A DNA stretch of 51,331 nucleotides from an uncultured Acidimicrobiaceae bacterium (GTDB lineage: Bacteria > Actinomycetota > Acidimicrobiia > Spongiisociales > UBA5794). Location of the stretch: contig CAZCBO010000001.1 of NCBI GenBank assembly GCA_964496825.1, positions 1-51,331 of the forward strand. The letters are read 5' to 3'. Under the pieces are notes generated by a model that saw only the letters and a list, made by a program, of their open reading frames with translations, was not told where the DNA came from and ran no database searches. Each line of letters begins with the position of its first letter. Position 1 is the first letter of the stretch. Positions 1 to 51,331 of the stretch are shown here, in pieces. A program made the position numbers and the translations under genes.

Positions 1-1077
1 CACCTTCTCGGCGATGGCCCTGCCGACCTCCTCGGTCGAGCTGAAGCCACCGATGTCTCTCGTTCTGATCTCCCCTGCCGTGAGGATCGCGGCGACCGCC
101 CGCTCGATGCCGGCGGCGGCGTCGTGTTCACCCAGGTGATCGAGCATCATCCGGGTCGCCTCGATCGAGGCGATGGGGTTGACCCTGCCCTGGCCGGTGT
201 ACTTGGGGGCGGAGCCGTGGATGGGCTCGAACATCGAGGGGTAGGTCCGCTCCGGGTTGATGTTGCCGCCGGCGGCGAATCCCATCCCGCCCTGGAGCAT
301 CGCCCCGAGGTCGGTGATGATGTCCCCGAACAGGTTCGAGGCCACCACCACGTCGAAGTAGTCGGGGTTCTTGACGAACCACATGGTGAGGGCATCGACC
401 AGGGCCAGGTCGGTCTCGATGTCGGGGTAGTCGGCGGCGACCTCGTCGAACACCGAGTCCCAGAAGACCATCGAGTAGTTGAGGGCGTTCGACTTGGTGC
501 AGTTGGTCACCCGGCCGACCACCTCGCCGTCGCCGAGCGTCCGCCGTTCCCCGGCTCGCTCGAAGGCGTAGCGGATCACCCGCTCGCAGCCCTTGTGGGT
601 GAACACCCCGGTCTGGAGCGCGATGGCGTCGGGGGTTCCCCTCTTGAAGATCCCCCCGACGCCGGAGTATTCGCCCTCGGTGTTCTCACGGACGACGAGG
701 ATGTCGAGCGTGTCGGGGTGCGCCGTCGTCACCGGTGTCTCCACCCCGGGGTAGAGCCGGATCGGCCGCAGGTTCACGTACTGGTCGAAGCCCTTGCGGA
801 TCCGGAGCAGGGCCTCGAGCGAGACGTGGTCCGGCACCTTGGCGGCATCGCCGATGCAGCCGAGGAAGATCGCATCGAAGGGCGCCAGGAGCTCGAGGGC
901 GTCGTCGGGCAGCATGTCACCGGTGGCGAGGCAGCGGTCGCAGCTCCAATCGAAGGTCTCGAAGGAGACCCCGAACCCGTACACGGCGGCGGCGGCCTCG
1001 GTGATCCGCACCGCCTCCGCGGCCACCTCGGGCCCCACGCCGTCGCCGGGGATCACGGCGATCTGATACTCGTTCAT
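1..1077 (-). CDS. Tartrate dehydrogenase/decarboxylase or 3-isopropylmalate dehydrogenase family protein (partial, C-terminal end beyond window edge)
   Basis: My reverse-complement translation from CAT at 1075-1077 gives [59 protein letters not shown]. The frame stays open to base 1 (..[20 protein letters not shown]). It is absent from the ORF track because there is no stop in the window. The + ORF 124..1236 over it is an antisense artefact. Confidence 0.85.
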
Positions 1078-1099
1078 GCCTCGCCCCGTCCATTCTCCC

Positions 1100-1120
1100 G
1101 TTCCCGGTCGACCCGGGAAC
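1100..1120. promoter_or_regulatory. Inverted repeat GTTCCCGG-tcgac-CCGGGAAC in divergent promoter region
   Basis: Read directly: perfect 8-bp arms with a 5-nt spacer, about 22 nt upstream of the minus-strand dehydrogenase start. Role (operator or leader hairpin) is unknown. Confidence 0.3.
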
Positions 1121-1185
1121 CAGCCGAAAGTCCCGATTCCTTCCGCACTTTGACGCCTCTCGCCGCCGCCGACTACTCTACACTA

Positions 1186-1200
1186 TCGATAATCGATGAT
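1186..1200 (+). promoter_or_regulatory. AT-rich 15-nt motif TCGATAATCGATGAT, copy 1
   Basis: Exact 15-mer shared with 19302..19316, and one mismatch from the reverse complement of 29929..29943. It lies 36 nt upstream of the cupin ATG, in the divergent intergenic region. Confidence 0.6.
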
Positions 1201-1236
1201 TCCTCCCACCCGTGGAGGTCGACTGCGAGGTGCAGC

Positions 1237-1599
1237 ATGCTCAAAGCCGTCACCCGGGAGGAAGCCGAACGCTTCGAGCTCCCCGGCCGCGATTGGTATC
1301 ACTACAGCGGGCCCGGCATCACCGGCGCCAAGCACCTCACGGTCGGGTTCTCGGTCTTCCCCGCCGGCTCCGCCCCCGAGGGTCACGTCCACCCAAACGA
1401 AGAGGAAACGATCTACATCGTCGCCGGCCACGGTGAGCTGGTGACGCCGGAGGGCACCGTCGCCCTCGAGCCGGGCACGACCGTCTACATCCCGATCGGC
1501 CTCCACCACGCCACCGTGTCCCACGGCCCCGGCGACCTGGAGATGGTGACCGCCTTCGGTCCCCCGGTGGTGCCCGGATCCTACGAAGAGGACGATTGA
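1237..1599 (+). CDS. Cupin domain protein (120 aa)
   Basis: Internal ATG at 1237 of track ORF 124..1599. The sequence GHVHPNEEETIYIVAGHG...YIPIGLHH fits the two-motif cupin metal site G(X)5HXH...E and H. Confidence 0.75.
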   Translation: MLKAVTREEAERFELPGRDWYHYSGPGITGAKHLTVGFSVFPAGSAPEGHVHPNEEETIYIVAGHGELVTPEGTVALEPGTTVYIPIGLHHATVSHGPGDLEMVTAFGPPVVPGSYEEDD

Positions 1600-1600
1600 C

Positions 1601-2488
1601 ATGACTGCAGAGGTCAAGGAGCTCCCCGACGTGGCGGAGCTCGACGAGCTGGCCAGGCAAGCGAGGGTGGCGATCGTCAAGGCGATCTACCACGCCAAGG
1701 GAGGACACCTCGGCGGGCCGCTCTCCGCCACCGACATGCTCACCGCGCTCTACTGGCGCATCCTCAACATCCGTCCCGACGAGCCGCTCTGGCCCGAGCG
1801 GGATCGGTTCGTCCTCTCCAAGGGACACAGCTGCATCGCGCTCTACGCGGTGATGGCGCTGCGCGGCTACTTCCCGCTCGAGGAGCTCGACACCTTCGAC
1901 GCCATCGACTCACGCCTCCAGGGACATCCCGACATGAAGGCGCTGCCCGGCCTCGACATGTCGTCGGGGTCGTTGGGCCTCGGCTTCTCCGGTGCAATCG
2001 GCATCGCCCTCGGCGCCAAGGCCACCGACGCCCCCTTCACCACCTATGCCATGCTCGGTGACGGCGAGTGCAACGAGGGCATCGTCTGGGAAGGGGCGCA
2101 CATCGCCAACCGTTACCGGCTCGACAACCTCATCGCCATCATCGACCACAACAAGCTCCAGCAGTTCGGCTGGCGCGGCGACAGCGCCGACCACCGCATC
2201 TCGCCCTACGAGGGCAGCGAGCTCGCCGACCGGTGGAGGGCTTTCGGGTGGGACGTCTTCGAGGTCGACGGCCACGACATCGGCGCCTTCCTCGAGCTCA
2301 TGGAATCGACCGGGGTACAGGACGCCGACGGCCCGGTGGCGGTCGTCGCCCACACCGTGAAGGGCAAGGGCGTCTCCTACATGGAGAACGTGTTCAAGTG
2401 GCACGCCAGGGTTCCGACCGACGAGGAGCTCGCCATCGCCCTTACCGAGCTCGGGGAATCGCCCGACGGGGAAGGGGGTGGCGCATGA
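1601..2488 (+). CDS. Transketolase, N-terminal (TPP-binding) subunit of a split transketolase
   Basis: Contains KGGHLGGPLS, LSKGHS and GDGECNEG motifs. The ATG lies 1 nt after the cupin stop. Confidence 0.9.
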   Translation: MTAEVKELPDVAELDELARQARVAIVKAIYHAKGGHLGGPLSATDMLTALYWRILNIRPDEPLWPERDRFVLSKGHSCIALYAVMALRGYFPLEELDTFDAIDSRLQGHPDMKALPGLDMSSGSLGLGFSGAIGIALGAKATDAPFTTYAMLGDGECNEGIVWEGAHIANRYRLDNLIAIIDHNKLQQFGWRGDSADHRISPYEGSELADRWRAFGWDVFEVDGHDIGAFLELMESTGVQDADGPVAVVAHTVKGKGVSYMENVFKWHARVPTDEELAIALTELGESPDGEGGGA

Positions 2489-3432
2489 CCGTCACCATGA
2501 GCCAGCCGCTCCGCGTGACCTTCGGCGAGGTCGTCGCCGAGATGGCCGATACCGATCATCGCATCGTCGTCGTCGACGGCGACCTGGGCAGCTCGACCCG
2601 TGCCGACATCTTCGAGAACGCGCACCCGGACCGCATGTTCCAGATGGGTGTCGCCGAACAGAACATGCTCGGCGTGGCAGCGGGGATGGCCACGGTCGGG
2701 CTCATCCCCTTCGTCAGCACCTTCGCATGCTTCGCCGTGGCCAGGGCGCTCGACTCGGTACGGGTGCTGATCGCCCAGCCCAACCTGCCGGTGAAGATCA
2801 TGGGCGGGTATGCGGGGCTCCTGGCAGGGATGACCGGCAAGACCCATCTCATGTTCGACGACGTCTCGATCATGCGGGCGATGCCCAACATGACGGTCGT
2901 ATCACCCGCCGACGACATCGAAGCCGCCCAGGTGCTGCGCACCATCGTCGACGACCCCGGGCCCTCCTATGTTCGTCTGGCCCGGCAGGCGGCGCCACGG
3001 ATGTTCGATGACGACTACACCTTCGACTTGAACCGTTCGGTCGTGCTTCGCAAGGGCAATGACGTGACCCTGGTCACGACCGGGGTCCAGGCCGTTCGGA
3101 CGCTCGAGGCCGCCGAGCTGCTCGCCGAGCGGGGCATCGATGCCCACGTGCTGCACGTGCCGACGATCAAGCCGATCGACATCGAGGGCATCGTCGCCGC
3201 CGCCGAGCGGACCGGGTTCGTCATCACCGTCGAGGAGCACACGATCATCGGCGGGCTCGGTGGTGCGGTCGCCGAGGTCCTCGCCGAGCATGCCCCGACC
3301 CCGATGCGGTTCCACGGGATCATGGACGTCTACGGCGAATCCGGACCCGACGACGCCCTGCTCGAGAAGTATCGGCTGTCGGGGGGGCGGGTCGCCGACG
3401 TGGTCGCCGAGCACATGGAGTCGAGGCCGTGA
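2485..3432 (+). CDS. Transketolase, C-terminal (pyrimidine-binding) subunit
   Basis: ATG at 2485 overlaps the previous stop (ATGA). FQMGVAEQNM, FACFAVARA and HTIIGGLG are typical of the C-terminal half of split transketolases. Confidence 0.9.
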   Translation: MTVTMSQPLRVTFGEVVAEMADTDHRIVVVDGDLGSSTRADIFENAHPDRMFQMGVAEQNMLGVAAGMATVGLIPFVSTFACFAVARALDSVRVLIAQPNLPVKIMGGYAGLLAGMTGKTHLMFDDVSIMRAMPNMTVVSPADDIEAAQVLRTIVDDPGPSYVRLARQAAPRMFDDDYTFDLNRSVVLRKGNDVTLVTTGVQAVRTLEAAELLAERGIDAHVLHVPTIKPIDIEGIVAAAERTGFVITVEEHTIIGGLGGAVAEVLAEHAPTPMRFHGIMDVYGESGPDDALLEKYRLSGGRVADVVAEHMESRP

Positions 3433-4214
3433 GCCAGTTCGACATCTACCGTCTCGACGACCAGGTGGCGGTGGTCCCCGGAGGGAGCGGGGGCATCGGA
3501 TCGCAGATCTCGCCCGCCCTGGCCCGCGCCGGGGCAAGCGTCGCCATCGTCGGTCGGAACGCCGAAGCCGCCAAGGCCGTCGCCGAGACCATCGAGGAGG
3601 AGGGCGGCTCGGCGCTGGTCGTCACCGCCGACGTCACCGAGCGCGACCAGGCCGAACGTGCCATCGACGAGGTCATGGACCGGTATGGCAGGGTCGACAT
3701 CATCGTCAACGCCGTCGGCGGCGGAGCCGGCAAGGTCCTCTTCCCTGCCCACGAGTACCCGGACGACGCCTGGAAGTGGATCTTCGACCTCAACCTCACC
3801 AGCGCCCTGCTCCCCACCCAGGCGGCGGTGAGGAAGATGATCGAGGGAGGCCGCGGCGGCCGCGTGCTCAACATCTCCTCGGTACGCGGTCAGCTCGGCA
3901 TCAACGCCGGGTACTCGGCCTATGTCGCCGCCAAGGGGGCGCTCGACGCGTTGACCCGGCAGGAGGCCACCGAATGGGCCCCCTACGGCATCACCGCCAA
4001 CGCCATCTCGCCCACCTTCGTCGACACTCCGCAGGTGGCGATGCTGCTCGACGATCCCGAGTTCAAGTCGGCGCTGGTGAGCCGCATCCCGCTGGGACGG
4101 GTCGGGACGCCCGACGATCTGATCGGGGCCGTCCTCTTCTTCGTCTCACCGGCGTCGTCGTTCGTCACCGGCCAGATCCTCACCATCGACGGGGGGCTGA
4201 CCGCCACCCAGTGA
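3429..4214 (+). CDS. Short-chain dehydrogenase/reductase (SDR)
   Basis: GTG at 3429 overlaps the previous stop (GTGA). Has the Rossmann motif PGGSGGIGS, NAVGG, and the catalytic Ser..YVAAK (YxxxK). Confidence 0.9.
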   Translation: MSQFDIYRLDDQVAVVPGGSGGIGSQISPALARAGASVAIVGRNAEAAKAVAETIEEEGGSALVVTADVTERDQAERAIDEVMDRYGRVDIIVNAVGGGAGKVLFPAHEYPDDAWKWIFDLNLTSALLPTQAAVRKMIEGGRGGRVLNISSVRGQLGINAGYSAYVAAKGALDALTRQEATEWAPYGITANAISPTFVDTPQVAMLLDDPEFKSALVSRIPLGRVGTPDDLIGAVLFFVSPASSFVTGQILTIDGGLTATQ

Positions 4215-4228
4215 AAGGAGCCAGAGTC

Positions 4229-5089
4229 GTGGAACAGGTCACCGAGAACGTCTACACGAACACGAAGCTGCGGGGCTGCAACCCCAGCTTCGTCACCACG
4301 TCCGACGGCGTGGTCGTGATCGACACTCCGCAGCTCCCCACCAAGGCCGTCGCCATGCGTGAGGAGGCCGAGTCGCACGGGCCGCTGCGGTACCTCATCA
4401 ACACGGAGCACCACGTCGACCACATCTTCGGCAACTACTTCTTCAAGGGAGCCTGCCCGGTCGTGCACCACCAAGGCGTCTACGACAACTTCATGGTGCC
4501 GACCCCGGAGCTCAACCCCTACGAGTACGCCAGGGAGGCCATCCCCACCGATGATCCCGAGGGCGAGGCGATCTTCCCCGACGAGGAGACCTACTTCGCC
4601 GATCCCAACAAGGGCTCGATCGTCTTCACCGGCGATCTCCGCCTCTACGTCGGCGACCACACCTTCGAGCTGCTCCACACGCCGGGCCACACCCCCGGGC
4701 AGGTGGCGGTGTTCGTGCCCGAGGAACGGGTCGTCTTCACCGGGGACACGATCTTCTCGGAGTGCCAGACCTGGCTGATGACCTCGGACGTGCCCCAGTG
4801 GCTCGAGGCGTTGGAGCGGATCAAGTCGCTCGACTTCGACTTCCTGGTCCCCGGCCACGGCCCGGTGACCGACAAGGCCTACGTCGACACCCAGCGGCTG
4901 AACCTCATGGAGTGGGAGACCGCGGTGGCGGCCGCCATCGCCAACGGCTGGAGCCGGGACGAAACGATCGAGCGGGTCCACTTCCGCGACAAGTGCTCGG
5001 TCGACATCGGCCAGGAATACATGATGGACCACATCCAGCAGAACAACGCCGCAGCCCTCTTCGACAAGCTCTCCGCCGGGGTGGGGTGA
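4229..5089 (+). CDS. MBL-fold metallo-hydrolase
   Basis: GTG at 4229 is preceded by AAGGAG at 4214-4219. Has the HxHxDH motif in TEHHVDHIFG, then HTPGHTPG and VPGHG. Confidence 0.85.
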   Translation: MEQVTENVYTNTKLRGCNPSFVTTSDGVVVIDTPQLPTKAVAMREEAESHGPLRYLINTEHHVDHIFGNYFFKGACPVVHHQGVYDNFMVPTPELNPYEYAREAIPTDDPEGEAIFPDEETYFADPNKGSIVFTGDLRLYVGDHTFELLHTPGHTPGQVAVFVPEERVVFTGDTIFSECQTWLMTSDVPQWLEALERIKSLDFDFLVPGHGPVTDKAYVDTQRLNLMEWETAVAAAIANGWSRDETIERVHFRDKCSVDIGQEYMMDHIQQNNAAALFDKLSAGVG

Positions 5090-5153
5090 TCGAAACCGAC
5101 CAACGGCTCTGGCGATACCGGTCGGACGCCAACACGGTGAGGGTGTGTCGGCA

Positions 5154-6305
5154 ATGTCTCATGGCCGGTCCGGACGCCTGGCGTACCTCGACAACCTGAA
5201 GGTCGTTCTCGTCGCCGCGGTGATCGTCGCCCACGCCGCAATGACCTACGGAGCGTTCGGGTCCTGGGTGTACGAGGAGCCTTCCCTGTCCACCCCGGTC
5301 GAGGGAGGGCTGAGCGCCGCCATCGTCCTCGGTGCGATGTTCGGTCTCGGCCTGTTCTATCTCGTGGCCGGGATGCTGACGCCGGGACCGCTGGCTCGCC
5401 GCGGGCCGAGAGGCATGCTCTCGAGCCGGGTGATTCGCCTCGGTGCGCCGCTCCTGGCGTACGTGGTGATCGTCTGGCCGGTGCTGCGGTGGATCACCGA
5501 TCGCGCCACGGGGAACGGAGGGTCGCTGTGGGCGTCACTCCGGAGTCAGTTCTCCGGTGAAGCGGTGTGGTCGCTGGGATCCGGGCCGTTGTGGTTCGTC
5601 GCCGTGCTCCTCGTGCTGACGATCGCCTTCGTGCTGTGGCGGTCGGTTCGTCCCGCCCCGGCGCCTCGAGCCGAACGGCTCGCCCCTCACCACCTTGCCG
5701 TCGCGGCGGGGCTCATTGCCGTCGGCAGCTTCCTGGTCAGGCTTGCCTTCCCCATCGACTCCCAGCAGTTCCTCGACCTCCACGTGTGGATGTGGCCGCA
5801 GGCCGCCGTCCTGTTCGTGCTCGGCGCCGTCGGATTCGAGCGGGGTTGGCTCGGAGCGTTGCCGACAGGGACCCGGAGGGGCTGCGCCTGGGCGGTGATC
5901 GCAGCGGCCATCGCGCTGGCCTCGATGTTCCTCCTCTCCGGCGACGACGGAGCGTTCACCGGGGGCTGGCACTGGGAGGCGCTCGGCCTCGCCGCCGTCG
6001 AGGGAGTGGTCGCGGTCACCGCCTCGCTGCTGGTGCTCGACTGGTTTCGGCGACGGCGCGACCGAGACACCAGGATCAACCGGAGTCTCGGCGGGAGCTC
6101 CTACCCGGCCTTCGTCGTCCAGGGCCCGGTGCTGGTCGGTCTGGCGCTGCTCCTGCGTCCGGCCGACATCCCGGGAGACGTCAAGTTCGTCGCGCTCGCC
6201 GTCGGGGGGGTCGTCGTTTCGTACGCGATCGCAGCCCTGGCGCGAGTCGTGCGGCGCCCATCCCAGCTACTTCCAGTCAGGATCGGGGCGCCGGTGGAGA
6301 TGTAA
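5154..6305 (+). CDS. Acyltransferase family 3 integral membrane protein
   Basis: The N-terminus LDNLKVVLVAAVIVAHA and about 10 hydrophobic helices are typical of acyltransferase_3. ATG 5154 is preferred over the track start GTG 5145 because of GGTGAGGG at 5136-5143. Confidence 0.72.
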   Translation: MSHGRSGRLAYLDNLKVVLVAAVIVAHAAMTYGAFGSWVYEEPSLSTPVEGGLSAAIVLGAMFGLGLFYLVAGMLTPGPLARRGPRGMLSSRVIRLGAPLLAYVVIVWPVLRWITDRATGNGGSLWASLRSQFSGEAVWSLGSGPLWFVAVLLVLTIAFVLWRSVRPAPAPRAERLAPHHLAVAAGLIAVGSFLVRLAFPIDSQQFLDLHVWMWPQAAVLFVLGAVGFERGWLGALPTGTRRGCAWAVIAAAIALASMFLLSGDDGAFTGGWHWEALGLAAVEGVVAVTASLLVLDWFRRRRDRDTRINRSLGGSSYPAFVVQGPVLVGLALLLRPADIPGDVKFVALAVGGVVVSYAIAALARVVRRPSQLLPVRIGAPVEM

Positions 6306-6330
6306 CCGTCGACAGCGGGTTTGAGGACCC

Positions 6331-6752
6331 GTGCGCACAGAAGAGTGGGCCATGGGTGCGAACGGCCGGTTCGAAGAGCTGTACGAGCGACACTTCAGGG
6401 AGATCCTCGCCTACTGCCTCCGCCGCGGCCCGGCCGACGACGGCTGCAACGCGGTCCTCGAGGCGGCGTCGCACCTCAACGCTCGCGACCGGGAGGTGCT
6501 CGACCTCGCCGCCTGGGAGGGCCTTCCCCATCGGGAAATTGCCGAGATCCTGGGGTGTTCGATCGCCGCCGTCGACCAGCGGCTGCACACGTCGAGGTCG
6601 ACGAGATCTCAGGTGCGAGCCACGGAGAGGTGGTATTCCACGACAACACCGGCGAGGAAGGCGACGACTGGATCACCCTCGAACGGAACAACCCCGCCGG
6701 GCAGGAGGCGGTGCGGTTGATCCTCGAGGCGATCGAGGCCGCCAGGGAGTAG
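6331..6752 (+). pseudogene. Decayed ECF sigma-70 paralogue (region 2 largely deleted, probable frameshift at 3' end)
   Basis: FEELYERHFREILAYCLRRG aligns with FRDLYTEHYPAVLGYCLRRA of the intact sigma at 7548..8096. It then jumps straight to region 4 (DREVLDLAAWEGLPHREIAEILGCSIAAVDQRLH), so about 75 aa are missing. A second frame (6321..6752) carries the protein-like tail EVVFHDNTGEEGDDWITLERNNPAGQEAVRLILEAIEAARE. Confidence 0.55.
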
Positions 6753-6810
6753 GCCGGGCGACGCACCACGTCCTAGGGGCACCGTGCGAACGATGCCGGA
6801 CGCGATTGAC

Positions 6811-7551
6811 CTACTCGGTGAGGCTCGCCACGAAGGCAGCCTCGTGTTCGGCCAGGAATCGCCCACAGCGCTCGGTGAACGGGAAGCCTGCGGTGCTCAT
6901 CGGCGAGCTCTGGTCGGGAGCGCAGGCGTCGGCGAAGCCGGCGGGATCCTCCTGGCTCGCAAACGAGCCGAGCCGCAGCTCGACCAGACCGTAGCTGGGG
7001 GTTTCGATCCGGACGATGCGGCCATCCTCGACGACGAACCGCCCCGAGCTCGCATCGAGTCCGAGGGCGTCCGTGGCCGCGATGCGCCATACCCACTCGC
7101 AATTCACCGACCCCGGCGTTCCAGCCGGACTGCACTCCGTATCCATCACGCCATCGAACGGCAGCGACCACTCCATCAAGCCGCGGAAATCGGACACACC
7201 CGCCGCCCCGGGTATCGATGCCTCCGGATCGACGAGAGCGAGCGCACCGGCGACGTCGCCGCGGTTCCACCGCTCGAAGAACTCGGCGACGACGTCGATC
7301 GGTGCCGAGGTGGCAACGTCGCCGGTACCGCGGAGTCCGATCAGCGCTGCGCCCCCGGCCAGGATCACGGCGGCAAACATCGCGGCGACAACGAGCCAGC
7401 GTCGGGCTTCGATCGGTCGTATCACGATGGCCTCGTCGAGAGAGGAGACGTGCTGCCACTCGTCGTGCCCCGCGACGTCGAGATATCGCTCGGGATCGGG
7501 CATCGGGTTGGCAGCCACGAGACGCTCATAGGCACGATCGGTGGCGTTCAC
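6811..7551 (-). CDS. Membrane-anchored NTF2/SnoaL-like protein, putative anti-sigma factor partner
   Basis: ATG overlaps the sigma factor stop (4 nt). Has a single TM helix (WLVVAAMFAAVILAGGAALIGL) followed by VVAEFFERWNRGDVAGA, which is SnoaL-like. No ZAS HxxxCxxC motif is present. Confidence 0.55.
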   Translation of the reverse strand: MNATDRAYERLVAANPMPDPERYLDVAGHDEWQHVSSLDEAIVIRPIEARRWLVVAAMFAAVILAGGAALIGLRGTGDVATSAPIDVVAEFFERWNRGDVAGALALVDPEASIPGAAGVSDFRGLMEWSLPFDGVMDTECSPAGTPGSVNCEWVWRIAATDALGLDASSGRFVVEDGRIVRIETPSYGLVELRLGSFASQEDPAGFADACAPDQSSPMSTAGFPFTERCGRFLAEHEAAFVASLTE

Positions 7552-8096
7552 AACGCTTCTCCTCTCCTCGCCACATCGTGGTGGCTCGTCCGGTCGGCGC
7601 GCGCCAGCTCGCTGCGGAATCGCTGCTTCGCCCTGGTGAGTCGCTTTTCGGCGGCGTGGAGCGAAATGGCAAAGCGCGCCGCGATCTGCGCCGCGCTCAG
7701 CCCCTCCCAGGCCGAGAGCAGCAGGATCTCGCGATCGCTCGGACGAAGCCGTTCCACGGCCTCGATCACCGCGGCATCCTCGGAGCGGCGAAGGATCAGG
7801 GTCTCGGGACCGACCTCACTCGACCCGCCGAGCCGCCGCACCCTCTCGACCAGCCTCGTGCGCCGCCGCAGCGACCGCCGGTGGTTGGCGATGGTCCTGG
7901 CGGCCACGGCGTACAGCCAGGGCAGCACGAGGTCACCCTCGGGGAGACCGCTCCGCCGCCGCCACGCCACGGCAAACACCTCCGATGCGAGATCCGGGGC
8001 GCTGTCCCGGTGCGCTCTGCGCAGGCAGTAGCCGAGCACCGCCGGATAGTGCTCGGTATAGAGGTCGCGAAACGACTCGTGCTCGTCGCCGGACAT
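7548..8096 (-). CDS. ECF-type RNA polymerase sigma-70 factor
   Basis: Start is CAT at 8094-8096. Region 2 is present (PDLASEVFAVAWRR..LPWLYAVAARTIANHRR), as is region 4 (DREILLLSAWEGLSAAQIAARFAISLHAAEKRLTRAKQRF). The longer track ORF (to 10160) is an artefact. Confidence 0.87.
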   Translation of the reverse strand: MSGDEHESFRDLYTEHYPAVLGYCLRRAHRDSAPDLASEVFAVAWRRRSGLPEGDLVLPWLYAVAARTIANHRRSLRRRTRLVERVRRLGGSSEVGPETLILRRSEDAAVIEAVERLRPSDREILLLSAWEGLSAAQIAARFAISLHAAEKRLTRAKQRFRSELARADRTSHHDVARRGEAL

Positions 8097-8118
8097 CGTC
8101 CTCACTCTCGCACTCTCT

Positions 8119-8146
8119 GTGTCCGGATGCCCGGGGACCCGGACAC
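8119..8146. promoter_or_regulatory. Inverted repeat GTGTCCGG-N12-CCGGACAC between ECF sigma and SGNH lipoprotein genes
   Basis: Read directly: perfect 8-bp arms in the 81-bp divergent intergenic region. Function not established. Confidence 0.3.
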
Positions 8147-8177
8147 TGGATGTGCGAACGCGACGGGGAGGAGCGCC

Positions 8178-9008
8178 ATGCACCGCCGGTTCTTCGCATT
8201 CCTGTTTGTCGTCGGCCTGGTTGCCGCAGCATGCGGCTCCACCGAGCGTCCTGCCGCGCCGACGACAACGGCGCCGAACACCACGGCCGCGACGTCGACG
8301 ACGGCGACCACCGCCGTCGCCGAGCGGTGGACCGTCGTGGCCCTGGGGGACAGCTTCGCCAACCTCTACGGCTGGCCGACCCAGCTCGCCGGGATGGTCT
8401 CGGAGGAGCTCGGCGTGGAGGTCGACGTCGACGGCGACGTCTGCTTCGGTGGATGCAGCTCCCTCGACCGGATCAGAGCCTCCGCGGGGTTGCGAGACAA
8501 GCTTGCGGCCGCGGACGTCGTCGTTCTCCAGCCGCAGCCCGGACGCGTCGTCGCACCCCTCTGGCGCTCGTACTTCGACGGCGATTGCGGCGGCGCGGAC
8601 GGGTTCGCGTGCTTCCGTGATGCCGAGTCCGCCTTCCGGACCTACGTCGGTGAGCTCCTCGACGAGGTGCTCGCGCTCGCGCAACCGGGAGCCACGGTTC
8701 GCGCCGTCCGGGCGACCGGGACCTGGGCCATCGAGTCCTTCAACCCGGGCCTCCGCGACACGGATCCGCAGGCCTTCGACCGTTTCCTGGAGAACATGCT
8801 GATCCTGAGCGACCACATCGCCGATGCGGCCGCCGAGCGGTGCATCGCCGTCGTCGACGTCAATGCGATCATGAGCGGACCGAGCTACCGGGATCCGGTC
8901 AACCCCGTCTTCTCGAATGACGGGAGGCATCCCTCGCCCGAGGGATCGAGAGTCATCGCGGCGTCGATCTACGCCCTCGGATTCGATTCCACGCCGGTCG
9001 ACTGTTGA
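8178..9008 (+). CDS. SGNH/GDSL-family hydrolase lipoprotein
   Basis: ATG at 8178 follows GGGGAGGAG. Has the lipobox LVAAAC, a Thr-rich linker, block I ALGDSF and block V DGRHPSPEG. Confidence 0.72.
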   Translation: MHRRFFAFLFVVGLVAAACGSTERPAAPTTTAPNTTAATSTTATTAVAERWTVVALGDSFANLYGWPTQLAGMVSEELGVEVDVDGDVCFGGCSSLDRIRASAGLRDKLAAADVVVLQPQPGRVVAPLWRSYFDGDCGGADGFACFRDAESAFRTYVGELLDEVLALAQPGATVRAVRATGTWAIESFNPGLRDTDPQAFDRFLENMLILSDHIADAAAERCIAVVDVNAIMSGPSYRDPVNPVFSNDGRHPSPEGSRVIAASIYALGFDSTPVDC

Positions 9009-10153
9009 TCCGGGCCGTCTTCGATCCGACCGGCGGCGTAGCGCATGATCACGCCGGCGGCGGCGAGCGCCAGGGCAGTCGTGACCCACGCCACGCCGAA
9101 CGAGATCCCTTCGGCCAGGACGCCGAACAGCGGCGGTCCGATGGCAGCGCCGACGAAGGTCCCGGTCATGGTGACGCCGGTGGCGGCAGCAGGGGCCAGC
9201 GGGTTGACGCGCACCACCGAGTAGGTGAGCAACCCCGACCATCCCCACCCGAACAGGTAGGCGACGAAGGTGCCGAGGACCACGAGGGACTCGACACCGG
9301 CCGCGATCACCGCCAGGCCGATGGCGCCGAGGAAGAGGAATAGCGACACCGTCGGCAGACCGCCGATGTCGCGACGGTCCATCTGATGGCCGGCGATGAG
9401 ACGGGTGGCGATGCCGGTCATGCTGCCGGTAGCGAGCAACAGCCCGGCGGCGGTCGCCGAGAAGCCGACGTCGACCGCGTAGGTGACGAGAAACGTGGCG
9501 AAGGCGTCGATGCCTCCGATCCCGAGCGCCGCACCTGCTGCGATCACGAGCAGCAGCGAGAGGTTCGTGGACGGTCGCCGCTCCTCCGCATTGGTCGGCA
9601 CCGGCCCATCCACCTCGTATCGAGATGGCCGGAAGGGAATCAGCGCAACGGCGCCCAGCGCGAGCATCGCCCCGACGACGTAGACCCATTTCCAGCCGAA
9701 GGGCAGGGCGATGGTGGGAATCGCCAACCCGCCGAGCAGCGTCGTCGCCGGGAGGGCGGCGTGTTTGAACCCGTACACCATGCCCCGGCGCCCGAGCACG
9801 GTGCACCGGGCCAGACCGAGGTTCACCGCGGGGTTCACCAGCGCACCGGCCAGTCCGCCGAACGCCGCCAGCATGCCGAGCGTCAACGCCGATGTCGCCA
9901 GCACCGTTGTCAGGGCGAGGGTGACGGCGGCACCCGCCGCCGCCAGGCGCATCCCCCTCGGCCAGCCCCAACGCTCCGTCAGCCGACCCATCGTGGCCGA
10001 GCCGAGCGCCGATACCGCAAAGAACAGCCCGACGACGAAGCCGAGCTCCGCCACCGAGATGTCGAGGTCGTCGGCCATCTGCACCGCCAGCGCCCCGGGG
10101 AGGAACCCGGTCAACATCACCACCGTGATGGTGAGCACCGACGTCACCGCCAT
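8969..10153 (-). CDS. MFS transporter (12-TM type), last gene of the 19.1-9.0 kb operon
   Basis: Start is CAT at 10151-10153. The sequence is uniformly hydrophobic with an MFS loop motif (GRLTERWGWPRGM). Its 3' end overlaps the convergent SGNH gene by 40 bp. Confidence 0.8.
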   Translation of the reverse strand: MAVTSVLTITVVMLTGFLPGALAVQMADDLDISVAELGFVVGLFFAVSALGSATMGRLTERWGWPRGMRLAAAGAAVTLALTTVLATSALTLGMLAAFGGLAGALVNPAVNLGLARCTVLGRRGMVYGFKHAALPATTLLGGLAIPTIALPFGWKWVYVVGAMLALGAVALIPFRPSRYEVDGPVPTNAEERRPSTNLSLLLVIAAGAALGIGGIDAFATFLVTYAVDVGFSATAAGLLLATGSMTGIATRLIAGHQMDRRDIGGLPTVSLFLFLGAIGLAVIAAGVESLVVLGTFVAYLFGWGWSGLLTYSVVRVNPLAPAAATGVTMTGTFVGAAIGPPLFGVLAEGISFGVAWVTTALALAAAGVIMRYAAGRIEDGPDQQSTGVESNPRA

Positions 10154-10221
10154 GCGCCACGGGAAGCCGCCCGCCGACCCCGGGGTATCGATCCCCGGAC
10201 CTGATCGGTCCGGGACGGCGC

Positions 10222-11265
10222 TCACGGCTGGAGGATGATCTTCAGCGCCCCGCCGCGCCGTTCGTTGAAGGTGTCGATCGCCTCGGCGAAGTCCTCGAGC
10301 GGGAAGTGGTGGGTGATGAGCTCGCCCACCCTGATCTGGCCCCCGACGACCAGCGGCGTCACGGTGACCATCTCTCCGGCCGAGGCGCGGGCGCCGACGA
10401 GCTCGAACTCGTAGAGGACGAGCTCCTGGAGCGACAGCTTGACGTCCTCGACGGGGATCCCGACCGAAGCGATCCGGCCGCCCTTGCGCACGATCTCGAG
10501 GCTCCACTGATACGTCTGCGGGACGCCGGCGCACTCGAGGACGACATCGGCGCCCCGGCCTCCGGTCGCCTCACGGATCGCGGTGACCGGATCGTCCTTC
10601 GTGTAGTCGACCACGTCGCTGCCCATGGCGGCGGCCTTGGCCAACCGCTCGCCGCGGCCGACCACGATCACCGTGCCGGCACCGCGGGCTCTTGCGGACT
10701 CCGCCACCAGCAGCCCGATCGGGCCGGGCCCGAGGACGACCACGGTGTCGCCGGGCTTGTTGCCCCCGCGGTTGGCGGTGTGGAGCGCGATCGACGCCGG
10801 GTCGAGCAGCGCCCCCTCGTCGAACGAGAGCTCGTCGGGCAGCGGGAAGACCGCCTTGGCGCCGTGCACCACGTACTCGGCGAAGGCCCCCTGCCAGTTG
10901 TGCCCGTACTGGCGGTGCAGTCCGAAGATCCCGTAGTTCTCGCAGACGTTGTAATGCCCCTCGACGCACTTCTGGCAATAGCCACAGGCGTTGTGAGACG
11001 TGCCGGCGACCCGGTCGCCGGCCTCCCAGCCGAGGAGCTCGGCCCCGGGGCCGACCTCGACGATCTCGCCCGCCCACTCGTGGCCCGGGATGAAGGGCCA
11101 GCCCGGCGGCCAGAACCCCGGGTAATCACCACGCAGCAGGTGGGCGTCGGTGCCACAGATCGTCACCGACTTCACGCGGCACTTCAACTCGTGCGGACCG
11201 GGTTCGGGCTCCTCGACGGTCTCGACCGAGTAGTGGTTGGGCTCGGTGACGACGACGGCCTGCAT
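10222..11265 (-). CDS. Zinc-dependent alcohol/polyol dehydrogenase (MDR family)
   Basis: Has ICGTDAH, GHEWAGEIVEVG, the structural-zinc cysteines CGYCQKCVEGHYNVC, and the Rossmann motif VLGPGPIG. Confidence 0.9.
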   Translation of the reverse strand: MQAVVVTEPNHYSVETVEEPEPGPHELKCRVKSVTICGTDAHLLRGDYPGFWPPGWPFIPGHEWAGEIVEVGPGAELLGWEAGDRVAGTSHNACGYCQKCVEGHYNVCENYGIFGLHRQYGHNWQGAFAEYVVHGAKAVFPLPDELSFDEGALLDPASIALHTANRGGNKPGDTVVVLGPGPIGLLVAESARARGAGTVIVVGRGERLAKAAAMGSDVVDYTKDDPVTAIREATGGRGADVVLECAGVPQTYQWSLEIVRKGGRIASVGIPVEDVKLSLQELVLYEFELVGARASAGEMVTVTPLVVGGQIRVGELITHHFPLEDFAEAIDTFNERRGGALKIILQP

Positions 11266-11278
11266 CAGTCCTCCGATC

Positions 11279-12166
11279 TCAGATCACTGCCAGCGGGTCC
11301 ACCATCGACCCGGTCGCCCCGCGGATCTTGAGGGGCAGGGCGACGAACAAGAACTCGTACACCTTCTCTGCGGCGATCTCCTCGAGATAGGCGCTCTCCA
11401 TGAGGTAGATCCCGTTCTCGATGAGCAGACGGGTGTGCACCGGCTGCGGGTTGGCCGGGCTACCCCGGTCGGGGGCCGGCTGCACCTCGTAGGTCTCGGT
11501 GTCGGTGCCGGTGGCGACCACGCCGCGCTCGAGCAGCCAGTCGGCGGCCGAAAGGTCGGGGCCGGCCGTCTTGTGCTGGTTCATCTGCTCCTCGTCGGGC
11601 CAGAAGGCGAGATACCCGGTTCGGATCAGCACCACGTCCCACTGCCGGACCTCGACCCCGGCCCAGTCGGCGATCGCCTGCATCTCGTCGGCGTCGATCG
11701 GCGAGGAAGCCGGCAGCGCCTCGACCCCGCGGAAACCGGCGGCGTCGAGCAGTACGCCCCTGGTGAAGAACGGCGGCAACTTCTCCGCATCGCCGAGGGT
11801 CGGACCCCAGTCGGTGAGGTGCTCGGCGGTGTTGCCCCCGCCGTACCAGTGGTTGTCCTCGCCCACCGTCATGTGGGCGAGGGCGTCGAAATGGGTGCCG
11901 GAGTGCGAGGTCGCGCTGACGACCTCGGCCATGTAGCCGAGCCCGGCGTCGTTGGGCGGGCCCCAGGGTTGGGCGCCCTCGGCGCGGATCCCCGGTGGCG
12001 TCCGGTACGACGTCACCTGGAAGGGCGGATGGCCGGGGAACAGCGGCATGCCGGGGAAGCGGGACGCCGCCAGCGAGAAGAACCGCCCTTCCTTCACGAG
12101 CTGGGCGGCTTCGACGATCTTGGTGGTTGGAATGTCCCCTGCGGGACCGACTTCTACGTACGTCAT
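11279..12166 (-). CDS. Cyclase-family protein (kynurenine formamidase / isatin hydrolase-like metal hydrolase)
   Basis: HSGTHFDALAH is the HxGTHxDxPxH-type motif of putative cyclases. ATG at 12166 overlaps the upstream stop (ATGA). Confidence 0.75.
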   Translation of the reverse strand: MTYVEVGPAGDIPTTKIVEAAQLVKEGRFFSLAASRFPGMPLFPGHPPFQVTSYRTPPGIRAEGAQPWGPPNDAGLGYMAEVVSATSHSGTHFDALAHMTVGEDNHWYGGGNTAEHLTDWGPTLGDAEKLPPFFTRGVLLDAAGFRGVEALPASSPIDADEMQAIADWAGVEVRQWDVVLIRTGYLAFWPDEEQMNQHKTAGPDLSAADWLLERGVVATGTDTETYEVQPAPDRGSPANPQPVHTRLLIENGIYLMESAYLEEIAAEKVYEFLFVALPLKIRGATGSMVDPLAVI

Positions 12167-14403
12167 TGCTCCTCCACGAGTGCCCGCCACACCCGCTCGG
12201 GGGTGAGCGGAAGATCTCTGATCACCACGCCGGTCGCCTCCCTGACTGCGGCGCCCACGGCGGGAGCGGTAGAGAGCAGAGCACCCTCGCTGATGCCCTT
12301 CACGCCGTAGGGGCCGGGGCCGTCGGCGTTCTCGACGCTGTCGCTCTTCATCTCCAGGGGCAGATCCATGCTGGTGGGGATCCGGTAATCGATGGCGCCG
12401 AGGTTCCTGATCCGTCCCGATTCGTCGAGGATGATGTGCTCCATCAGCGAGTGGCCGAGACCCATGACGGCGGCGCCCTCGTCCTGCCCCCGTACCTGGT
12501 TCGGGTTCAGCGATCGTCCCACGTCACCAACCGTGACGTGCTTGATCAGCGTCGTGTACCCGGTCTCGCGGTCGACCTCGGCCTCGATGGCGGTGGTGTT
12601 GAATTCGAAGAACGCGGCGTCACCGCCGAGCGGATGGTTCGGATCGCCCTCCTTGCGCGCCTCGCCGTGGCCGAAGAGCTCACCGCCGAGGCGGCCGAAG
12701 CCGGCCTTGAGCACGTCGAGCAGTGGGATCTCCTCGTCCTGCAGGTGTACCACGCCGCGCTCCACCGAGATCTCGCCCTCGTCGACGTCGCGGACTCGCG
12801 CCGCGATGGCCCGCACCTGGCGCTGGATGTCCTGGCAGGCACGCAACACCGCGTTGCCCATGAGTACCGAGGATCGGCTCGCCGACGTCTGCTGGTCGTA
12901 GGGCACCACCGCGGTGTCGCCCATCACCACCGAGATCTTCTCCAGCGGCACGCCGAGCTCCTCGTTGGCGATCTGGGCGAAGATCGTGCGGGCACCCTGG
13001 CCCATGTCGGAGGTGCCCGAGTAGACGAGGGCGCTGCCGTCGACGAGCAGCCTGACCGTCGCATAGGAGAGGCCGGTGGTCGGACCCGACTTGAGGCCAA
13101 GAGCAATCCCGCGACCGTGCCCTTCTGGGAGCGGCGTGTCCCAGCCGATCTCCTTGGCGGCCAGTTGCACCGTCTGGGCCCAATCGCCGTCGGCGCGCTC
13201 GCCGGGCATGAACGCCTCGTTGAACTCGGCGAGGTTGTGCAGCCGGATCTGGAGCCGGTCGATGCCGAGGGCCAATGCCCCCTCGTCGATGTTGGACTCA
13301 CGCGCCCAGGTGATCTGGGGGATCCCGAAGCCGCGCATCGCCGTCGATGGGGTCGTGTGGGAGAGGAGATTCCTCGCCAGGATGCGGACCGCCGGGGTGC
13401 TGTACGGCCCGGCCGACAGGTAGCTCGACTTGCTCACGACCCGGTCGGCGATGTCGACATACGCCCCGCACAGGAAGTTGTTCTCGAAGTCCTGGAAGGT
13501 GATCGTGCCGTCCTCGAGGAACCCGGTCCGCACCGTGACCTCCACCGCGGCCCGGCGCACCGCCTGGAACGTCTCGTCGAGGGTCAGGATGAGCCGGCAG
13601 GGACGCCCGGTCATCAACGCCAGGAACGCCACGAGCGGCTCGTACTTGGCGTGTTGCTTCCCGCCGAACCCGCCACCGGGGTCGGGGGCGATGATCCGCA
13701 CCTTGGACAACGGCAGGTCCAGGATCCCCGCCATGATTCGTTGCAGGAAGTAGGGATGCTGGATCGAGCTCCAGATGGCGATGCCGTCGCCGTCCGGTGC
13801 CGCCATGAAGCCGTGGGGCTCGATGGCGAAGTGCGTCACCATCGGGAACTCGTAGGTGTTCTCGATCACGAGGTCGGCCGACTGGGCATCGACGTCGCCC
13901 CACCCGAAGCGGTGCTCTCGCCGGATGTTCGTCTCGGCGAGGGGGTCGTCGGGGCGGAGGGACGGGTCCTGCACCAGCGGTGATGCCGGGTCGAGGGCCT
14001 CCGCCACGGTGAAGACCCCTCCCTCGAGTGTTTCGTATTCGACCTTCACCAGCCGCGAGGCCGCCTCGGCGGCGTCCTTCGTCTCGGCGGCCACTGCCGC
14101 CACCGGCTCGCCGTGATACTTGACCTCGCCGTCGGCGAGCACCGGGCGGTCCTTGAAGATGGGACCGAACCGGGGCACCGGCTGGGGCAACCGGTCGGGG
14201 GTCAGCACGAGGTGGACCCCGGGGACGGCCTCGGCCGCGGAGGTATCGATGGACACGATCCTGGCCCTGGCGACGTCGAGCGTGACGAGCCTGACCTCGA
14301 GCGCGTCGGGGAGGTGGATGTCGGCCACGTACTTCAGGCCACCGGTGACGCGCCCCACCCCGCCGATCCGGTGCGGAGAGGCGCCAACGCCGTCGACGGT
14401 CAT
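12163..14403 (-). CDS. Molybdopterin-binding hydroxylase large subunit (xanthine dehydrogenase / aldehyde oxidase family)
   Basis: ATG at 14403 overlaps the small-subunit stop. Has GGGFGGK, MRGFG and GQGARTIFAQIA motifs. I saw no CO-dehydrogenase AYxCSFR-type loop. Confidence 0.9.
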   Translation of the reverse strand: MTVDGVGASPHRIGGVGRVTGGLKYVADIHLPDALEVRLVTLDVARARIVSIDTSAAEAVPGVHLVLTPDRLPQPVPRFGPIFKDRPVLADGEVKYHGEPVAAVAAETKDAAEAASRLVKVEYETLEGGVFTVAEALDPASPLVQDPSLRPDDPLAETNIRREHRFGWGDVDAQSADLVIENTYEFPMVTHFAIEPHGFMAAPDGDGIAIWSSIQHPYFLQRIMAGILDLPLSKVRIIAPDPGGGFGGKQHAKYEPLVAFLALMTGRPCRLILTLDETFQAVRRAAVEVTVRTGFLEDGTITFQDFENNFLCGAYVDIADRVVSKSSYLSAGPYSTPAVRILARNLLSHTTPSTAMRGFGIPQITWARESNIDEGALALGIDRLQIRLHNLAEFNEAFMPGERADGDWAQTVQLAAKEIGWDTPLPEGHGRGIALGLKSGPTTGLSYATVRLLVDGSALVYSGTSDMGQGARTIFAQIANEELGVPLEKISVVMGDTAVVPYDQQTSASRSSVLMGNAVLRACQDIQRQVRAIAARVRDVDEGEISVERGVVHLQDEEIPLLDVLKAGFGRLGGELFGHGEARKEGDPNHPLGGDAAFFEFNTTAIEAEVDRETGYTTLIKHVTVGDVGRSLNPNQVRGQDEGAAVMGLGHSLMEHIILDESGRIRNLGAIDYRIPTSMDLPLEMKSDSVENADGPGPYGVKGISEGALLSTAPAVGAAVREATGVVIRDLPLTPERVWRALVEEQ

Positions 14404-14879
14404 GATGCCAACTCCTCGGCAGCGGCCAGGACCGCCTCCGTGATCTGCTCGTACCCGGCGCATCGGCAGAGGTTCCCTGCCAGGCCTTCGTGCACGTCCT
14501 CGACGGTGGGGTGGGGGTTTCGTTGGAGGAGCGCCGTCGCCGAGATCAGCTGGCCGGGAATACAGAAGCCACACTGGGCGGCGCCCTCGTCGAGGAATGC
14601 CTCCTGGAGCGCGCTCAGCTCACCGTGGAGGGCCAATCCTTCGACCGTGGTCACCTCTGCGCCATCGACCTCGACGGCCAGCATGAGGCACGAGTTCATC
14701 GACCGACCGTCGACGAGCACGGTGCAGGTCCCGCACTCCCCGACGAGGCAGCATTCCTTGGTGCCGGTGAGGTCGAGGTCGTCGCGCAGCACCTCGAGCA
14801 GGCTGTGGTGCACCGCCACGTCGAAGGAGCGCAGGGTGCCGTTGATCCTGACCTCGATGGGCATGGTCTCGATGTTCAT
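14400..14879 (-). CDS. (2Fe-2S)-binding small subunit of molybdenum hydroxylase
   Basis: Has the CLVGECGTCTV and CGFCIPG...CRCAGY cysteine clusters. There are ATGA overlaps on both sides. Confidence 0.92.
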   Translation of the reverse strand: MNIETMPIEVRINGTLRSFDVAVHHSLLEVLRDDLDLTGTKECCLVGECGTCTVLVDGRSMNSCLMLAVEVDGAEVTTVEGLALHGELSALQEAFLDEGAAQCGFCIPGQLISATALLQRNPHPTVEDVHEGLAGNLCRCAGYEQITEAVLAAAEELAS

Positions 14880-15730
14880 GACAGTCGCTCGATCGCCGTG
14901 CGCAGCGCTCGCGCTCCGAGAACCCGGAGCATGGCCAGACGATATGGGGGGCTGGCCCGCAACGAGGTCGGTGAAGGACTCGCCTGTTCGAACATGCGGT
15001 CGAGCACCTCGGCCTTGGCATCGTCGGGTGCCCCTGGGTCGGCGAGGATGCCGGTGTCGTCGACGACCAGGAAGGCCCTTGGCCCAACGCTGCCGAAGGC
15101 GATCCGCGTGGTCCCCGCGGTGTCGACACCGACACACATCGTGACCGATGCCAGGTCGGTGCCGCGGCGCCGCACCAGGCGGGTGTAGGCGGCGCCCATC
15201 GGCGGATCGGGCGTCGGGATCTCGATCGCCGTGACCAGCTCGCCCCGCTCGAGTGCCGTCGTGCCCGGTCCGACGACGAAGTCGTCGATCGGCACCCGCC
15301 GGGCGCCCTCGGGTCCGGCGACGACGACCACGGCGTCGTAGACGAGCAGCGCCGGAGTGGTATCGGCGGCGGGCGAGCCGTTGCAGATGTTGCCGGTGAG
15401 CGTGGCCCGGTCCCTGATCTGCACCGAGCCGACCACCTCGGCCGCCTCGACGAGGGCGGGGAACACCTCGCCGACACGCAGATCCTCTTCGATGTCGGTC
15501 ATCACGACCCCGGCGGTGAACGTGAACACGCCGTCCTTCTCCGTGATCGCCGGCTCGAGCTCGGGGATGCGCTTGATGTCGATCACGAGCCGGGGCTCGA
15601 AGTCGCCGTCGCGCAGGTTGATCAGCAGGTCGGTGCCCCCGGCGAGCAGCTTGGCGTCGGGCCCGTACTCGTCGAGGAGCGCCACCGCCTCGTCGACGGA
15701 GGACGGTCGAGCGTAGGAGAAGGGCAGCAT
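14876..15730 (-). CDS. FAD-binding medium subunit of molybdenum hydroxylase
   Basis: Has MLPFSYARPSSVDEAVALL, LLAGGTDL and TLTGNICNGSPAAD, which are CoxM/XdhB-type FAD-binding motifs. Confidence 0.9.
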   Translation of the reverse strand: MLPFSYARPSSVDEAVALLDEYGPDAKLLAGGTDLLINLRDGDFEPRLVIDIKRIPELEPAITEKDGVFTFTAGVVMTDIEEDLRVGEVFPALVEAAEVVGSVQIRDRATLTGNICNGSPAADTTPALLVYDAVVVVAGPEGARRVPIDDFVVGPGTTALERGELVTAIEIPTPDPPMGAAYTRLVRRRGTDLASVTMCVGVDTAGTTRIAFGSVGPRAFLVVDDTGILADPGAPDDAKAEVLDRMFEQASPSPTSLRASPPYRLAMLRVLGARALRTAIERLS

Positions 15731-15731
15731 C

Positions 15732-16619
15732 TCAGAGCACCTTCTCGACCTCGTCGATGAGCGCCTGGGGCCCGGCGGCACGGATGAAGTAGTAGGGCCG
15801 CTGGGCGAAGTCGTCGACGAAGGCTGCCCGCTTCGCCCGAAGCTCGCTGTTGTCGATGAGCGGCATCGGCAGCCCCGGTGCCAGCAGCTCGTTGAGCAGG
15901 AAGTAGTTCTGCAGCGAGTGGAAGGTCTGGAACTGCCGCTCGAAGGGGATCATCTCGTTGGCGCTGGTGTCGAAGTTGCCGTCGATGGCGGGAACCACGA
16001 CGAGATCGACGTCGCTCACCTCGTCGTACTCCTTGATGGCCGGCAACGCCGCGTCACCCCAGAAGATCTCCACCCCGCGCTCCGGGCTCGCCTTGTCGGC
16101 CCGCTCGGTGCCCTTGGCCCGCTTCTTCAGGAAGACGGACTTGGACCCCATCACCGCCCAGCCCCGCTCGTCGGTCACGGTGGTCTCGGTCGACACCAGC
16201 AAGCCGCCGCGACGGCAGGCCTCGATCTGGGCCATGCTCTTGCCATGGTTCGACTCGCCGCCGAGGAACATCACGGTCTTGTCGTCCATCCGAACCGCCG
16301 AGGAATGGAAGGGATGCAGGCCGGTCTCCTCCATCCGGAGCGCCAGCATGGCCACGACGATCTTCTGCAGCTCCCCGGGAAACCAATCACCCTCGAGGAT
16401 CATCACGCCGTCCTCGTAGCGGATGGTCTTCTCGGGGGCGTCGCGGTCCCACGCGATATCCGCCGTTTCGAGGGTGGTCTCCGGGCTGATGTCGACCGAC
16501 GCCAGGCGATAGTCGAGGAACGTCGTGTCGACCAGGGCCTCGTCGATCGGCTCGCTGCTGTCGACATCGACGCGGATTCGGCCGGTGCCTGCGGACATCT
16601 CTTGGGTCAACTGCGGCAT
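15732..16619 (-). CDS. Hypothetical P-loop protein with HPr kinase/phosphorylase-like domain signature
   Basis: LHPFHSSAVRMDDKTVMFLGGESNHGKSMAQIEACRRGGLLVSTETTV resembles the HprK C-terminal pattern lHasaV..g.gvll.G.SG.GKS...l...G..lvsDd. The stop lies 1 nt before the FAD-subunit start. AAAGGAAG precedes the ATG at 16619. Confidence 0.5.
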   Translation of the reverse strand: MPQLTQEMSAGTGRIRVDVDSSEPIDEALVDTTFLDYRLASVDISPETTLETADIAWDRDAPEKTIRYEDGVMILEGDWFPGELQKIVVAMLALRMEETGLHPFHSSAVRMDDKTVMFLGGESNHGKSMAQIEACRRGGLLVSTETTVTDERGWAVMGSKSVFLKKRAKGTERADKASPERGVEIFWGDAALPAIKEYDEVSDVDLVVVPAIDGNFDTSANEMIPFERQFQTFHSLQNYFLLNELLAPGLPMPLIDNSELRAKRAAFVDDFAQRPYYFIRAAGPQALIDEVEKVL

Positions 16620-16698
16620 GCATCTTCCTTTCGGGGCCTGGCCGCTGTGCCCGGCGCGTCGGCGCCCGGGCCGCACCCTGGCCCGACATTTTCGCGTG

Positions 16699-17385
16699 TC
16701 AAGCGGTGGCTACGTCCTCTTCCTCTGCTCGTTCCCTGATCTCTGCGGCCTGCTCGAGGTGGTGGCGCATCACCAGCGCCGCGGCCTCGGGATCGCGGGC
16801 CTTGAGCGCCTCGAGGATCCCCTCGTGGCGCTTGGCCAGCCACATCAGGTCGACACCCGGGGCCGCCGCGGTCAGATAGGTCTGGCTGAAGGGCTCGAGC
16901 AACTGCCAGGTCCGCTCCAGCATCGCATTTCCCGATGCCGCGATGACCCTGGCGTGGAACTCGGCGTCCTTGTAGGCCAGCGGCATCGCATCGCCGTCGG
17001 CGGCCAGGTCGAGCATCTCGTCGTACAGCTTCTCCAGCTCGGCGATACCGTCCTCGCTGATGTTGGTCGCCGCCTGCTCGGCGGCGTACGCCTCGAGGAC
17101 ACCGCGCACCTCGACCGCCTCGATCAGCTCCCTGCGGTCGGGTTTGCGTACCCAGGCGCCGCGATGCGGGCGCATCTCGACCAGCCCGAGGCTGGTCAGC
17201 GCCCGCAGCGCCTCACGAACCGGCGCCTGGGAGATCCCCAGCTCCCTGGCGACCCGGGTCTCGACGATACGAGACCCGGGTTCCAAGTCTCCCTCCACGA
17301 TGCGCTCCAACAGGCGATCCTTCACCTGGTCGCTGAGCACGCTCCGCTCGACGAGCGGATCGGACGGTCGGGAGTCGGTGGTCAT
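16699..17385 (-). CDS. GntR-family transcriptional regulator, FadR (FCD) subfamily
   Basis: Has a winged HTH (ETRVARELGISQAPVREALRALTSLGLVEM) followed by an all-helical FCD-like C-terminal domain. The start overlaps the upstream stop by 1 nt. Confidence 0.9.
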   Translation of the reverse strand: MTTDSRPSDPLVERSVLSDQVKDRLLERIVEGDLEPGSRIVETRVARELGISQAPVREALRALTSLGLVEMRPHRGAWVRKPDRRELIEAVEVRGVLEAYAAEQAATNISEDGIAELEKLYDEMLDLAADGDAMPLAYKDAEFHARVIAASGNAMLERTWQLLEPFSQTYLTAAAPGVDLMWLAKRHEGILEALKARDPEAAALVMRHHLEQAAEIRERAEEEDVATA

Positions 17386-19118
17386 CAGCCGCTGAGCACC
17401 TCCACGGTTCCCGCCGACCCGTTCACCCGGATCCGGTCACCGCTGGTGATCTCCTTGGTTGCCACCGAGGATCCGATGACCGCCGGGATGCCGAACTCAC
17501 GGGCCATCACCGCCGGGTGCGACACCGTGCCGCCGGCGTCGGTGACGATGCCGCTGATCACGCTGAACAGCGGCGTCCAGGCCGGATTCGTCATCTGGCA
17601 CACCAGGATGTCGCCGGGACGGACCTGGTCGAACTCGTCGACCGACAGCACCACCTTGGCGGTGCCCTCGATGACACCCGGTGAGGCAGCGATGCCGGTG
17701 ACGGTCGGTCCCTCCTCGTGCTCCATGTAGAGCCGGTCGGGGAAGCCCCACAGGCCCAGGTACGGGAACTCGAGCTGCGACTCGGTCGCCGTCCCGATCC
17801 AGTCCTTGGGCTTGACCAGCTCCGACTCGGCGCGCTCGGCGCGGCGCTGCTTGACGATGCTCCTGGCGTCGAAGTTCTCGAGATCACCCATCAGATAGCG
17901 AAGCTCGTTGTACTTCAGGAACATGACGTCGTCGGGCTCGTCGAGCACGCCCTCCTCGACCAGCTTCTTGCCGATCGCCATCAGCACCACGCGCACGTGG
18001 GCGTTGGTGCCCTGGTCGATGTAGAAGTGGTGGTCGGGGGTCAGCGGGGCCATCTTCAGATTGACCTCGTTGGCCGCCCGCATCTTCTCGAGCGCCTCGC
18101 CTTCGAGCCCTTCGAGCAGCTCCTTCGAGGCGGCCTCGATGTCGTCGGCGAGCTCCTTCTTCGCCGACGGGTAGTCGTAGTCCGACTCGATGTAGCCCTT
18201 CAGCACGTCCAGCACCGGCACCGGATCTTCGAACCGGCTCGGGAAGATGAACTCGTGGCTCCACACCGCATGCCAGCCGAACTCGCGCTGCCAGGCGGCG
18301 ATCCGCTCCTCGAGGAACTTCTGTCCCTCCGGGGTGCCCTGGAGCCCCTTGAGGATCTCACGACCCGTGTCGCTGGAGAACGCCTCGGACAGCACCTTGT
18401 CCTTCTTCACTTCCTCCTTCATCTCCCAGAGGAGATGCAGCGAGTCCCAGTTGCGGTCGGCCGCCGAGTTCTGGAGTCGACCCAGCAGCACTTCGTCGAC
18501 CTCGCCCCGCACCTCTTCCATCACGGCGCGCAGGTTGAGCGTCGAGGACAGCTGGGCGAAGTTGAGCATCCAGTGGATCTTCCAGTGCCGATCGTGGATG
18601 TCCATCGCATCCTCGAGGATCGTCGCCCACTCCATCAGCGAGATCTCGTCCTCCTGGTCGATCTTCGACTCCAGGTAGGCCAGATTGCGCTGCATCTCGG
18701 GCACGAGCCGGTCGCGCCACCAGTCGGCGAAGTTCAACCCGTAGGTCGGGAGCACCGCGTTCAGGTAGTTGCCGATCTTCCCGGCGTACTCCGGATCGTC
18801 CTTGGGGACCCGCGGGGTGTAGAGGTTGCCGTATTCCATCGCCTCGATGCGGAACCCCGGATCCGCAGGGACCGCCGCCGTGTACAGGTAGCCGTTGACG
18901 TTCTTGGCGATCCAGTCGGCGGCAAACGGCGTGCCGAAGCGCCGGAACATGTGATCGCAGGTCAGCCACCAACCCCCGATGTCGAAGTACATCGGCGAGA
19001 GCGGCTGCGGACAGTGCAGGTCGTCGTAGACCCAGAACAGGCTCCTCTCGGCGTCGGACTCCCATTCGATGGGGAAGCTCTCATCGCCGTGGAACTCCTT
19101 GATGATCGCATCAGTCAC
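17385..19118 (-). CDS. PEP-utilising-enzyme family protein: about 470-aa N-terminal region plus C-terminal swivelling phosphohistidine domain, no ATP-grasp
   Basis: GTG at 19118 is preceded by AAGGAGGAA. The C-terminus is TGIAASPGVIEGTAKVV..PGDILVCQMTNPAWTPLF..IVTDAGGTVSHPAVMAREFGIPAVIG, the PEP-utilizers mobile domain with its catalytic His. The N-terminal part shows no PPDK_N/ATP-grasp motifs. Confidence 0.8.
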   Translation of the reverse strand: MTDAIIKEFHGDESFPIEWESDAERSLFWVYDDLHCPQPLSPMYFDIGGWWLTCDHMFRRFGTPFAADWIAKNVNGYLYTAAVPADPGFRIEAMEYGNLYTPRVPKDDPEYAGKIGNYLNAVLPTYGLNFADWWRDRLVPEMQRNLAYLESKIDQEDEISLMEWATILEDAMDIHDRHWKIHWMLNFAQLSSTLNLRAVMEEVRGEVDEVLLGRLQNSAADRNWDSLHLLWEMKEEVKKDKVLSEAFSSDTGREILKGLQGTPEGQKFLEERIAAWQREFGWHAVWSHEFIFPSRFEDPVPVLDVLKGYIESDYDYPSAKKELADDIEAASKELLEGLEGEALEKMRAANEVNLKMAPLTPDHHFYIDQGTNAHVRVVLMAIGKKLVEEGVLDEPDDVMFLKYNELRYLMGDLENFDARSIVKQRRAERAESELVKPKDWIGTATESQLEFPYLGLWGFPDRLYMEHEEGPTVTGIAASPGVIEGTAKVVLSVDEFDQVRPGDILVCQMTNPAWTPLFSVISGIVTDAGGTVSHPAVMAREFGIPAVIGSSVATKEITSGDRIRVNGSAGTVEVLSG

Positions 19119-19286
19119 GGATTCCTCCTTGCCTTTCGCTGCCGACGTGCTCCGGACATGACGGATTGCGGGGCACCGTCCTCGGATCGGGGTAGCCGCG
19201 ACGGACGACCGGACCGAGCAGGACGAGGTGGTTCCCACTCAGGGTCGCACTGGGGAATCGCGTCATTCCAGAGCTACCTCTCGATT

Positions 19287-19303
19287 GACTATCATAGATA
19301 GTC
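19287..19303. promoter_or_regulatory. Perfect palindrome GACTATC-ATA-GATAGTC (candidate operator)
   Basis: Read directly: 7-bp arms with a 3-nt spacer, in the 255-bp divergent region between the PEP-utilising operon and the phosphatase/PPDK-like operon. It overlaps copy 2 of the AT-rich motif by 2 nt. Confidence 0.45.
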
Positions 19304-19316
19304 GATAATCGATGAT
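19302..19316 (+). promoter_or_regulatory. AT-rich 15-nt motif TCGATAATCGATGAT, copy 2
   Basis: Identical to 1186..1200. A degenerate copy (TCGATTGACTATCAT, 10/15 matches) sits 21 nt upstream at 19281..19295. Confidence 0.6.
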
Positions 19317-19373
19317 ACGGGATCTGCGGCCGACACGTCAACTCGAACACCCCCCCGCCGTCGGGAGATCGCG

Positions 19374-20147
19374 GTGACGATCACCCTCGAGGGGGCGGTC
19401 AACTTCCGGGATCTCGGCGGATGGGCCACCGGGGACGGCCGGAGGGTCAAGGGGGGCCTGCTGTACCGTTCCGGCAGCCTGAGCGGCCTCTCCGACGCCG
19501 ACCTCGAGACGCTGGAGCGTCACGGCGTGCGCACCGTGGTCGACTTCCGCATCCCTTCCCAGATCGAGACCTTCGGCGAGGACCGGATCCCCACCGCGGC
19601 GTCGTACGTGTCGTTGCCGATGGGCGCCGGCGAGCTCAGCAAGGCCGTCCACGACGCCATGCACACCGGCCGCTTCGCCGGTCTCCCCGACATGGCGACC
19701 GTCAACCTCGCCATCCTCGTCGAGGATGGCGACAGCCTCGCCGCCTTCCTCCGGATCGCCGCCGAGCCCGGGCGCACCCCGCTCATCTTCCACTGCATCG
19801 GCGGCAAGGACCGCACCGGAGTCGCCGCCGCCGTGCTGTTGTCGCTCCTCGGCGTGCCGTGGCAGGCGGTTCGTGAGGACTACGAGCGGTCGAACGACCA
19901 GCTGGCCGAGGCGATCGACGCCGAGATCGAGGCGTGGGTTCGGGCGGCGGCGGAACGCTCAGGACGCCGACCGGAGCCCATCGACTTCGAAGCGGCGAAG
20001 CGGTTTGCCGGCGTCGACGGCACCGACCTCGACGCCGTTCGCCATCGGATGGTGGAGGACGCGGGTTCGATCGAAGCCTACGTCCGGGATCGGCTCGGAA
20101 TCGACGACGCCACCGTGGCAGGCTTGCGCGACATGCTGCTGGAATGA
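19374..20147 (+). CDS. Protein-tyrosine-phosphatase-like protein (CX5R family)
   Basis: Has the HCIGGKDRTG active-site loop (C-X5-R-T) and the N-terminus NFRDLGG, typical of the Tyr_phosphatase_3-type family. GGGAG precedes the GTG at 19374. Confidence 0.75.
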   Translation: MTITLEGAVNFRDLGGWATGDGRRVKGGLLYRSGSLSGLSDADLETLERHGVRTVVDFRIPSQIETFGEDRIPTAASYVSLPMGAGELSKAVHDAMHTGRFAGLPDMATVNLAILVEDGDSLAAFLRIAAEPGRTPLIFHCIGGKDRTGVAAAVLLSLLGVPWQAVREDYERSNDQLAEAIDAEIEAWVRAAAERSGRRPEPIDFEAAKRFAGVDGTDLDAVRHRMVEDAGSIEAYVRDRLGIDDATVAGLRDMLLE

Positions 20148-20154
20148 GCACACG

Positions 20155-22290
20155 ATGAGCCTCGTCTACCCCCTCGACCATCGCTACCACGCTCCCCTTC
20201 CCGAGATCGTCGCCATCGTCGGCGGAAAGGCGGCCAACATCGGGGTGATGGCGTCGCTCGGGTTGCCGGTGCCGCCCGGTTTCGCGGTGACGACCGAGGC
20301 CTGCCGCAGCTACCTGGACGACGCCTGGCCCGACGGACTCGATGCCGAGATCGAGGAGCAGATGGCCCGGCTCGAGGACACGGTCGGGAGACGCTTCGGC
20401 GATCCGTCCGATCCCTTGCTGGTCAGCGTCCGCTCCGGAGCCCCGGTGTCGATGCCCGGCATGATGGACACGATCCTCAACGTCGGCCTCAACGACGACA
20501 CGGCGACGGGACTCGCCGCGGTCTCGGGGGACCCGGCGTTCGTCGCCGCCTGCACCGATCGCCTGCAGAAGATGTACACCGGGATCGTCGGCGTGGCCAC
20601 CGTGCCCGCCGATCCGTGGGAGCAGCTTCGAGGAGCGATCGAGGCCGTGTTCCGCTCTTGGAACAGCGACCGGGCCCGCAGCTACCGCGAGCGCGAGGGG
20701 ATCAGCGACGATCTCGGCACCGCGGTGACGGTCCAGACCATGGTGTTCGGGAACCGCAGCGCCGATTCGGCCACGGGTGTGATCTTCACCAGGAACCCCG
20801 CCACCGGCGAGAACATCCTGTACGGCGATCTGATGTTCCAGGCCCAGGGCGAGGACGTCGTGGCCGGTACGCACCAGACCGAGCCGATCACCGTCCTCGA
20901 CGAGCGGATGCCGGAGATCGCCGCCGAGCTGCGACGCTACGCCGATCTGCTCGAGCGCCACTACGCCGATGCGTGCGACATCGAGTTCACGATCGAGGAC
21001 GGCCGTCTCTGGATGCTGCAGACGAGGATCGCCAAGCGCACACCCCAGGCGGCGCTGCGCATGGCCGTCGAGATGGCCGAGGACGACGACTTCCCCCTGT
21101 CGAAGGCGGAGGCGGTCGAGCGCGTTCGGTCCTATCTGGCCGACCCGCCGACGACGGTCGCCGACCAGAGCTCTGACGCCCCGCCGGCGGCAACCGGGTT
21201 GGCGGCATCCCCAGGGCTCGTCTCGGGCGAGATCGCCACGACGGCCGAGGCGGCGATCGCGATGGCCGAGGAGGGCAGGACGGTCATCCTGGTGCGGCGC
21301 GAGACCTCGCCGGACGACGTCCACGGTATGGCCCGTTCGGCAGGCATCCTCACCTCGACCGGTGGGTTGGCCAGCCATGCCGCAGTCGTGGCGCGCGGAT
21401 GGGGAATCCCTGCGGTCGTCGGCGCCGAGGGCGTCGTGATCGAGGACGATAGGCTCTCGATCGGGGACCGCACCCTCGGCATGGGTGACACGATCACGAT
21501 CGATGGTGCCGGCGGACGCGTCTTCATCGGTGTGGTGGCTGGGAGCGAGGCCATCGTGGCGGAGGCGGCGACGCTCCTTTCGTGGGCACGGGAGCTCGCC
21601 ATCGACATCGACGCGGCCGAGCAGGGAAGCGTGCCCGACGAGCGAGAGGAGGCGGCCATGGACGACATCGAAGCGGCGACGCCCGCCGTGGTGCGAGCGC
21701 TGCTCATCAAGGGGTTCGTGACCCCCAACGGCGTCGCCCCCGTGCTGCGGACCGGTGAGGAAGAGGCGGCCGCGATCCTGGACCGGACCACCGCCGACGG
21801 GCTCACCGAGCTCGCCGGCGCGATGTTCCAGCTGACCGACGACGGCAAGGCGCTCGGCGCCGAGTTGATGGCCGCCGACCAGGCGACCTGGGGCATCGAC
21901 AACGCCAACCGCGCCCTCGACGGCTTCCTCGGGATCGACGACCGTATGAAGCACATCGTCACGGCCTGGCAGATGCGCGAGGTCGACGGCGAGCAGGTGC
22001 TCAACGACCATACCGACGAGGCCTACGACGCCGGGGTACTCGGTGACTTCGCCGCCCTCCACGAGGACGCTCGGGCCTGGCTCGAGCCGCTGACCCAGGG
22101 GCTGCCCCGGCTCGCCGGCTACCTTTCCCGGCTCGACCACGCTGCGGCGATGACCGAGGAGGGCGATCACCGCTTCATCGCCTCACCCACCCTCGACAGC
22201 TACCACTCGGTGTGGTTCGAGCTCCACGAGGACCTGATCCGCCTGGCGGGCCGCACCCGTGAGGACGAGGTGGAGGCCGGGCGGGCCTAG
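20155..22290 (+). CDS. Pyruvate,phosphate dikinase N-terminal homologue (ATP-grasp + phosphohistidine domain) lacking the PEP/pyruvate TIM-barrel, with a different 245-aa C-terminal extension
   Basis: Motifs read: GGKAANIG, LPVPPGFAVTTEAC, LLVSVRSGAPVSMPGMMDTILNVGLND, GTAVTVQTMVFGN, FTRNPATGE, QGEDVVAG, DIEFTIEDGRLWMLQTR, and the swivel domain ASPG..VILVRRETSPDDVHGM..TSTGGLASHAAVVARGWG. No PEP-utilizers_C motifs follow. Confidence 0.85.
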   Translation: MSLVYPLDHRYHAPLPEIVAIVGGKAANIGVMASLGLPVPPGFAVTTEACRSYLDDAWPDGLDAEIEEQMARLEDTVGRRFGDPSDPLLVSVRSGAPVSMPGMMDTILNVGLNDDTATGLAAVSGDPAFVAACTDRLQKMYTGIVGVATVPADPWEQLRGAIEAVFRSWNSDRARSYREREGISDDLGTAVTVQTMVFGNRSADSATGVIFTRNPATGENILYGDLMFQAQGEDVVAGTHQTEPITVLDERMPEIAAELRRYADLLERHYADACDIEFTIEDGRLWMLQTRIAKRTPQAALRMAVEMAEDDDFPLSKAEAVERVRSYLADPPTTVADQSSDAPPAATGLAASPGLVSGEIATTAEAAIAMAEEGRTVILVRRETSPDDVHGMARSAGILTSTGGLASHAAVVARGWGIPAVVGAEGVVIEDDRLSIGDRTLGMGDTITIDGAGGRVFIGVVAGSEAIVAEAATLLSWARELAIDIDAAEQGSVPDEREEAAMDDIEAATPAVVRALLIKGFVTPNGVAPVLRTGEEEAAAILDRTTADGLTELAGAMFQLTDDGKALGAELMAADQATWGIDNANRALDGFLGIDDRMKHIVTAWQMREVDGEQVLNDHTDEAYDAGVLGDFAALHEDARAWLEPLTQGLPRLAGYLSRLDHAAAMTEEGDHRFIASPTLDSYHSVWFELHEDLIRLAGRTREDEVEAGRA

Positions 22291-22311
22291 GGGCCGGCGA
22301 GCGCCCTCTGG

Positions 22312-23439
22312 TCAGGCAACGGCACCGCTCGACCGGAGCTCGGCGACCTCGTCGGCGGAGAATCCGGTCTCGGCGAGGATCTCGTCGGTGTTCGCCCCCG
22401 GCTCGGGCGCCGTGCCGGGCTCGCCGGGAGCATCGTCATCGAATCGGGGCGCCGGGGCCGGCAGCGGATGGCCGGCGTGGATGTCGAACACCCCTCGCCG
22501 CGCGTTCCCCGGGTGTGCGGGTGCCTCGTCCATGCCCAGTACCGGCGTGACACAGGCGTCGGTGCCGGCGAAGACCGACTCCCACTCGTCCCGGGTCCTG
22601 CTCGCAAAGACCTCAGCGAACCGCCGCCGCAGCTCGGGCCAGCCGCTCACATCGAGACGATCGGGCAGCTCGGCACCCGCCAGACCGAGGCCGGCGAGCA
22701 GCTCGTCGTAGAACTGGGGCTCGAGGGCACCGACCGCCATCTGCTCGTCGTCGCTGGTCCGGTAGACCGTGTAGAAGGGCGCACCGCCGTCGAGGAGATT
22801 CGAAGCCCGTGCGACGTCCCAGAGCCCGATCCCGAGCATCTCGTAGAACGGCGTCATCAGCGACGCCGCACCGTCGATCATGGCCGCCTCGACGACCCGG
22901 CCCCCGGCCCGGTCCCGATCGAGGAGCGCGGCGAGGACACCGGCCACCAGGTACAGCGATCCCCCGCCGTAGTCACCGATCAGGTTGAGCGGTGGGACCG
23001 ACCGGTCGGCGGTGCCGATGGCGTCAAGGGCCCCGGACAGCCCGATGTAGTTGATATCGTGACCGGCCATGTGCGCCAGCGGGCCGGTGCGACCCCATCC
23101 GGTCATTCGTCCATAGACGAGGCGAGCGTTGACCGTCCGGCACTCGTCGGGCCCGACCCCGAGCCGCTCGGCGACGCCGGGGCGGAACCCCTCGATGAGG
23201 GCATCGGCGCGCTCGACGAGGCGGAGCACGGTTGCCGGCCCGTCGGGATGCTTGAGATCGACGGCGATCGACCGCTTTCCCCTCCCGACGGCCCGCACCA
23301 TGACGTCGGGATACGCCCGTTCGCCGACCCGGTCGACGAGGATCACATCGGCGCCCATGCCGGCGAGGAGCATCCCGGCGAAGGGCACCGGGCCGAGTCC
23401 GGCCAGCTCGACGATCGTGACGTCGTCGAGCGGCCTCAC
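22312..23439 (-). CDS. Family III CoA-transferase (CaiB/BaiF; alpha-methylacyl-CoA racemase-like)
   Basis: Has VTIVELAGLGPVPFAGMLLAGMGADVILVDR and GHDINYIGLSGAL. The start overlaps the sbcC stop (ATGA). Confidence 0.88.
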   Translation of the reverse strand: MRPLDDVTIVELAGLGPVPFAGMLLAGMGADVILVDRVGERAYPDVMVRAVGRGKRSIAVDLKHPDGPATVLRLVERADALIEGFRPGVAERLGVGPDECRTVNARLVYGRMTGWGRTGPLAHMAGHDINYIGLSGALDAIGTADRSVPPLNLIGDYGGGSLYLVAGVLAALLDRDRAGGRVVEAAMIDGAASLMTPFYEMLGIGLWDVARASNLLDGGAPFYTVYRTSDDEQMAVGALEPQFYDELLAGLGLAGAELPDRLDVSGWPELRRRFAEVFASRTRDEWESVFAGTDACVTPVLGMDEAPAHPGNARRGVFDIHAGHPLPAPAPRFDDDAPGEPGTAPEPGANTDEILAETGFSADEVAELRSSGAVA

Positions 23440-25943
23440 CCGCTCAACACCCTGGTGTCGCCCGTCGTCGGGCTCCGGTCGAGCTCGATGAGGTCCTCGA
23501 TCCGATGCCGCAGCTCGGGCACGTGGCTCACCACCACGACCAACCGGTTCCCGTCCTCGCTGACCAGCGACTCGATGCCGCTCATGGCCAGGTCGAGGTG
23601 CTCGGGATCGAGCGTCCCGAATCCCTCGTCGAGGAAGAAGGCGTCGAGGCGTCCGCCGCCGCGCGCCACGATCTCGGCGAGCGCCAGCGCCAACGCCAGC
23701 GAGGCCAGGAACGTCTCCCCTCCCGAGAGGCTGTCGGCCTTTCGGATCGCATCCGCCGCCGTCAGATCGACGATCTCGAAGGCACCGTCCTCGGTGAACC
23801 GATAGCGGCCGTTCGTCAGCAGCTGGAAGTGCTCGCTTCCCAGCTCGGCGAGCCGTCGTCGTTCGTCGTCGAGGAGGAAGCGCACGAACCGAGCGTCGGT
23901 GAGATCGGCTGCGAGCACCTTATGGGTCTGCATCGCGGCGACGTGGGCATCGCGGCGGGCCACCTGCTCTGCCATACCCTCGAGCTGCTGCTCCGCTCTT
24001 TCCACCTCCTCACGCAAAACCGCGACCCTCGACCGCAGGCCGCCAAGCGCCTCGTCGAAGGATCCGGTCACGCCGAGCTCGTCCATGGTCGCGGCGAGGG
24101 TCTTGGCCTGGTCCTCGGCAGCCGACGTCGCCTCGTCGCGGCGCTCCGTGGCTTCGCGGACCAGCCGATCCGCCAGCGTCCGCAGGGTATCGGCCGCCTC
24201 GGCGATCGAGGCGGCGTCGTCCCCGAAGGCCGGCGCATCGGCGATGCGGGAGGCGACACCCGTCAGCGCAACCCGCAGATCGCCGAGCCGCTTTGCGGCG
24301 GCTTGCTCGGCCGCGATGGCGGCATCGTTGTCCGCAATCGCCCGGTCTCGTGCCGCCGTCGCCGCATCGAGGGCGGCGCCGGCGGCTACCAGTTCCTCGC
24401 GCATTGCGGTGAGCACCGGCTCGACCTCCTCCGACCCGAGGAGCTCGACGAGCGCGGTCCGCGTATCGGCTGCCGCCTCGGTGGCCTGGGTGATGCGGTC
24501 TTCGACCTCGGCGAGGCTGTCGGCGGCGTCGGCGGCGCGCCGCTCCGCCTCGCGCAGGGCGGTTCGCGCCGACTCGAGGGAGCCCGACGCCGTCGTGTGG
24601 GCCTCCTCGGCTTCGCTTCGGTCGCGGCGTGCCGAATCCAGCGCGGTGCGCGCCTGCTCGAGATCGATGCCGGCGGTGATGGGTGGAACGGGATCGACCG
24701 TCTGCTCGCATACCGGGCAGCGGTCTCCTTCGCGCAGCTCCCGGCGCAGGGCAGACGCCATGTCGGCGTGGGTCGCTTCGTGCAGTGACTCCTCCGCTGC
24801 TGCGAGGGATTGCGCCGTCTCCTCGGCGCGTTGCGCGGCGGTTCGTGCGTCGCGTTCGGCGAGCGTCACGCGATCGGCCTGGCCGGCTACCTCGGCGGTC
24901 GCCTGCTGCAACCGATCCCTGCTGCGCGCCAGGGCGGCGTCGGCTTCCCGAACGGCGGCATCTCGCTCGTCGCCTGCGGCCATCAGGGCGGTCGCGGCGG
25001 CGACCTGGTCGCGGATCGCCGCCGCGGCCGCCGAGCGCTCGTCGGCTTCCTTGAGCTGGTGCCGCGCCTGCTCGAGCCGCTCCGCCGTCGTCGCACGCTG
25101 CTCCGCAGCGGATCGGGCCGCGGCGAGCGTCTGCTCGAGATCGGTCTCGCTGGGAAACGCCTCGAGTGCCCCTCGCAGCTCGGACAGCTGCTTCTCGGCC
25201 GCGCTCGCCTCCTCTTCGGTGGTTGCGATCGCGGTCGTGAGCTCCTTGACCTTCGGCTCCGCCTCCTCCAGCACCGAAAGCCGGTCGGCATCGGCGGCGA
25301 GGGCGGATCTTCTCGCCTCGGTCTCCACCTCGAGCTGGGCGAGGTGCTGCACCGAGACCGTGGCCTTCTCCGCCTCGACCTCGGCTTCGCGGGCTCGTTC
25401 CTTGGCCAGGGCACGCATGCGGTCGATACGGTCGAGGCCGAAGACACCCTTGAGCACCTTGTCGCGCTCGGCGGGCGGAGCAGTGAGGAATTCTGCGAAT
25501 CGTCCCTGGGCGAGCAGGACCGAGCGGCCGAAGGCATCGAAGTCGAGCCCGAGCAGCTCGGCGATCCTGCTCGTGACGTCGGCGTCGCCGGTGATCTGCT
25601 CCAGCTTCTCGGCGCCTTCGGAGTCGTCCTTCAACCGGTAGAGGGCGTGGTCGCCTGCGCCCTTGCGCCGCAGCATCCGCTGGGCCTCCCACAGCTCGCC
25701 GTCGACCTCGAAGCGGAAGGCGACCGCTCCGTGGTCGGCGCGCTGGTGAATGAGGGCCTTGGTGTTGCGGCCCAGCGATGCCGTACGCCCGTAGAGCGCA
25801 AAGGCGATGGCGTCGAGGATGGTCGACTTGCCGCTGCCGTTCGGGCCGACGATGCCGACCAGGCGCCGGTCGCGAAAGTCGAAGCCGGCTTCGTCGCCGA
25901 AGTAGGAGCGGAAGTTCCGCAGCCTGAGGTCAACCGGGCGCAC
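23436..25943 (-). CDS. sbcC: SbcC/Rad50-family ATPase (835 aa)
   Basis: Has Walker A GPNGSGKST, a long Ala/Glu/Arg coiled coil with a CPVC zinc hook, the signature LSGGETF, and Walker B FFLDEGFGTLD. The GTG start is at 25943. Confidence 0.9.
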   Translation of the reverse strand: MRPVDLRLRNFRSYFGDEAGFDFRDRRLVGIVGPNGSGKSTILDAIAFALYGRTASLGRNTKALIHQRADHGAVAFRFEVDGELWEAQRMLRRKGAGDHALYRLKDDSEGAEKLEQITGDADVTSRIAELLGLDFDAFGRSVLLAQGRFAEFLTAPPAERDKVLKGVFGLDRIDRMRALAKERAREAEVEAEKATVSVQHLAQLEVETEARRSALAADADRLSVLEEAEPKVKELTTAIATTEEEASAAEKQLSELRGALEAFPSETDLEQTLAAARSAAEQRATTAERLEQARHQLKEADERSAAAAAIRDQVAAATALMAAGDERDAAVREADAALARSRDRLQQATAEVAGQADRVTLAERDARTAAQRAEETAQSLAAAEESLHEATHADMASALRRELREGDRCPVCEQTVDPVPPITAGIDLEQARTALDSARRDRSEAEEAHTTASGSLESARTALREAERRAADAADSLAEVEDRITQATEAAADTRTALVELLGSEEVEPVLTAMREELVAAGAALDAATAARDRAIADNDAAIAAEQAAAKRLGDLRVALTGVASRIADAPAFGDDAASIAEAADTLRTLADRLVREATERRDEATSAAEDQAKTLAATMDELGVTGSFDEALGGLRSRVAVLREEVERAEQQLEGMAEQVARRDAHVAAMQTHKVLAADLTDARFVRFLLDDERRRLAELGSEHFQLLTNGRYRFTEDGAFEIVDLTAADAIRKADSLSGGETFLASLALALALAEIVARGGGRLDAFFLDEGFGTLDPEHLDLAMSGIESLVSEDGNRLVVVVSHVPELRHRIEDLIELDRSPTTGDTRVLSG

Positions 25944-27099
25944 CAGTTACCTCCTCCAGCACGGATGTGAAGGCTTCGAGCAGTGCGGCGGACGGCTCGG
26001 TCTCATGGGCCTCGACGTAGTAGTCGTGATACTGCTCGACCAGAGGGCGGTGCGCGGCGACGGGACGCTCCTGCTCGGGTCTCGGGTAGTCGGGCCTCAC
26101 CTTGACCAGGTAGTCGAACTCATCGAAGGCTCGCGCGGCGAGCCCGGGATCGGGCCCCGCGGTCTCCACGGTGAGGTCGAGATAGGCGTCGTGGATGCCG
26201 TCCATGCCGAGGAGCTCATCCCACGGACCGCGGGGTCGCAGCAGCCGCCGCCCGCCGCCGAGCGGCACCGACCGCACCGTCGCCGGCAGGCCGGGCTCGG
26301 CCTCGACGACCACCACCCGCTTCTGCTCGCCGGCCTCACCGAAGTCGAGCTCGAGGAGCGAGCCGGCGTACTCGGCGGGGACCTTGGCACCGGGCACCGG
26401 CTGGGGCGCATGGATGTGGCCGAGCGCCACGTACTGGGGACCCGGTGGGATGGCCTCTGCGGTGGCGGTGTAGGCCTCGCCCATGTGGAGCTCCCGCTCA
26501 CCGCGGGGAGCCCCGTGGCCGTGGACCTTGACGCCGCCGACGAGGAAGTGGGCGACGAGGAAGGTGACGGCTTCGGTGCCGGCCAGCGTCGAGGCGTGAG
26601 CGCTGTAGGCCTCGGAGATGGCACGCAGGCGGTCGGCATACTTCTTGTAGTGCTCCTCCGGGGGCTCCCAGACCTCGAAGCTCTTCCCCTGCCGCAGGAA
26701 CGGGAAGGCCGAGACGACGGCCCGCCCCGCCCGCGTCTCGAGATCGAGGACGCCGCCCTCGTCCGGCCGTTTGATCCCGCCGACCAGGTGCACGTTGACG
26801 CTGCGCAGGAACGGCGCCAGGGCATCGAAGAACCCCGGCGAGTCGTGGTTGCCGGCGATGACGACGACCGGCCTCCTCCCGCCGTCGCTCAGCCCGACGA
26901 GCCCGTCGAGAGCGATGTTGAGCGCCTCGACCGGCGGCAGCGGCCGGTCGAAGAGGTCCCCCGAGTGGAGGACGAGATCGACCTCCTCGGAAGCGCCGAT
27001 GTCCACGACTTCGGCGATCACCTCGCGGTACTCGTCGGAGCGGTCGTAGCGCCCGAGCTTCTTGCCGACGTGCCAGTCCGAGGTGTGCAGGACCCTCAC
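25930..27099 (-). CDS. sbcD: SbcD/Mre11-family nuclease
   Basis: Has the phosphoesterase motifs HTSDWHVG, SGDLFD, AGNHDS and LGHIH. GTG at 27099 overlaps the herA-like stop (GTGA). Its 3' end overlaps the sbcC start by 14 nt. Confidence 0.9.
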   Translation of the reverse strand: MRVLHTSDWHVGKKLGRYDRSDEYREVIAEVVDIGASEEVDLVLHSGDLFDRPLPPVEALNIALDGLVGLSDGGRRPVVVIAGNHDSPGFFDALAPFLRSVNVHLVGGIKRPDEGGVLDLETRAGRAVVSAFPFLRQGKSFEVWEPPEEHYKKYADRLRAISEAYSAHASTLAGTEAVTFLVAHFLVGGVKVHGHGAPRGERELHMGEAYTATAEAIPPGPQYVALGHIHAPQPVPGAKVPAEYAGSLLELDFGEAGEQKRVVVVEAEPGLPATVRSVPLGGGRRLLRPRGPWDELLGMDGIHDAYLDLTVETAGPDPGLAARAFDEFDYLVKVRPDYPRPEQERPVAAHRPLVEQYHDYYVEAHETEPSAALLEAFTSVLEEVTGAPG

Positions 27100-28844
27100 A
27101 ACCCCTCGAAGGGATCGGTGCCCGAGGTGTCGACCTCCTCCTTGCGCGTCGCCCACGGCGGGAAGGGGAAGTCGACGACGATCGGCACCGGGATCGAGGG
27201 CTGGGACAACACCATCGTGCCGGGCTTGAGGAGACGTGCCCGCGCCCGGGTCGAGGGCAGCATCCAGCCGTACTCGGCGCGCTCGGCCTCGGCGGCGTCG
27301 AGCCGGCCCGCTACCCGGATCGCCGCGTTCTCCATCACCTCGGGGGCCACCTTCGACGCCGTCTGCTGGGCCCCGACCAGCAACACGCCGAGGCTCCTCC
27401 CCCGCTGGGCGATGTCGATCAGCATCTCCTTGAGCGGGCTCGAGCCATCCCGCGGCGCGTACTTGTTCATCTCGTCGAGCACGACCACCGACAGCGGAAG
27501 GCGCTGACCGGTTTGCTCCTTCTCGTCGAAGGTCTCTGCCAGCAGCGCGCCGACGACGAAGCGCTGGCCGAGATCGTGGAGGGATTGGATCCCGACCACC
27601 GTCACCTGTGCCGCGGCCCGGTCGATGCGCCTGCTCTCCCCCGCCCTGATCATCTGGCCGAGCCGGTTCTCCGCCGCGTGGAGCCGGCGGAGGAAGGCCG
27701 AGACGGTGCCGCCCTGCACCCTGCCCGTCCATCGCGGATCGGGCTCTCCCTCCTCGGGATCGATGTACTCGGCGATGCCCTCGATCAGCGTCCGCAGATC
27801 GACGATCACCCGCTCGCCCTTGTGCGGCACGATCGGCTGGCGGGGGTCGTCGACATCGGCAGGGTCACGGAGCACGACCGCGCCCGGCATGCCGTCGACG
27901 TCGATGGCGTAGCGACGGAGCTGGGCGCGCACCCGCTCCTCGATGAACGACAGCTGGTTGCGGAAGTCGGAGGCATCGGTGAAGAGGAACCGGAGCAGCC
28001 CCTCATCGATGAACTCGCGCGGGGTCCAGGCGAAGGCTTGCACGCCTTCCTGCCGCCCGCCGGTGTCGGGGACGAGCACGTCGCCGCTGCGGGGCCGTGG
28101 CGGCGCCCAGAACGCCACCGACGGGAAGGGCGCCGGCTCGACCCCGAGCCGTTCCCACTTGGCCGCATCATCGGGAGTGAAGGCATTGTTGGGCATGTCG
28201 AGCCACAGCAGGTCCTCGCCCTTGACGTTGAAGACGAGGATTCGGAGATTGGCCGCACCCTCGCCGAGCACATCGGGACGGGCCGAGAGGAGCCGCAGGA
28301 AGAACAGGGCAAAGGAGGTCTTGGTGGCGACCCCGGAGATCCCCGAGATCGACATGTGCCCGCCCTTGCGCCCATCGAAGAAGTCGAGGTCGACCGACAC
28401 CGGGTCGCCGTCGCGTCCGATGCCGGCGGGAAGGGGCCGTGCCATCTCGTCGACATAGAGCGCCTTGTCCCGCTCCTCGGCGTGGGCCCGTTCCACCACT
28501 TCGCCCGGGTCCGCCGACACCCACAGCTCGGGGTCGACGCGGGTCACCTGGACCCGCGCCGAGCGGACCTTGGCACCGGGGAGGATGCCCTCGGCGGCGA
28601 TCCGGTGCGTGTCGGACTCGTACTGGGCGCCCTCGTAGACCGCCTCGGCCTCGGTGACGACGCCGTAGGTGCGCACCTCGCCGTACTTCGGAACTTGCGT
28701 CCGCACGACGACGAGGTCGTCGAGCTGGAGGTACTCGTCGTCGTCGAGGACGACGCGGAACTCGCTCGTCGAAGTGTGCTGCGTGCCGAGAACACGCCCC
28801 ACGCCGTGTTTGCCCCCCACCCCCATCTCCCCGTTCTCACTCAT
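27096..28844 (-). CDS. herA: HerA-like (DUF87/FtsK-HerA superfamily) ATPase
   Basis: Has an N-terminal barrel-like segment (GRVLGTQHTSTSEFRVVLDDDEYLQLDDLVVVRT), a P-loop region (HMSISGISGVATKTS), Walker B (LSVVVLDEMNKYAP) and QRGRSLGVLLVGAQQTASKV (Arg-finger/sensor region typical of HerA). ATG at 28844 overlaps the upstream stop. Confidence 0.72.
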   Translation of the reverse strand: MSENGEMGVGGKHGVGRVLGTQHTSTSEFRVVLDDDEYLQLDDLVVVRTQVPKYGEVRTYGVVTEAEAVYEGAQYESDTHRIAAEGILPGAKVRSARVQVTRVDPELWVSADPGEVVERAHAEERDKALYVDEMARPLPAGIGRDGDPVSVDLDFFDGRKGGHMSISGISGVATKTSFALFFLRLLSARPDVLGEGAANLRILVFNVKGEDLLWLDMPNNAFTPDDAAKWERLGVEPAPFPSVAFWAPPRPRSGDVLVPDTGGRQEGVQAFAWTPREFIDEGLLRFLFTDASDFRNQLSFIEERVRAQLRRYAIDVDGMPGAVVLRDPADVDDPRQPIVPHKGERVIVDLRTLIEGIAEYIDPEEGEPDPRWTGRVQGGTVSAFLRRLHAAENRLGQMIRAGESRRIDRAAAQVTVVGIQSLHDLGQRFVVGALLAETFDEKEQTGQRLPLSVVVLDEMNKYAPRDGSSPLKEMLIDIAQRGRSLGVLLVGAQQTASKVAPEVMENAAIRVAGRLDAAEAERAEYGWMLPSTRARARLLKPGTMVLSQPSIPVPIVVDFPFPPWATRKEEVDTSGTDPFEGL

Positions 28845-29791
28845 GTCAGCACTCCACCCGCAGTGGCCGCTCGCAGCGCACGGTAGACGAAACCCGGGTC
28901 GCCCATGCGTCTCCTCAGGTCGCGTTCCAGGGCCGCGATCGGGACCAGGTTCTGGGGCGCCCGCGGATCGAGGTGCTGCTCCGAAGCCACCGCGGGCAGC
29001 AGCGCGGTGACGCGGTCGGCCATCCGTTTCGCGGTTCCGAGGTCGATGTGGCTGGAGACCTCGGCGCGGGCGATGCCCGACCAGGCGTGGCCGTGGGCGA
29101 TGTCGGCGAGGCGGAAGTACCACGAGTAGCGCGGGTAGGCCCCGCCGGCGCCGATGAGGAACAGCGGGGTGCGTTCGCCGGCGCGCAGGGCACCGACGAT
29201 GCCGGTGCGCTGGTCGCTGAGGTACGGACGACGGTGGGTCTTGATGAAGCCCACCTTCTCGGTCGCCGAGAGATCGTTGATCGGACCATCGGCGACGACG
29301 AACACCCCGCTCCTGGCCAGCTCCTCCGAGAGGTTGGCCTCGGCCTTGCGCATCTGGCCGTGGAGGGACTGGATGAGCCCCGAGGAGTCGGTTCCGGGCA
29401 CCGACTCGGTGCGATAGGACAGCTCCGCCGAGATGGCCGGCATCGGTGCCGCCTTCCCGTCGCCGAAGATCGCCACACGATCGACCATCGCGTGGGTCAC
29501 CTCCGAGCGGGGCACGGTGCGATCCCACCGTACCGAGCCGACGGCGTAGGTCCCGCAGATCCCCGACACCGGCGGTCCATTGCCGTCTTCCAGCGTCAGC
29601 CGGGCGTCGACGCGGCGAACCCCGTCGACGAAGGCGACCGCGTCGACCCCGTCGTCGCTCCCGGCGATCGCGTCCCAGCCGCCGGGAACCTCGACGGTCT
29701 CGTCGACCCGGTCCTCGTCCGCCAGCGATTCATCGGTTTGCAGCGGGCTTCCATACTCGGGAGCCCATCCCTCGACGTGGATGCGCGCCAT
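28841..29791 (-). CDS. NurA-like nuclease candidate (RNase H-like fold inferred)
   Basis: The call rests on its position immediately upstream of, and coupled to, the HerA-like gene. It also has NurA-like pattern elements: VAFVDGVRR (the DG[S] start motif), VGFIKTHRR (sK-type strand), YSWYFRL and DPRAPQNLVPIAALERDLRRRMG. ATG 29791 is preferred. The 29792..29917 extension has low third-position GC. Confidence 0.5.
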   Translation of the reverse strand: MARIHVEGWAPEYGSPLQTDESLADEDRVDETVEVPGGWDAIAGSDDGVDAVAFVDGVRRVDARLTLEDGNGPPVSGICGTYAVGSVRWDRTVPRSEVTHAMVDRVAIFGDGKAAPMPAISAELSYRTESVPGTDSSGLIQSLHGQMRKAEANLSEELARSGVFVVADGPINDLSATEKVGFIKTHRRPYLSDQRTGIVGALRAGERTPLFLIGAGGAYPRYSWYFRLADIAHGHAWSGIARAEVSSHIDLGTAKRMADRVTALLPAVASEQHLDPRAPQNLVPIAALERDLRRRMGDPGFVYRALRAATAGGVLT

Positions 29792-29928
29792 GGGGCGCGA
29801 TGGTACCGAGGGGGTGTGACAGGTTCGCGTCACGAGGGGTCGGCCGTATTCCCACCCAGCCACACGGTAGAAGGCCCGATCAGGGTCGGAGGTCCCTACC
29901 GCCCGTCGGCGTGACACGCAACCATCAA

Positions 29929-29943
29929 ATCATCTATTATCGA
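29929..29943 (-). promoter_or_regulatory. AT-rich 15-nt motif, copy 3 (TCGATAATAGATGAT on minus strand)
   Basis: Differs by one mismatch from copies 1 and 2 and is in inverted orientation. It lies in the 280-bp divergent region, 137 nt from the nurA-like start and 128 nt from the ABC permease start. Confidence 0.55.
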
Positions 29944-30071
29944 TTATTGAGGCTCCTGCGCATAGCACCGTCGGACGTCGGAGGCGCGATGCCCAGAAGG
30001 GCATGGTTGGACGGCACCGGATCTCGGGGGGATGGCCCGCTCAGCCCGATCCCTGGAGGTGAGGCTGGCTG

Positions 30072-30941
30072 ATGGATCTCTTCAGCGACGCCATAGTCAT
30101 CGGGTTGACCGAGCAGGCGCCGCTCGTTCTGGCCACGATCGGGTTCGCCCTCCTCTATCGCCTCACCGGTCTCATCAACGTCGCCTACTCCGAGACCATC
30201 ACGCTGGGTGCCTACCTCGGGATGTGGGTCAATACGACCTTCGGGTTCAACTTCTACGCCACGCTCATTCCCGCGGGGATCCTCGCCGGGCTGTTGAGCG
30301 TCGGAACCTACTTCCTCATCTTCCGGCCGGCGCGCAATCGCGGCGTCGGGGTGCTCGAGCTCATCATCATTTCCTTCGGCCTTTCGATCTTCCTCCGCTA
30401 CGGGCTCCAGTTCGTCTTCGGCTACGTCGTCCGCTTCTACGACGTGCCGCCACCGGACACGATCCGCGTGCTGGGCGTCGGGGTGTCGACGTTCCGGCTG
30501 ACCGCCTTCGCCAGCGTGATCGCCCTCGCCCTGCTGCTCTGGTGGGTCATCCAGCGCACCGGCCTCGGCCTCCAGATCAGGGCGCTGGCCAGCGACGAGG
30601 ATCTCGCCCAGGCGAGCGGAATCAGGCCGCTGATGGTGACCACGCTGATCTGGTTCATCGCCGGTGTCGCCGGCGGGCTGGCCGGGGCGTTCTACGGCGT
30701 CGGATCCTCGGTCAGGCCCTGGCTGGGATGGGAGGAGTTTCTCTTCATCTTGCTGATCACCCTGGTCGCCTCCCAGAGCATCCGCAGCATCATCCTGGTC
30801 GGGCTCGGCACCGGTGTGGTGCTGGCCGGCTTGACGCTCGAGACCGGCGAGCCGCTCTACTCGCAGCTCTTCCTGATCGTGGCCTTCATGCTCATCTTGA
30901 AGTGGCGCGGGAATCCGGCCGCCGAAGCGGGGAAGGTCTAA
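30072..30941 (+). CDS. Branched-chain amino acid type (HAAT) ABC transporter permease, LivH-like
   Basis: Hydrophobic 289-aa protein with the LivH-type N-terminus (IVIGLTEQAPLVLATIGFALLYRLTGLINVAY). Confidence 0.85.
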   Translation: MDLFSDAIVIGLTEQAPLVLATIGFALLYRLTGLINVAYSETITLGAYLGMWVNTTFGFNFYATLIPAGILAGLLSVGTYFLIFRPARNRGVGVLELIIISFGLSIFLRYGLQFVFGYVVRFYDVPPPDTIRVLGVGVSTFRLTAFASVIALALLLWWVIQRTGLGLQIRALASDEDLAQASGIRPLMVTTLIWFIAGVAGGLAGAFYGVGSSVRPWLGWEEFLFILLITLVASQSIRSIILVGLGTGVVLAGLTLETGEPLYSQLFLIVAFMLILKWRGNPAAEAGKV

Positions 30942-31933
30942 TGAGTCTCGACTGGCTCTCGGCGTTCTTGGTCTTCGGATTGTTCTACGTAGTGATGGTG
31001 ATCGGCCTGGCGCTGTTGCTCCATCTCCAGCTGGGACTCGCCGGGCTGGCCAACTTCGGCATCGTCGGCTTCTGGGGCATCGGCATGTACGGCTTTGGCG
31101 TCGCCTTCGTTCGCATCGACTGGCCCTTCGGGCCGATTCCGGCGCTGATCGTCTCCATGTTGATCGGAGCGGTGGTGGCAGCATTGGCGGGCCTGGTCGT
31201 CGGGTGGTTGATCTCCGACCTCGACATCGACGGCACCCTCGTCGGCACGCTCGGCTTCGCCACGATCGTGTGGATCCTGGTGACGACCCAGGTCAGCCTC
31301 ACCGAGGGAGCCCGGGGCATGGGCGGGCTCAACCTCCCCTACGACATCGGGACGCAGAAGGACAACGAGACGCTCTGGCTCGGCATCCTCCTAGTGATCG
31401 TCATCGCGGTCCTGTACTACGTCGGTCGGGTGCACCGGGTGCCCTACGGGCGGCTGCTGATCGCCGTCGGTGGCAACGAACCCCTGGGACGCAGCCTGGG
31501 GAAGTCGACCTACCGCACGAAGATGTCGCTCTTCGTCGTCGGCTCGGCAGGCATGGGGCTGCTCGGCGCCATGTACGGGATGATGGTGCACTTCCTCACC
31601 CCGAACTTCGTGTCGATCGAGATCACGCTCGCCGCCATGGTCGGGCTGGTCCTCGGGGGCTCGGCGCGGGTGTGGGGAGCGGTCATCGGCGTCCTGCTCA
31701 CCGCCGGGCTGTTCGACATCGTGATCCAGGTCTACGCCCCGCTCCCCGACGACCTGTTCCTCCAGGCCATCCCGGTGCTGCGCGAGATGATGTTCGGGCT
31801 GACGCTCATCCTCGTGCTGATGTTCCGCCCGCTCGGGATCCTCGGTGAGATGCGGCGCGACAAGCTGATGCGTGACCTGCACGGCGAGGAACTCGAGCCG
31901 GCAGGAGCGGTGGAGGTCGTCGGCAGTGAGTGA
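30941..31933 (+). CDS. HAAT ABC transporter permease, LivM-like
   Basis: ATG at 30941 overlaps the previous TAA by 1 nt. GLAGLANFGIVGFWGIGMY and LIAVGGNEPLGRSLG are typical of LivM. Confidence 0.85.
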   Translation: MSLDWLSAFLVFGLFYVVMVIGLALLLHLQLGLAGLANFGIVGFWGIGMYGFGVAFVRIDWPFGPIPALIVSMLIGAVVAALAGLVVGWLISDLDIDGTLVGTLGFATIVWILVTTQVSLTEGARGMGGLNLPYDIGTQKDNETLWLGILLVIVIAVLYYVGRVHRVPYGRLLIAVGGNEPLGRSLGKSTYRTKMSLFVVGSAGMGLLGAMYGMMVHFLTPNFVSIEITLAAMVGLVLGGSARVWGAVIGVLLTAGLFDIVIQVYAPLPDDLFLQAIPVLREMMFGLTLILVLMFRPLGILGEMRRDKLMRDLHGEELEPAGAVEVVGSE

Positions 31934-32750
31934 CCTCAGCGACTCCATCGTGGCGACCGAGGCCCCGGAAGCGGCCGGTGTCAGGCCGACGATCCATGTC
32001 CAGAACGCCGTGAAGAGCTTCGATGGACGGGTCGTCGTCGACGTCGACGACCTCACGCTGGGAACGAACCCGATCGAGGGGCTCATCGGCCCCAACGGCG
32101 CCGGCAAGACGACGCTGATGCGGATGATCATGCACTCCATCAAGCTCGACGAGGGCACGATCACGTTCTCCCCCAACGGGCGAGAGGCCAGCGTTCTCTC
32201 CGCCATGCGCTCGCCGGCGATCTCACGGCTCGGCGTGGTCAAGACCAACCAGGTCATCCAGGATTTCGAGCGCCTGACCATCCTCGACTCGCTGCTGCTC
32301 GCGGTCTCGGCGGCAGGCGACGAGCGGGCATACCAGATCTATCGCGAGGACGACGTGTTCGATCGCCACGCCGCCGAGATCCGGGGATACCTCGCCTACT
32401 TCGGCATCGACGACTCGACCAACTTCGCCCTCTCCGCGGGGGAGAAGAAGCTCCTGGACATCATCCGCTGCCTGCTGTTGCAGCCGAGGGTGCTGCTGCT
32501 CGACGAGCCCACGGCCGGGCTGCCGGGTGAGGCGAGAGATCGGGTGATGGACCTCATCAGGGACAAGGCGATGACCGAGAACATCTCGGTGGTGATCGTC
32601 GAGCACGACCTCGACGTCATCTGGGCCATGTCCGACCTCGTGCACTTCATGGCCGAGGGCAAGGTGATCCTCCAGGGAGACCCCGACTACATCCGCGAGC
32701 ACGAGACGGTCATCGTGAAGTACCTGGGGAGTGGGCATGTTGGACGCTAA
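31926..32750 (+). CDS. ABC transporter ATP-binding protein, LivG-like
   Basis: Has Walker A GPNGAGKTT, Walker B LLLDEPTAG, and an unusual signature LSAGEKK. GTG 31926 is chosen (8-nt overlap with the permease); the track start 31872 lies inside the permease gene. Confidence 0.8.
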   Translation: MSDLSDSIVATEAPEAAGVRPTIHVQNAVKSFDGRVVVDVDDLTLGTNPIEGLIGPNGAGKTTLMRMIMHSIKLDEGTITFSPNGREASVLSAMRSPAISRLGVVKTNQVIQDFERLTILDSLLLAVSAAGDERAYQIYREDDVFDRHAAEIRGYLAYFGIDDSTNFALSAGEKKLLDIIRCLLLQPRVLLLDEPTAGLPGEARDRVMDLIRDKAMTENISVVIVEHDLDVIWAMSDLVHFMAEGKVILQGDPDYIREHETVIVKYLGSGHVGR

Positions 32751-33429
32751 GGGCATCCGCAGCGGCTACTCCGGGGTCGAGGTGATCAAGGGCATCGACC
32801 TCAACGTCGGGGACGAGATCTTCGGTGTGCTCGGCGCCAACGGAGCGGGAAAGACGACCTTGCTGGCCACCCTCGCCCGGCTGTTGCCGCTGATGGACGG
32901 CGAGCTGTGGTTCCAGGGCGAGAACGTCTCGGATCTGCCGCCGTACGCGACCGCGGCCAGGGGCTTGGGGTACGTGCCCCAGGAGAAGGGCATCTTCGCC
33001 GACCTGACCGTGCAGGAGAACCTCGAGGTCGGGGCGATGATCGGCAAGCGCTCCACCGAGGAACGGATCGCCGAGATCGTCGAGCTCTTCCCCGACATTG
33101 GAGAGCGCAGGGACCAGACGGCGGGAACGCTGAGCGGCGGGGAGTCGCGGATGCTGGCCTGCGGCCGCGCCCTGATGCAGGACCCGGTCTTGATGTTGCT
33201 CGACGAGCCCACGGCGGGGCTCTCTCCCCTCTACGTCGACCAGTTCTTCGAGAAGATCATCGAGATCCACCAGACGCGAGGCGTCGCCATCGTGCTCGCC
33301 GAGCAGAACGCCACCAAGGCGCTCGAGGTCGTCGATCGCGTGATGGTGCTGACCCTCGGGGAGGCCTCCGACGTCATGGATGCCTCCGACGTGACCATCG
33401 AGACCCTACGGGAGGGATATCGAATCTAG
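32737..33429 (+). CDS. ABC transporter ATP-binding protein, LivF-like
   Basis: Has Walker A GANGAGKTT, signature LSGGESRML and Walker B LMLLDEPTAG. The start is ATG 32737, or GTG 32731. Confidence 0.85.
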   Translation: MLDAKGIRSGYSGVEVIKGIDLNVGDEIFGVLGANGAGKTTLLATLARLLPLMDGELWFQGENVSDLPPYATAARGLGYVPQEKGIFADLTVQENLEVGAMIGKRSTEERIAEIVELFPDIGERRDQTAGTLSGGESRMLACGRALMQDPVLMLLDEPTAGLSPLYVDQFFEKIIEIHQTRGVAIVLAEQNATKALEVVDRVMVLTLGEASDVMDASDVTIETLREGYRI

Positions 33430-33505
33430 GACGGACCGAACATCCGAGGATCCGCCGGATCCAAGGATCTGAACCGCAAGCAAGGAAGGCTAGAAGGAGG
33501 AGGTA

Positions 33506-34894
33506 ATGCGCATAGGGATCAAGAAGATGAGCCGGATTGCGGTAGTGCTCTTGGTGCTGGCCGTTATCGCCGCCGCGTGCGGCGAGGGCGAAGACACCAC
33601 GACGACCGCGGCGCCGACGGAAACCACCGCGGCGACCGAGACCACCGCACCGGCAGCAGCAGGCGACACGGTCATGGTGGGCGAACTCGCCTACTACACG
33701 GGTGAGTTCGCACCGTACGGACCTTCGCTCACCGCCGACGTCCGGTTCCCGGTGTATGAGGTGATCAACCTCGATCCCCCATTGGGGATCCCCTGGGAGA
33801 CCGTCCACGAGGACATCGGCACCGTCGGTGAAGGCCAGGCGGCTCGTACGCTCGTCGAGCAAGACGACGTCGACATCCTGGTCAGCGCCGCCCACGAGTA
33901 TCGGACGTACCGGGACTGGCTGCAGGAAGTGATCGCCGAGACGGACGCGCCACTGATGCCGACCGTCCACGGCGGCACCATCCCCAAGAACCTGGGTGGA
34001 GTCGGCACCGAGCCGATCTTCCGGGCCCAGGGTCTCGATGAGGGACTGGGCACGTTCGGGTCGCTCTACGCCGACCAGATCGGCGCCGAGACCATGGTGG
34101 TGTTCGCCACCCAGGTGGAGGGCTTCCAGCTGGCGGCCGATGCTGCAGAAGCAGCGGCCGAGGAACTCGGCATCGAGGTCCTCGACCGGATCGACGCCCA
34201 GGCCGAACAGTCCACCTACCGGACCGAGGCCCAGCGGATCGCCGAGCTGGATCCTGATGTCGTGATCATGCAGGCGGGCTCTGTCGAATCGGCCACGCTG
34301 ATCAAGCAGGCCGCAGAGGCCGGGCTGTCCCTGACCTGGATCGGTGAGACCGGCTGGATCCAGCCGGAGTTCATCGGCACGCTGGGAACGGATGCGATCG
34401 CCAGCCAGGAAGAGATCGGGTATGCCGCGTTCGGGCCAAACAAGGAGTCCCCAGCGTGGGACTTCTACTCGGACCTGTGGAACAACAACCCGGACTACAA
34501 CCAGTACGGTGGCGCTGAGGACCAGTACCACTTCTCGACGTATGACCTGCTGGTGACCACGGCACTCGCCGTCGAGGCGGCCGGGTCGCTCGATGCGAGC
34601 GCCTGGGCCCCGGCGATGTTCGACGTCACCGACCCGCCGGGAGAGGTGTGCTACACGTACGCCGACTGCCTGGCGTTGTTGAGGGCGGGTGAGGACATCG
34701 ACTACGAGGGCGTTACCGGACCCGGCACGTTCTCGTCGGGCGGTGTCAACGCCGTGACGCCGGCGGTGTTCGTCTTCGGTGCGGACGGAGAGATCGCCGA
34801 CGAGATCCTCGTCGACGCCAACCGTGCGCTGGAGATCATCGAGAAGATCTCCGTCGAAGCGGACTGCGACGCCAACAACGTCTGCACCTGGTAA
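33506..34894 (+). CDS. ABC transporter substrate-binding lipoprotein (type 1 periplasmic binding fold, LivK-like)
   Basis: AAGGAGGAGG lies at 33494-33503. Has the signal peptide plus lipobox VIAAAC and a Thr-rich linker. Its size and position at the end of the transporter operon also fit. Confidence 0.8.
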   Translation: MRIGIKKMSRIAVVLLVLAVIAAACGEGEDTTTTAAPTETTAATETTAPAAAGDTVMVGELAYYTGEFAPYGPSLTADVRFPVYEVINLDPPLGIPWETVHEDIGTVGEGQAARTLVEQDDVDILVSAAHEYRTYRDWLQEVIAETDAPLMPTVHGGTIPKNLGGVGTEPIFRAQGLDEGLGTFGSLYADQIGAETMVVFATQVEGFQLAADAAEAAAEELGIEVLDRIDAQAEQSTYRTEAQRIAELDPDVVIMQAGSVESATLIKQAAEAGLSLTWIGETGWIQPEFIGTLGTDAIASQEEIGYAAFGPNKESPAWDFYSDLWNNNPDYNQYGGAEDQYHFSTYDLLVTTALAVEAAGSLDASAWAPAMFDVTDPPGEVCYTYADCLALLRAGEDIDYEGVTGPGTFSSGGVNAVTPAVFVFGADGEIADEILVDANRALEIIEKISVEADCDANNVCTW

Positions 34895-34918
34895 GGAGAG
34901 ACAAAGACCAGCAACACA

Positions 34919-34950
34919 CGACGGTGCCCTCCCTCGGGAGGGCACCGTCG
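34919..34950 (+). terminator. Perfect 15-bp inverted repeat (CGACGGTGCCCTCCC tc GGGAGGGCACCGTCG) downstream of the SBP gene
   Basis: Read directly. It lies 25 nt after the TAA at 34892-34894. There is no U-tract, so this would be an I-shaped terminator as is common in high-GC actinobacteria. Confidence 0.6.
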
Positions 34951-34977
34951 CGTCGGCGTTCCGATACGATCGGGTGG

Positions 34978-35880
34978 GTGACGGCGGAACGGACGCTCGA
35001 TGGCGCAGCGCTGGCAGAGGTCATGGTTCGATTCCATGCGCTGCTTCAGGAGCACCGAGAGCACCTCAACCGGCTCAACGTCTATCCCGTGCCCGACGCC
35101 GACACCGGCAACAACCTGAGGGCGACCCTGGAGTCGGTGGTCGATGCCGTCGGGTCCACGTCCTCGATGGACGATGTTTGCACCGCGATCCGTCGCGGCG
35201 CCCTGCTGGGCGCCCATGGTGCCTCCGGCGTGATCATGGCCCAGCTCCTGGGAGCGCTCGCTTCCCACCTCACCGACTGCACCGCCGTATCGGGCGCCGA
35301 CCTCGCCGCCGCCCTTGAGGCCGCCAGTCGAGCAGCCGATGCCGCCGTGGCCCGGCCCGTCGAGGGCACGATCCTCACCGTGGCCCGGGATGCAGCCGCC
35401 GCTGCCCGCGGTGCGTTACCCGGCGCCGGCGTGGCCGACGTCGCAGCGGCCGCCCGCATCGGAGCCGAAGCCTCGCTTCAGCGGACCCCGGACCTCCTCC
35501 CCCGGCTGCGGGAAGCGGGCGTGGTGGACTCCGGCGGCCTCGGGTTCGTGCTCTTGCTCCACGCCCTCGCCCATGTGGTCGCAGGGACCCCCCTGCCGGT
35601 GGCGCCGCCCCCCGGATCCGAGCCGTCCTTCGCCGCTGCACCGTCTCCCCCACGGTTCGAGGTGGTCCTCAGGCTCGAGGCCGGCGCCGGGATGGTGGAC
35701 GAGTTCCGGCGCAGGTGGGATGGCCTCGGCAACGAGTCGACCGTGGTCGTCGAGGATAGCGACCTGTGGCTGGCACACATCCACACCGACGATCTCGAAT
35801 CTGCCCTCGAGGCGGCCAGGGCCGCCGGCACGCTTCGCGACGTGCAGATCACCGACCTGCTCGCCCAGATCGGCGAATAG
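34978..35880 (+). CDS. DAK2-domain protein, short FakA/YloV-like (N-terminal Dak2 + middle domain only)
   Basis: Has YPVPDADTGNN, AHGASGVIMAQ, PVEGTILTVARDA and REAGVVDSGGLGF, then a middle-domain pattern LGNESTVVVEDSDLWLAHIHTDD. At 300 aa it lacks the roughly 200-aa C-terminal domain of full-length FakA/YloV. The GTG at 34978 lies after the terminator hairpin. Confidence 0.7.
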   Translation: MTAERTLDGAALAEVMVRFHALLQEHREHLNRLNVYPVPDADTGNNLRATLESVVDAVGSTSSMDDVCTAIRRGALLGAHGASGVIMAQLLGALASHLTDCTAVSGADLAAALEAASRAADAAVARPVEGTILTVARDAAAAARGALPGAGVADVAAAARIGAEASLQRTPDLLPRLREAGVVDSGGLGFVLLLHALAHVVAGTPLPVAPPPGSEPSFAAAPSPPRFEVVLRLEAGAGMVDEFRRRWDGLGNESTVVVEDSDLWLAHIHTDDLESALEAARAAGTLRDVQITDLLAQIGE

Positions 35881-35893
35881 GGTCCCGGGGCAC

Positions 35894-36526
35894 ATGAGAG
35901 ATCTGCCCGCTCCGGCGGTGATTGCGATTTCCTACGCCGTCGGCTCGATTCCCTTCTCCGGACTCGTGGCGCGACGGCTGAAGGAGGTCGACCTCAGGGA
36001 GGTGGGCACCGGCACGGTGTCCGGCACCTCGCTCTACCGGGAAGCCGGCCTCGGGCCCCTGCTGGTGGGCGGGATCCTCGACCTCGCCAAGGGGAGCGTC
36101 GGGCCATGGCTCGCCGGCAGCCACCGACCAGGACTGCGGGCGCTGGCGGCCGGCGCGACGGTCGCCGGCCACAACTGGTCGGTGTTCCTCGGAGGCGCCG
36201 GGGGGCGGGGAATCTCACCGGCCATGGGGGCGATGCTGGCGGGTATGCCCGAGGGCTCGGCGGTGCTCCTTGCCGGGCTGGCGGCCGGCAAGGCGGCCGG
36301 TTCGACATCGCTGGGTGCGCTCGTGGCCGATGTGGCGCTGGTACCTGTGCTGGCGGTGACCCGGCGCCGGGCGGGAGCGCTGACCGCGCTCGCCGTGGTC
36401 ACCCCGATGCTGCTCAAGCGTCTGCTCGGCAACAATCCACGCCGACGGCCGGACGAAGCCGGCGTGTACCTCAACCGGCTCCTGTTCGACCAGGACGACC
36501 GACCGAGGCAAGGGACCGACGCGTGA
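35894..36526 (+). CDS. plsY: PlsY-like acyl-phosphate:glycerol-3-phosphate acyltransferase (divergent)
   Basis: Membrane protein with an N-terminal SYAVGSIPFSGLVARR, LDLAKG and AGHNWSVFLGGAGGRG, matching PlsY motif positions. The motifs are diverged from the canonical GSGNxGATN and FxGGKG. Confidence 0.6.
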   Translation: MRDLPAPAVIAISYAVGSIPFSGLVARRLKEVDLREVGTGTVSGTSLYREAGLGPLLVGGILDLAKGSVGPWLAGSHRPGLRALAAGATVAGHNWSVFLGGAGGRGISPAMGAMLAGMPEGSAVLLAGLAAGKAAGSTSLGALVADVALVPVLAVTRRRAGALTALAVVTPMLLKRLLGNNPRRRPDEAGVYLNRLLFDQDDRPRQGTDA

Positions 36527-37374
36527 CCGTTGCCGTCATCGCCGACAGCGCCGCCACGATCCCCGAGGACCTCGCAAGCGGGCTCGGGATTGCGATCGTC
36601 CCGCTCCGTTTCGCGCTCGGTGCCGACTCGTATCGGGACGGTGACGTTGCGCCCGAGACCCTGGTCGACGCCATCGAGGCGGCGACGACCTCAGGTCCAA
36701 CACCGATGGACTTCCTCGAAGCGATCGAAGCGAATGCCACGCCCGACGGTGCCGTGATCGCAACGGTCGCCCATGAGCTGTCGGCAGGAACCCATCTGGC
36801 GGCGAAGACGGCCGCGGAGCTCGCCGGCGTGCCGGTCGAGGTCGTCGATACGCTCAGCGCCGCCGGTGGGGAGGGCTTGGTCGTCCTCGAAGCGGCGCGC
36901 ACCGCTGCGGCCGGCGGGTCCATCACCGATGTCGTCGAGGCGGCGGGTCGGGCCGCGGAACGGGTTCGGCTCGTGGCGACGCTGCCGGGCCTCGACCACC
37001 TCGCGCGCTCCGGGAGAGTGCCACAGGCGGCCGCCTGGGCGGCGCGCTGGGTCGGATTGCGGCCGGTGATCGAGCTGCGCCACGGTCGTGTCGCTCCTGC
37101 GAAGCCTGCGTTGAGCGAGGCGGCGGCTCGACGCAGACTGGTCGATGCGTGGAGCAGTTCGATCCCTGCGGATCCGGCCCCCCTGCACGTTGCCGCACTC
37201 CATTCCCTCGCCCCTCAGGCCGCGGAGGAGCTGCTGGCGGCCGTCGCCGGGCGCATCGAGCCGGCGACGGCGTTCGTCGGTTCCTTCGGGACGGGGATGT
37301 TCATCCACACCGGTCCAGGGGTCGTGGGACTCGCCTGGTGGTGGGACGATCCCGAGGAGGGTGGTCACCTATGA
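36523..37374 (+). CDS. DegV-family (FakB-like) fatty-acid-binding protein
   Basis: GTG at 36523 overlaps the plsY-like stop (GTGA). VAVIADSAATIPEDL...IVPLRF is a typical DegV N-terminus. Confidence 0.8.
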   Translation: MTVAVIADSAATIPEDLASGLGIAIVPLRFALGADSYRDGDVAPETLVDAIEAATTSGPTPMDFLEAIEANATPDGAVIATVAHELSAGTHLAAKTAAELAGVPVEVVDTLSAAGGEGLVVLEAARTAAAGGSITDVVEAAGRAAERVRLVATLPGLDHLARSGRVPQAAAWAARWVGLRPVIELRHGRVAPAKPALSEAAARRRLVDAWSSSIPADPAPLHVAALHSLAPQAAEELLAAVAGRIEPATAFVGSFGTGMFIHTGPGVVGLAWWWDDPEEGGHL

Positions 37375-37404
37375 CGATGCCGCGATCCCCGAGCCGGCAC
37401 CCTC

Positions 37405-38154
37405 TCAGCCGTAAGCGGGGACGGTGCCGTCGAAGGCGAGCGCCCAGTCGACGGCATCGCGGATGGCGGGGATGCTCAACGGATGAAAGGCGTGGTGCAT
37501 CCCGGCGACGATGTCGAGGCGGGATGCTCCCCCAGCCGCGCCGGCCAGGCGCTCGGCTGCCCCGTGCGGGATCATCGGGTCGGCTTCGCCGTGGATCAGT
37601 GCCAGCGGAGCCCTGATCGACTCGACGAGTGCCAGCGGCGGAAGCGGACTCGACCACACAGGATGGATCCGGACGCCGAGCCTGCGGTCGGCGACGTGTC
37701 GGCCGAGGCGGGTGCGGGTGAGGGCAGACGCGAAGATCGTTCGCACATTGCGCGGGAGCGTCCACTCGGCGGGCGAGCTCACGCTGATCACCCCTGCCAG
37801 GTCCTGATCCGCCGCGCCATACCGCAGCACCGCGATCGCACCCATCGAGGCGCCGAGGGTCACCACCCGCTCGTCGATGTCGCGTGCCGAGACGACGGCG
37901 GCGGCCACATCCATCCACTCTGAATCCCCGAGGGTGCAGAGACCGCCGGAAGAGCCGTGGCCTCGAGCATCGTACGAGATCACCTCGTGGCCGTCGGCGG
38001 CGAGAGCCTCGGCCACCGAAAGCACCTCGGGATGATCCTTCGATGCCGTGAACCCGTGGACGAGCACGACCGCGCTGCGCCGGTGTCCGGCGGCACGATG
38101 GCGATGGGCGACGAGCGAGACCCCATCGAGGGTCTTCAGCTGGAATCTGGCCAC
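37405..38154 (-). CDS. Alpha/beta hydrolase
   Basis: Has VLVHGFTASKD, the nucleophile elbow GASMG, and a C-terminal IHGEAD..H. Confidence 0.8.
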   Translation of the reverse strand: MARFQLKTLDGVSLVAHRHRAAGHRRSAVVLVHGFTASKDHPEVLSVAEALAADGHEVISYDARGHGSSGGLCTLGDSEWMDVAAAVVSARDIDERVVTLGASMGAIAVLRYGAADQDLAGVISVSSPAEWTLPRNVRTIFASALTRTRLGRHVADRRLGVRIHPVWSSPLPPLALVESIRAPLALIHGEADPMIPHGAAERLAGAAGGASRLDIVAGMHHAFHPLSIPAIRDAVDWALAFDGTVPAYG

Positions 38155-38238
38155 AGCGACAACCTAGGAACGACCCCGCCCTATCGGCACAGCGATGCGA
38201 GCGCCGAAGACGGAGTTCCATCCCCTACCCTCCGCCTC

Positions 38239-39768
38239 GTGGCCATCGACGAAGCGCAGCCGCGCCTCGAAGCCCCGCCTGAGGGCATCGACTACAGCAA
38301 GAAGTGGTACGTGCTCGTCGCCATCGCCATGGCGATCTTCCTCGGCACGGTGGACGGCACGATCGTCAACGTCGCCCTCCCGACCCTCGTCGACGACTTC
38401 GGCACCACCTTCGCCGTCGCCCAGTGGGTCGTGCTCTCGTACCTGCTGACTCAGACGACCCTCGTGCTCGGCTTTGGACGACTCGGTGACATGATCGGGA
38501 AGAAGCCGATCTTCACCACCGGGTTCGGGGTCTTCACCGTCGGGTCGATGCTCGCCGCGCTCTCCCCCACCATCGGCATCCTCATCGGTGCCCGCATCGT
38601 GCAGGCGGTCGGTGCCGCCATGATCTTCGCCCTCGGCTTCGCCATCACCACCGAGGCCTTTCCACCCTCGGAGCGAGGGAGGGCGCTCGGCATCAACGGC
38701 ACGATGGCTTCGATCGGCATCATGGCGGGGCCGATCATCGGTGGGTTCATCCTCGAGGCAGCATCCTGGCACTGGATCTTCCTCGTCAACCTCCCGATCG
38801 GGGTCATCGGTACGCTGACCGCGATCAAGTTCGTGCCCAACACGAGGCCGAAGGGATCCCAGCGGTTCGACTTCCTCGGCGGTGCCCTGTTCTTCGTCGG
38901 GTTGCTGACCTTGATGCTCGGCCTCACCGCCGGTCAGGAGATCGGGTTCACCAGCCCGGTCAACCTCGCCCTGTTCGCCACCGCAGCCGCAGCGCTGGTC
39001 GGTTTCGTCCTCGTCGAAAGACGGGTCGACGATCCGATGCTCGACCTCGCGCTCTTCCGCGACCGCGATCTCTCGGTCAACCTCATCACGGGTTTCATTG
39101 CCTTCTTCGTGCTCGCCGGGTTGCTCCTGATCGCACCCTTCTACCTGACCGATGTCATCGGGCTCTCACCGAGCGGCATCGGGTTGGTGCTGGCCGCGGT
39201 ACCGATCACGATGGGCATCGTCTCACCGTTCTCGGGTGGGCTCTCGGATCGGATCGGATCACGACCCGTGACCGTGACCGGGATCGCCATCATGCTCGCC
39301 GGGTACGTCGGGGCTGCCTTCGCGCTCGAAGGGGCGACCACGGCGGCGGCGATCTTCGGGGTCGGCCTCGTCGTCGGTCTCGGCATGGGCACCTTCCACT
39401 CCCCCAACAACAGCGCCATCCTCGGCGCCGTCCCCCAGGCCAAGCTCGGCGTCACCTCGGGGATGTTGACGATCGTGCGGATCACCGGAACCGTCACCGG
39501 CATCGCCGTTCTCGGCACGCTGTGGGCCGCCCGCTCGGTGGTCTACGCCGGGGGCGGGTCCGCCGCAGATGCGCCGGGACCGGCCCAGGCAGCCGGATTC
39601 TCGGATGTGATGACGATCGCGGCGGTGATCCTCGTCGCGGCCCTCGGGTTGGCGGTCTGGGCCTGGAAGAGCCCGACGCGCGACTCGAGACTCGCGACTC
39701 GAGACTCGCGACGCGAGACTCGCGACTCTATGGCTCGGGGATCGACTCCCACTCGAAGAAGCCGCTGA
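38239..39768 (+). CDS. MFS transporter, DHA2/EmrB-like (14-TM type)
   Basis: Has GTVDGTIVNVALPT, LGFGRLGDMIGKKP and WHWIFLVNLPIG. The start is uncertain: GTG 38239 is the first in-frame start after the divergent hydrolase gene. The C-terminal tail is encoded by a heptanucleotide repeat. Confidence 0.8.
   Translation: MAIDEAQPRLEAPPEGIDYSKKWYVLVAIAMAIFLGTVDGTIVNVALPTLVDDFGTTFAVAQWVVLSYLLTQTTLVLGFGRLGDMIGKKPIFTTGFGVFTVGSMLAALSPTIGILIGARIVQAVGAAMIFALGFAITTEAFPPSERGRALGINGTMASIGIMAGPIIGGFILEAASWHWIFLVNLPIGVIGTLTAIKFVPNTRPKGSQRFDFLGGALFFVGLLTLMLGLTAGQEIGFTSPVNLALFATAAAALVGFVLVERRVDDPMLDLALFRDRDLSVNLITGFIAFFVLAGLLLIAPFYLTDVIGLSPSGIGLVLAAVPITMGIVSPFSGGLSDRIGSRPVTVTGIAIMLAGYVGAAFALEGATTAAAIFGVGLVVGLGMGTFHSPNNSAILGAVPQAKLGVTSGMLTIVRITGTVTGIAVLGTLWAARSVVYAGGGSAADAPGPAQAAGFSDVMTIAAVILVAALGLAVWAWKSPTRDSRLATRDSRRETRDSMARGSTPTRRSR
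39679..39728. repeat. Heptanucleotide tandem repeat (CGMGACT) x about 7, equivalent to a 14-nt unit CGCGACTCGAGACT x 3.6
   Basis: Read directly: cgcgact cgagact cgcgact cgagact cgcgacg cgagact cgcgact c. It encodes TRDSRLATRDSRRETRDS in the MFS tail and ends at the stop of the convergent nucleotidyltransferase gene. Confidence 0.85.
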
Positions 39769-40459
39769 CGCCGAGCAGCACACCGATGGCGCTCTCGGCG
39801 TCGTTGACGTCCCCCGACTCGATGAAGCGCTCCACGGCGTCGGCCGCCTCGGGATCGACGTCGCGCAGCGCACTGAGCCGATCCTTCGCCCGTGGCATCC
39901 ACCCGCCGCGCTCGATGAACCACACGGCGACCGCCTGGGAAACCGCCTCGGTGGCGAGGAGTCGGGCCGTCGCCGGGTCGCGCTGGGCAACGTCGAGTGC
40001 GTTGTCGAGCTGGTCCACCGCGGTATAGCGCTGGAAGGTGATCGCATCCTCGGGGACTGTGGGCCCCTGCTCCAGGACGTCGAGCGCGTCGCGGCGAAGC
40101 TCGGCGAAGATCCCCTCCGGGTCGTAGATGATGTGGCCGAAGGCGATCAACTTGACGGCCGCCGCCTTGCCCTCGCGCTGATCCTCTTCCAGCGCCCTCC
40201 GGGCGCGGTGCTCGGGATTGAAGAACATCTCGGCGGGGACCCCGCCGAACAGACGCTGGTCGCGGTGTCGCATGTCGCCCTCGATGATCACGTAGAGGTC
40301 GATGTCGCTGCGGGCGTCGGGCTCGCCGGCGGCCACGCTCCCGCTGAGGTTGATGGCAACCACGTCATCGTGGATCTCGAAGATGTACTCGAGGGCTTCG
40401 ACGAGCGCCTGGTCGTACGGCGGGTCGAGCGGCGGGATCGACAGCTCCGGGAACGTCAC
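39728..40459 (-). CDS. Nucleotidyltransferase-domain protein (Pol-beta superfamily, aminoglycoside/KNTase-like architecture)
   Basis: Has LSGSVAAGEPDARSDIDLYVI (GS-x9-DxD) plus a helical C-terminal domain. GTG at 40459 overlaps the nucleoside hydrolase stop (GTGA). Confidence 0.7.
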   Translation of the reverse strand: MTFPELSIPPLDPPYDQALVEALEYIFEIHDDVVAINLSGSVAAGEPDARSDIDLYVIIEGDMRHRDQRLFGGVPAEMFFNPEHRARRALEEDQREGKAAAVKLIAFGHIIYDPEGIFAELRRDALDVLEQGPTVPEDAITFQRYTAVDQLDNALDVAQRDPATARLLATEAVSQAVAVWFIERGGWMPRAKDRLSALRDVDPEAADAVERFIESGDVNDAESAIGVLLGVSGFFEWESIPEP

Positions 40460-41388
40460 AGCCGCCCGATCCGCTCGACGACGAGATCCATGAGGCGGTC
40501 CCGATCCACCGAGTTCATCACCACGGCGTTGGGGTCCGCACCCGTGACCCCCCACCAGTCGACCACCGATTGACCCATGGTCAGCTCGGACTCGGTCTCG
40601 ACGTCGACCCGGCACGGCTTCCCACCGAACAGGGTCTTGTCGAGCAGATAGGCGATCACGCACGGATCATGCAGCGGAGCGCCCTCGATGCCGTACATCT
40701 CGACGTCGTGCTTCTCGTAGTACTCGAGCATTCCGGCCACGGCGTCGCCGGCAGGCGTGTCGAGCTCACGAAAGCGCTTCAGGTCCTCGGGCAGCACCAG
40801 GGCCTGGTGGGTGACGTCGAGCGGGAACATCGTGATCGGCGCCCCGGAGTTGAAGACGATGCTGGCGGCATCGGGATCGACGAAGATGTTGAATTCGGCC
40901 ACCGGTGTGGTGTTCCCCCCGGCGAAGAAGCTCCCGCCCATGAGGGCGATCTCACGGATGACCGGCACGATCGACGGCTCCCGAGCGATCGCCGTGGCGA
41001 CGTTCGTGAGCGGGCCGACCGGGCAGAGCGTGATCGGCTGCTCCGAGCCCAGACACGTTTCGATGATGAAGTCGACGGCGTGGCCGTCGGCCGCGGTCGT
41101 CGTTGGCAGCGGGAGATCTGCGCCGTCGATACCGGTAGGGCCGTGGACGTACTCGGCCGTGTAGAGCTCGCGATTCAGCGGATGGTCGGCCCCCCGGTAG
41201 ACGGGGACGTCCGTTCGGTCCGCGAGCTCGCACATCGCCAGCGCGTTACGGCTCACCAGCGGCTGCGGGACGTTGCCGGCGACCGTGGTGATGGCAACGA
41301 CGTCGAGTTCCGGCGAGGCGAGGGCGGCGAGGATGGCGACGGCGTCGTCCTGGCCGGGATCGGCATCGATGATGATCGGAAGCGCCAT
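40456..41388 (-). CDS. Inosine/uridine-preferring nucleoside hydrolase
   Basis: Has the N-terminal IIIDADPGQDDAVAI (DxDxxxDD) and the conserved HDP near the C-terminus. Confidence 0.9.
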   Translation of the reverse strand: MALPIIIDADPGQDDAVAILAALASPELDVVAITTVAGNVPQPLVSRNALAMCELADRTDVPVYRGADHPLNRELYTAEYVHGPTGIDGADLPLPTTTAADGHAVDFIIETCLGSEQPITLCPVGPLTNVATAIAREPSIVPVIREIALMGGSFFAGGNTTPVAEFNIFVDPDAASIVFNSGAPITMFPLDVTHQALVLPEDLKRFRELDTPAGDAVAGMLEYYEKHDVEMYGIEGAPLHDPCVIAYLLDKTLFGGKPCRVDVETESELTMGQSVVDWWGVTGADPNAVVMNSVDRDRLMDLVVERIGRL

Positions 41389-41455
41389 CCGACGAGGTTA
41401 CCGGGTGCCCGATCAGCGATCGCCCCGAGTCGCAGGCCGGGGTGCCGGGGTGCTG

Positions 41456-42343
41456 CTATCCCTGATCGGCCTGCGCCCGGAGCGCACTCTCGAGCTCATC
41501 TGCCATGGGGAGAGCGGACCGTGCCCCGATGGCGGCGGTGGCGAGGGCACCGGCGGTGACGGCGCGAGGCACTGCCTCGAAGACGGTGAGGCCGGCGTCG
41601 ATCCCGGCGGCCAGCGCGCCGCAGAAGGCATCACCGGCGCCGGTGGTGTCGACCACCTCGACCTCCGGGGCCGGGTATACCGTGACCCGGTCGTCGGCGA
41701 CGACCGCGGCACCCTCCGCACCGAGGGTCACCACCGCCGTTGGCACGTCCAGCACCGATGCGAGGCGAGGGTCCTCCGAGCCGGTGAGGGACGCCAGCTC
41801 ACTCCGATTCACCACGAGGACGTCGACCTCGGCGAGCAACTCGTCGGGGAGCGGTTGGGCCGGCGCCGCGTTGAGCAGCACCGTGCCCGCTGCGGTGAGG
41901 GCAGCCAGGGTGACCGTTCGGATCGGGATCTCCAGCTGGACGAGCGTCACCGAAGCCGAGCGGAGCGCCGCAGCAGCGCCGGCGACATCCGTCATCCCGA
42001 TGAGGGCGTTGGCGCCCTGGCTCACCACGATCGTGTTCTCCCCGGAATCGTCAACGGTGATCACCGCAAGCCCCGTTGGGGTGTGCTCGGCGATCGAGAC
42101 CCGCGCCGCGTCGACGCCCTCGATCTCGAATGCTGCAGTGAGCATCCGCCCCGCATCGTCGTCCCCGACCCTGCCCACGAACACCACCTCGGCCCCGAGG
42201 CGGGCGGCCGCCACCGCCTGGTTGGCGCCCTTGCCACCTGCGACCTCGAAGTGACCGCTGCCCAGCACCGTCTCCCCCGGTCGCGGCAGCGCCTCGCTGG
42301 TCACGACGAGGTCGCGATTCACCGAACCGAGAACGACGATCAT
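41456..42343 (-). CDS. rbsK: Ribokinase
   Basis: Has GSVNRDL, GGKGANQA and DTTGAGDAF, the PfkB-family signatures with ribokinase spacing. Confidence 0.88.
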   Translation of the reverse strand: MIVVLGSVNRDLVVTSEALPRPGETVLGSGHFEVAGGKGANQAVAAARLGAEVVFVGRVGDDDAGRMLTAAFEIEGVDAARVSIAEHTPTGLAVITVDDSGENTIVVSQGANALIGMTDVAGAAAALRSASVTLVQLEIPIRTVTLAALTAAGTVLLNAAPAQPLPDELLAEVDVLVVNRSELASLTGSEDPRLASVLDVPTAVVTLGAEGAAVVADDRVTVYPAPEVEVVDTTGAGDAFCGALAAGIDAGLTVFEAVPRAVTAGALATAAIGARSALPMADELESALRAQADQG

Positions 42344-43470
42344 CCCTCGACCACCCGGTACACCCTCCCGTTCGCCGCCAGCACCAGCAACTCACCGTCG
42401 ACGTCGAGCCCGAACGAGGTCACGTTGCCGAGCGATCCGACCGGCCAGTCGAACACTTCCCCGGAAGGGGCGATCGAGCGAAGGAATCCGCTGCAGTAAT
42501 CCGAGAAGAAGTAGTGCCCCGACAGCTGCGGGATCGCTTCGCCCCGGTATACGTAGCCCCCGGTGATCGAGCATCCCTCGGGGTGCCGGTAGTCATACAC
42601 CGGAGCGGTGAGTTCGGGAGCTTCACAGCGTGAGCCGCCCCGGTAGCACGAGAAGCCCTCGTGGAGCGGCCAGCCGAAGTTCAGCCCGCGGTCGTCCACC
42701 GACACCCGGTTGATCTCCTCGAAGGCGTTTTGCCCGACGTCGGCGATCCACAAGTCCCGCCCGTCGAACGCAAAGCGCCAGGGATTGCGGAGTCCGATCG
42801 CCCAGACCTCGGCGGCCTCGAAGCCGTAGTCCTCGGCGACCCCATAGGGCGTGACGTCGGGTCCGACCACGATGCGCAACATCGCCGCGAGCAGCGTGTC
42901 CCCGCGCTGGCCGTGGCCGTATCGGTCGTCGGAGCCGCCGCCGTCGCCCATCCCCACCCACAGGTTCCCGTCCGGACCGAAGGCGATCATCCCGCCGTTG
43001 TGGTTGCGCGCCGGCTGGGGGATCTCCAGCAGCACACGCTCCGAGTTGGGATCCGCCCCATTTGCGTCGAAGCGAAACTCGGCGATGCGCGTGGCGCCCC
43101 CCGCCCCGGTGTAGTTGACGTAGAGCAGGTCGTCGTGGTCGGGATGGAAGGCGAGGCCGAGCAACCCGCGCTCGCCGCCGAAGACGACGCGCTCGCGGAT
43201 GTCGAGGAACTCGGTGGCCTCACTACCGAACAGGGACCAGATGCGGCCGGGTTGCTCGACGACGAAGATCCGACCCGCGTGCGGAACGGCGAGTACCGGA
43301 GCGGCGAAGCTCTGGGCAACGAGCTCGACGGCAAGCTCGGTGTCGGCGGCGGGGATCGTCGTGGCCGTGGTCGTGGTCGCCGCCTGCGGTGCGGTCGTGG
43401 TGGTGGTCACGGTGGTGCCGGCCGTCGTCGAGGTCGCGGCAACCATAACGCCCGTGCCGAGACGTCCCAT
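42340..43470 (-). CDS. PQQ-dependent (soluble glucose/sorbosone dehydrogenase-type) sugar dehydrogenase, no signal peptide
   Basis: Has GLLGLAFHPD, NHNGGMIAFGPDGNLWVGMGDGG, GLRNPWRF and ADVGQNAFEEIN. The start is ATG 43470 or 43446, and both overlap the upstream MFS gene 3' end. Its stop overlaps the ribokinase start (ATGA). Confidence 0.8.
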   Translation of the reverse strand: MGRLGTGVMVAATSTTAGTTVTTTTTAPQAATTTTATTIPAADTELAVELVAQSFAAPVLAVPHAGRIFVVEQPGRIWSLFGSEATEFLDIRERVVFGGERGLLGLAFHPDHDDLLYVNYTGAGGATRIAEFRFDANGADPNSERVLLEIPQPARNHNGGMIAFGPDGNLWVGMGDGGGSDDRYGHGQRGDTLLAAMLRIVVGPDVTPYGVAEDYGFEAAEVWAIGLRNPWRFAFDGRDLWIADVGQNAFEEINRVSVDDRGLNFGWPLHEGFSCYRGGSRCEAPELTAPVYDYRHPEGCSITGGYVYRGEAIPQLSGHYFFSDYCSGFLRSIAPSGEVFDWPVGSLGNVTSFGLDVDGELLVLAANGRVYRVVEG

Positions 43471-45446
43471 CCCGCCTCGATCGCACCGGCGGCCGCTGCG
43501 GCCGCGTCGGCGTCTCCGGCCGCCCGCTTTCCCTTCTCCTCGTCGACGGTCGCCAGAAGGGCGATGCCGGCGATGAAGAAGACGATGAGGCCGAGGACCG
43601 CGGGTCGAGACGATCCGAACGCCGCCACCGCAGCGGTGAAGAGCAGCGGACCGACGATGGCGGAGAACTTGGCCATGACCGAGAAGAATCCGAAGAACTC
43701 ACCCGACAGCGCCGTCGGCGACATCGAGGCGTAGAGGCTCCGGCTGAGCGCCTGCGAGCCTCCCTGGACCACCGCGACCATGAAGGCGAGGAACCAGAAC
43801 TCGATCACCGAATCGAGCACGAAGCCCCACACCGCAATCGTGGCGTAGACCACGAGGGCGAGGATGATCGTCCGCTTGGTCGTCATGGTCGCGGCCAAAC
43901 CGGAGAACAGCGGCTTGCCGAACGCCGCGGCCAGCGCCAGCCCGGCCACTTCGAGCACGACGAGCAGGATGAGGATCGTCGGCGGGCTGCTGACCCGGGC
44001 AGGAGGCAGGACCGTCGACTCCCCGATCACCATCGCCGTTCCGGTCGCGTCGGGGTCGGCGGCGGCGGTATTGGCGATGACCAGCACGTTCTCCCCTTCC
44101 CTCGCCGCCGATACGTCGACATCCACGCCGTCGTGGACCGCGGGGTTGTATCCGTCGATCACCACCGGATCGCCGTCGTCGTCGAGGGCCGGGAGCAGCC
44201 TCCCCGCCGTGAGGATGAAGACCTCCCATCGGGATCGGTCCGGGCCCTCCGAGTACCTCACCCGCACCGTCTCGCCGTTGAACCGCAGTGCGTACGTTGC
44301 GCCGGCTTCGGTCGTCGTGGCGTAGTCGTCGGCGATCGTCCACACCCCGTCGAGGATGACCGCCTCCGAGCTCACCGGGTAGTCGCCCTCGCCGGAGAAG
44401 GTGAGGGTGTCGAAGTACGGGGGCGGCGGCCGCCCGGTCACCGCGTCGTCGAACGCCAGCTTTCCCCCGAACCCGGCCAGCGGGAGCATGACCAGGTTCC
44501 ACAGGACGAAGGCGAGGAAGAAGGCCCGCCGCGGCTCGGCCGGGTTGGGGATCCTTCCGAACACCAGCGAGAACGGGATACCGACGAACTGCACGAGCAA
44601 GATGGCGGCGACCAGCTCGACGGCACCGAACCCAAGCTCGGCACCGTAGATGACGGCCACGCCGATGATCGTCCCGATCCCGTCGTTGTAGATGAGAAAG
44701 GCGATCAGGAACTTCAGCAGCTCGCGGTAGTCGCGGAGATGGGAGAACGTGTCCCCGAGCCGTCGGAAGGTGACGGAGAGAAGCCGGCCCCGTTCGGCGG
44801 ACACCGCCGCGGGCGGTTCGGGCACGCGCCGGAGGATCGGAATCGAGAAGACCAGCCACCACACCGCCACCGACACGAACGACAGACGCGGCCCGACGGA
44901 GTCGCCGAGGGCGAAGACCATCACGATGTTGACCGCCAGCAGCAGGCCCCCGCCCAGGTAGCCGACGGCATACCCGAGGGTGGAGACGCGATCGACGTCC
45001 TCTTCCCTGGCCACATGGGGCAGGAGGGAGTCGTAGAAGACGTTGGCCGAGGCGAACCCGATCCTGGCCACGATGAAGACGAGCGAGGCGAGGAGCCAGT
45101 CACCGGTGCCGACGAAGACCAGCGCCGCCGTGGCCCCGCTGCCGACCAGAACGAAGAGCGTCAGGAATCGCTTCTTCCCGCGCTTGAGATCCGAGATGGT
45201 CCCCAGGATCGGGGACAGGATCGCCACGATGACCAGCGAGATCGACAGGGTGGCCGTCCAGTAGGCCGTGGCCTCGGCGGCCGAGCCCAACGTCCGGCCC
45301 GCCACCTGCGAGTAGTAGACCGGCAGGACGGCGGCGAGGATCGTGGTGGCAAAGGCCGAGTTGGCCCAGTCGTAGAGTGTCCACGCCCTGATGCGGCGCC
45401 GGTACTCGGCGTCGTCGATGCCGCTGTAACCGGCGACGGCGCTCAC
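43407..45446 (-). CDS. MFS transporter, UMF1/Atg22-like, with about 155-aa non-membrane insertion
   Basis: The GTG start is at 45446. RAWTLYDWANSAFATTI is the typical UMF1 N-terminus. There are multiple TM helices, and residues about 331-487 are hydrophilic and beta-rich. Confidence 0.78.
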   Translation of the reverse strand: MSAVAGYSGIDDAEYRRRIRAWTLYDWANSAFATTILAAVLPVYYSQVAGRTLGSAAEATAYWTATLSISLVIVAILSPILGTISDLKRGKKRFLTLFVLVGSGATAALVFVGTGDWLLASLVFIVARIGFASANVFYDSLLPHVAREEDVDRVSTLGYAVGYLGGGLLLAVNIVMVFALGDSVGPRLSFVSVAVWWLVFSIPILRRVPEPPAAVSAERGRLLSVTFRRLGDTFSHLRDYRELLKFLIAFLIYNDGIGTIIGVAVIYGAELGFGAVELVAAILLVQFVGIPFSLVFGRIPNPAEPRRAFFLAFVLWNLVMLPLAGFGGKLAFDDAVTGRPPPPYFDTLTFSGEGDYPVSSEAVILDGVWTIADDYATTTEAGATYALRFNGETVRVRYSEGPDRSRWEVFILTAGRLLPALDDDGDPVVIDGYNPAVHDGVDVDVSAAREGENVLVIANTAAADPDATGTAMVIGESTVLPPARVSSPPTILILLVVLEVAGLALAAAFGKPLFSGLAATMTTKRTIILALVVYATIAVWGFVLDSVIEFWFLAFMVAVVQGGSQALSRSLYASMSPTALSGEFFGFFSVMAKFSAIVGPLLFTAAVAAFGSSRPAVLGLIVFFIAGIALLATVDEEKGKRAAGDADAAAAAAGAIEAGWDVSARALWLPRPRRRPAPP

Positions 45447-45450
45447 CGCG

Positions 45451-45624
45451 CTACCCGCTCGACCACAAACCGCGCAGGGTGGTCACCACCTGGGCCGGCT
45501 GCTCGATGGGCAGCTCGGGCCACATCGTGGAGTCGAAGGGAAACCCGTGGATGAAGAGGGCAACCGGACCGTCCCCTACCTCGCGGAAGTAGAGCGTGAC
45601 ATCGTCGGTCTCGCGATACGGCAT
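45451..45624 (-). pseudogene. N-terminal fragment (57 aa) of an alpha/beta hydrolase
   Basis: MPYRETDDVTLYFREVGDGPVALFIHGFPFDSTMW is a typical epoxide hydrolase/haloalkane dehalogenase-like N-terminus (HGFP..W). The frame stops after 57 aa, 4 nt before the MFS start. Confidence 0.55.
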
Positions 45625-45671
45625 CGCGCCAGTTTCCCATACCGGGGGCCTGCGGTAATAGCGTCCCGGCG

Positions 45672-46853
45672 ATGAGACCGCCGGTGATCCTGGCCGCCAC
45701 CACCCTGGTGCTGACGGCGTGCGCCGCGTCACCATCGAACCTCGAGCCGGTCGGCCCGGGAACGACGGCACCGGTCGTGAGGGAGGGGCCCGTGGTATCG
45801 ACGACCTCCGCGGTACCCGACCTCGAGCTGACGCTCATCACCGACCGCCTCGTCGAGCCGGTGGCGCTGGGCACGCGACCGGGCGACGACCGGATCTATG
45901 TCGCCGAGCGGCTCGGCCGGATCGTGGTCGTCGACAGCGGCTCGCTCGAGCCGTTCCTCGACATCCGTCGCGTGGTGTCGGGCCCGATCAGCAAGCAGGG
46001 CCTGTTGGGATTCACCTTCGACCGGGACGGCGACCGGATCTTCGTGATCTACACCGACCTCCTCGAGGCGCTCCGCATCGTGGCATACGACGTCGTCGGG
46101 AACACCGTGGATCAGCGGTCCGCGGTGCCGATCCTCACCCTCGGCCAGCCGGCGCGCCAGCACCAGGGTGGGGCCATCCTGCTCGGGCCGGACGGATACC
46201 TGTGGGCCGGCCTCGGCGACGGAGGCGGCATCGGCGACCCCGATGGCCACGGGCAGAACCCGGGCACGTTGCTCGGCACCATCGTGCGTCTCGACGTCGA
46301 TGCCAGGGTTCCCTACGCCGTGCCACCGGACAATCCCTTCGTGAGCTCCACCACGGCCGCTCACGAGGTGTGGGCCTACGGCCTGCGGAACCCGTGGCGG
46401 GTGACCATCGACGGTGGGTTCGTCTACATCGCCGACGTTGGCCAGTACGAGCGCGAGGAGATCAACATCGTCCCCATCGACGGGGCCGGTGCGAACTTCG
46501 GGTGGTCGACCAGGGAAGGCGATGCGTGCTTCGAAGCCGAGACCTGCGAGACCGCCGGTCTCACCGACCCTGCGCTCTCCATCCCGCACCACCGGGTGTG
46601 TGCGGTCGTCGGGGGACCGGTGTACCGGGGTGACCGGATCCCGGCGCTGAGGGGCCACTACTTCTACGGCGACTACTGCGTGGGATGGATCCGGTCGCTG
46701 GTGTTCGACGGCGATCGCATCGTGTCCGTGCACGACTGGGAGAAACAGCTCGGCAGCCCCGGGCTCCTCACCACCTTCGGAACGGATGCCTCCGGTGAGA
46801 TCCTGGTGGCCACCCAGGAAGGTCGGCTCTACCGCATCGAGCCGGCCGGCTGA
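45672..46853 (+). CDS. PQQ-dependent sugar dehydrogenase lipoprotein (paralogue of 42340..43470)
   Basis: Has the lipobox LVLTAC, then GLLGFTF, QHQGGAILLGPDGYLWAGLGDGG, GLRNPWR and ADVGQYEREEIN. Confidence 0.85.
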   Translation: MRPPVILAATTLVLTACAASPSNLEPVGPGTTAPVVREGPVVSTTSAVPDLELTLITDRLVEPVALGTRPGDDRIYVAERLGRIVVVDSGSLEPFLDIRRVVSGPISKQGLLGFTFDRDGDRIFVIYTDLLEALRIVAYDVVGNTVDQRSAVPILTLGQPARQHQGGAILLGPDGYLWAGLGDGGGIGDPDGHGQNPGTLLGTIVRLDVDARVPYAVPPDNPFVSSTTAAHEVWAYGLRNPWRVTIDGGFVYIADVGQYEREEINIVPIDGAGANFGWSTREGDACFEAETCETAGLTDPALSIPHHRVCAVVGGPVYRGDRIPALRGHYFYGDYCVGWIRSLVFDGDRIVSVHDWEKQLGSPGLLTTFGTDASGEILVATQEGRLYRIEPAG

Positions 46854-46870
46854 GCCGCTACCGTCGGCTG

Positions 46871-47839
46871 GTGACCGATGCACGCATCGCCCTCGCTCGG
46901 CTCCCCACCCCGCTCGAGCCGGCACCACGGCTCAGCGAAGCCTGGGGTGGGCCCAGAATCTGGGTCAAGCGCGACGACCTGACCGGGTTCGGGCTCTCGG
47001 GCAACAAGGTGCGCAAGCTCGAGTTCCACGTCGGAGCGGCCCTCGCGGCAGGGGCAGACACCGTCATCACCTGCGGTGCGCTGCAGTCCAACCACGGCAG
47101 GGCAACGGCGCTCGCCGCCGACCGCCTGGGGTTGAGGACCATCCTCTACCTACGGACGCCGGATGGGAAGCCGCCCGCCGACCGCACCGGCAACCACCTG
47201 CTGCAGCGGCTCGCCGGTGCCGAGTGCCGGTTCATCACCCCCGGCGAATACGAGGATCGAGACCGGCTCATGGCCGAGGCCGCCGCTGACGTCGATCACC
47301 CGTGGCTGATCCCCGAAGGAGCCTCGGATGCCCTGGGAATGCAAGGGTTCGTGGCCGCGCTGAGCGAGATCGCCCTGCAGTTCGACCAGGCCGGCATCGA
47401 CCGTGCGGTGCTGTGGCATCCGGCGTCGAGCGGAGGCACGACCGCGGGTCTGGTGCGCGGCGCTGGCGACCACGATGTCGAAGTCGTGGGGACCTCCGTG
47501 GGTGACTCCGCCGCGGCGCTCGAGGCCAAGGTCGTCGAGATCCTCGACGTGGCCGACCAGCGCTACGGCGCCATGCCGCGCTCGAGCGGATGGAGGATCA
47601 TCGACCGCTACGTCGGCGGCGGTTACGGAGAGACGACGGAGGAGGAGCTCGCGGTGCAGGTCGAGGCGACCCGGCTCACCGGACTGATCTGGGATCCGAC
47701 GTACACCGGGAAGGCGCTCTTCGGCCTGCGTCGCGAGATCGAGTCGGGGGCGTTCGATCCCGACACCGACGTCGTCTTCTGGCACACGGGGGGAGGGTTC
47801 GCCGCCTTCGCCCACGACTGGTCGGCCGTTCTTGCGTAG
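46871..47839 (+). CDS. PLP-dependent D-cysteine desulfhydrase / ACC deaminase family protein
   Basis: Has PTPLE, KRDDLTGFGLSGNKVRKLEF (PLP lysine motif) and TCGALQSNH. Confidence 0.85.
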   Translation: MTDARIALARLPTPLEPAPRLSEAWGGPRIWVKRDDLTGFGLSGNKVRKLEFHVGAALAAGADTVITCGALQSNHGRATALAADRLGLRTILYLRTPDGKPPADRTGNHLLQRLAGAECRFITPGEYEDRDRLMAEAAADVDHPWLIPEGASDALGMQGFVAALSEIALQFDQAGIDRAVLWHPASSGGTTAGLVRGAGDHDVEVVGTSVGDSAAALEAKVVEILDVADQRYGAMPRSSGWRIIDRYVGGGYGETTEEELAVQVEATRLTGLIWDPTYTGKALFGLRREIESGAFDPDTDVVFWHTGGGFAAFAHDWSAVLA

Positions 47840-47850
47840 CAAGAACGGCC
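47824..47850. terminator. Bidirectional terminator-like hairpin GGCCGTTCTTGC gta GCAAGAACGGCC
   Basis: Read directly: a perfect 12-bp stem between convergent genes. It includes the TAG stop (47837-47839) of the + gene and ends 2 nt before the minus-gene stop. Confidence 0.6.
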
Positions 47851-47851
47851 G

Positions 47852-49294
47852 TCAGGTGATCTCGGCAGCCCGCCGATCGAGGAACTCGTAGATCTCGGCG
47901 CGATCGAAGCCGGGAATCGCCTCGAACGGCATCGCCGCCAGCACGTGACTCTTCGGCCGCACCGAGGTCCACTGATGCCCGTCCCAACGTTCGGCGACAG
48001 CAGGTGCGGGTACGCAACACGCGCCGTCGGGACAGTACGAGACGGTGTGACGAGTCGTATCCCACCCGCGGAACCAGCGGGCGTCCTCGAACCGCACCCC
48101 CGTGGTGATTGCCCGCGGGGGCCCTGCCTCCTCCTCGACGAAGGTCGCGCACCAGAAGGTTCCCTCCGCGGTGTCGGTGTACTGGTAGTGGATGGTGTAG
48201 CGAGAGTCCGAGGTGAAGGCCTGGCGGCTCGCCCACTCGCGGCACAGCCGCTCTCCCTCGATCCCGCCCGCCGTGTTGCGCGGGAACGGCACCCCGTCGT
48301 TCTCGTAGGCCTTCCAGACGATCCCGCCCGCATCGGAGCGGACGAAGTGGGTCTCGAGGCCGAGATGCTCGGTGGCGAGATTGGTGAAGCGGTGGCCCGC
48401 CATCTCATAGGACACGTTGAAGTGGTCCTTGAGATCCTCCACCGACAGGTTGCGTTGCTCCTTGGCCTCGGCGAGGAACGGCACGCCGACACTCTCCGGG
48501 ATCAGCACCGCCCCGGCGAAGTAGTTGGTCTCCACGCGCTGGCGGAGGAACTCGGCGAAGTCGGCGGGCTCGTCATGACCGAGGGCGAAGTGCCCCAGGG
48601 TCTGGAGGACCACCGAGCGCACCAGCCCCGGCTCGAAGTCGTCACGGCCGGGGACGTAGATGCGGCGGTTGGCCATGTCCGTGATCGAACGCACCGTGGC
48701 CGGCACCTCGTGGGTTCGGAGCACCTTGAACCCGAAGTGGGCGGCAAGGGCGTTGAGGTCACCCTTCGACATCCCCCCGGCGCTCCGATCACCGAGTGCG
48801 GCCACGGACTCGGCGGCGAGGGCTTCGATCTCTGCGAAGTAATTGCCGCGTGCTCGCATCTCGGCGCGCAGCTCTGCATTGACGGTCCGCGCCGCGTTGG
48901 TGCTGAACGGCTCCGCCTCCCGCCGGCTCTGTAGCGCCTCATAGAGCCGGACCACATGCTCGAGAGCCACGTCGGGGAGCCGCGCCGAGGCTTTGAGGTA
49001 CGGCAGCCCGAGCTCCCGGTAGGCCGGCTCCTCCTGGTAGCGCTCGATGGCGACCTCGAGCTCGGCTCGTCGCGTCGGCGGCTCTGCGGTGAGCAGTTCA
49101 CCGGCCGAGACGTCGAGCGCGGCGGCGAGATCGTTGATGAGACCGAGGCTGGGCTCTCGCTTCCCGTTCTCCACCATGGAGAGGAATGGTGCCGGCCTGC
49201 CGACGATCGCACCCACGTCGTCGAGGGTCAGGCGGCGCCGCTTGCGGAAGTGGCGTACCCGCCGGCCCAGCACCAGGGGATCGATCTGCTCCAT
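47852..49294 (-). CDS. XRE-HTH / ImmA-IrrE-type metallopeptidase-domain regulator, RamB/PrpR-like (short-chain fatty acyl-CoA regulator family)
   Basis: Has an N-terminal HTH (LGRRVRHFRKRRRLTLDDVGAIVG..FLSMVENGKREPS) and a central HFALGH (HExxH-like position). The long C-terminal domain has a conserved Cys pattern (YCPDGACC). It is divergent from aceB-aceA, as in mycobacterial and corynebacterial ramB loci. Confidence 0.75.
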   Translation of the reverse strand: MEQIDPLVLGRRVRHFRKRRRLTLDDVGAIVGRPAPFLSMVENGKREPSLGLINDLAAALDVSAGELLTAEPPTRRAELEVAIERYQEEPAYRELGLPYLKASARLPDVALEHVVRLYEALQSRREAEPFSTNAARTVNAELRAEMRARGNYFAEIEALAAESVAALGDRSAGGMSKGDLNALAAHFGFKVLRTHEVPATVRSITDMANRRIYVPGRDDFEPGLVRSVVLQTLGHFALGHDEPADFAEFLRQRVETNYFAGAVLIPESVGVPFLAEAKEQRNLSVEDLKDHFNVSYEMAGHRFTNLATEHLGLETHFVRSDAGGIVWKAYENDGVPFPRNTAGGIEGERLCREWASRQAFTSDSRYTIHYQYTDTAEGTFWCATFVEEEAGPPRAITTGVRFEDARWFRGWDTTRHTVSYCPDGACCVPAPAVAERWDGHQWTSVRPKSHVLAAMPFEAIPGFDRAEIYEFLDRRAAEIT

Positions 49295-49406
49295 AATCAG
49301 AGGCTACTTGTTTGACAGCGAGAAGATCAATCATTCTTTCTTAGCAAGGAAGTTGATTTCGTGCCGCGAGTGAACCAACACTGCCATCCGGACCAGGGAG
49401 GTGCCA

Positions 49407-50993
49407 ATGATCGAAATTGCCGGTGCGGGAGGCGACCGCTACGACGAGATCCTCACCGAGGAGGCGCTGGCCTTCGTCGCCGACGTGCACCGCCGGTTCG
49501 ACCCCGCCCGGCGCCGGCTCCTCGCCGCCCGGACCGAGCGCCAGGGTCGCATCGACGGCGGCGAGGACCCCGACTTCCTCCTCGAGACCGAATCGATCCG
49601 CACGGGGGACTGGGTCGTCGCCGCACCGCCACCGGACCTCGCCGATCGACGCTGCGAGATCACCGGACCGACGGACCGCAAGATGCTCATCAACGCCCTC
49701 AACTCGGGGGCAAGGGTCTTCATGGCCGACTTCGAGGACTCCAATTCACCCACCTGGGACAACATGGTGCGGGGCCAGGTCAACCTGTGCGACGCCATTC
49801 GCCGCACCATCGACTTCGACGCAGGCAACGGAAAGGCTTACCGCCTGAACGACGACGTGGCGACGCTGATGGTGCGGCCCCGCGGCTGGCACCTCGACGA
49901 GCGTCACCTCCTGGTCGACGGTGCACCCGTATCGGCGAGCCTGTTCGACTTCGGACTCTTCTTCTTCCACAACGCAGCCGAGCTGCTGGCCCGCGGCTCG
50001 GGGCCGTACTTCTATCTCCCCAAATTGGAGAGCCATCTCGAGGCGCGGCTGTGGAACGACGTGTTCGTGCACGCCCAAGACCAGCTCGGCATCCCGGTCG
50101 GGACCATCAGGGCAACCGTGCTCATCGAGACCATCCTCGCCGCCTTCGAGATGGATGAGATCCTCCACGAGCTGCGGGAGCATTCGGCGGGACTCAATGC
50201 CGGGCGCTGGGATTACATCTTCTCGGTCATCAAGAAGTTCAGGAACCGACCCGACTTCACGCTGCCCGACCGTGCTCAGATCACGATGACGGTCCCGTTC
50301 ATGCGCGCCTACACCGAACTGCTCGTCGCGATCTGTCACCACCGTGGCGCTCATGCCATGGGGGGCATGGCGGCGTTCATTCCCTCCCGTCGTGACCCGG
50401 AGATCAACGAGATCGCCCTCGCCAAGGTGCGCGAGGACAAGGCACGCGAGTCGAGCGACGGCTGCGACGGCACGTGGGTGGCTCATCCCGACCTGGTTCC
50501 CGTTGCCACCGAGGTGTTCACCGAGGTGCTGGGCGACGCCCCCAACCAGATAGAACGGCTGCGAGACGACGTCCACGTCGCCGCCAAGGAGCTGCTCGAC
50601 ACCGAAGTCACCGGTGGTGCGGTCACTGAAGCCGGGGTGCGCACCAACGTCGACGTGGCCATCCAGTACCTGGCCTCGTGGCTGCGCGGCAACGGCGCCG
50701 CCGCCATCTACAACCTGATGGAGGATGCGGCGACCGCAGAGATCTCGCGATCCCAGGTGTGGCAATGGGTGCACAACGGGGTCGCCACGGACGAAGGCGA
50801 GGCCGTTACCGAGGCCTTGGTCCGGACGATCGCCGATGAAGAGACCGCACGCCTCCGGGCCCAGCTCGGCGATGCCGAGTACGAGACCGGCCGCTTCGAG
50901 GAGGCGAGGGCGCTGTTCGAGACCGTCGCCCTCGCCCCCGATTTCCCCGAGTTCTTGACGCTGCCCGGTTACGCGATCCTCGAGGAGGGATGA
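49407..50993 (+). CDS. aceB: Malate synthase A
   Basis: AGGGAGG lies at 49395-49401 and the ATG at 49407. Has [40 protein letters not shown] and [12 protein letters not shown]. The 528-aa size fits the A form. Confidence 0.92.
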
Positions 50994-51331
50994 TGACCAA
51001 CGCCGAAGCCAGGACCGAGCGGGCCGATCAGATCACCGAGGATTGGGCGACCAACCCGCGCTGGAAGGGGGTGCAGCGCAGCTATTCCGCCGAAGACGTG
51101 GTTCGCCTCCAGGGCTCCCTCGTGGAGGAACACACCCTGGCGACGGTCATGGCGGAGCGCCTCTGGGAGCTGATCAACAACCGGGACTACGTCAACGCGC
51201 TCGGGGCCATCTCCGGTGGCCAGGCGGTGCAGATGGTCAAGGCCGGGCTCGACGCCATCTACCTCTCGGGCTGGCAGGTCGCGGGAGACGCCAATCTCGC
51301 TGAGGAGGTCTACCCGGACCAATCCCTCTAC
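50993..51331 (+). CDS. aceA: Isocitrate lyase (partial, N-terminal 113 aa)
   Basis: My translation from the ATG at 50993 (1-nt overlap with the aceB stop) gives [42 protein letters not shown]...[32 protein letters not shown]. It is not in the ORF track because there is no stop in the window. Confidence 0.9.

Follow-up and report, generated by a model that had tools for sequence, protein, structure and literature searches.

That bacteria may phosphorylate phenolic compounds before degrading them has been recognised recently (Cre, Hpe/Acv and MarK), and the reason for it is debated. The split dikinase is not a new concept: it has been established experimentally by PpsA/PpsB (phenylphosphate synthase of Thauera aromatica), CreH/CreI (Corynebacterium glutamicum), HpeH/HpeI (Rhodococcus rhodochrous GD02) and AcvA/AcvB, all of which are two-component phenolic dikinases. 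Their HpeH/CreH/PpsA/AcvA-type components combine an RPH-type helical domain with a C-terminal swivel domain bearing the motif T/SxxGGxxxH (defined in PMC12167813), without a regulatory Thr. HpeH, CreH and PpsA share about 45% pairwise identity among themselves. The ATP-grasp is located on a separate polypeptide, and the genes lie in catabolic clusters that include a phosphatase, with a P450 or a carboxylase for the downstream chemistry. The characterised partners PpsB, CreI and HpeI have a size of about 40 kDa, consist of an ATP-grasp only, bear a PEP-synthase-like motif and possess no phosphohistidine domain of their own. RPH and the prodigiosin ligases PigC/RedH use the same swinging-His mechanism with the ATP-grasp fused at the N-terminus, giving about 860-880 aa in total.

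The closest studied precedent for the system described here is the 3-hydroxypyridine (3hpd) cluster of Ensifer adhaerens HP1. In this cluster, orf9 (PPDK) and orf10 (PEP-utilizing protein) are both genetically essential for the Mo-hydroxylase that converts 3-hydroxypyridine, and in a heterologous host with plasmid-borne expression, conversion depended on the PPDK gene. The hydroxylase, HpdA, counts a separate SRPBCC protein (HpdA3) among its subunits, and the maleamate-pathway genes (hpdBCDE) come after it.

In this study, we analysed a stretch of 51,331 nucleotides from an uncultured Acidimicrobiaceae bacterium (the window) and focused on one gene in it, hereafter the target. Its product is probably the substrate-binding and phosphohistidine-carrier ("H") part of a two-component RPH-like small-molecule dikinase, the ATP-grasp of which would come from a PPDK-lineage protein. 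The features of the locus are as follows.

10222-11265, minus strand: Zn-dependent alcohol dehydrogenase, last conserved gene of the cluster (Pfam; conserved position)
11279-12166, minus strand: cyclase-family (PF04199) hydrolase, distant relative of isatin hydrolase (Pfam, PDB matches, start codon)
12163-14403, minus strand: molybdopterin-binding large subunit; closest solved relative 4-hydroxybenzoyl-CoA reductase alpha (Pfam, PDB, start codon)
14400-14879, minus strand: Mo-hydroxylase [2Fe-2S] subunit (Pfam, PDB matches, start codon)
14876-15730, minus strand: Mo-hydroxylase FAD subunit, CutM/CoxM-like, without the HcrB 4Fe-4S insertion (Pfam; PDB alignment colinear with CutM; start codon)
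15732-16619, minus strand: 295-aa protein with a miniature ATP-PEPCK/HprK-like P-loop fold, GGESNHGKS (AF2, Foldseek, profile alignment)
16699-17385, minus strand: GntR/FCD transcriptional regulator, its start overlapping the stop codon of the target (Pfam, start codon; position conserved in most loci)
17385-19118, minus strand: target gene, probable H component of a two-component dikinase, 577 aa, GTG start (ORF and translation, full-length homologues, Foldseek)
17388-17705, minus strand: PEP-utilizers mobile (swivel) domain of the target, residues 472-577 (Pfam PF00391, E 1.4e-23, residues 500-570; RPH 5hv2 aligned to 375-575)
17517-17519, minus strand: codon of the catalytic His534, motif T-D-A-G-G-T-V-S-H of the type T/SxxGGxxxH (translation; invariant in alignments)
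17709-19118, minus strand: residues 1-470 of the target, helical RPH rifampin-binding-like (substrate-binding) domain (NCBIfam from residue 153 or 222; PF27448 Rph_4th; AF2; Foldseek)
19119-19373: divergent control region, 255 bp (sequence, inverted repeats, promoter scan)
19374-20147, plus strand: Y_phosphatase3 (tyrosine-phosphatase-family) gene, first of the divergent operon (Pfam PF13350, E 8.3e-58)
20155-22290, plus strand: PPDK-lineage protein, 711 aa, proposed ATP-binding partner (PPDK_N and PEP-utilizers, PRK05878, synteny)
about 20155-21159, plus strand: ATP-grasp of the PPDK-like protein (PPDK_N match)
about 21160-21639, plus strand: swivel His domain of the PPDK-like protein (PEP-utilizers match; invariant GGLASHAAVVARGWGIP motif)
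21640-22290, plus strand: C-terminal winged-helix-like module of the PPDK-like protein (39% identity to a separate 206-aa Diaphorobacter gene)

The sequence-only reading of the window had described the target as a 577-aa protein in which the last 100 aa or so are a PEP-utilizers swivel domain with a catalytic His, and in which the first 470 aa or so match no known module and contain neither an ATP-grasp nor a TIM-barrel. Most of this description holds. The minus-strand ORF is covered end to end by homologues of 575-583 aa, Pfam recognises the C-terminal swivel, His534 of the motif TDAGGTVSHPAVMAREFG does not vary in either alignment, and no ATP-grasp or TIM-barrel family of Pfam or NCBIfam matches the protein. 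However, the N-terminal region does have an assignment, as NCBIfam, PF27448 and the predicted fold all place it in the RPH type. The NCBIfam RPH-like 'PEP synthase' model aligns from residue 153 and the NCBIfam prodigiosin ligase models PigC/RedH from residues 222-230, in each case through 576, and the target has a precomputed match to PF27448 ('Rph_4th'), a newer Pfam family. The AF2 model, which was built from a shallow alignment and is of low overall confidence (pLDDT 61.5, residues 27-106 unresolved), is helical over residues 109-432. When this model was compared with the PDB by Foldseek, RPH structures were the only significant matches (5fbt, 5fbu and 5hv1; E ~1e-11, 465-478 columns), of which 5fbt gave E 7.7e-12 over 465 columns with TM 0.56 and 20% identity. 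This relation nearly equals that published for HpeH and RPH (20% identity to 5FBT over 473 aa; PMC12167813). Since the N-terminal 470 aa match the RPH helical substrate-binding domain in sequence and predicted fold, and the swivel is confirmed, the target is most probably an "H" component: the substrate-binding and His-carrier half, without an ATP-grasp of its own, that had been proposed. As in HpeH, CreH, PpsA and AcvA, an RPH-type helical domain is combined with a C-terminal T/SxxGGxxxH swivel that lacks the regulatory Thr.

The first ~170 aa form a distinct, very conserved module (FxGDExFPVEW...), of which residues 1 to ~108 are highly conserved yet have no confident model. HC...CDH residues in the N-terminus were rejected as a metal site, being unconserved outside the close clade. 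The substrate-binding and swivel domains are homologous to those of RPH and PigC/RedH, and the target corresponds only to their residues ~320 onward. It does not belong to the RPH family itself, since it has no ATP-grasp and scores 131 bits with NF041857 against a cutoff of 999, over target residues 378-575 only. Nor is it a PEP synthase or PPDK, as the swivel alone matches (466-572); the scores were 106 bits with PEP synthase (cutoffs 598-740) and 33 bits with PPDK (cutoff 843). The NCBIfam PRK08296 models ('hypothetical protein'), the best-matching but uncertain proxy for HpeH/CreH/PpsA, gave 122-170 bits against cutoffs of 578-730, and the best of them (170 bits, cutoff 578) aligned the target only from residue 171.

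Full-length homologues of the target share 64-86% identity, also across phyla, and all full-length relatives down to 33% identity have 542-609 aa and no ATP-grasp. A fusion of the N-terminal domain to an ATP-grasp was sought among 1.84 billion cluster representatives and none was found; the sole long match, of 1123 aa, consists of the H unit duplicated in tandem. The clade is present in at least 535 species-level genomes, mostly of uncultured Acidimicrobiia and Chloroflexota, and archaea hold its more distant members.

Synteny was counted in 46 related loci with full flanks, taking neighbours within 10 kb. A PPDK-like gene was found in 34 loci and an ATP-grasp-only gene, located directly after the target or the GntR gene, in five. 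No locus had both, which suggests that the two partner types are interchangeable. A separate ATP-grasp protein, which the sequence-only reading had held to be necessary, therefore accompanies the target homologue in 39 of the 46 loci; in the other seven, no ATP-grasp gene was detected within 10 kb, relaxed thresholds included. The canonical two-component layout is seen in Thermomicrobium roseum, where a 48.5%-identical target homologue, a 323-aa ATP-grasp-only protein, a Mo-hydroxylase, a cyclase and a GntR regulator form one cluster. In many loci, the gene immediately upstream of the target encodes a UPF0261 protein. The proposed link to the downstream Mo-hydroxylase proved very strong: a three-subunit Mo-hydroxylase is tied to the target in 44 of the 46 loci, across at least six phyla, and in the window the Mo-hydroxylase, cyclase-type hydrolase and alcohol dehydrogenase genes are translationally coupled to the target, with 4-bp gene overlaps within the cluster. 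The large subunit is closer to 4-hydroxybenzoyl-CoA reductase (1rm6_A, 332.7 bits) than to quinoline 2-oxidoreductase (219), whereas the HpdA subunits have been reported closest to nicotine dehydrogenase (Ndh) and quinoline 2-oxidoreductase (Qor).

From synteny, we infer that the target pairs with the PPDK-like protein, which would be its best ATP-grasp partner candidate. As in the Hpe, Cre, Pps and Acv systems, the ATP-grasp is then on a separate polypeptide, within a catabolic cluster that includes a phosphatase. The same partner had been put forward earlier as the only ATP-grasp in the window, with a gene that diverges from the 255-bp region shared with the target. The gene does lie in the divergent operon, but it is not directly on the spacer because the Y_phosphatase3 gene stands between; it begins at 20155, 7 bp past the phosphatase stop. 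This phosphatase/PPDK-like pairing also occurs in another locus (L006) and on Rhodococcus opacus pROB02. Nor is the protein a bare ATP-grasp. It belongs to the PPDK lineage (500.9 bits with NCBIfam PRK05878, above the cutoff of 456), has its own phosphohistidine domain with an invariant motif (GGLASHAAVVARGWGIP) and ends in a winged-helix-like module. Like the truncated PPDKs of the PRK05878 type (such as Mycobacterium tuberculosis Rv1127c, which we take to be the type member), it has an ATP-grasp and a central swivel and no PEP/pyruvate TIM barrel; unlike them, it carries an additional C-terminal module of ~215 aa. The N-terminal part of this module weakly resembles MarR/DtxR winged helices (E 9e-4), the other ~130 aa have no assignment, and homologues that occur as separate proteins carry the annotation MarR-family regulator. 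In the window the 200-aa module forms part of the PPDK-like gene, and elsewhere it is a gene of its own; an RPH-like H protein, a truncated PPDK and this module are found together again in independent clusters of Diaphorobacter, Mycobacterium avium and Rhodococcus. A module of this kind, which looks like a winged-helix DNA-binding domain, would suit regulation no less than catalysis. The usual partner in this clade thus differs from the ATP-grasp-only partners of the known systems, and since it has an invariant swivel of its own where the characterised partners have none, its ATP-grasp might serve only that swivel.

A promoter scan of the 255-bp region revealed a sigma-70-like promoter directed towards the target (19341 to 19312, minus strand). 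The region also has overlapping inverted repeats at 19284-19317, which may be a GntR operator. The Y_phosphatase3 product is a candidate for phosphate removal.

The 295-aa P-loop protein matches no Pfam family. Its AF2 model (pLDDT 86.9) has ATP-PEPCK structures as all of its top 36 Foldseek matches, its profile aligns to the PEPCK catalytic core, and its 3003 homologues are all annotated 'hypothetical'. Because its slot holds the ATP-grasp-only gene in other loci, it was examined as a divergent ATP-grasp partner. This was rejected, as BLASTP against the T. roseum ATP-grasp gave nothing and the PEPCK/HprK P-loop model is confident. The protein also showed no similarity to the 304-aa and 205-aa hypothetical proteins beside the Diaphorobacter and T. 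roseum homologues. A role like that of the PPDK regulatory protein (PDRP) was dropped as well, since no regulatory Thr/Ser lies beside His534: position -2 is Val, not Thr, and T531 and S533 are not conserved in the alignments.

It is conceivable, if rather unlikely, that the target is an RPH-like phosphocarrier with a phosphate donor other than the PPDK-like protein. It could act mainly as an ATP-independent transphosphorylase that transfers phosphate from the phosphorylated product to fresh substrate, or be charged by the mini-PEPCK/HprK-like protein or a MarK-type UPF0261 kinase. HpeH alone has been published to move phosphate from 4-phosphoacetophenone to acetovanillone, although a transphosphorylase would still require a primary phosphate source. 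The mini-PEPCK gene is kept in all seven loci without an ATP-grasp within 10 kb, and where present it sits between the GntR and FAD-subunit genes, in the slot that the ATP-grasp-only gene takes elsewhere, the two being almost mutually exclusive. However, the partner of those seven loci may lie more than 10 kb off, and a PPDK-like gene occurs without the mini-PEPCK gene in seven loci. UPF0261 proteins, often encoded next to the target, are ATP-dependent aromatic kinases according to the literature, but phosphorylation of a swivel-domain His is not known for any P-loop or UPF0261 protein.

We also consider it unlikely that the PPDK-like protein, which ends in the winged-helix-like module, serves as a regulator or sensor controlled by phosphorylation and that the true ATP-grasp partner of the target is encoded elsewhere in the genome. 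The protein has all the parts needed for self-phosphorylation, the MarR/DtxR resemblance and the MarR annotation of its relatives point in this direction, and an RPH-like repressor, PspR, has been reported in haloarchaea. On the other hand, that resemblance is weak and covers only part of the module, and the cluster already has a dedicated regulator, the GntR protein. The mutual exclusion of PPDK-like and ATP-grasp-only genes in 39 loci argues for a partner, as does the need for the 3hpd PPDK gene in the heterologous host, a comparison made by name and not by architecture. That the target is self-sufficient, with a divergent ATP-grasp hidden in its N-terminal region, is highly improbable. The sequence-only reading had raised a cryptic ATP-grasp itself, and Foldseek found an all-helical, RPH-type N-terminus instead, residues 109-432 superposing on the RPH rifampin-binding domain. 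The conserved residues 1 to ~108, for which there is no confident model, leave some room for the idea but are too few for a two-lobed ATP-grasp (~340 aa in HpeI; PMC12167813). Moreover, no PPDK_N or other ATP-grasp family was detected in the target, and its relatives keep a separate ATP-grasp gene.

For the preferred reading, an H component served by the PPDK-lineage protein, a mechanism can be modelled on PpsAB, CreHI, HpeHI and RPH, and the biochemistry of HpeHI supports it. The ATP-grasp protein, here the one at 20155-22290 that is co-transcribed with the phosphatase, would present ATP, and His534 on the mobile C-terminal domain would be pyrophosphorylated or phosphorylated at the ATP-grasp. 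The swivel domain would then swing back onto the helical N-terminal domain of the target and deliver the phosphoryl group to the hydroxyl of a small aromatic or N-heteroaromatic substrate, ATP ending as AMP. The phosphorylated compound would be handled by the Mo-hydroxylase, the cyclase-type hydrolase and the alcohol dehydrogenase, and the phosphate would later be taken off by the Y_phosphatase3 phosphatase. A doubtful variant is a double-swivel phosphorelay, in which the PPDK-type His is charged from ATP and passes the phosphate to His534, so that an aryl or heteroaryl phosphate, not the free phenol, is the true substrate of the Mo enzyme, which resembles 4-hydroxybenzoyl-CoA reductase. To our knowledge, His-to-His transfer between two swivel domains has not been described. 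If it took place, phosphate could activate the compound or act as the leaving group, for instance in a reductive dehydroxylation independent of CoA or in a phosphate-assisted hydroxylation, and a phosphate ester as the true substrate would explain why the 3hpd Mo-hydroxylase fails without the two kinase proteins.

The gene map of the window resembles the 3hpd cluster in that a PEP-utilizing protein and a PPDK adjoin a multi-subunit Mo-hydroxylase and a GntR regulator. The product of orf10, likened to the target by description, is unusually conserved over phyla (63-66% identity), as is the target family. In place of HpdA3 and the maleamate pathway, the window has the cyclase, the alcohol dehydrogenase and the mini-PEPCK; Pfam matched no SRPBCC protein or recognisable maleamate-pathway enzyme among the cluster genes (10222-22290) and the larger ORFs of the window. 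The Mo-hydroxylase also distinguishes the downstream chemistry from the P450 or carboxylase of the Hpe, Cre, Pps and Acv systems.

Judged from sequence and gene order, what appears new here is a widespread branch of two-component dikinases that is almost always wired to a Mo-hydroxylase and has an unusual ATP-binding partner. Thermomicrobium roseum DSM 5159 is cultured and carries a related cluster, and the question is therefore experimentally testable. Working out this clade would explain why 3-hydroxypyridine hydroxylation requires both a PPDK and a PEP-utilizing protein, and it could reveal what the widespread truncated PPDKs without a TIM barrel (PRK05878 / Rv1127c type) do.

The 577-aa product of the gene at 17385-19118 (minus strand; here the target) begins at a GTG codon preceded by a purine-rich stretch, in a window of about 68% G+C. 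This start is supported by homologues of 575-583 aa that span the target from its first to its last residue. The sole Pfam domain detected is the PEP-utilizers mobile domain (residues 500-570, E 1.4e-23). Within it His534, in the motif TDAGGTVSHPAVMAREFG, is invariant in 28 close relatives and in 11 relatives reaching down to 24% identity, and the target gave no match to ATP-grasp or TIM-barrel families. The sequence-only reading of a C-terminal swivel domain carrying the histidine, with neither ATP-grasp nor TIM barrel, is thus borne out.

The same reading had left the N-terminal region unassigned, which no longer holds in view of rifampin phosphotransferase (RPH)- and PigC-type models, a Pfam family and a fold match. 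NCBIfam RPH-like 'PEP synthase' models align to residues 153-576 and the prodigiosin ligase models PigC/RedH to residues 222-576, in register with the C-terminal two thirds of 880-aa proteins, at E values of 1e-40 to 1e-44 and with every score far below the family cutoff. PF27448 ('Rph_4th'), a newer Pfam family, is precomputed on the target and its relatives, and residues 375-575 align in sequence to RPH structures. The AlphaFold2 model, built from an alignment of 28 sequences, is of poor overall confidence (pLDDT 61.5); residues 109-432 are clearly all-helical. The only significant matches of this model in the PDB were five Listeria RPH structures, the best being 5fbt (E 7.7e-12, 465 columns, 20% identity, TM 0.56), and the first match after them had an E value of 0.07. 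A published comparison of HpeH with RPH gave nearly the same figures (20% identity over 473 residues; PMC12167813). Residues 1 to about 108 are highly conserved and lie outside the modelled part; the stretch is too short for an ATP-grasp. An insertion of about 30 residues (ADPGFRIEAMEYGNLYTPRVPKDDPEY...; residues ~85-115, window ~18770-18870) is typical of the window's clade and is missing in the Thermomicrobium roseum and archaeal relatives. Invariance of the HC...CDH residue set of the target is limited to the close clade.

PpsAB, CreHI, HpeHI and AcvAB form an established subfamily of two-component small-molecule dikinases, in which one protein (about 40 kDa), an ATP-grasp and nothing else, presents ATP to a larger one (about 70 kDa) that combines an RPH-type substrate-binding domain with a swivel His domain (PMC12167813). 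Mutation of the histidine abolishes activity, and the His-carrier protein (H component) by itself moves phosphate between aryl phosphates (PMC12167813). In the 3-hydroxypyridine (3hpd) cluster of Ensifer adhaerens HP1 (VHKK01000000), orf10 (a PEP-utilizing protein) and orf9 (a PPDK) are essential for the conversion of 3-hydroxypyridine to 2,5-dihydroxypyridine by the Mo-hydroxylase HpdA. M. smegmatis MKD8 has counterparts of these two genes, D806_RS10550 and D806_RS10555. Given these precedents, the proposal of a split dikinase, with substrate-binding domain and His carrier on one polypeptide and the ATP-grasp on another, was right but is not new. The predicted function of the target, which we regard as probable, is that of the H component of an RPH-like two-component dikinase.

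The family is broad. A scan of GTDB species representatives returned at least 535 relatives, of which the 80 most similar, at 64-84% identity, are without exception from MAGs; these represent Acidimicrobiia and other Actinomycetota, Chloroflexota/Limnocylindria, Acidobacteriota, Steroidobacteraceae, Kiloniellales and Gemmatimonadota. Residues 1-470 matched 1328 of 1.84 billion cluster representatives at E <= 1e-3. Among the 150 matches listed, many of them short fragments, every full-length protein (542-609 aa, identity as low as 33%) has the two-domain layout without ATP-grasp; archaeal members (Zestosphaera, Bathyarchaeia, Nitrososphaeria) are among them. In one 1123-aa protein (P0319) the whole unit of substrate and swivel domains is tandemly duplicated, giving two PEP-utilizers domains. 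A cultured representative, T. roseum DSM 5159, carries on its megaplasmid a homologue (48.5% identical) together with several genes of the same kinds (cluster TRD_RS09580-09635). They encode a PPDK_N-only protein of 323 aa, a Mo-hydroxylase, a cyclase and a GntR regulator, as well as UPF0261 and PEP-hydrolase-like proteins.

Genes within 10 kb of the target homologue in the 46 loci that extend 8 kb or more to either side, each searched with the window's proteins
Mo large subunit: 44 of 46
PPDK-like gene: 34 of 46
ATP-grasp-only gene, directly after the target or GntR gene and 45-51% identical to that of T. roseum: 5 of 46
PPDK-like and ATP-grasp-only genes together: 0 of 46
Neither of the two, even at E 0.01: 7 of 46 (the MAG loci L004, L013, L018, L032, L049, L064 and L075)

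The PPDK-like and ATP-grasp-only genes are therefore mutually exclusive in these loci, which is the strongest evidence so far for the PPDK-like protein as the source of the ATP-grasp function. In the window, the ATP-grasp for the target most likely comes from the 711-aa PPDK-lineage protein encoded at 20155-22290 (plus strand), a predicted pairing that we favour with modest confidence. This protein scored 500.9 bits with NCBIfam PRK05878 (truncated PPDK family), above the cutoff of 456, and combines an ATP-grasp with a PEP-utilizers domain of its own, but lacks a TIM barrel. The motif of its swivel domain, GGLASHAAVVARGWGIP, shows essentially no variation across about 43 related loci, which indicates that the histidine is under selection. 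The last ~215 aa (window 21640-22290, plus) form a further module, included in 31 of the 33 PPDK-like genes scored automatically; the 34th, in L009, is cut by the locus end. The module shares 39% identity (E 3e-29) with the product of a stand-alone 206-aa gene on a Diaphorobacter plasmid, and that gene is flanked by a 'PEP-utilizing enzyme' gene (31% identical to the target's C-terminal half) and a 506-aa truncated PPDK gene (43% identical to the window's partner). The same three-part set is present on M. avium pP7a and R. pyridinivorans pA, and on R. opacus pROB02 the parts are fused and followed by a tyrosine phosphatase gene. Fused here and separate elsewhere, the module is a Rosetta-stone type fusion. 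Its start has a weak likeness to MarR/DtxR winged helices (E 9e-4); for the rest, which holds conserved NDHTD and DSYHxVWFELHEDL motifs, no known relative was found. As a separate gene of about 200 aa (L087 12899-13519, L089 8986-9591, L090 9827-10459) the module adjoins genes for truncated PPDKs and for PEP-utilizing enzymes, in Proteobacteria as well as Actinobacteria.

The genes on either side of the 255-bp spacer are arranged as follows.
17385-19118, minus strand: target, first in the minus-strand row
16699-17385, minus strand: GntR/FCD regulator, directly after the target
15732-16619, minus strand: 295-aa protein, between the GntR and FAD-subunit genes
14876-15730, minus strand: FAD subunit of the Mo enzyme
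14400-14879, minus strand: 2Fe-2S subunit of the Mo enzyme
12163-14403, minus strand: Mo (large) subunit
11279-12166, minus strand: cyclase-family hydrolase
10222-11265, minus strand: Zn alcohol dehydrogenase, last in the row
19374-20147, plus strand: Y_phosphatase3 phosphatase (E 8e-58), first beyond the spacer
20155-22290, plus strand: PPDK-like gene (711 aa), starting 7 bp past the phosphatase stop

Start/stop overlaps of 1 or 4 bp at several minus-strand genes indicate one operon. The control region thought to be common to the target and the PPDK gene is shared only indirectly, since the phosphatase gene intervenes and the PPDK-like gene is second. The spacer holds a promoter-like site directed at the target and overlapping inverted repeats (19284-19317), a possible operator for the GntR regulator of the cluster. 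The site resembles a sigma-70 promoter on the minus strand (TTGACG, 18-nt spacer, TATCAT; window 19284-19341) and overlaps the repeats ATTGACTATC/GATAGTCGAT and TATCATAGAT/ATCGATGATA in an AT-rich island. Further along, a family III CoA-transferase gene (22312-23439) abuts the PPDK-like gene and is adjoined by genes for an SbcC-like ATPase (835 aa; AAA_23/SMC_N) and then an SbcD-like calcineurin-type phosphoesterase (600-aa ORF; together 23436-27732, minus). Adjacent DAK2/FakA-like and DegV genes (34924-37374, plus) resemble a fatty-acid kinase pair. At ~30072-34894 there is a gene set for a branched-chain-type ABC transporter, and T. roseum and L002 have a similar set beside their clusters.

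Other kinase-like genes belong to these clusters. The 295-aa protein matched no Pfam family, and its 3003 homologues are without exception annotated as hypothetical. Its confident model (pLDDT 86.9) matched ATP-dependent PEP carboxykinases in the top 36 PDB hits and then HPr kinase, so that the protein is, as modelled, a miniature ATP-PEPCK/HprK-like P-loop fold. Invariant K86 and H105 and an unusual GGESNHGKS loop align by profile to catalytic-core residues of PEPCK, which we take to be K213, H232 and the GLSGTGKT P-loop (E. coli PEPCK numbering). In other loci its slot between the GntR and FAD-subunit genes is held by the ATP-grasp-only gene. Directly upstream of the target homologue, many related loci have a gene of UPF0261 (for example L001 6413-7663, L002 7880-9969, L004 8607-9983 and L086 4490-6593), sometimes with a gene for a PEP-hydrolase-like TIM-barrel protein; neither of the two turned up in the 51-kb window. 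Recent work identified the UPF0261 family as ATP-dependent aromatic kinases (MarK). Alongside the PPDK-like gene there is repeatedly one for a phosphatase (window 19374-20147, plus; L088 9551-10384; L002 19224-19709), of the Y_phosphatase3 type in the window, L006 and Rhodococcus opacus pROB02 and of the low-molecular-weight type in L002 (LMWPc), L013, L018 and L020. The concentration of phosphotransfer proteins and phosphatases in these clusters fits a pathway via phosphorylated intermediates.

Among solved structures the Mo large subunit is most closely related to that of 4-hydroxybenzoyl-CoA reductase alpha (332.7 bits); quinoline 2-oxidoreductase follows well behind (219 bits). Yet the FAD subunit is colinear with CutM and does not have the insertion that carries the extra 4Fe-4S cluster in HcrB, the reductase's beta subunit. 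HpdA, the Mo-hydroxylase of 3hpd, is reported to have nicotine dehydrogenase (Ndh) and quinoline 2-oxidoreductase (Qor) as its nearest relatives; it comes with an SRPBCC subunit, and maleamate-pathway genes lie next to it. Neither the subunit nor the pathway was found among the scanned cluster genes of the window. Because of these differences the window cluster is probably analogous to 3hpd rather than orthologous, as judged by gene content and reported relatives. From synteny and the 3hpd precedent, the pathway substrate would most likely be a hydroxylated aromatic or N-heteroaromatic compound, processed by the adjacent Mo-hydroxylase, hydrolase and dehydrogenase.

Three things are new with respect to the published systems: the clade as such, the nearly obligate association of its members with a Mo-hydroxylase, and a putative partner that has both a winged-helix-like module and a second conserved phosphohistidine domain.

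Follow-up and report, generated by a model that had tools for sequence, protein, structure and literature searches.

A natural fusion of a VadK-type kinase with an Rv1126c-like module in an uncultured Acidimicrobiaceae bacterium, and its likely partner, a second phosphohistidine protein

VadK (Rv1127c) is a virulence-essential kinase of Mycobacterium tuberculosis and a candidate drug target that autophosphorylates on His422 with ATP/Mg2+ (PMC13400623). Rv1126c is co-expressed and co-purifies with VadK (PMC13400623, EMBO Rep 2026) and has so far been used only as a solubility aid. In the published model, VadK regulates enzymes of the methylcitrate cycle by binding the proteins PrpC and PrpD, not by phosphorylating a small molecule; it has no transcriptional effect on its pathway in M. 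tuberculosis, and the target-binding model is based on co-immunoprecipitation and low-confidence AlphaFold3 complexes (ipTM 0.36–0.41; PMC13400623). Two-component small-molecule dikinases, only lately recognised in aromatic catabolism, provide a second point of reference; in these, HpeH, PpsA and CreH require a separate ATP-grasp component (PMC12167813).

The window analyzed here, that is, the whole stretch of 51,331 nucleotides, contains a plus-strand gene (20155..22290; B, hereafter the target) predicted to encode a 711-aa VadK-type, barrel-less homologue of pyruvate, phosphate dikinase (PPDK) fused to an Rv1126c-like module. The reading frame begins with the ATG at 20155 and has its stop at 22290 (N-terminus MSLVYPLDHRY...), and alignment shows that this ATG matches the start position of the homologues; the longer open reading frame 19726–22290 merely extends the same frame upstream, into the preceding phosphatase gene. 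The N-terminal part consists of an ATP-grasp (PPDK_N) nucleotide-binding domain (approximately aa 1–340; 20155..21174, plus strand), delimited by Pfam and by alignment to PDB 1ggo, and a phosphohistidine swivel domain (PEP-utilizers, PF00391; approximately aa 345–468; 21187..21558, plus strand), for which the secondary structure of the model was also used. The respective Pfam matches have E-values of 3.6e-51 and 1.1e-22, the latter over aa 376–454, and the target aligns with residues 17–529 of Clostridium symbiosum PPDK with an E-value of 1.5e-112. The catalytic His408 (codon 21376..21378, plus strand) is contained in the motif TSTGGLASHAAVVARGWG; it lies in GGLASHAAVVARG, within GGxxSHAAVV, and corresponds in the alignments to His455 of C. 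symbiosum PPDK and His422 of VadK. Five residues, R93, E277, Q289, R291 and H408, do not vary among 27 family members, and K25 is almost invariant. Thus, Pfam, alignment and invariant residues all agree with the original prediction, which had placed the PPDK ATP-grasp and swivel domains, with the catalytic histidine, in the N-terminal part of the protein. Compared to canonical PPDK (C. symbiosum, maize), both domains are alignable and the catalytic residues are conserved, but the target lacks the TIM barrel, the insert of about 45 aa, so that its ATP-grasp domain is of a short form, and the regulatory Thr, with Ala found at this position, −2 relative to His408.

The original prediction held, in addition, that the PEP/pyruvate TIM barrel is missing, anticipating a Pfam scan with PPDK_N and PEP-utilizers but without PF02896. 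This is precisely what the scan of the target returned, and the same conclusion emerges from the helical model of the tail and from a tblastn search with the canonical barrel in all frames of the window, in which the best match has an E-value of 2.7. The target also falls far short of the equivalog cut-off of the canonical PPDK model TIGR01828 (527 against 843 bits), the match stopping at profile position 527 of 865, in keeping with the view that a protein without the barrel cannot be a conventional PPDK. The missing barrel, and nothing else, speaks for a decayed or frameshifted ppdK or for a tail that is itself a diverged PEP/pyruvate barrel, the outcomes that had been named as fatal to the prediction. 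We assign next to no probability to either: the tail is confidently modelled as helical, with no fold match; none of the frames of the window encodes a barrel; the next gene downstream is convergent, at a distance of 21 nt; and at least 595 species keep the architecture, in which catalytic and tail residues are invariant.

What does not stand is the implied novelty of the architecture. The barrel-less family already has an NCBIfam model (NF004531 / PRK05878) and a published, characterised member. The target passes this model with 500.3 bits against a cut-off of 456 (aa 20–512 matched to profile positions 24–515 of 534), and so does M. tuberculosis VadK, which likewise combines an intact ATP-grasp domain with a catalytic swivel histidine. 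On these grounds, the N-terminal 512 aa are assigned to the family of VadK, and the barrel-less architecture is not unprecedented. By homology to VadK, the most probable role of the target is that of a phosphohistidine protein driven by ATP, with an acceptor other than pyruvate, as had been proposed.

In the full-length model (pTM 0.69, with uncertain inter-domain geometry), the kinase part is joined to the tail by a predicted disordered linker (aa 489–503; 21619..21663, plus strand; pLDDT <50). The tail module spans aa 497–711 (21643..22287, plus strand). The original prediction was correct that a distinct module occupies this region, but it set the onset at approximately aa 465, whereas the boundary is nearer aa 497; aa 469–480 form a helix common to PPDK. 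In the AlphaFold model (pLDDT 94.9), the tail is not a TIM barrel but comprises a leading helix, an acidic winged helix (aa 520–562), recognizable by the helix-helix-hairpin arrangement of aa 524–560, and a helical domain with two beta hairpins, much as anticipated from the sequence. No Pfam, NCBIfam or PDB entry matched the tail of approximately 215 aa, and the best Foldseek hit against the PDB reached only an E-value of 0.03 and a TM score of 0.3. Two candidate identities were rejected, namely a GntR/FCD-like ligand-binding domain, the name carried by the top Foldseek hits (TM ≤0.23; hhalign matched 37 winged helix-turn-helix columns only, at 16% probability), and DUF5635, for which scores of 15.8–18.7 bits against a cut-off of 25, over some 35 winged-helix residues, were uninformative.

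Although described as unrecognised, the tail belongs to a large family that includes a stand-alone orthologue of Rv1126c encoded in an operon with vadK. Stand-alone homologues of approximately 201–208 aa are found in Nocardioides, Nocardia, Gordonia and Mycobacterium. In M. asiaticum, the gene for the 201-aa protein overlaps the stop codon of the vadK orthologue by 4 nt, and this vadK orthologue contains the peptides encoded by the primers of the VadK paper; it is on this synteny and on these primer-encoded peptides that we identify the stand-alone protein of about 201 aa located directly 3' of vadK in mycobacteria as the Rv1126c orthologue. The tail of the target is homologous to it, with 36% identity over 201 aa and an E-value of 1e-34. 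Because the N-terminal part passes NF004531 and the tail is homologous to the Rv1126c orthologue, the target can be described as a natural VadK–Rv1126c fusion, in which the Rv1126c-like partner is present as the fused tail: a single polypeptide where M. tuberculosis has two proteins.

The tail motif was detected in at least 595 species genomes. Among 80 loci examined, the VadK-like part lies directly upstream of the tail, and was counted as fused to it, in 78, and identities of 42–62% were found for many full-length representatives, about 700 aa in length. Fusion is, then, the usual arrangement among the genomes examined, an argument for Rv1126c being functionally integral to the kinase system. 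Genuine stand-alone tails were found in cultured Actinomycetes; those on three long metagenome contigs (P0048, P0025 and P0036) were discarded, as the PPDK-like part sits just upstream in another frame, which marks them as artefacts of frameshifts in long-read assemblies. The family ranges from pathogens to Chloroflexota and Acidimicrobiia that are abundant in soil.

Conservation within the tail was assessed in 256 fused and stand-alone sequences, from Chloroflexota to Mycobacterium. The most conserved stretch is DSYHxVWFELHEDLIxLAGRTR (aa 681–702; 22195..22260, plus strand), in which H684, W687, E689, H691, E692 and R702 are invariant, and the invariant polar residues of the whole tail are K599, Q606, N617, H619, D621, D625, D681, S682, H684, E689, H691, E692 and R702. 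Of these, H619, H684, H691, R702 and others represent a defined set for mutagenesis. M. tuberculosis Rv1126c itself would be expected to carry the motif DSYHTVWFELHE, at about 35% identity to aa 497–711. The unusually dense array of invariant polar residues in the tail, arranged along several model helices in stripes with i, i+4, i+7 spacing, as a pocket would require, is compatible with a self-contained dikinase for a metabolite, in which the helical part of the tail would replace the TIM barrel as a new substrate-binding and catalytic domain and the swivel histidine would hand its phosphate to a ligand bound by the tail; the tail, moreover, occupies the place of the PPDK barrel, with a flexible linker between. 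However, the tail has no fold or sequence similarity to known enzymes or ligand-binding domains and is often a separate protein, and we consider such an enzyme improbable.

A different role for the tail is suggested by annotation pipelines, which name stand-alone homologues 'MarR family transcriptional regulator' or 'winged helix DNA-binding protein', and by the tail profile, which weakly matches the winged helices of MntR and MarR (E approximately 1e-3). The target could then be a one-component transcription factor, with the winged helix binding DNA and the fused ATP-driven histidine kinase acting as the switch. We find this very unlikely. The tail scores 15–17 bits with the Pfam model MarR_2, against a cut-off of 27, and in place of the basic, DNA-contacting recognition helix and wing of the MarR type it has an acidic putative recognition helix (net charge −3; median −2 in 256 homologues), with a pI of 4.4 for the tail as a whole (median 5.0 in the same set). 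Furthermore, the adjacent cluster already includes a GntR regulator, and VadK is not a transcriptional regulator of its pathway in M. tuberculosis. The database names 'pyruvate, phosphate dikinase' and 'MarR family regulator' are probably misleading for these proteins.

Similarly to M. tuberculosis VadK, the target is encoded in or beside a metabolic gene cluster. The clusters themselves differ, with prpR-prpDC next to vadK as opposed to molybdenum-hydroxylase genes and an HpeH-like protein here; no citrate-synthase or PrpD domain was found in the window ORFs scanned, so that the link to the methylcitrate cycle is not seen at this locus. The host differs as well, being probably an Acidimicrobiia-like actinobacterium and no pathogen. 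The gene nearest to the target on the minus strand encodes A617 (17385..19238), an HpeH/PpsA-like protein of 617 aa that combines an RPH-type substrate-binding region with a swivel domain at its C-terminus (PF00391 at aa 540–610; His574 in TDAGGTVSH). A617 has no ATP-grasp domain and matches the C-terminal halves of the NCBIfam models PRK08296/PigC/RPH and residues 680–866 of the RPH structure 5fbs in the PDB. It is followed, also on the minus strand, by genes for a GntR/FCD regulator (16699..17385; conserved in 41 of the 80 loci), the conserved protein u314 with an HprK/PEPCK-like P-loop, GGESNHGKS (15732..16676; 38 loci), and a three-subunit molybdenum hydroxylase of the xanthine-dehydrogenase family (12163..15781; 51–54 loci), with FAD (14876–15781), 2Fe-2S (14400–14879) and Mo (approximately 12163–14403) subunits. 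A cyclase-family (PF04199) protein (11279–12190; 21 loci) and a Zn-dependent alcohol dehydrogenase (10222–11265; 27 loci) form the end of the conserved cluster (10222..12190, minus strand). The possibility that u314 is a homologue of the DUF7065 protein encoded beside A-like genes in Proteobacteria was dismissed for want of any similarity.

Orthologues of A617 are present in 45 of the 80 loci, that is, in nearly all loci with enough flanking sequence, usually within a single colinear operon whose last gene is the homologue of the target gene. What had been noted as a merely divergent 'PEP-utilising operon' thus appears to be a conserved functional partner, with the target as the last gene in most genomes, and A617 is likely the partner of the target protein. 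The association recurs in other forms: in five representative proteins of 1049–1321 aa, the VadK-like and tail parts are preceded on the N-terminal side by a second swivel domain (this extension is A617-like in P0124, with 29% identity and an E-value of 1e-32), and Diaphorobacter has a three-gene operon encoding A-like, tail and VadK-like proteins. The A-like parts of these fused and operonic forms are 29–31% identical to A617 and are therefore paralogues, not orthologues. Taken together, these arrangements point to Rv1126c and the neighbouring second phosphohistidine protein, A617, being parts of one phosphotransfer system, and the recurrent link to an HpeH/PpsA-like protein without an ATP-grasp domain suggests a concrete acceptor, tying the VadK family to the two-component dikinases.

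The best explanation as a whole, to which we assign a probability of roughly 0.6, is that the VadK-type fusion works with A617 as a small-molecule dikinase. His408 would be charged from ATP and the phosphoryl group passed to a non-pyruvate acceptor, most likely via the divergently encoded A617, which has a substrate-binding region and a swivel histidine of its own. With no other ATP-grasp gene found in the cluster, the target would be the sole ATP-grasp supplier, and the two proteins would constitute a two-component dikinase of the HpeHI/CreHI/PpsAB type that serves the adjacent molybdenum-hydroxylase catabolic pathway. The Rv1126c-like module, with its invariant polar cluster including three conserved histidines, would be a docking or relay element, and the CX5R phosphatase encoded upstream an accessory in some Actinomycetota rather than a core component. 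It is from synteny and fusions only that we infer ATP-dependent phosphorylation of a small-molecule hydroxyl, via the swivel histidine, by A617 and the target.

The resemblance to the two-component dikinases HpeHI, CreHI and PpsAB, the last being phenylphosphate synthase, and to the single-chain rifampin phosphotransferase (RPH) (PMC12167813) lies in A617, which has the HpeH/PpsA layout, with the swivel motif TxxGGxxxH and no ATP-grasp domain; the cluster also has a gene for an ATP-grasp protein, and the setting is likewise catabolic. Several differences, however, argue against a simple equivalence. The ATP-grasp proteins HpeI, PpsB and CreI are PEP-synthase-like and have no swivel domain, whereas the target is PPDK-like and carries both an invariant swivel histidine and the Rv1126c-like module; its match to a stand-alone, 387-aa ATP-grasp chain (PDB 9goj) has an E-value of only 2.5e-6. 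A separate PEP-synthase-type, ATP-grasp-only component was not found in the cluster, in which the only ATP-grasp protein is the target, but an HpeI-like gene may exist elsewhere in the genome. Because the target has its own swivel histidine besides that of A617, the system has two swivel domains. His408 would be needless if the target were only an ATP-grasp donor for A617, and yet it is invariant, which implies that phosphate is relayed from one histidine to another or that the target has a second function.

A precedent for His-to-His transfer is the PTS, in which the homologous swivel domain of Enzyme I hands its phosphate to a histidine of another protein, HPr. The likeness is one of mechanism only: the PTS donor is PEP, as opposed to the ATP proposed here, and no HPr-like fold is present in the target system. 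A relay of this kind leads to a tentative extension of the dikinase reading, possible although we hold it to be on the doubtful side, under which VadK-like, Rv1126c-like and HpeH-like modules make up a three-part, ATP-driven phosphorelay with two swivel histidines and a small-molecule acceptor in catabolism, the Rv1126c-like domain, a new fold, having a relay or catalytic role. The modules are encoded as three, two or one gene depending on the lineage, and the pathways served, molybdenum-hydroxylase-based here, would elsewhere be based on Rieske oxygenases. Should the three-part relay be real, VadK and Rv1126c of M. tuberculosis would be the reduced relic of a metabolite dikinase, and the actual acceptor of VadK could be a metabolite, not PrpC or PrpD.

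No A617-like neighbour accompanies the VadK/Rv1126c pair in the loci examined from M. asiaticum and Nocardioides, and the core pair must therefore have an A617-independent function. This observation, along with the published model of VadK as a binder of methylcitrate-cycle enzymes, counts against the dikinase. Both speak for a purely regulatory kinase that would sense ATP by autophosphorylation, its phosphorylated form binding and tuning pathway enzymes post-translationally, with the Rv1126c-like tail as an adaptor or solubilising subunit and A617 as a target or an unrelated neighbour; the binding of PrpC and PrpD without a transcriptional effect and the location of the gene inside metabolic operons are in line with this possibility. 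Nevertheless, the repeated fusion to, or tight operons with, an HpeH-like protein that has no ATP-grasp domain argue for catalytic cooperation, and the binding of VadK to its targets rests on the co-immunoprecipitation and AlphaFold3 complexes mentioned above. We therefore judge a purely regulatory function to be rather unlikely.

The gene upstream of the target, which distinguishes this locus from that of M. tuberculosis VadK, encodes a CX5R phosphatase with the active-site motif HCIGGKDRTG (19374..20147, plus strand; Y_phosphatase3, E 8e-58). Its stop codon lies 7 nt before the ATG of the target, with no predicted terminator-like site in between, and the two genes are probably co-transcribed. 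The pairing proposed in the original prediction thus holds for the adjacency but not as a general partnership, being confined to some lineages: the phosphatase is found near the target homologue in 9 of the 80 loci, adjacent to it in three Acidimicrobiia-type loci, and two Nocardioides species have it beside the stand-alone gene for the tail. Neither the majority arrangement nor the vadK locus examined in M. asiaticum includes it. It is the catabolic cluster, not the CX5R phosphatase, that is conserved as the genomic partner. The downstream CoA-transferase and SbcCD genes were also considered as parts of the system and rejected, being conserved beside homologues in none of the 80 loci. An Rfam scan of 15000–24000 returned no RNA family. 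The divergent intergenic region (19239..19373) contains AT-rich, overlapping palindromes (19284–19317), which were rejected as a conserved operator, as they occur in none of 88 loci and are not above chance in the window; one sigma-70-like promoter is predicted in this region, on the minus strand at 19341–19312.

The gene at 20155-22290 on the plus strand, in a window of ~68% G+C, encodes a protein of 711 aa from an ATG at 20155 (gene call and translation). The mechanical ORF that begins at 19726 is an in-frame upstream extension overlapping the phosphatase gene, and the start positions of homologues in the family alignment coincide with the ATG at 20155. As originally predicted, the protein comprises the N-terminal part of pyruvate, phosphate dikinase (PPDK) and lacks the PEP/pyruvate-binding TIM barrel: a Pfam scan detected PPDK_N (E 3.6e-51) and the PEP-utilizers swivel domain (E 1.1e-22), with no match to PEP-utilizers_C. 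The alignment with C. symbiosum PPDK spans residues 17-529 of the latter (E 1.5e-112), although the ~45-residue insert in the nucleotide-binding domain of that canonical enzyme is missing from the target. The putative phosphohistidine, His408, lies within the motif GGLASHAAVVARG, and R93, E277, Q289, R291 and H408 are invariant among 27 diverse relatives. In PPDK and PEP synthase, a regulatory Thr precedes the catalytic His by two positions (GGxTSH), whereas the target has Ala (GGLASH, aa 403-408) and the Mtb-type VadK has GGAASH. This position varies across the family (alignment A1). With Ala in place of the Thr, PDRP-type control through Thr phosphorylation is unlikely.

The barrel-less architecture of the kinase is already published. 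The protein fails the canonical PPDK model of NCBIfam (527 bits against a cut-off of 843) and belongs to family NF004531 (PRK05878; 500 bits against a cut-off of 456, aa 20-512 on a profile of 534 positions), which is also the family of M. tuberculosis Rv1127c. The latter, renamed VadK in 2025-2026, is truncated and incapable of PPDK activity, autophosphorylates on His422 with ATP/Mg2+, and is required for growth on propionate and cholesterol and for virulence (PMC13400623). The Methods of the same study describe Rv1126c as the 'operonic partner' of VadK; co-expression of Rv1126c raises the solubility of VadK, and separating the two proteins takes 2 M NaCl (PMC13400623).

An additional C-terminal module follows the kinase part, as anticipated, although it begins at about aa 497 rather than 465, beyond a disordered linker (aa 489-503), in the full-length model (pLDDT 92.1). 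The AlphaFold model of aa 471-711, built on 72 sequences (mean pLDDT 94.9), starts with a helix, which is followed by a winged helix-turn-helix and by a helical domain bearing two beta hairpins. The possibility that this tail is a diverged barrel, or that the gene is a remnant with the barrel displaced elsewhere, was ruled out by this confident winged-helix/helical model and by a tblastn search with the canonical barrel, which yielded no match anywhere in the window. The downstream neighbor is a convergent CoA-transferase gene, 21 nt away, beyond which genes for SbcC-like (835 aa; AAA_23/SMC_N) and SbcD-like (600 aa; Metallophos) proteins occupy 23436-27732 of the minus strand.

In a Foldseek comparison of the tail with the PDB, no hit surpassed E 0.03 and TM 0.3, and MarR/GntR-type likeness was limited to the winged helix; the tail family profile matched MntR/MarR winged helices among PDB sequences only at E ~1e-3, and hhalign against the GntR/FCD regulator of the cluster aligned 37 columns at 16% probability. 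The winged-helix likeness would fit a phosphorylation-controlled transcription factor, a reading that we disfavor because the winged helix is acidic: the net charge of the recognition helix is -3 (family median, -2), and the pI of the tail is 4.4 (family median, 5.0). DNA binding by the tail is thus doubtful, whatever the database names imply. Eleven residues are identical in all 256 tails compared, fused and stand-alone alike (K599, W605, Q606, A663, G670, H684, W687, E689, H691, E692 and R702) and six more are at least 95% conserved (N617, H619, D621, D625, D681 and S682). In the model, these residues form i, i+4, i+7 stripes along the helices, which suggests a single pocket or interface. 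A pocket would suit the alternative of a self-contained dikinase in which the tail serves as the substrate domain, one of a new kind.

The tail, originally considered unrecognized, belongs to the Rv1126c family. Used as a query, it retrieved more than 600 relatives. On long metagenome contigs, apparent stand-alone tails proved to be assembly frameshifts, with the PPDK-like part directly upstream in another frame; many database 'proteins' of ~200-400 aa, as on the public long-read contigs L001-L003, are such products, mimicking stand-alone tails or swivel-plus-tail proteins, and domain-architecture counts from such assemblies would be misleading. True stand-alone tail genes do occur among cultured Actinomycetes. 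A 225-aa ORF of Nocardioides albidus (213 aa in the NCBI annotation) is flanked by a divergent Y_phosphatase3 gene and by the gene for a 467-aa barrel-less PPDK, and a second search recovered homologues of ~201-208 aa in Nocardioides, Nocardia, Gordonia, Pseudonocardia and Mycobacterium, labeled hypothetical, 'MarR family' or 'winged helix DNA-binding protein'. The M. asiaticum homologue (201 aa) shares 36% identity with the window tail along its entire length (E 1e-34); its gene overlaps the stop of a PPDK_N + PEP-utilizers gene by 4 nt and adjoins WS_DGAT-like, hydrolase, 6PGD and G6PD genes, an order that we take to be that of Rv1121-Rv1127c in M. tuberculosis. The peptides that the rv1127c primers of PMC13400623 encode, EAVFASWNSP and GGAASHAAVVSREL, both occur in the M. 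asiaticum kinase. Given this homology to a VadK-adjacent protein and the operonic partnership of Rv1126c with VadK, the sequence evidence identifies the target as a natural VadK-Rv1126c fusion.

Fused forms are not mentioned in the main text of PMC13400623. In that study, in PMC12167813 and in the further literature searched, we found no account of a fusion to an Rv1126c-family protein, of how such fusions predominate in the mostly environmental Chloroflexota/Acidimicrobiia genomes examined, of their conserved placement within a Mo-hydroxylase cluster or of the repeated association with a second swivel protein of the HpeH type. Through these findings, the acceptor of VadK and the role of Rv1126c become directly testable.

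By analogy with the M. tuberculosis homologue, the only one for which autophosphorylation is established, His408 would be charged from ATP and would pass the phosphoryl group to an acceptor other than pyruvate. A candidate relay is A617, the 617-aa product of the gene divergent from the target (17385-19238, minus strand). Its C-terminal swivel domain carries His574 in TDAGGTVSH, the region before it matches the PRK08296 models and the C-terminal halves of PigC, RedH and rifampin phosphotransferase, and A617 lacks an ATP-grasp domain. This layout is the same as that of HpeH, PpsA and CreH, which carry the His in two-component small-molecule dikinases and have a separate protein (HpeI, PpsB or CreI) as ATP-grasp partner (PMC12167813). 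The sole ATP-grasp of the conserved cluster is that of the target. Under the route that we prefer, the phosphoryl group would move from the target to the swivel His of A617 and then to a small molecule that is an intermediate in the Mo-hydroxylase pathway; the tail would serve in docking or as a relay. This route has two weak points. If the target were only an ATP-grasp donor, its own invariant His would be left unexplained, and the VadK/Rv1126c pair occurs without an A617-like neighbor at the M. asiaticum and Nocardioides loci examined. A competing reading is a pure protein-binding regulator, on the model of VadK, which was proposed to tune the methylcitrate cycle through binding of PrpC/PrpD (PMC13400623).

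The same modules are linked elsewhere. In five representative proteins of 1049-1321 aa, an additional N-terminal region that ends in a second swivel precedes the VadK-like part and the tail. That of P0124 has Pfam Rph_4th and is 29% identical to A617 over 332 aa (E 1e-32), and P0124 is encoded in a Rieske-oxygenase catabolic cluster. In Diaphorobacter sp. HDW4B, three adjacent genes encode an A617-like protein (31% identity, E 2e-37), the tail and a VadK-like protein. Two Proteobacteria-type contigs (L086, 8001-11771; L088, 4338-9138) place the A617-like, VadK-like and tail modules in aromatic-type catabolic clusters with Rieske ring-hydroxylating oxygenases, APH-family kinases and DUF7064/DUF7065 proteins. 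The contrast with the Mo-hydroxylase cluster suggests that the phosphotransfer module is reused across pathways.

The usual cluster is colinear on one strand: A617, GntR, u314 (a 314-aa protein), FAD subunit, 2Fe-2S subunit, Mo subunit, cyclase-family protein, Zn-ADH and the target gene. The divergence of the target from the PEP-utilizing operon, noted in the original prediction, thus holds for the window, where the cluster occupies positions 19238 to 10222 of the minus strand, and not for most other loci. In a tblastn survey of 80 loci with the window proteins, in which the upstream flank reached at least 8.5 kb in only 54, orthologues were detected for the FAD subunit in 54 loci, the Mo subunit in 51, A617 in 45, GntR in 41, u314 in 38, Zn-ADH in 27, the cyclase-family protein in 21, Y_phosphatase3 in 9 and CoA-transferase/SbcCD in none. 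The Y_phosphatase3 gene (19374-20147; E 8e-58, with HCIGGKDRTG) ends 7 nt before the target ATG, with no terminator-like site predicted between the two, in keeping with the proposed pairing. As a conserved neighbor, it fares less well, being immediately upstream of the target in only three of the 80 loci (L004, L009 and L015), whose target genes are among the closest to that of the window and two of which are labeled Acidimicrobiia/Acidimicrobiaceae. It also adjoins the stand-alone tail gene in two Nocardioides species; the association is commoner than chance, yet no core feature.

Within the intergenic region 19239-19373, an AT-rich island (19284-19317) contains three overlapping imperfect palindromes (ATTGACTATC / GATAGTCGAT and others) that overlap a predicted minus-strand sigma-70-like promoter. 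Their sequence is absent from 88 related loci; they may be an operator for the GntR of the cluster that serves both the phosphatase-target pair and the A617 operon diverging from it. The u314 protein (15732-16676, minus strand) has an HprK/PEPCK-like P-loop, FLGGESNHGKSMAQIE, and no Pfam family, its sole match being a weak one to PEPCK_ATP (E 7e-4). A role as kinase or phosphorylase of one of the swivel proteins, or of the pathway substrate, is conceivable. The Mo subunit ORF, listed as 12163-14574 (minus strand), probably starts at an internal ATG at ~14403 (MTVDGVG), overlapping the 2Fe-2S subunit stop by 4 nt, and the 2Fe-2S gene likewise starts from 14879 (MNIETM), overlapping the FAD subunit stop; such overlaps are typical of translational coupling. 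Among NCBIfam models, that of 4-hydroxybenzoyl-CoA reductase alpha matches the Mo subunit best, yet the 434 bits lie well below its cut-off of 995.

The tail motif Hx[VI]WFELHE occurs in at least 595 species-level genomes; among the matches listed, most carriers belong to Chloroflexota (Limnocylindrales, Chloroflexia) or Acidimicrobiia and a minority to other Actinomycetota, Myxococcota and Dormibacterota, and the closest are Acidimicrobiia MAGs at ~58% identity, which makes this group the probable source of the window. In 78 of the 80 fetched loci, the N-terminal part immediately precedes the tail on the same strand, and an exhaustive search brought up many full-length representatives, with lengths of 690-800 aa and identities of 42-62%. 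Neither prpC nor prpD was found in the window. About 25 kb from the target, a 480-aa regulator with an XRE-type HTH and Peptidase_M78 (IrrE-like; 47852-49294, minus strand) is divergent from a malate synthase gene (49401-50993, plus strand); it shares its domain layout with mycobacterial RamB/PrpR, which regulate the glyoxylate and methylcitrate pathways.

Follow-up and report, generated by a model that had tools for sequence, protein, structure and literature searches.

Four consecutive genes of an uncultured Acidimicrobiaceae bacterium, read as nurA, herA, sbcD and sbcC and chained into one translationally coupled operon, raise the question of whether an actinobacterium runs an end-resection machine of archaeal type, whether the genes form a defence module, or whether they represent a bacterial repair locus in its own right. 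We analysed the whole 51,331-nucleotide stretch of DNA that carries them (hereafter, the window) and compared it with related loci. The host is an actinobacterium, as the initial annotation had stated, and belongs to the class Acidimicrobiia. We judge it quite probable that the operon is a chromosomal housekeeping unit for damage-inducible end processing and resection, made of a bacterial NurA–HerA pair and a bacterial SbcCD.

The four open reading frames were found on the minus strand (Table 1) and their junctions read as previously described. The nurA and herA genes share an ATGA overlap (reading ...ACATGAGT), herA and sbcD share a GTGA overlap (reading ...TTGTGAGG), and sbcD and sbcC overlap by 14 nt, with GGAGGAGG located ~8 nt ahead of the sbcC GTG. 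While these overlaps are real, the chain is not confined to four genes and runs past sbcC into a fifth, encoding a CoA-transferase, whose GTG start overlaps the sbcC stop as GTGA. Third-position GC content was 0.86–0.91 within the called genes and 0.48–0.69 in the upstream extensions of the longer open reading frames, a collapse that supports the shorter gene starts. The longer starts (nurA at 29917, herA at 29528 and sbcD at 27732) were rejected on codon-position GC, the conserved N-termini and the matching gene calls, products of 316, 582, 389 and 835 aa being recorded together on one 58,417-bp NCBI contig. Terminator-like hairpins within sbcC occurred at chance level and were dismissed.

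Table 1. Features of the locus, given in positions of the window.
Feature	Coordinates	Strand	Details
nurA	28841-29791	minus	316 aa, ATG start
herA	27096-28844	minus	582 aa, ATG start
sbcD	25930-27099	minus	389 aa, GTG start
sbcC	23436-25943	minus	835 aa, GTG start
family III CoA-transferase	22312-23439	minus	375 aa, GTG start; PF02515 at 5e-69
PafBC-type (RecA-NDp) promoter motif	29800-29821	minus	-26 tGTC and -10 TACCAT (29800-29805)

NurA and HerA gave no usable match in Pfam or NCBIfam, and the profile models that had been suggested for them, PF09376 (NurA) and PF01935 (HerA/DUF87), yielded no match at E ≤ 0.01 when run; their identification therefore needed comparison with solved structures. 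Searched with phmmer, HerA matched Deinococcus radiodurans HerA (DrHerA; 7f6d_B) at E = 7e-123 over residues 4–575. The two proteins share 44% identity (alignment A1) and every ATPase residue is invariant: after an N-terminal HAS-barrel come the Walker A sequence GVATKTS (K175/T176), typical of the family, D211 and the Walker B residues D457/E458, which align with K175/T176, D220 and D487/E488 of DrHerA (PMC9960219). Judged by this alignment, the 582-aa protein is homologous along its whole length to D. radiodurans HerA (HepA/DrHerA type), a hexameric translocase ATPase. NurA matched DrNurA (7f6d_H) at E = 2.8e-25 and TM1739 (1zup) at 1.1e-8, and its AF2 model (pLDDT 83.6) was placed by Foldseek on 7f6d_G (E = 9e-20, TM 0.73) and 1zup (TM 0.64–0.71). 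The catalytic D56 together with K184 and R277 correspond by residue mapping to D53, K201 and R309 of DrNurA, mutations of which abolish nuclease activity (PMC9960219), and W9 is conserved in the N-terminus MARIHVEGW. With the sequence match and the predicted-fold match in agreement, the 316-aa protein is a bacterial-type NurA nuclease of RNase H-like fold, and the naming of the two upstream genes stands. The names given to NurA and HerA proteins in the source records are "hypothetical protein", "ATP-binding protein" and "HerA-like ATPase". The failure of Pfam and NCBIfam to recognise NurA and HerA of such loci is an annotation gap.

SbcD passed the model TIGR00619 sbcd (146.1 bits, cut-off 77.65) and also matched PF00149, its best solved relatives being the E. 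coli SbcD structures 4lty and 6s6v at ~5e-23. SbcC carries the AAA_23 and SMC_N domains of Pfam and has E. coli SbcC (6s6v_C, 2.4e-42) as its best solved relative; its score of 259.3 bits on the top model, TIGR00618 sbcc, lies under the cut-off of 478.5, a shortfall that probably reflects a short, divergent coiled coil. The claim of intact catalytic motifs was borne out for the SbcD and SbcC sets and for HerA Walker B, all of which could be located by residue. In SbcD, an Mre11-family nuclease, the calcineurin-like phosphoesterase motifs are D8/H10, GDLFD at 47–51 (D48), GNHD at 83–86 (N84/H85), H184 and GHIH at 227–230 (H228/H230). SbcC, a Rad50-family ABC ATPase whose head is split on either side of a coiled coil, has the Walker A at 33–41, the Q-loop Q146, the CPVC zinc hook (CxxC) at 409–412, the signature LSGGE at 739–743, the Walker B FLDEGF at 770–775 and the H-loop H807.

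These comparisons bear directly on the archaeal character proposed for the machine. Horizontal gain of an archaeal HerA–NurA–Mre11–Rad50 cassette by an actinobacterium would account for the clustering of four functions that is described for thermophilic archaea in literature that PMC2288612 and PMC4663267 cite, and for an 835-aa SbcC near archaeal Rad50 lengths. However, no archaeal HerA or NurA structure matched at E ≤ 10, and in the Foldseek ranking of the NurA model only DrNurA and TM1739 appeared, followed by EndoV. The scores of SbcD and SbcC on bacterial SbcCD models and on E. coli SbcCD were two to three times those on archaeal Mre11/Rad50, with 146–165 bits against ≤61 for SbcD and 259 bits against ≤132 for SbcC. 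The length of SbcC is not diagnostic of archaea either, as the linked homologues of Sphaerospermopsis and Streptomyces are ~1006 and ~1117 aa long by their annotated coordinates. The scores mark SbcD and SbcC as ordinary bacterial proteins, and HerA and NurA, going by their sequences, fall into the bacterial clade exemplified by D. radiodurans and Thermotoga. The GC content of the operon equals that of its flanks and its codon bias is native, which, with a locus ancestral to the class (see below), makes an archaeal origin extremely improbable.

To place the locus among its relatives, we surveyed 80 Acidimicrobiia species genomes, positioning the neighbours by tblastn and checking one locus (L054) separately. 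On the same strand, nurA lies upstream of herA in 77 of the 78 evaluable loci, sbcD is downstream of herA in all 80, and sbcC comes next in each of the 74 loci that reach far enough. HerA is 75–92% identical among these genomes. The four genes are co-conserved as a unit, with the order kept in essentially all 80 genomes, so they are not neighbours by chance, and their association is best read as a joint role in end processing. Within Acidimicrobiia the locus belongs to the conserved core, and it is ancestral to the class. The fifth gene behaves differently: only in the closest relatives does the CoA-transferase come straight after sbcC; in many others it is 1.5–2.6 kb farther downstream, and it was undetected in the DNA covered for 52 of the 80 related loci. 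Because it is the immediate neighbour of sbcC in the nearest relatives only, we do not count it as a fifth component of the machinery; it is probably a passenger, co-transcribed with the repair module but no part of it.

The linkage extends well beyond the class. Among more distant herA loci (39–49% identity), sbcD is found ≤600 nt downstream in 43 of 61 evaluable cases (~70%), and the genes occur in two permutations, nurA-herA-sbcD-sbcC and herA-sbcD-sbcC-nurA. Streptomyces, Nonomuraea and the cyanobacterium Sphaerospermopsis are examples of herA linked to sbcCD, while the Deinococcus and Thermus loci (L083–L091) hold nurA-herA without adjoining sbcCD. Four-gene linkage is the majority state in lineages with a DrHerA-type HerA, and a stand-alone nurA-herA is the minority. 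The sbcCD genes of E. coli form a two-gene unit without a HerA or NurA partner, but only for model organisms is it true that sbcCD of bacteria stands by itself as a pair. What we found is largely a widely conserved housekeeping locus whose SbcCD is of the usual bacterial kind, an outcome that the initial annotation had itself named as counting against its reading. The cluster of Oceanithermus profundus, nurA-hepA-sbcD-sbcC, was noted in passing already in 2017 (PMC5448004), and the operon belongs to this already described bacterial kind, so that it represents no new type of system.

Immediately upstream of nurA we identified a 22-nt motif, TGTCACACCCCCTCGGTACCAT; the pattern GTC-N12-TAnnnT occurs nowhere else in the 51-kb window. 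The -10 element of the motif ends 8 nt ahead of the nurA ATG, so close that the mRNA is expected to be leaderless. Conservation is strong: among 73 related loci, 70 carry the motif with 5–8 nt between its end and the nurA start, where 0.003 matches are expected per 60 nt, and in ~1.2 Mb of related DNA nurA starts account for 73 of the 77 matches of motif plus start codon, although the motif was found by regular expression and its recurrence partly reflects the shared ancestry of the loci. In distant high-GC loci there were 20 matches of motif plus open reading frame, 10 of them directly before herA, three before sbcD and one before nurA starts. The motif fits the published PafBC consensus tGTCgg(N10)tA(N3)T, in which GTC is invariant and the -10 hexamer has no accompanying -35 element (definition and mechanism in PMC8635444), and sbcD is a PafBC-regulon gene in Mycobacterium smegmatis (PMC11348249). 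The nurA promoter thus looks like a DNA-damage-inducible promoter of PafBC type, from which leaderless transcription starting at the nurA ATG is predicted. No recA was found in the related loci examined; our literature search found no paper linking PafBC with Acidimicrobiia, and the mycobacterial literature examined contained no link to HerA or NurA. No LexA/SOS box was seen on reading the sequence upstream of nurA, and an AT-rich stretch at 29911–29965 is better explained as a divergent sigma-70-like promoter of an ABC-transporter gene.

The same data speak to a possible role in defence against phages or plasmids, the second reading offered by the initial annotation, by which a HerA-scaffolded nuclease with SbcC as an SMC-like sensor would destroy invading linear DNA. 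HerA hexamers do scaffold Sir2 and DUF4297 effectors (PMC11472057, PMC11291478), and the operon shares with these systems the pairing of a HerA-superfamily hexameric ATPase with a nuclease or effector. Only the C-terminal ATPase stretch of HerA could be aligned with them, however (8xau, E = 0.0035), and the window contains no Sir2, DUF4297 or other defence effector, the neighbours of HerA being SbcD and NurA. In PADLOC, SbcC gave generic matches to the ATPase models of LmuB, mad3 and PbeC, HerA gave partial matches of 24.8–27 bits and NurA none; with matches to generic ATPases only, we rejected the defence reading. The phage collection likewise contained remote HerA-like matches and no close homologue. 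Homologous clusters are plasmid-borne in a cyanobacterium (a conjugative plasmid) and in Streptomyces (a linear plasmid), which indicates that the module is mobile in some lineages. The Streptomyces cluster adjoins an ImmA/IrrE-family gene and TIGR02680/TIGR02678/DUF2397 genes, the latter taken to be Wadjet-like JetABC genes. In the window, by contrast, the flanking genes concern metabolism and transport only, no integrase or transposase was found, and the GC content continues that of the flanks. A core chromosomal locus that is fixed and syntenic across the class differs from the patchy defence islands, and its promoter is of the DNA-damage type; we therefore consider a primary role in defence very unlikely.

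A different objection to the joint end-processing role is that NurA–HerA and SbcCD act independently and are adjacent only through a common need of a damage-inducible promoter. SbcCD could, for example, act at hairpins and converging forks while NurA–HerA limits recombination or processes incoming or outgoing DNA. Such a division agrees with several distant loci in which herA and sbcD each have a PafBC-like promoter of their own, and with Deinococcus and Thermus, where nurA-herA is kept without neighbouring sbcCD (PMC5448004). It would also suit the D. radiodurans nurA-herA mutants, which gain resistance (PMC9960219), and the influence of Thermus HepA on transformation and DNA donation (PMC5448004). 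On the other hand, herA and sbcD are tightly coupled in the window through their GTGA overlap and the tblastn coordinates of the relatives abut. The linkage even survives the permutation that places nurA beyond sbcC, with the four genes still together, and shared regulation would hardly account for this on its own. A physical interaction of archaeal HerA with Mre11 is moreover reported (PMC2288612, as cited in PMC4663267). We regard separate machines sharing a regulon as unlikely.

We thus return to an end-processing operon in which the four products work together, and propose the following course of events. DNA damage, probably sensed as single-stranded DNA by a PafBC-like WYL activator, would switch on the -26/-10 hybrid promoter just upstream of nurA and give a leaderless polycistronic mRNA, on which the overlapping stop and start codons would couple the translation of nurA, herA, sbcD and sbcC. 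SbcCD would bind DNA ends or collapsed forks, open hairpins and remove blocked termini. The HerA hexamer, with a NurA dimer as its cap, would then thread the duplex, and NurA would split the strands and degrade mainly the 5' strand, leaving a 3' tail for RecA. We infer induction of the operon by damage from the promoter motif; SbcCD would cooperate physically or functionally with NurA–HerA. Resection of the 5' strand by the DrNurA–HerA complex depends on translocation, and deletion of nurA-herA in D. radiodurans raises resistance to UV and mitomycin C ~10-fold (PMC9960219). The gain in resistance suggests that bacterial NurA–HerA, instead of just promoting repair, may hold it back or channel it differently.

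Among known systems, the closest are the NurA–HerA of D. radiodurans (PDB 7F6D; PMC9960219) and the NurA–HepA of Thermus thermophilus (PMC5448004), which belong to the same families (HerA 44% and NurA ~29–33% identical), share the unusual Walker A GVATKTS, the Walker B DE and the NurA catalytic Asp/Lys/Arg, and have nurA directly upstream of herA. Complexes of the DrNurA–HerA type contain HerA and NurA in a 6:2 ratio, with ATPase and nuclease each stimulating the other. The Deinococcus/Thermus pair stands alone, whereas here the pair is translationally coupled to sbcD-sbcC and set apart by a promoter of the actinobacterial PafBC type. The gene order of O. profundus, with SbcD and SbcC encoded downstream of the HerA homologue, is identical to that of the window, but the organism belongs to Deinococcota and not to Actinomycetota, and its cluster was mentioned without survey, regulation or biochemistry (PMC5448004). 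The damage-responsive herA-mre11-rad50-nurA operon of thermophilic archaea offers four analogous activities (a ring translocase, an RNase H-like 5'-3' nuclease, an Mre11-family nuclease and a Rad50-family ATPase); the proteins described here are nevertheless of the bacterial clade and beyond phmmer detection from the archaeal ones, and the gene order differs. Sulfolobus can dispense with neither HerA nor NurA (PMC4351679), while the bacterial mutants are viable. The SbcCD of E. coli and mycobacteria agrees with the one described here in its nuclease motifs, ABC-ATPase motifs and zinc hook, but SbcC is shorter here, at 835 aa, than the 1048 aa of the E. coli comparison.

[quoted passage not shown] The finding of the four genes together in most lineages with a DrHerA-type HerA, and of a PafBC-type promoter in high-GC actinobacteria, provides a concrete and testable model of cooperation. 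We lean, by a narrow balance, toward the view that in Actinomycetota, and probably in most bacteria with a DrHerA-type HerA, NurA–HerA and SbcCD form one PafBC-induced four-component machine for breaks and collapsed forks, the true bacterial counterpart of archaeal Mre11–Rad50–HerA–NurA; in Acidimicrobiia, it may be the principal route of end resection. If true, this would answer the question, posed as open for D. radiodurans (PMC4663267), of whether SbcCD is connected with HerA–NurA and would add a new arm to the LexA-independent damage response of actinobacteria.

The four minus-strand open reading frames of the initial annotation and their three overlaps were borne out by ORF calls and junction sequences. 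The nurA/herA and herA/sbcD junctions are ATGA and GTGA overlaps, respectively, and the sbcD/sbcC junction is a 14-nt overlap in which a GGAGGAGG ribosome-binding site precedes the sbcC GTG. Third-position GC was 0.86-0.91 in the called genes compared with 0.48-0.69 in the upstream extensions of longer mechanical ORFs, and the short starts chosen originally are therefore right. The same four products are also recorded as called genes on one 58,417-bp NCBI contig. The feature is genuine and its boundaries are correctly drawn. The chain of four genes was nevertheless incomplete: a conserved promoter upstream of nurA and a fifth gene, encoding a family III CoA-transferase, had been missed. The GTG of the latter overlaps the sbcC stop codon, so that co-transcription with the repair operon is probable. 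The closest relatives alone have the gene adjoining sbcC; in many others it is found 1.5-2.6 kb further 3'.

Coordinates of the operon and associated features in the window
Feature	Position	Strand	Remark
sigma-70-like site in AT-rich stretch	29911-29965	(+)	GTGACA-18-TATTAT; genome 69% GC
putative PafBC-type promoter	29800-29821	(-)	22 bases, TGTCACACCCCCTCGGTACCAT
nurA	28841-29791	(-)	316 aa
herA	27096-28844	(-)	582 aa
sbcD	25930-27099	(-)	389 aa
sbcC	23436-25943	(-)	835 aa
family III CoA-transferase gene	22312-23439	(-)	GTGA overlap with sbcC stop
XRE-type HTH + M78/IrrE-like peptidase-domain regulator gene	47852-49303	(-)	divergent from malate synthase
malate synthase gene	49374-50993	(+)	

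Among the four products, Pfam and NCBIfam identify only SbcD and SbcC. The NurA- and HerA-like proteins had no family match at E <= 0.01, and neither NurA PF09376, proposed originally for checking them, nor the HerA-type Pfam models matched. Their identity is settled, at the level of sequence comparison, by a PDB search. HerA residues 4-575 align with Deinococcus radiodurans HerA (DrHerA, 7f6d_B; E 7e-123; 44% identity in the multiple alignment). Invariant in that alignment are an unusual Walker A, GVATKTS (K175/T176), an acidic residue, D211, and D457/E458 of Walker B, residues whose roles have been described for DrHerA (PMC9960219). NurA matches DrNurA (7f6d_H; E 2.8e-25) and Thermotoga TM1739 (E 1.1e-8), and D53, K201 and R309 of DrNurA, mutation of which abolishes nuclease activity (PMC9960219), map to D56, K184 and R277. 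The AlphaFold2 model of NurA (pLDDT 83.6) superposes on DrNurA with a TM of 0.73 (Foldseek E 9e-20). It also superposes, with a TM of 0.64-0.71, on TM1739, the fold of which has been called a "ribonuclease H-like motif fold," and the next matches are endonuclease V. In public records, these bacterial NurA and HerA proteins are called "hypothetical protein," "ATP-binding protein" or "HerA-like ATPase," and the same Pfam/NCBIfam annotation gap affects thousands of homologues.

The proposal of an archaeal-type module found no support. SbcD contains Metallophos (Pfam) and scores 146 bits against TIGR00619 (cut-off 77.65), while SbcC contains AAA_23 and SMC_N and has TIGR00618 as its best NCBIfam model, at 259 bits and under its cut-off. 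In the PDB search both were nearest to Escherichia coli SbcCD and Thermotoga maritima Mre11/Rad50, with archaeal proteins well behind, an ordering with which the NCBIfam ranking of bacterial and archaeal models agrees; relaxing the threshold to E <= 10 still gave no match to the HerA or NurA structures of archaea. Judged by these comparisons, the four proteins are bacterial in type, and the cluster is therefore "archaeal-style" in organization only. An archaeal origin, which has little in the window to favor it, is highly improbable.

NurA and HerA have thousands of homologues, the named top matches being Acidimicrobiia MAGs. Taking one genome per species, we read the gene order by tblastn with the window proteins in the best 80 loci of 208 confirmed relatives. 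The four genes are kept together: sbcD lies directly 3' of herA in 80/80 loci, sbcC is next in all 74 with a long enough contig, and nurA lies directly 5' of herA in 77 of the 78 evaluable. Identity to the window proteins decreases from HerA (75-92%) through SbcD (54-86%) and NurA (47-87%) to SbcC (38-67%). In the exceptional locus (L054, 1-3045), nurA was not found within 10 kb and an unrelated 282-aa ORF, by eye resembling HAD/acid phosphatase, takes its position; three others (L056, L070 and L076, around 6200-8000) carry 0.4-0.8 kb of extra sequence between nurA and herA. Six contigs (L003, L004, L005, L022, L034 and L042) with HerA 78-89% identical to that of the window come from MAGs labeled Kiloniellales, Acidobacteria, Gemmatimonadales or Gammaproteobacteria and are probably mis-binned or mislabeled.

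The 22 bases upstream of nurA fit the PafBC motif tGTCgg(N10)tA(N3)T, a -26 element combined with a canonical -10 without a -35 and used in "sigma adaptation" of RNA polymerase (PMC8635444). The TACCAT hexamer ends 8 nt 5' of the nurA ATG, with no Shine-Dalgarno in between. The site is the sole match to GTC-N12-TAnnnT in the whole window, which is not significant alone because 4.6 are expected by chance. In 70 of 73 related loci, however, the nurA start is preceded by the motif at a distance of 5-8 nt (background expectation 0.003 per 60 nt), the intervening positions vary freely, and nurA starts account for 73 of the 77 motif-plus-start-codon-plus-ORF matches in roughly 1.2 Mb of DNA from relatives. 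The distant loci, mostly of high GC, gave 20 such matches, 14 of them immediately 5' of herA (10), sbcD (3) or nurA (1); in L081, L108, L144 and ten herA-first loci (L107, L114, L119, L122, L131, L135, L139, L140, L149 and L158), sbcD or herA has a motif of its own, 4-9 nt 5' of the start codon. The link to a damage promoter is therefore not confined to Acidimicrobiia, and it can occur inside the cluster. In Mycobacterium smegmatis, sbcD is in the PafBC regulon (PMC11348249); the literature searched gave no link of PafBC to Acidimicrobiia, HerA or NurA. From the motif we infer a leaderless transcript and induction by damage, which would place the operon in the LexA-independent response of actinobacteria. 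A PafBC-type motif (TGTCGTCCGGGCGCCGTAGAGT) also occurs in a related locus (L024, 925-946 (+)) 7 nt before an uncharacterized 140-aa ORF (MEVIVPVDVPLVGDERHKNW...), possibly a further member of the regulon in Acidimicrobiia. The sigma-70-like site further upstream of nurA probably acts as promoter for the divergent gene that starts at 30072 and belongs to the branched-chain amino-acid ABC transporter.

A metagenome scan seeded with a DrHerA-headed alignment gave 80 loci with HerA 39-49% identical to that of the window, 61 of them evaluable. The sbcD gene was within <=600 nt 3' of herA in 43, nearby in 4 more and absent in 14; the last include the loci closest to DrHerA, which, unlike the window, have just nurA-herA. 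The four genes occur in two recurrent orders, nurA-herA-sbcD-sbcC and herA-sbcD-sbcC-nurA (13 loci). The former is found on a Sphaerospermopsis kisseleviana conjugative plasmid and the latter on the 451-kb linear plasmid of Streptomyces sp. BB1-1-1 (NZ_CP134205.1; L162, 1-14348), while Nonomuraea gerenzanensis has herA-sbcD-(sbcC)-nurA, SbcC being undetected by tblastn. An exhaustive search of 1.84 billion cluster representatives gave 353 at E <= 1e-30, the labeled members coming from Euzebya, Deinococcus, Rokuibacteriota and Dehalococcoidia. Homologues of NurA and HerA are known from Actinobacteria, Cyanobacteria, Firmicutes and Deinococcus-Thermus (PMC8708640), and in Oceanithermus profundus, as in the window, the SbcD/SbcC genes lie 3' of the HerA homologue (Blesa et al. 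2017, PMC5448004).

The remainder of the window, uniform in GC content, encodes core metabolism and transport: isocitrate/isopropylmalate dehydrogenase, transketolase, molybdo-hydroxylase subunits, PEP-utilizing enzymes, a branched-chain amino-acid ABC transporter, nucleoside hydrolase, ribokinase and malate synthase. The divergent regulator/malate synthase pair, which resembles the RamB/ScfR-type arrangement at actinobacterial glyoxylate-shunt genes, is unrelated to the repair operon. No integrases, transposases or defense genes, and no second sbcCD, adnAB or recBCD, were found in the window. The Streptomyces plasmid cluster differs in lying in a defense or mobile-element neighborhood, with an ImmA/IrrE-family metallopeptidase gene and TIGR02680, TIGR02678 and DUF2397 family genes that we take to be Wadjet-like JetABC; this copy shows that in some lineages the module can move. 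For the window operon, a core locus of its class amid core metabolism, the defense role suggested initially has little local support and is very unlikely.

What stands of the earlier interpretation is a single functional unit of NurA, HerA, SbcD and SbcC, and its best reading is, with good probability, a housekeeping, damage-inducible module for DNA-end and fork processing. SbcCD would open or clean DNA ends and HerA6-NurA2 would resect the 5' strand coupled to translocation, as shown for DrNurA-HerA (PMC9960219), with the stoichiometry set through translational coupling. The gain of resistance to UV and mitomycin C in D. radiodurans nurA-herA mutants cautions against a simple "repair" label (PMC9960219). 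The main rival, co-regulation of the four genes without physical cooperation of their products, is rather unlikely. The operon is neither archaeal-type nor a defense system; it is one more example of a bacterial kind that was already known, and within its class it is a core locus. The reanalysis contributes how widely the genes are linked, the two permutations of their order, the promoter of PafBC type and the gap in the annotation of bacterial NurA and HerA.
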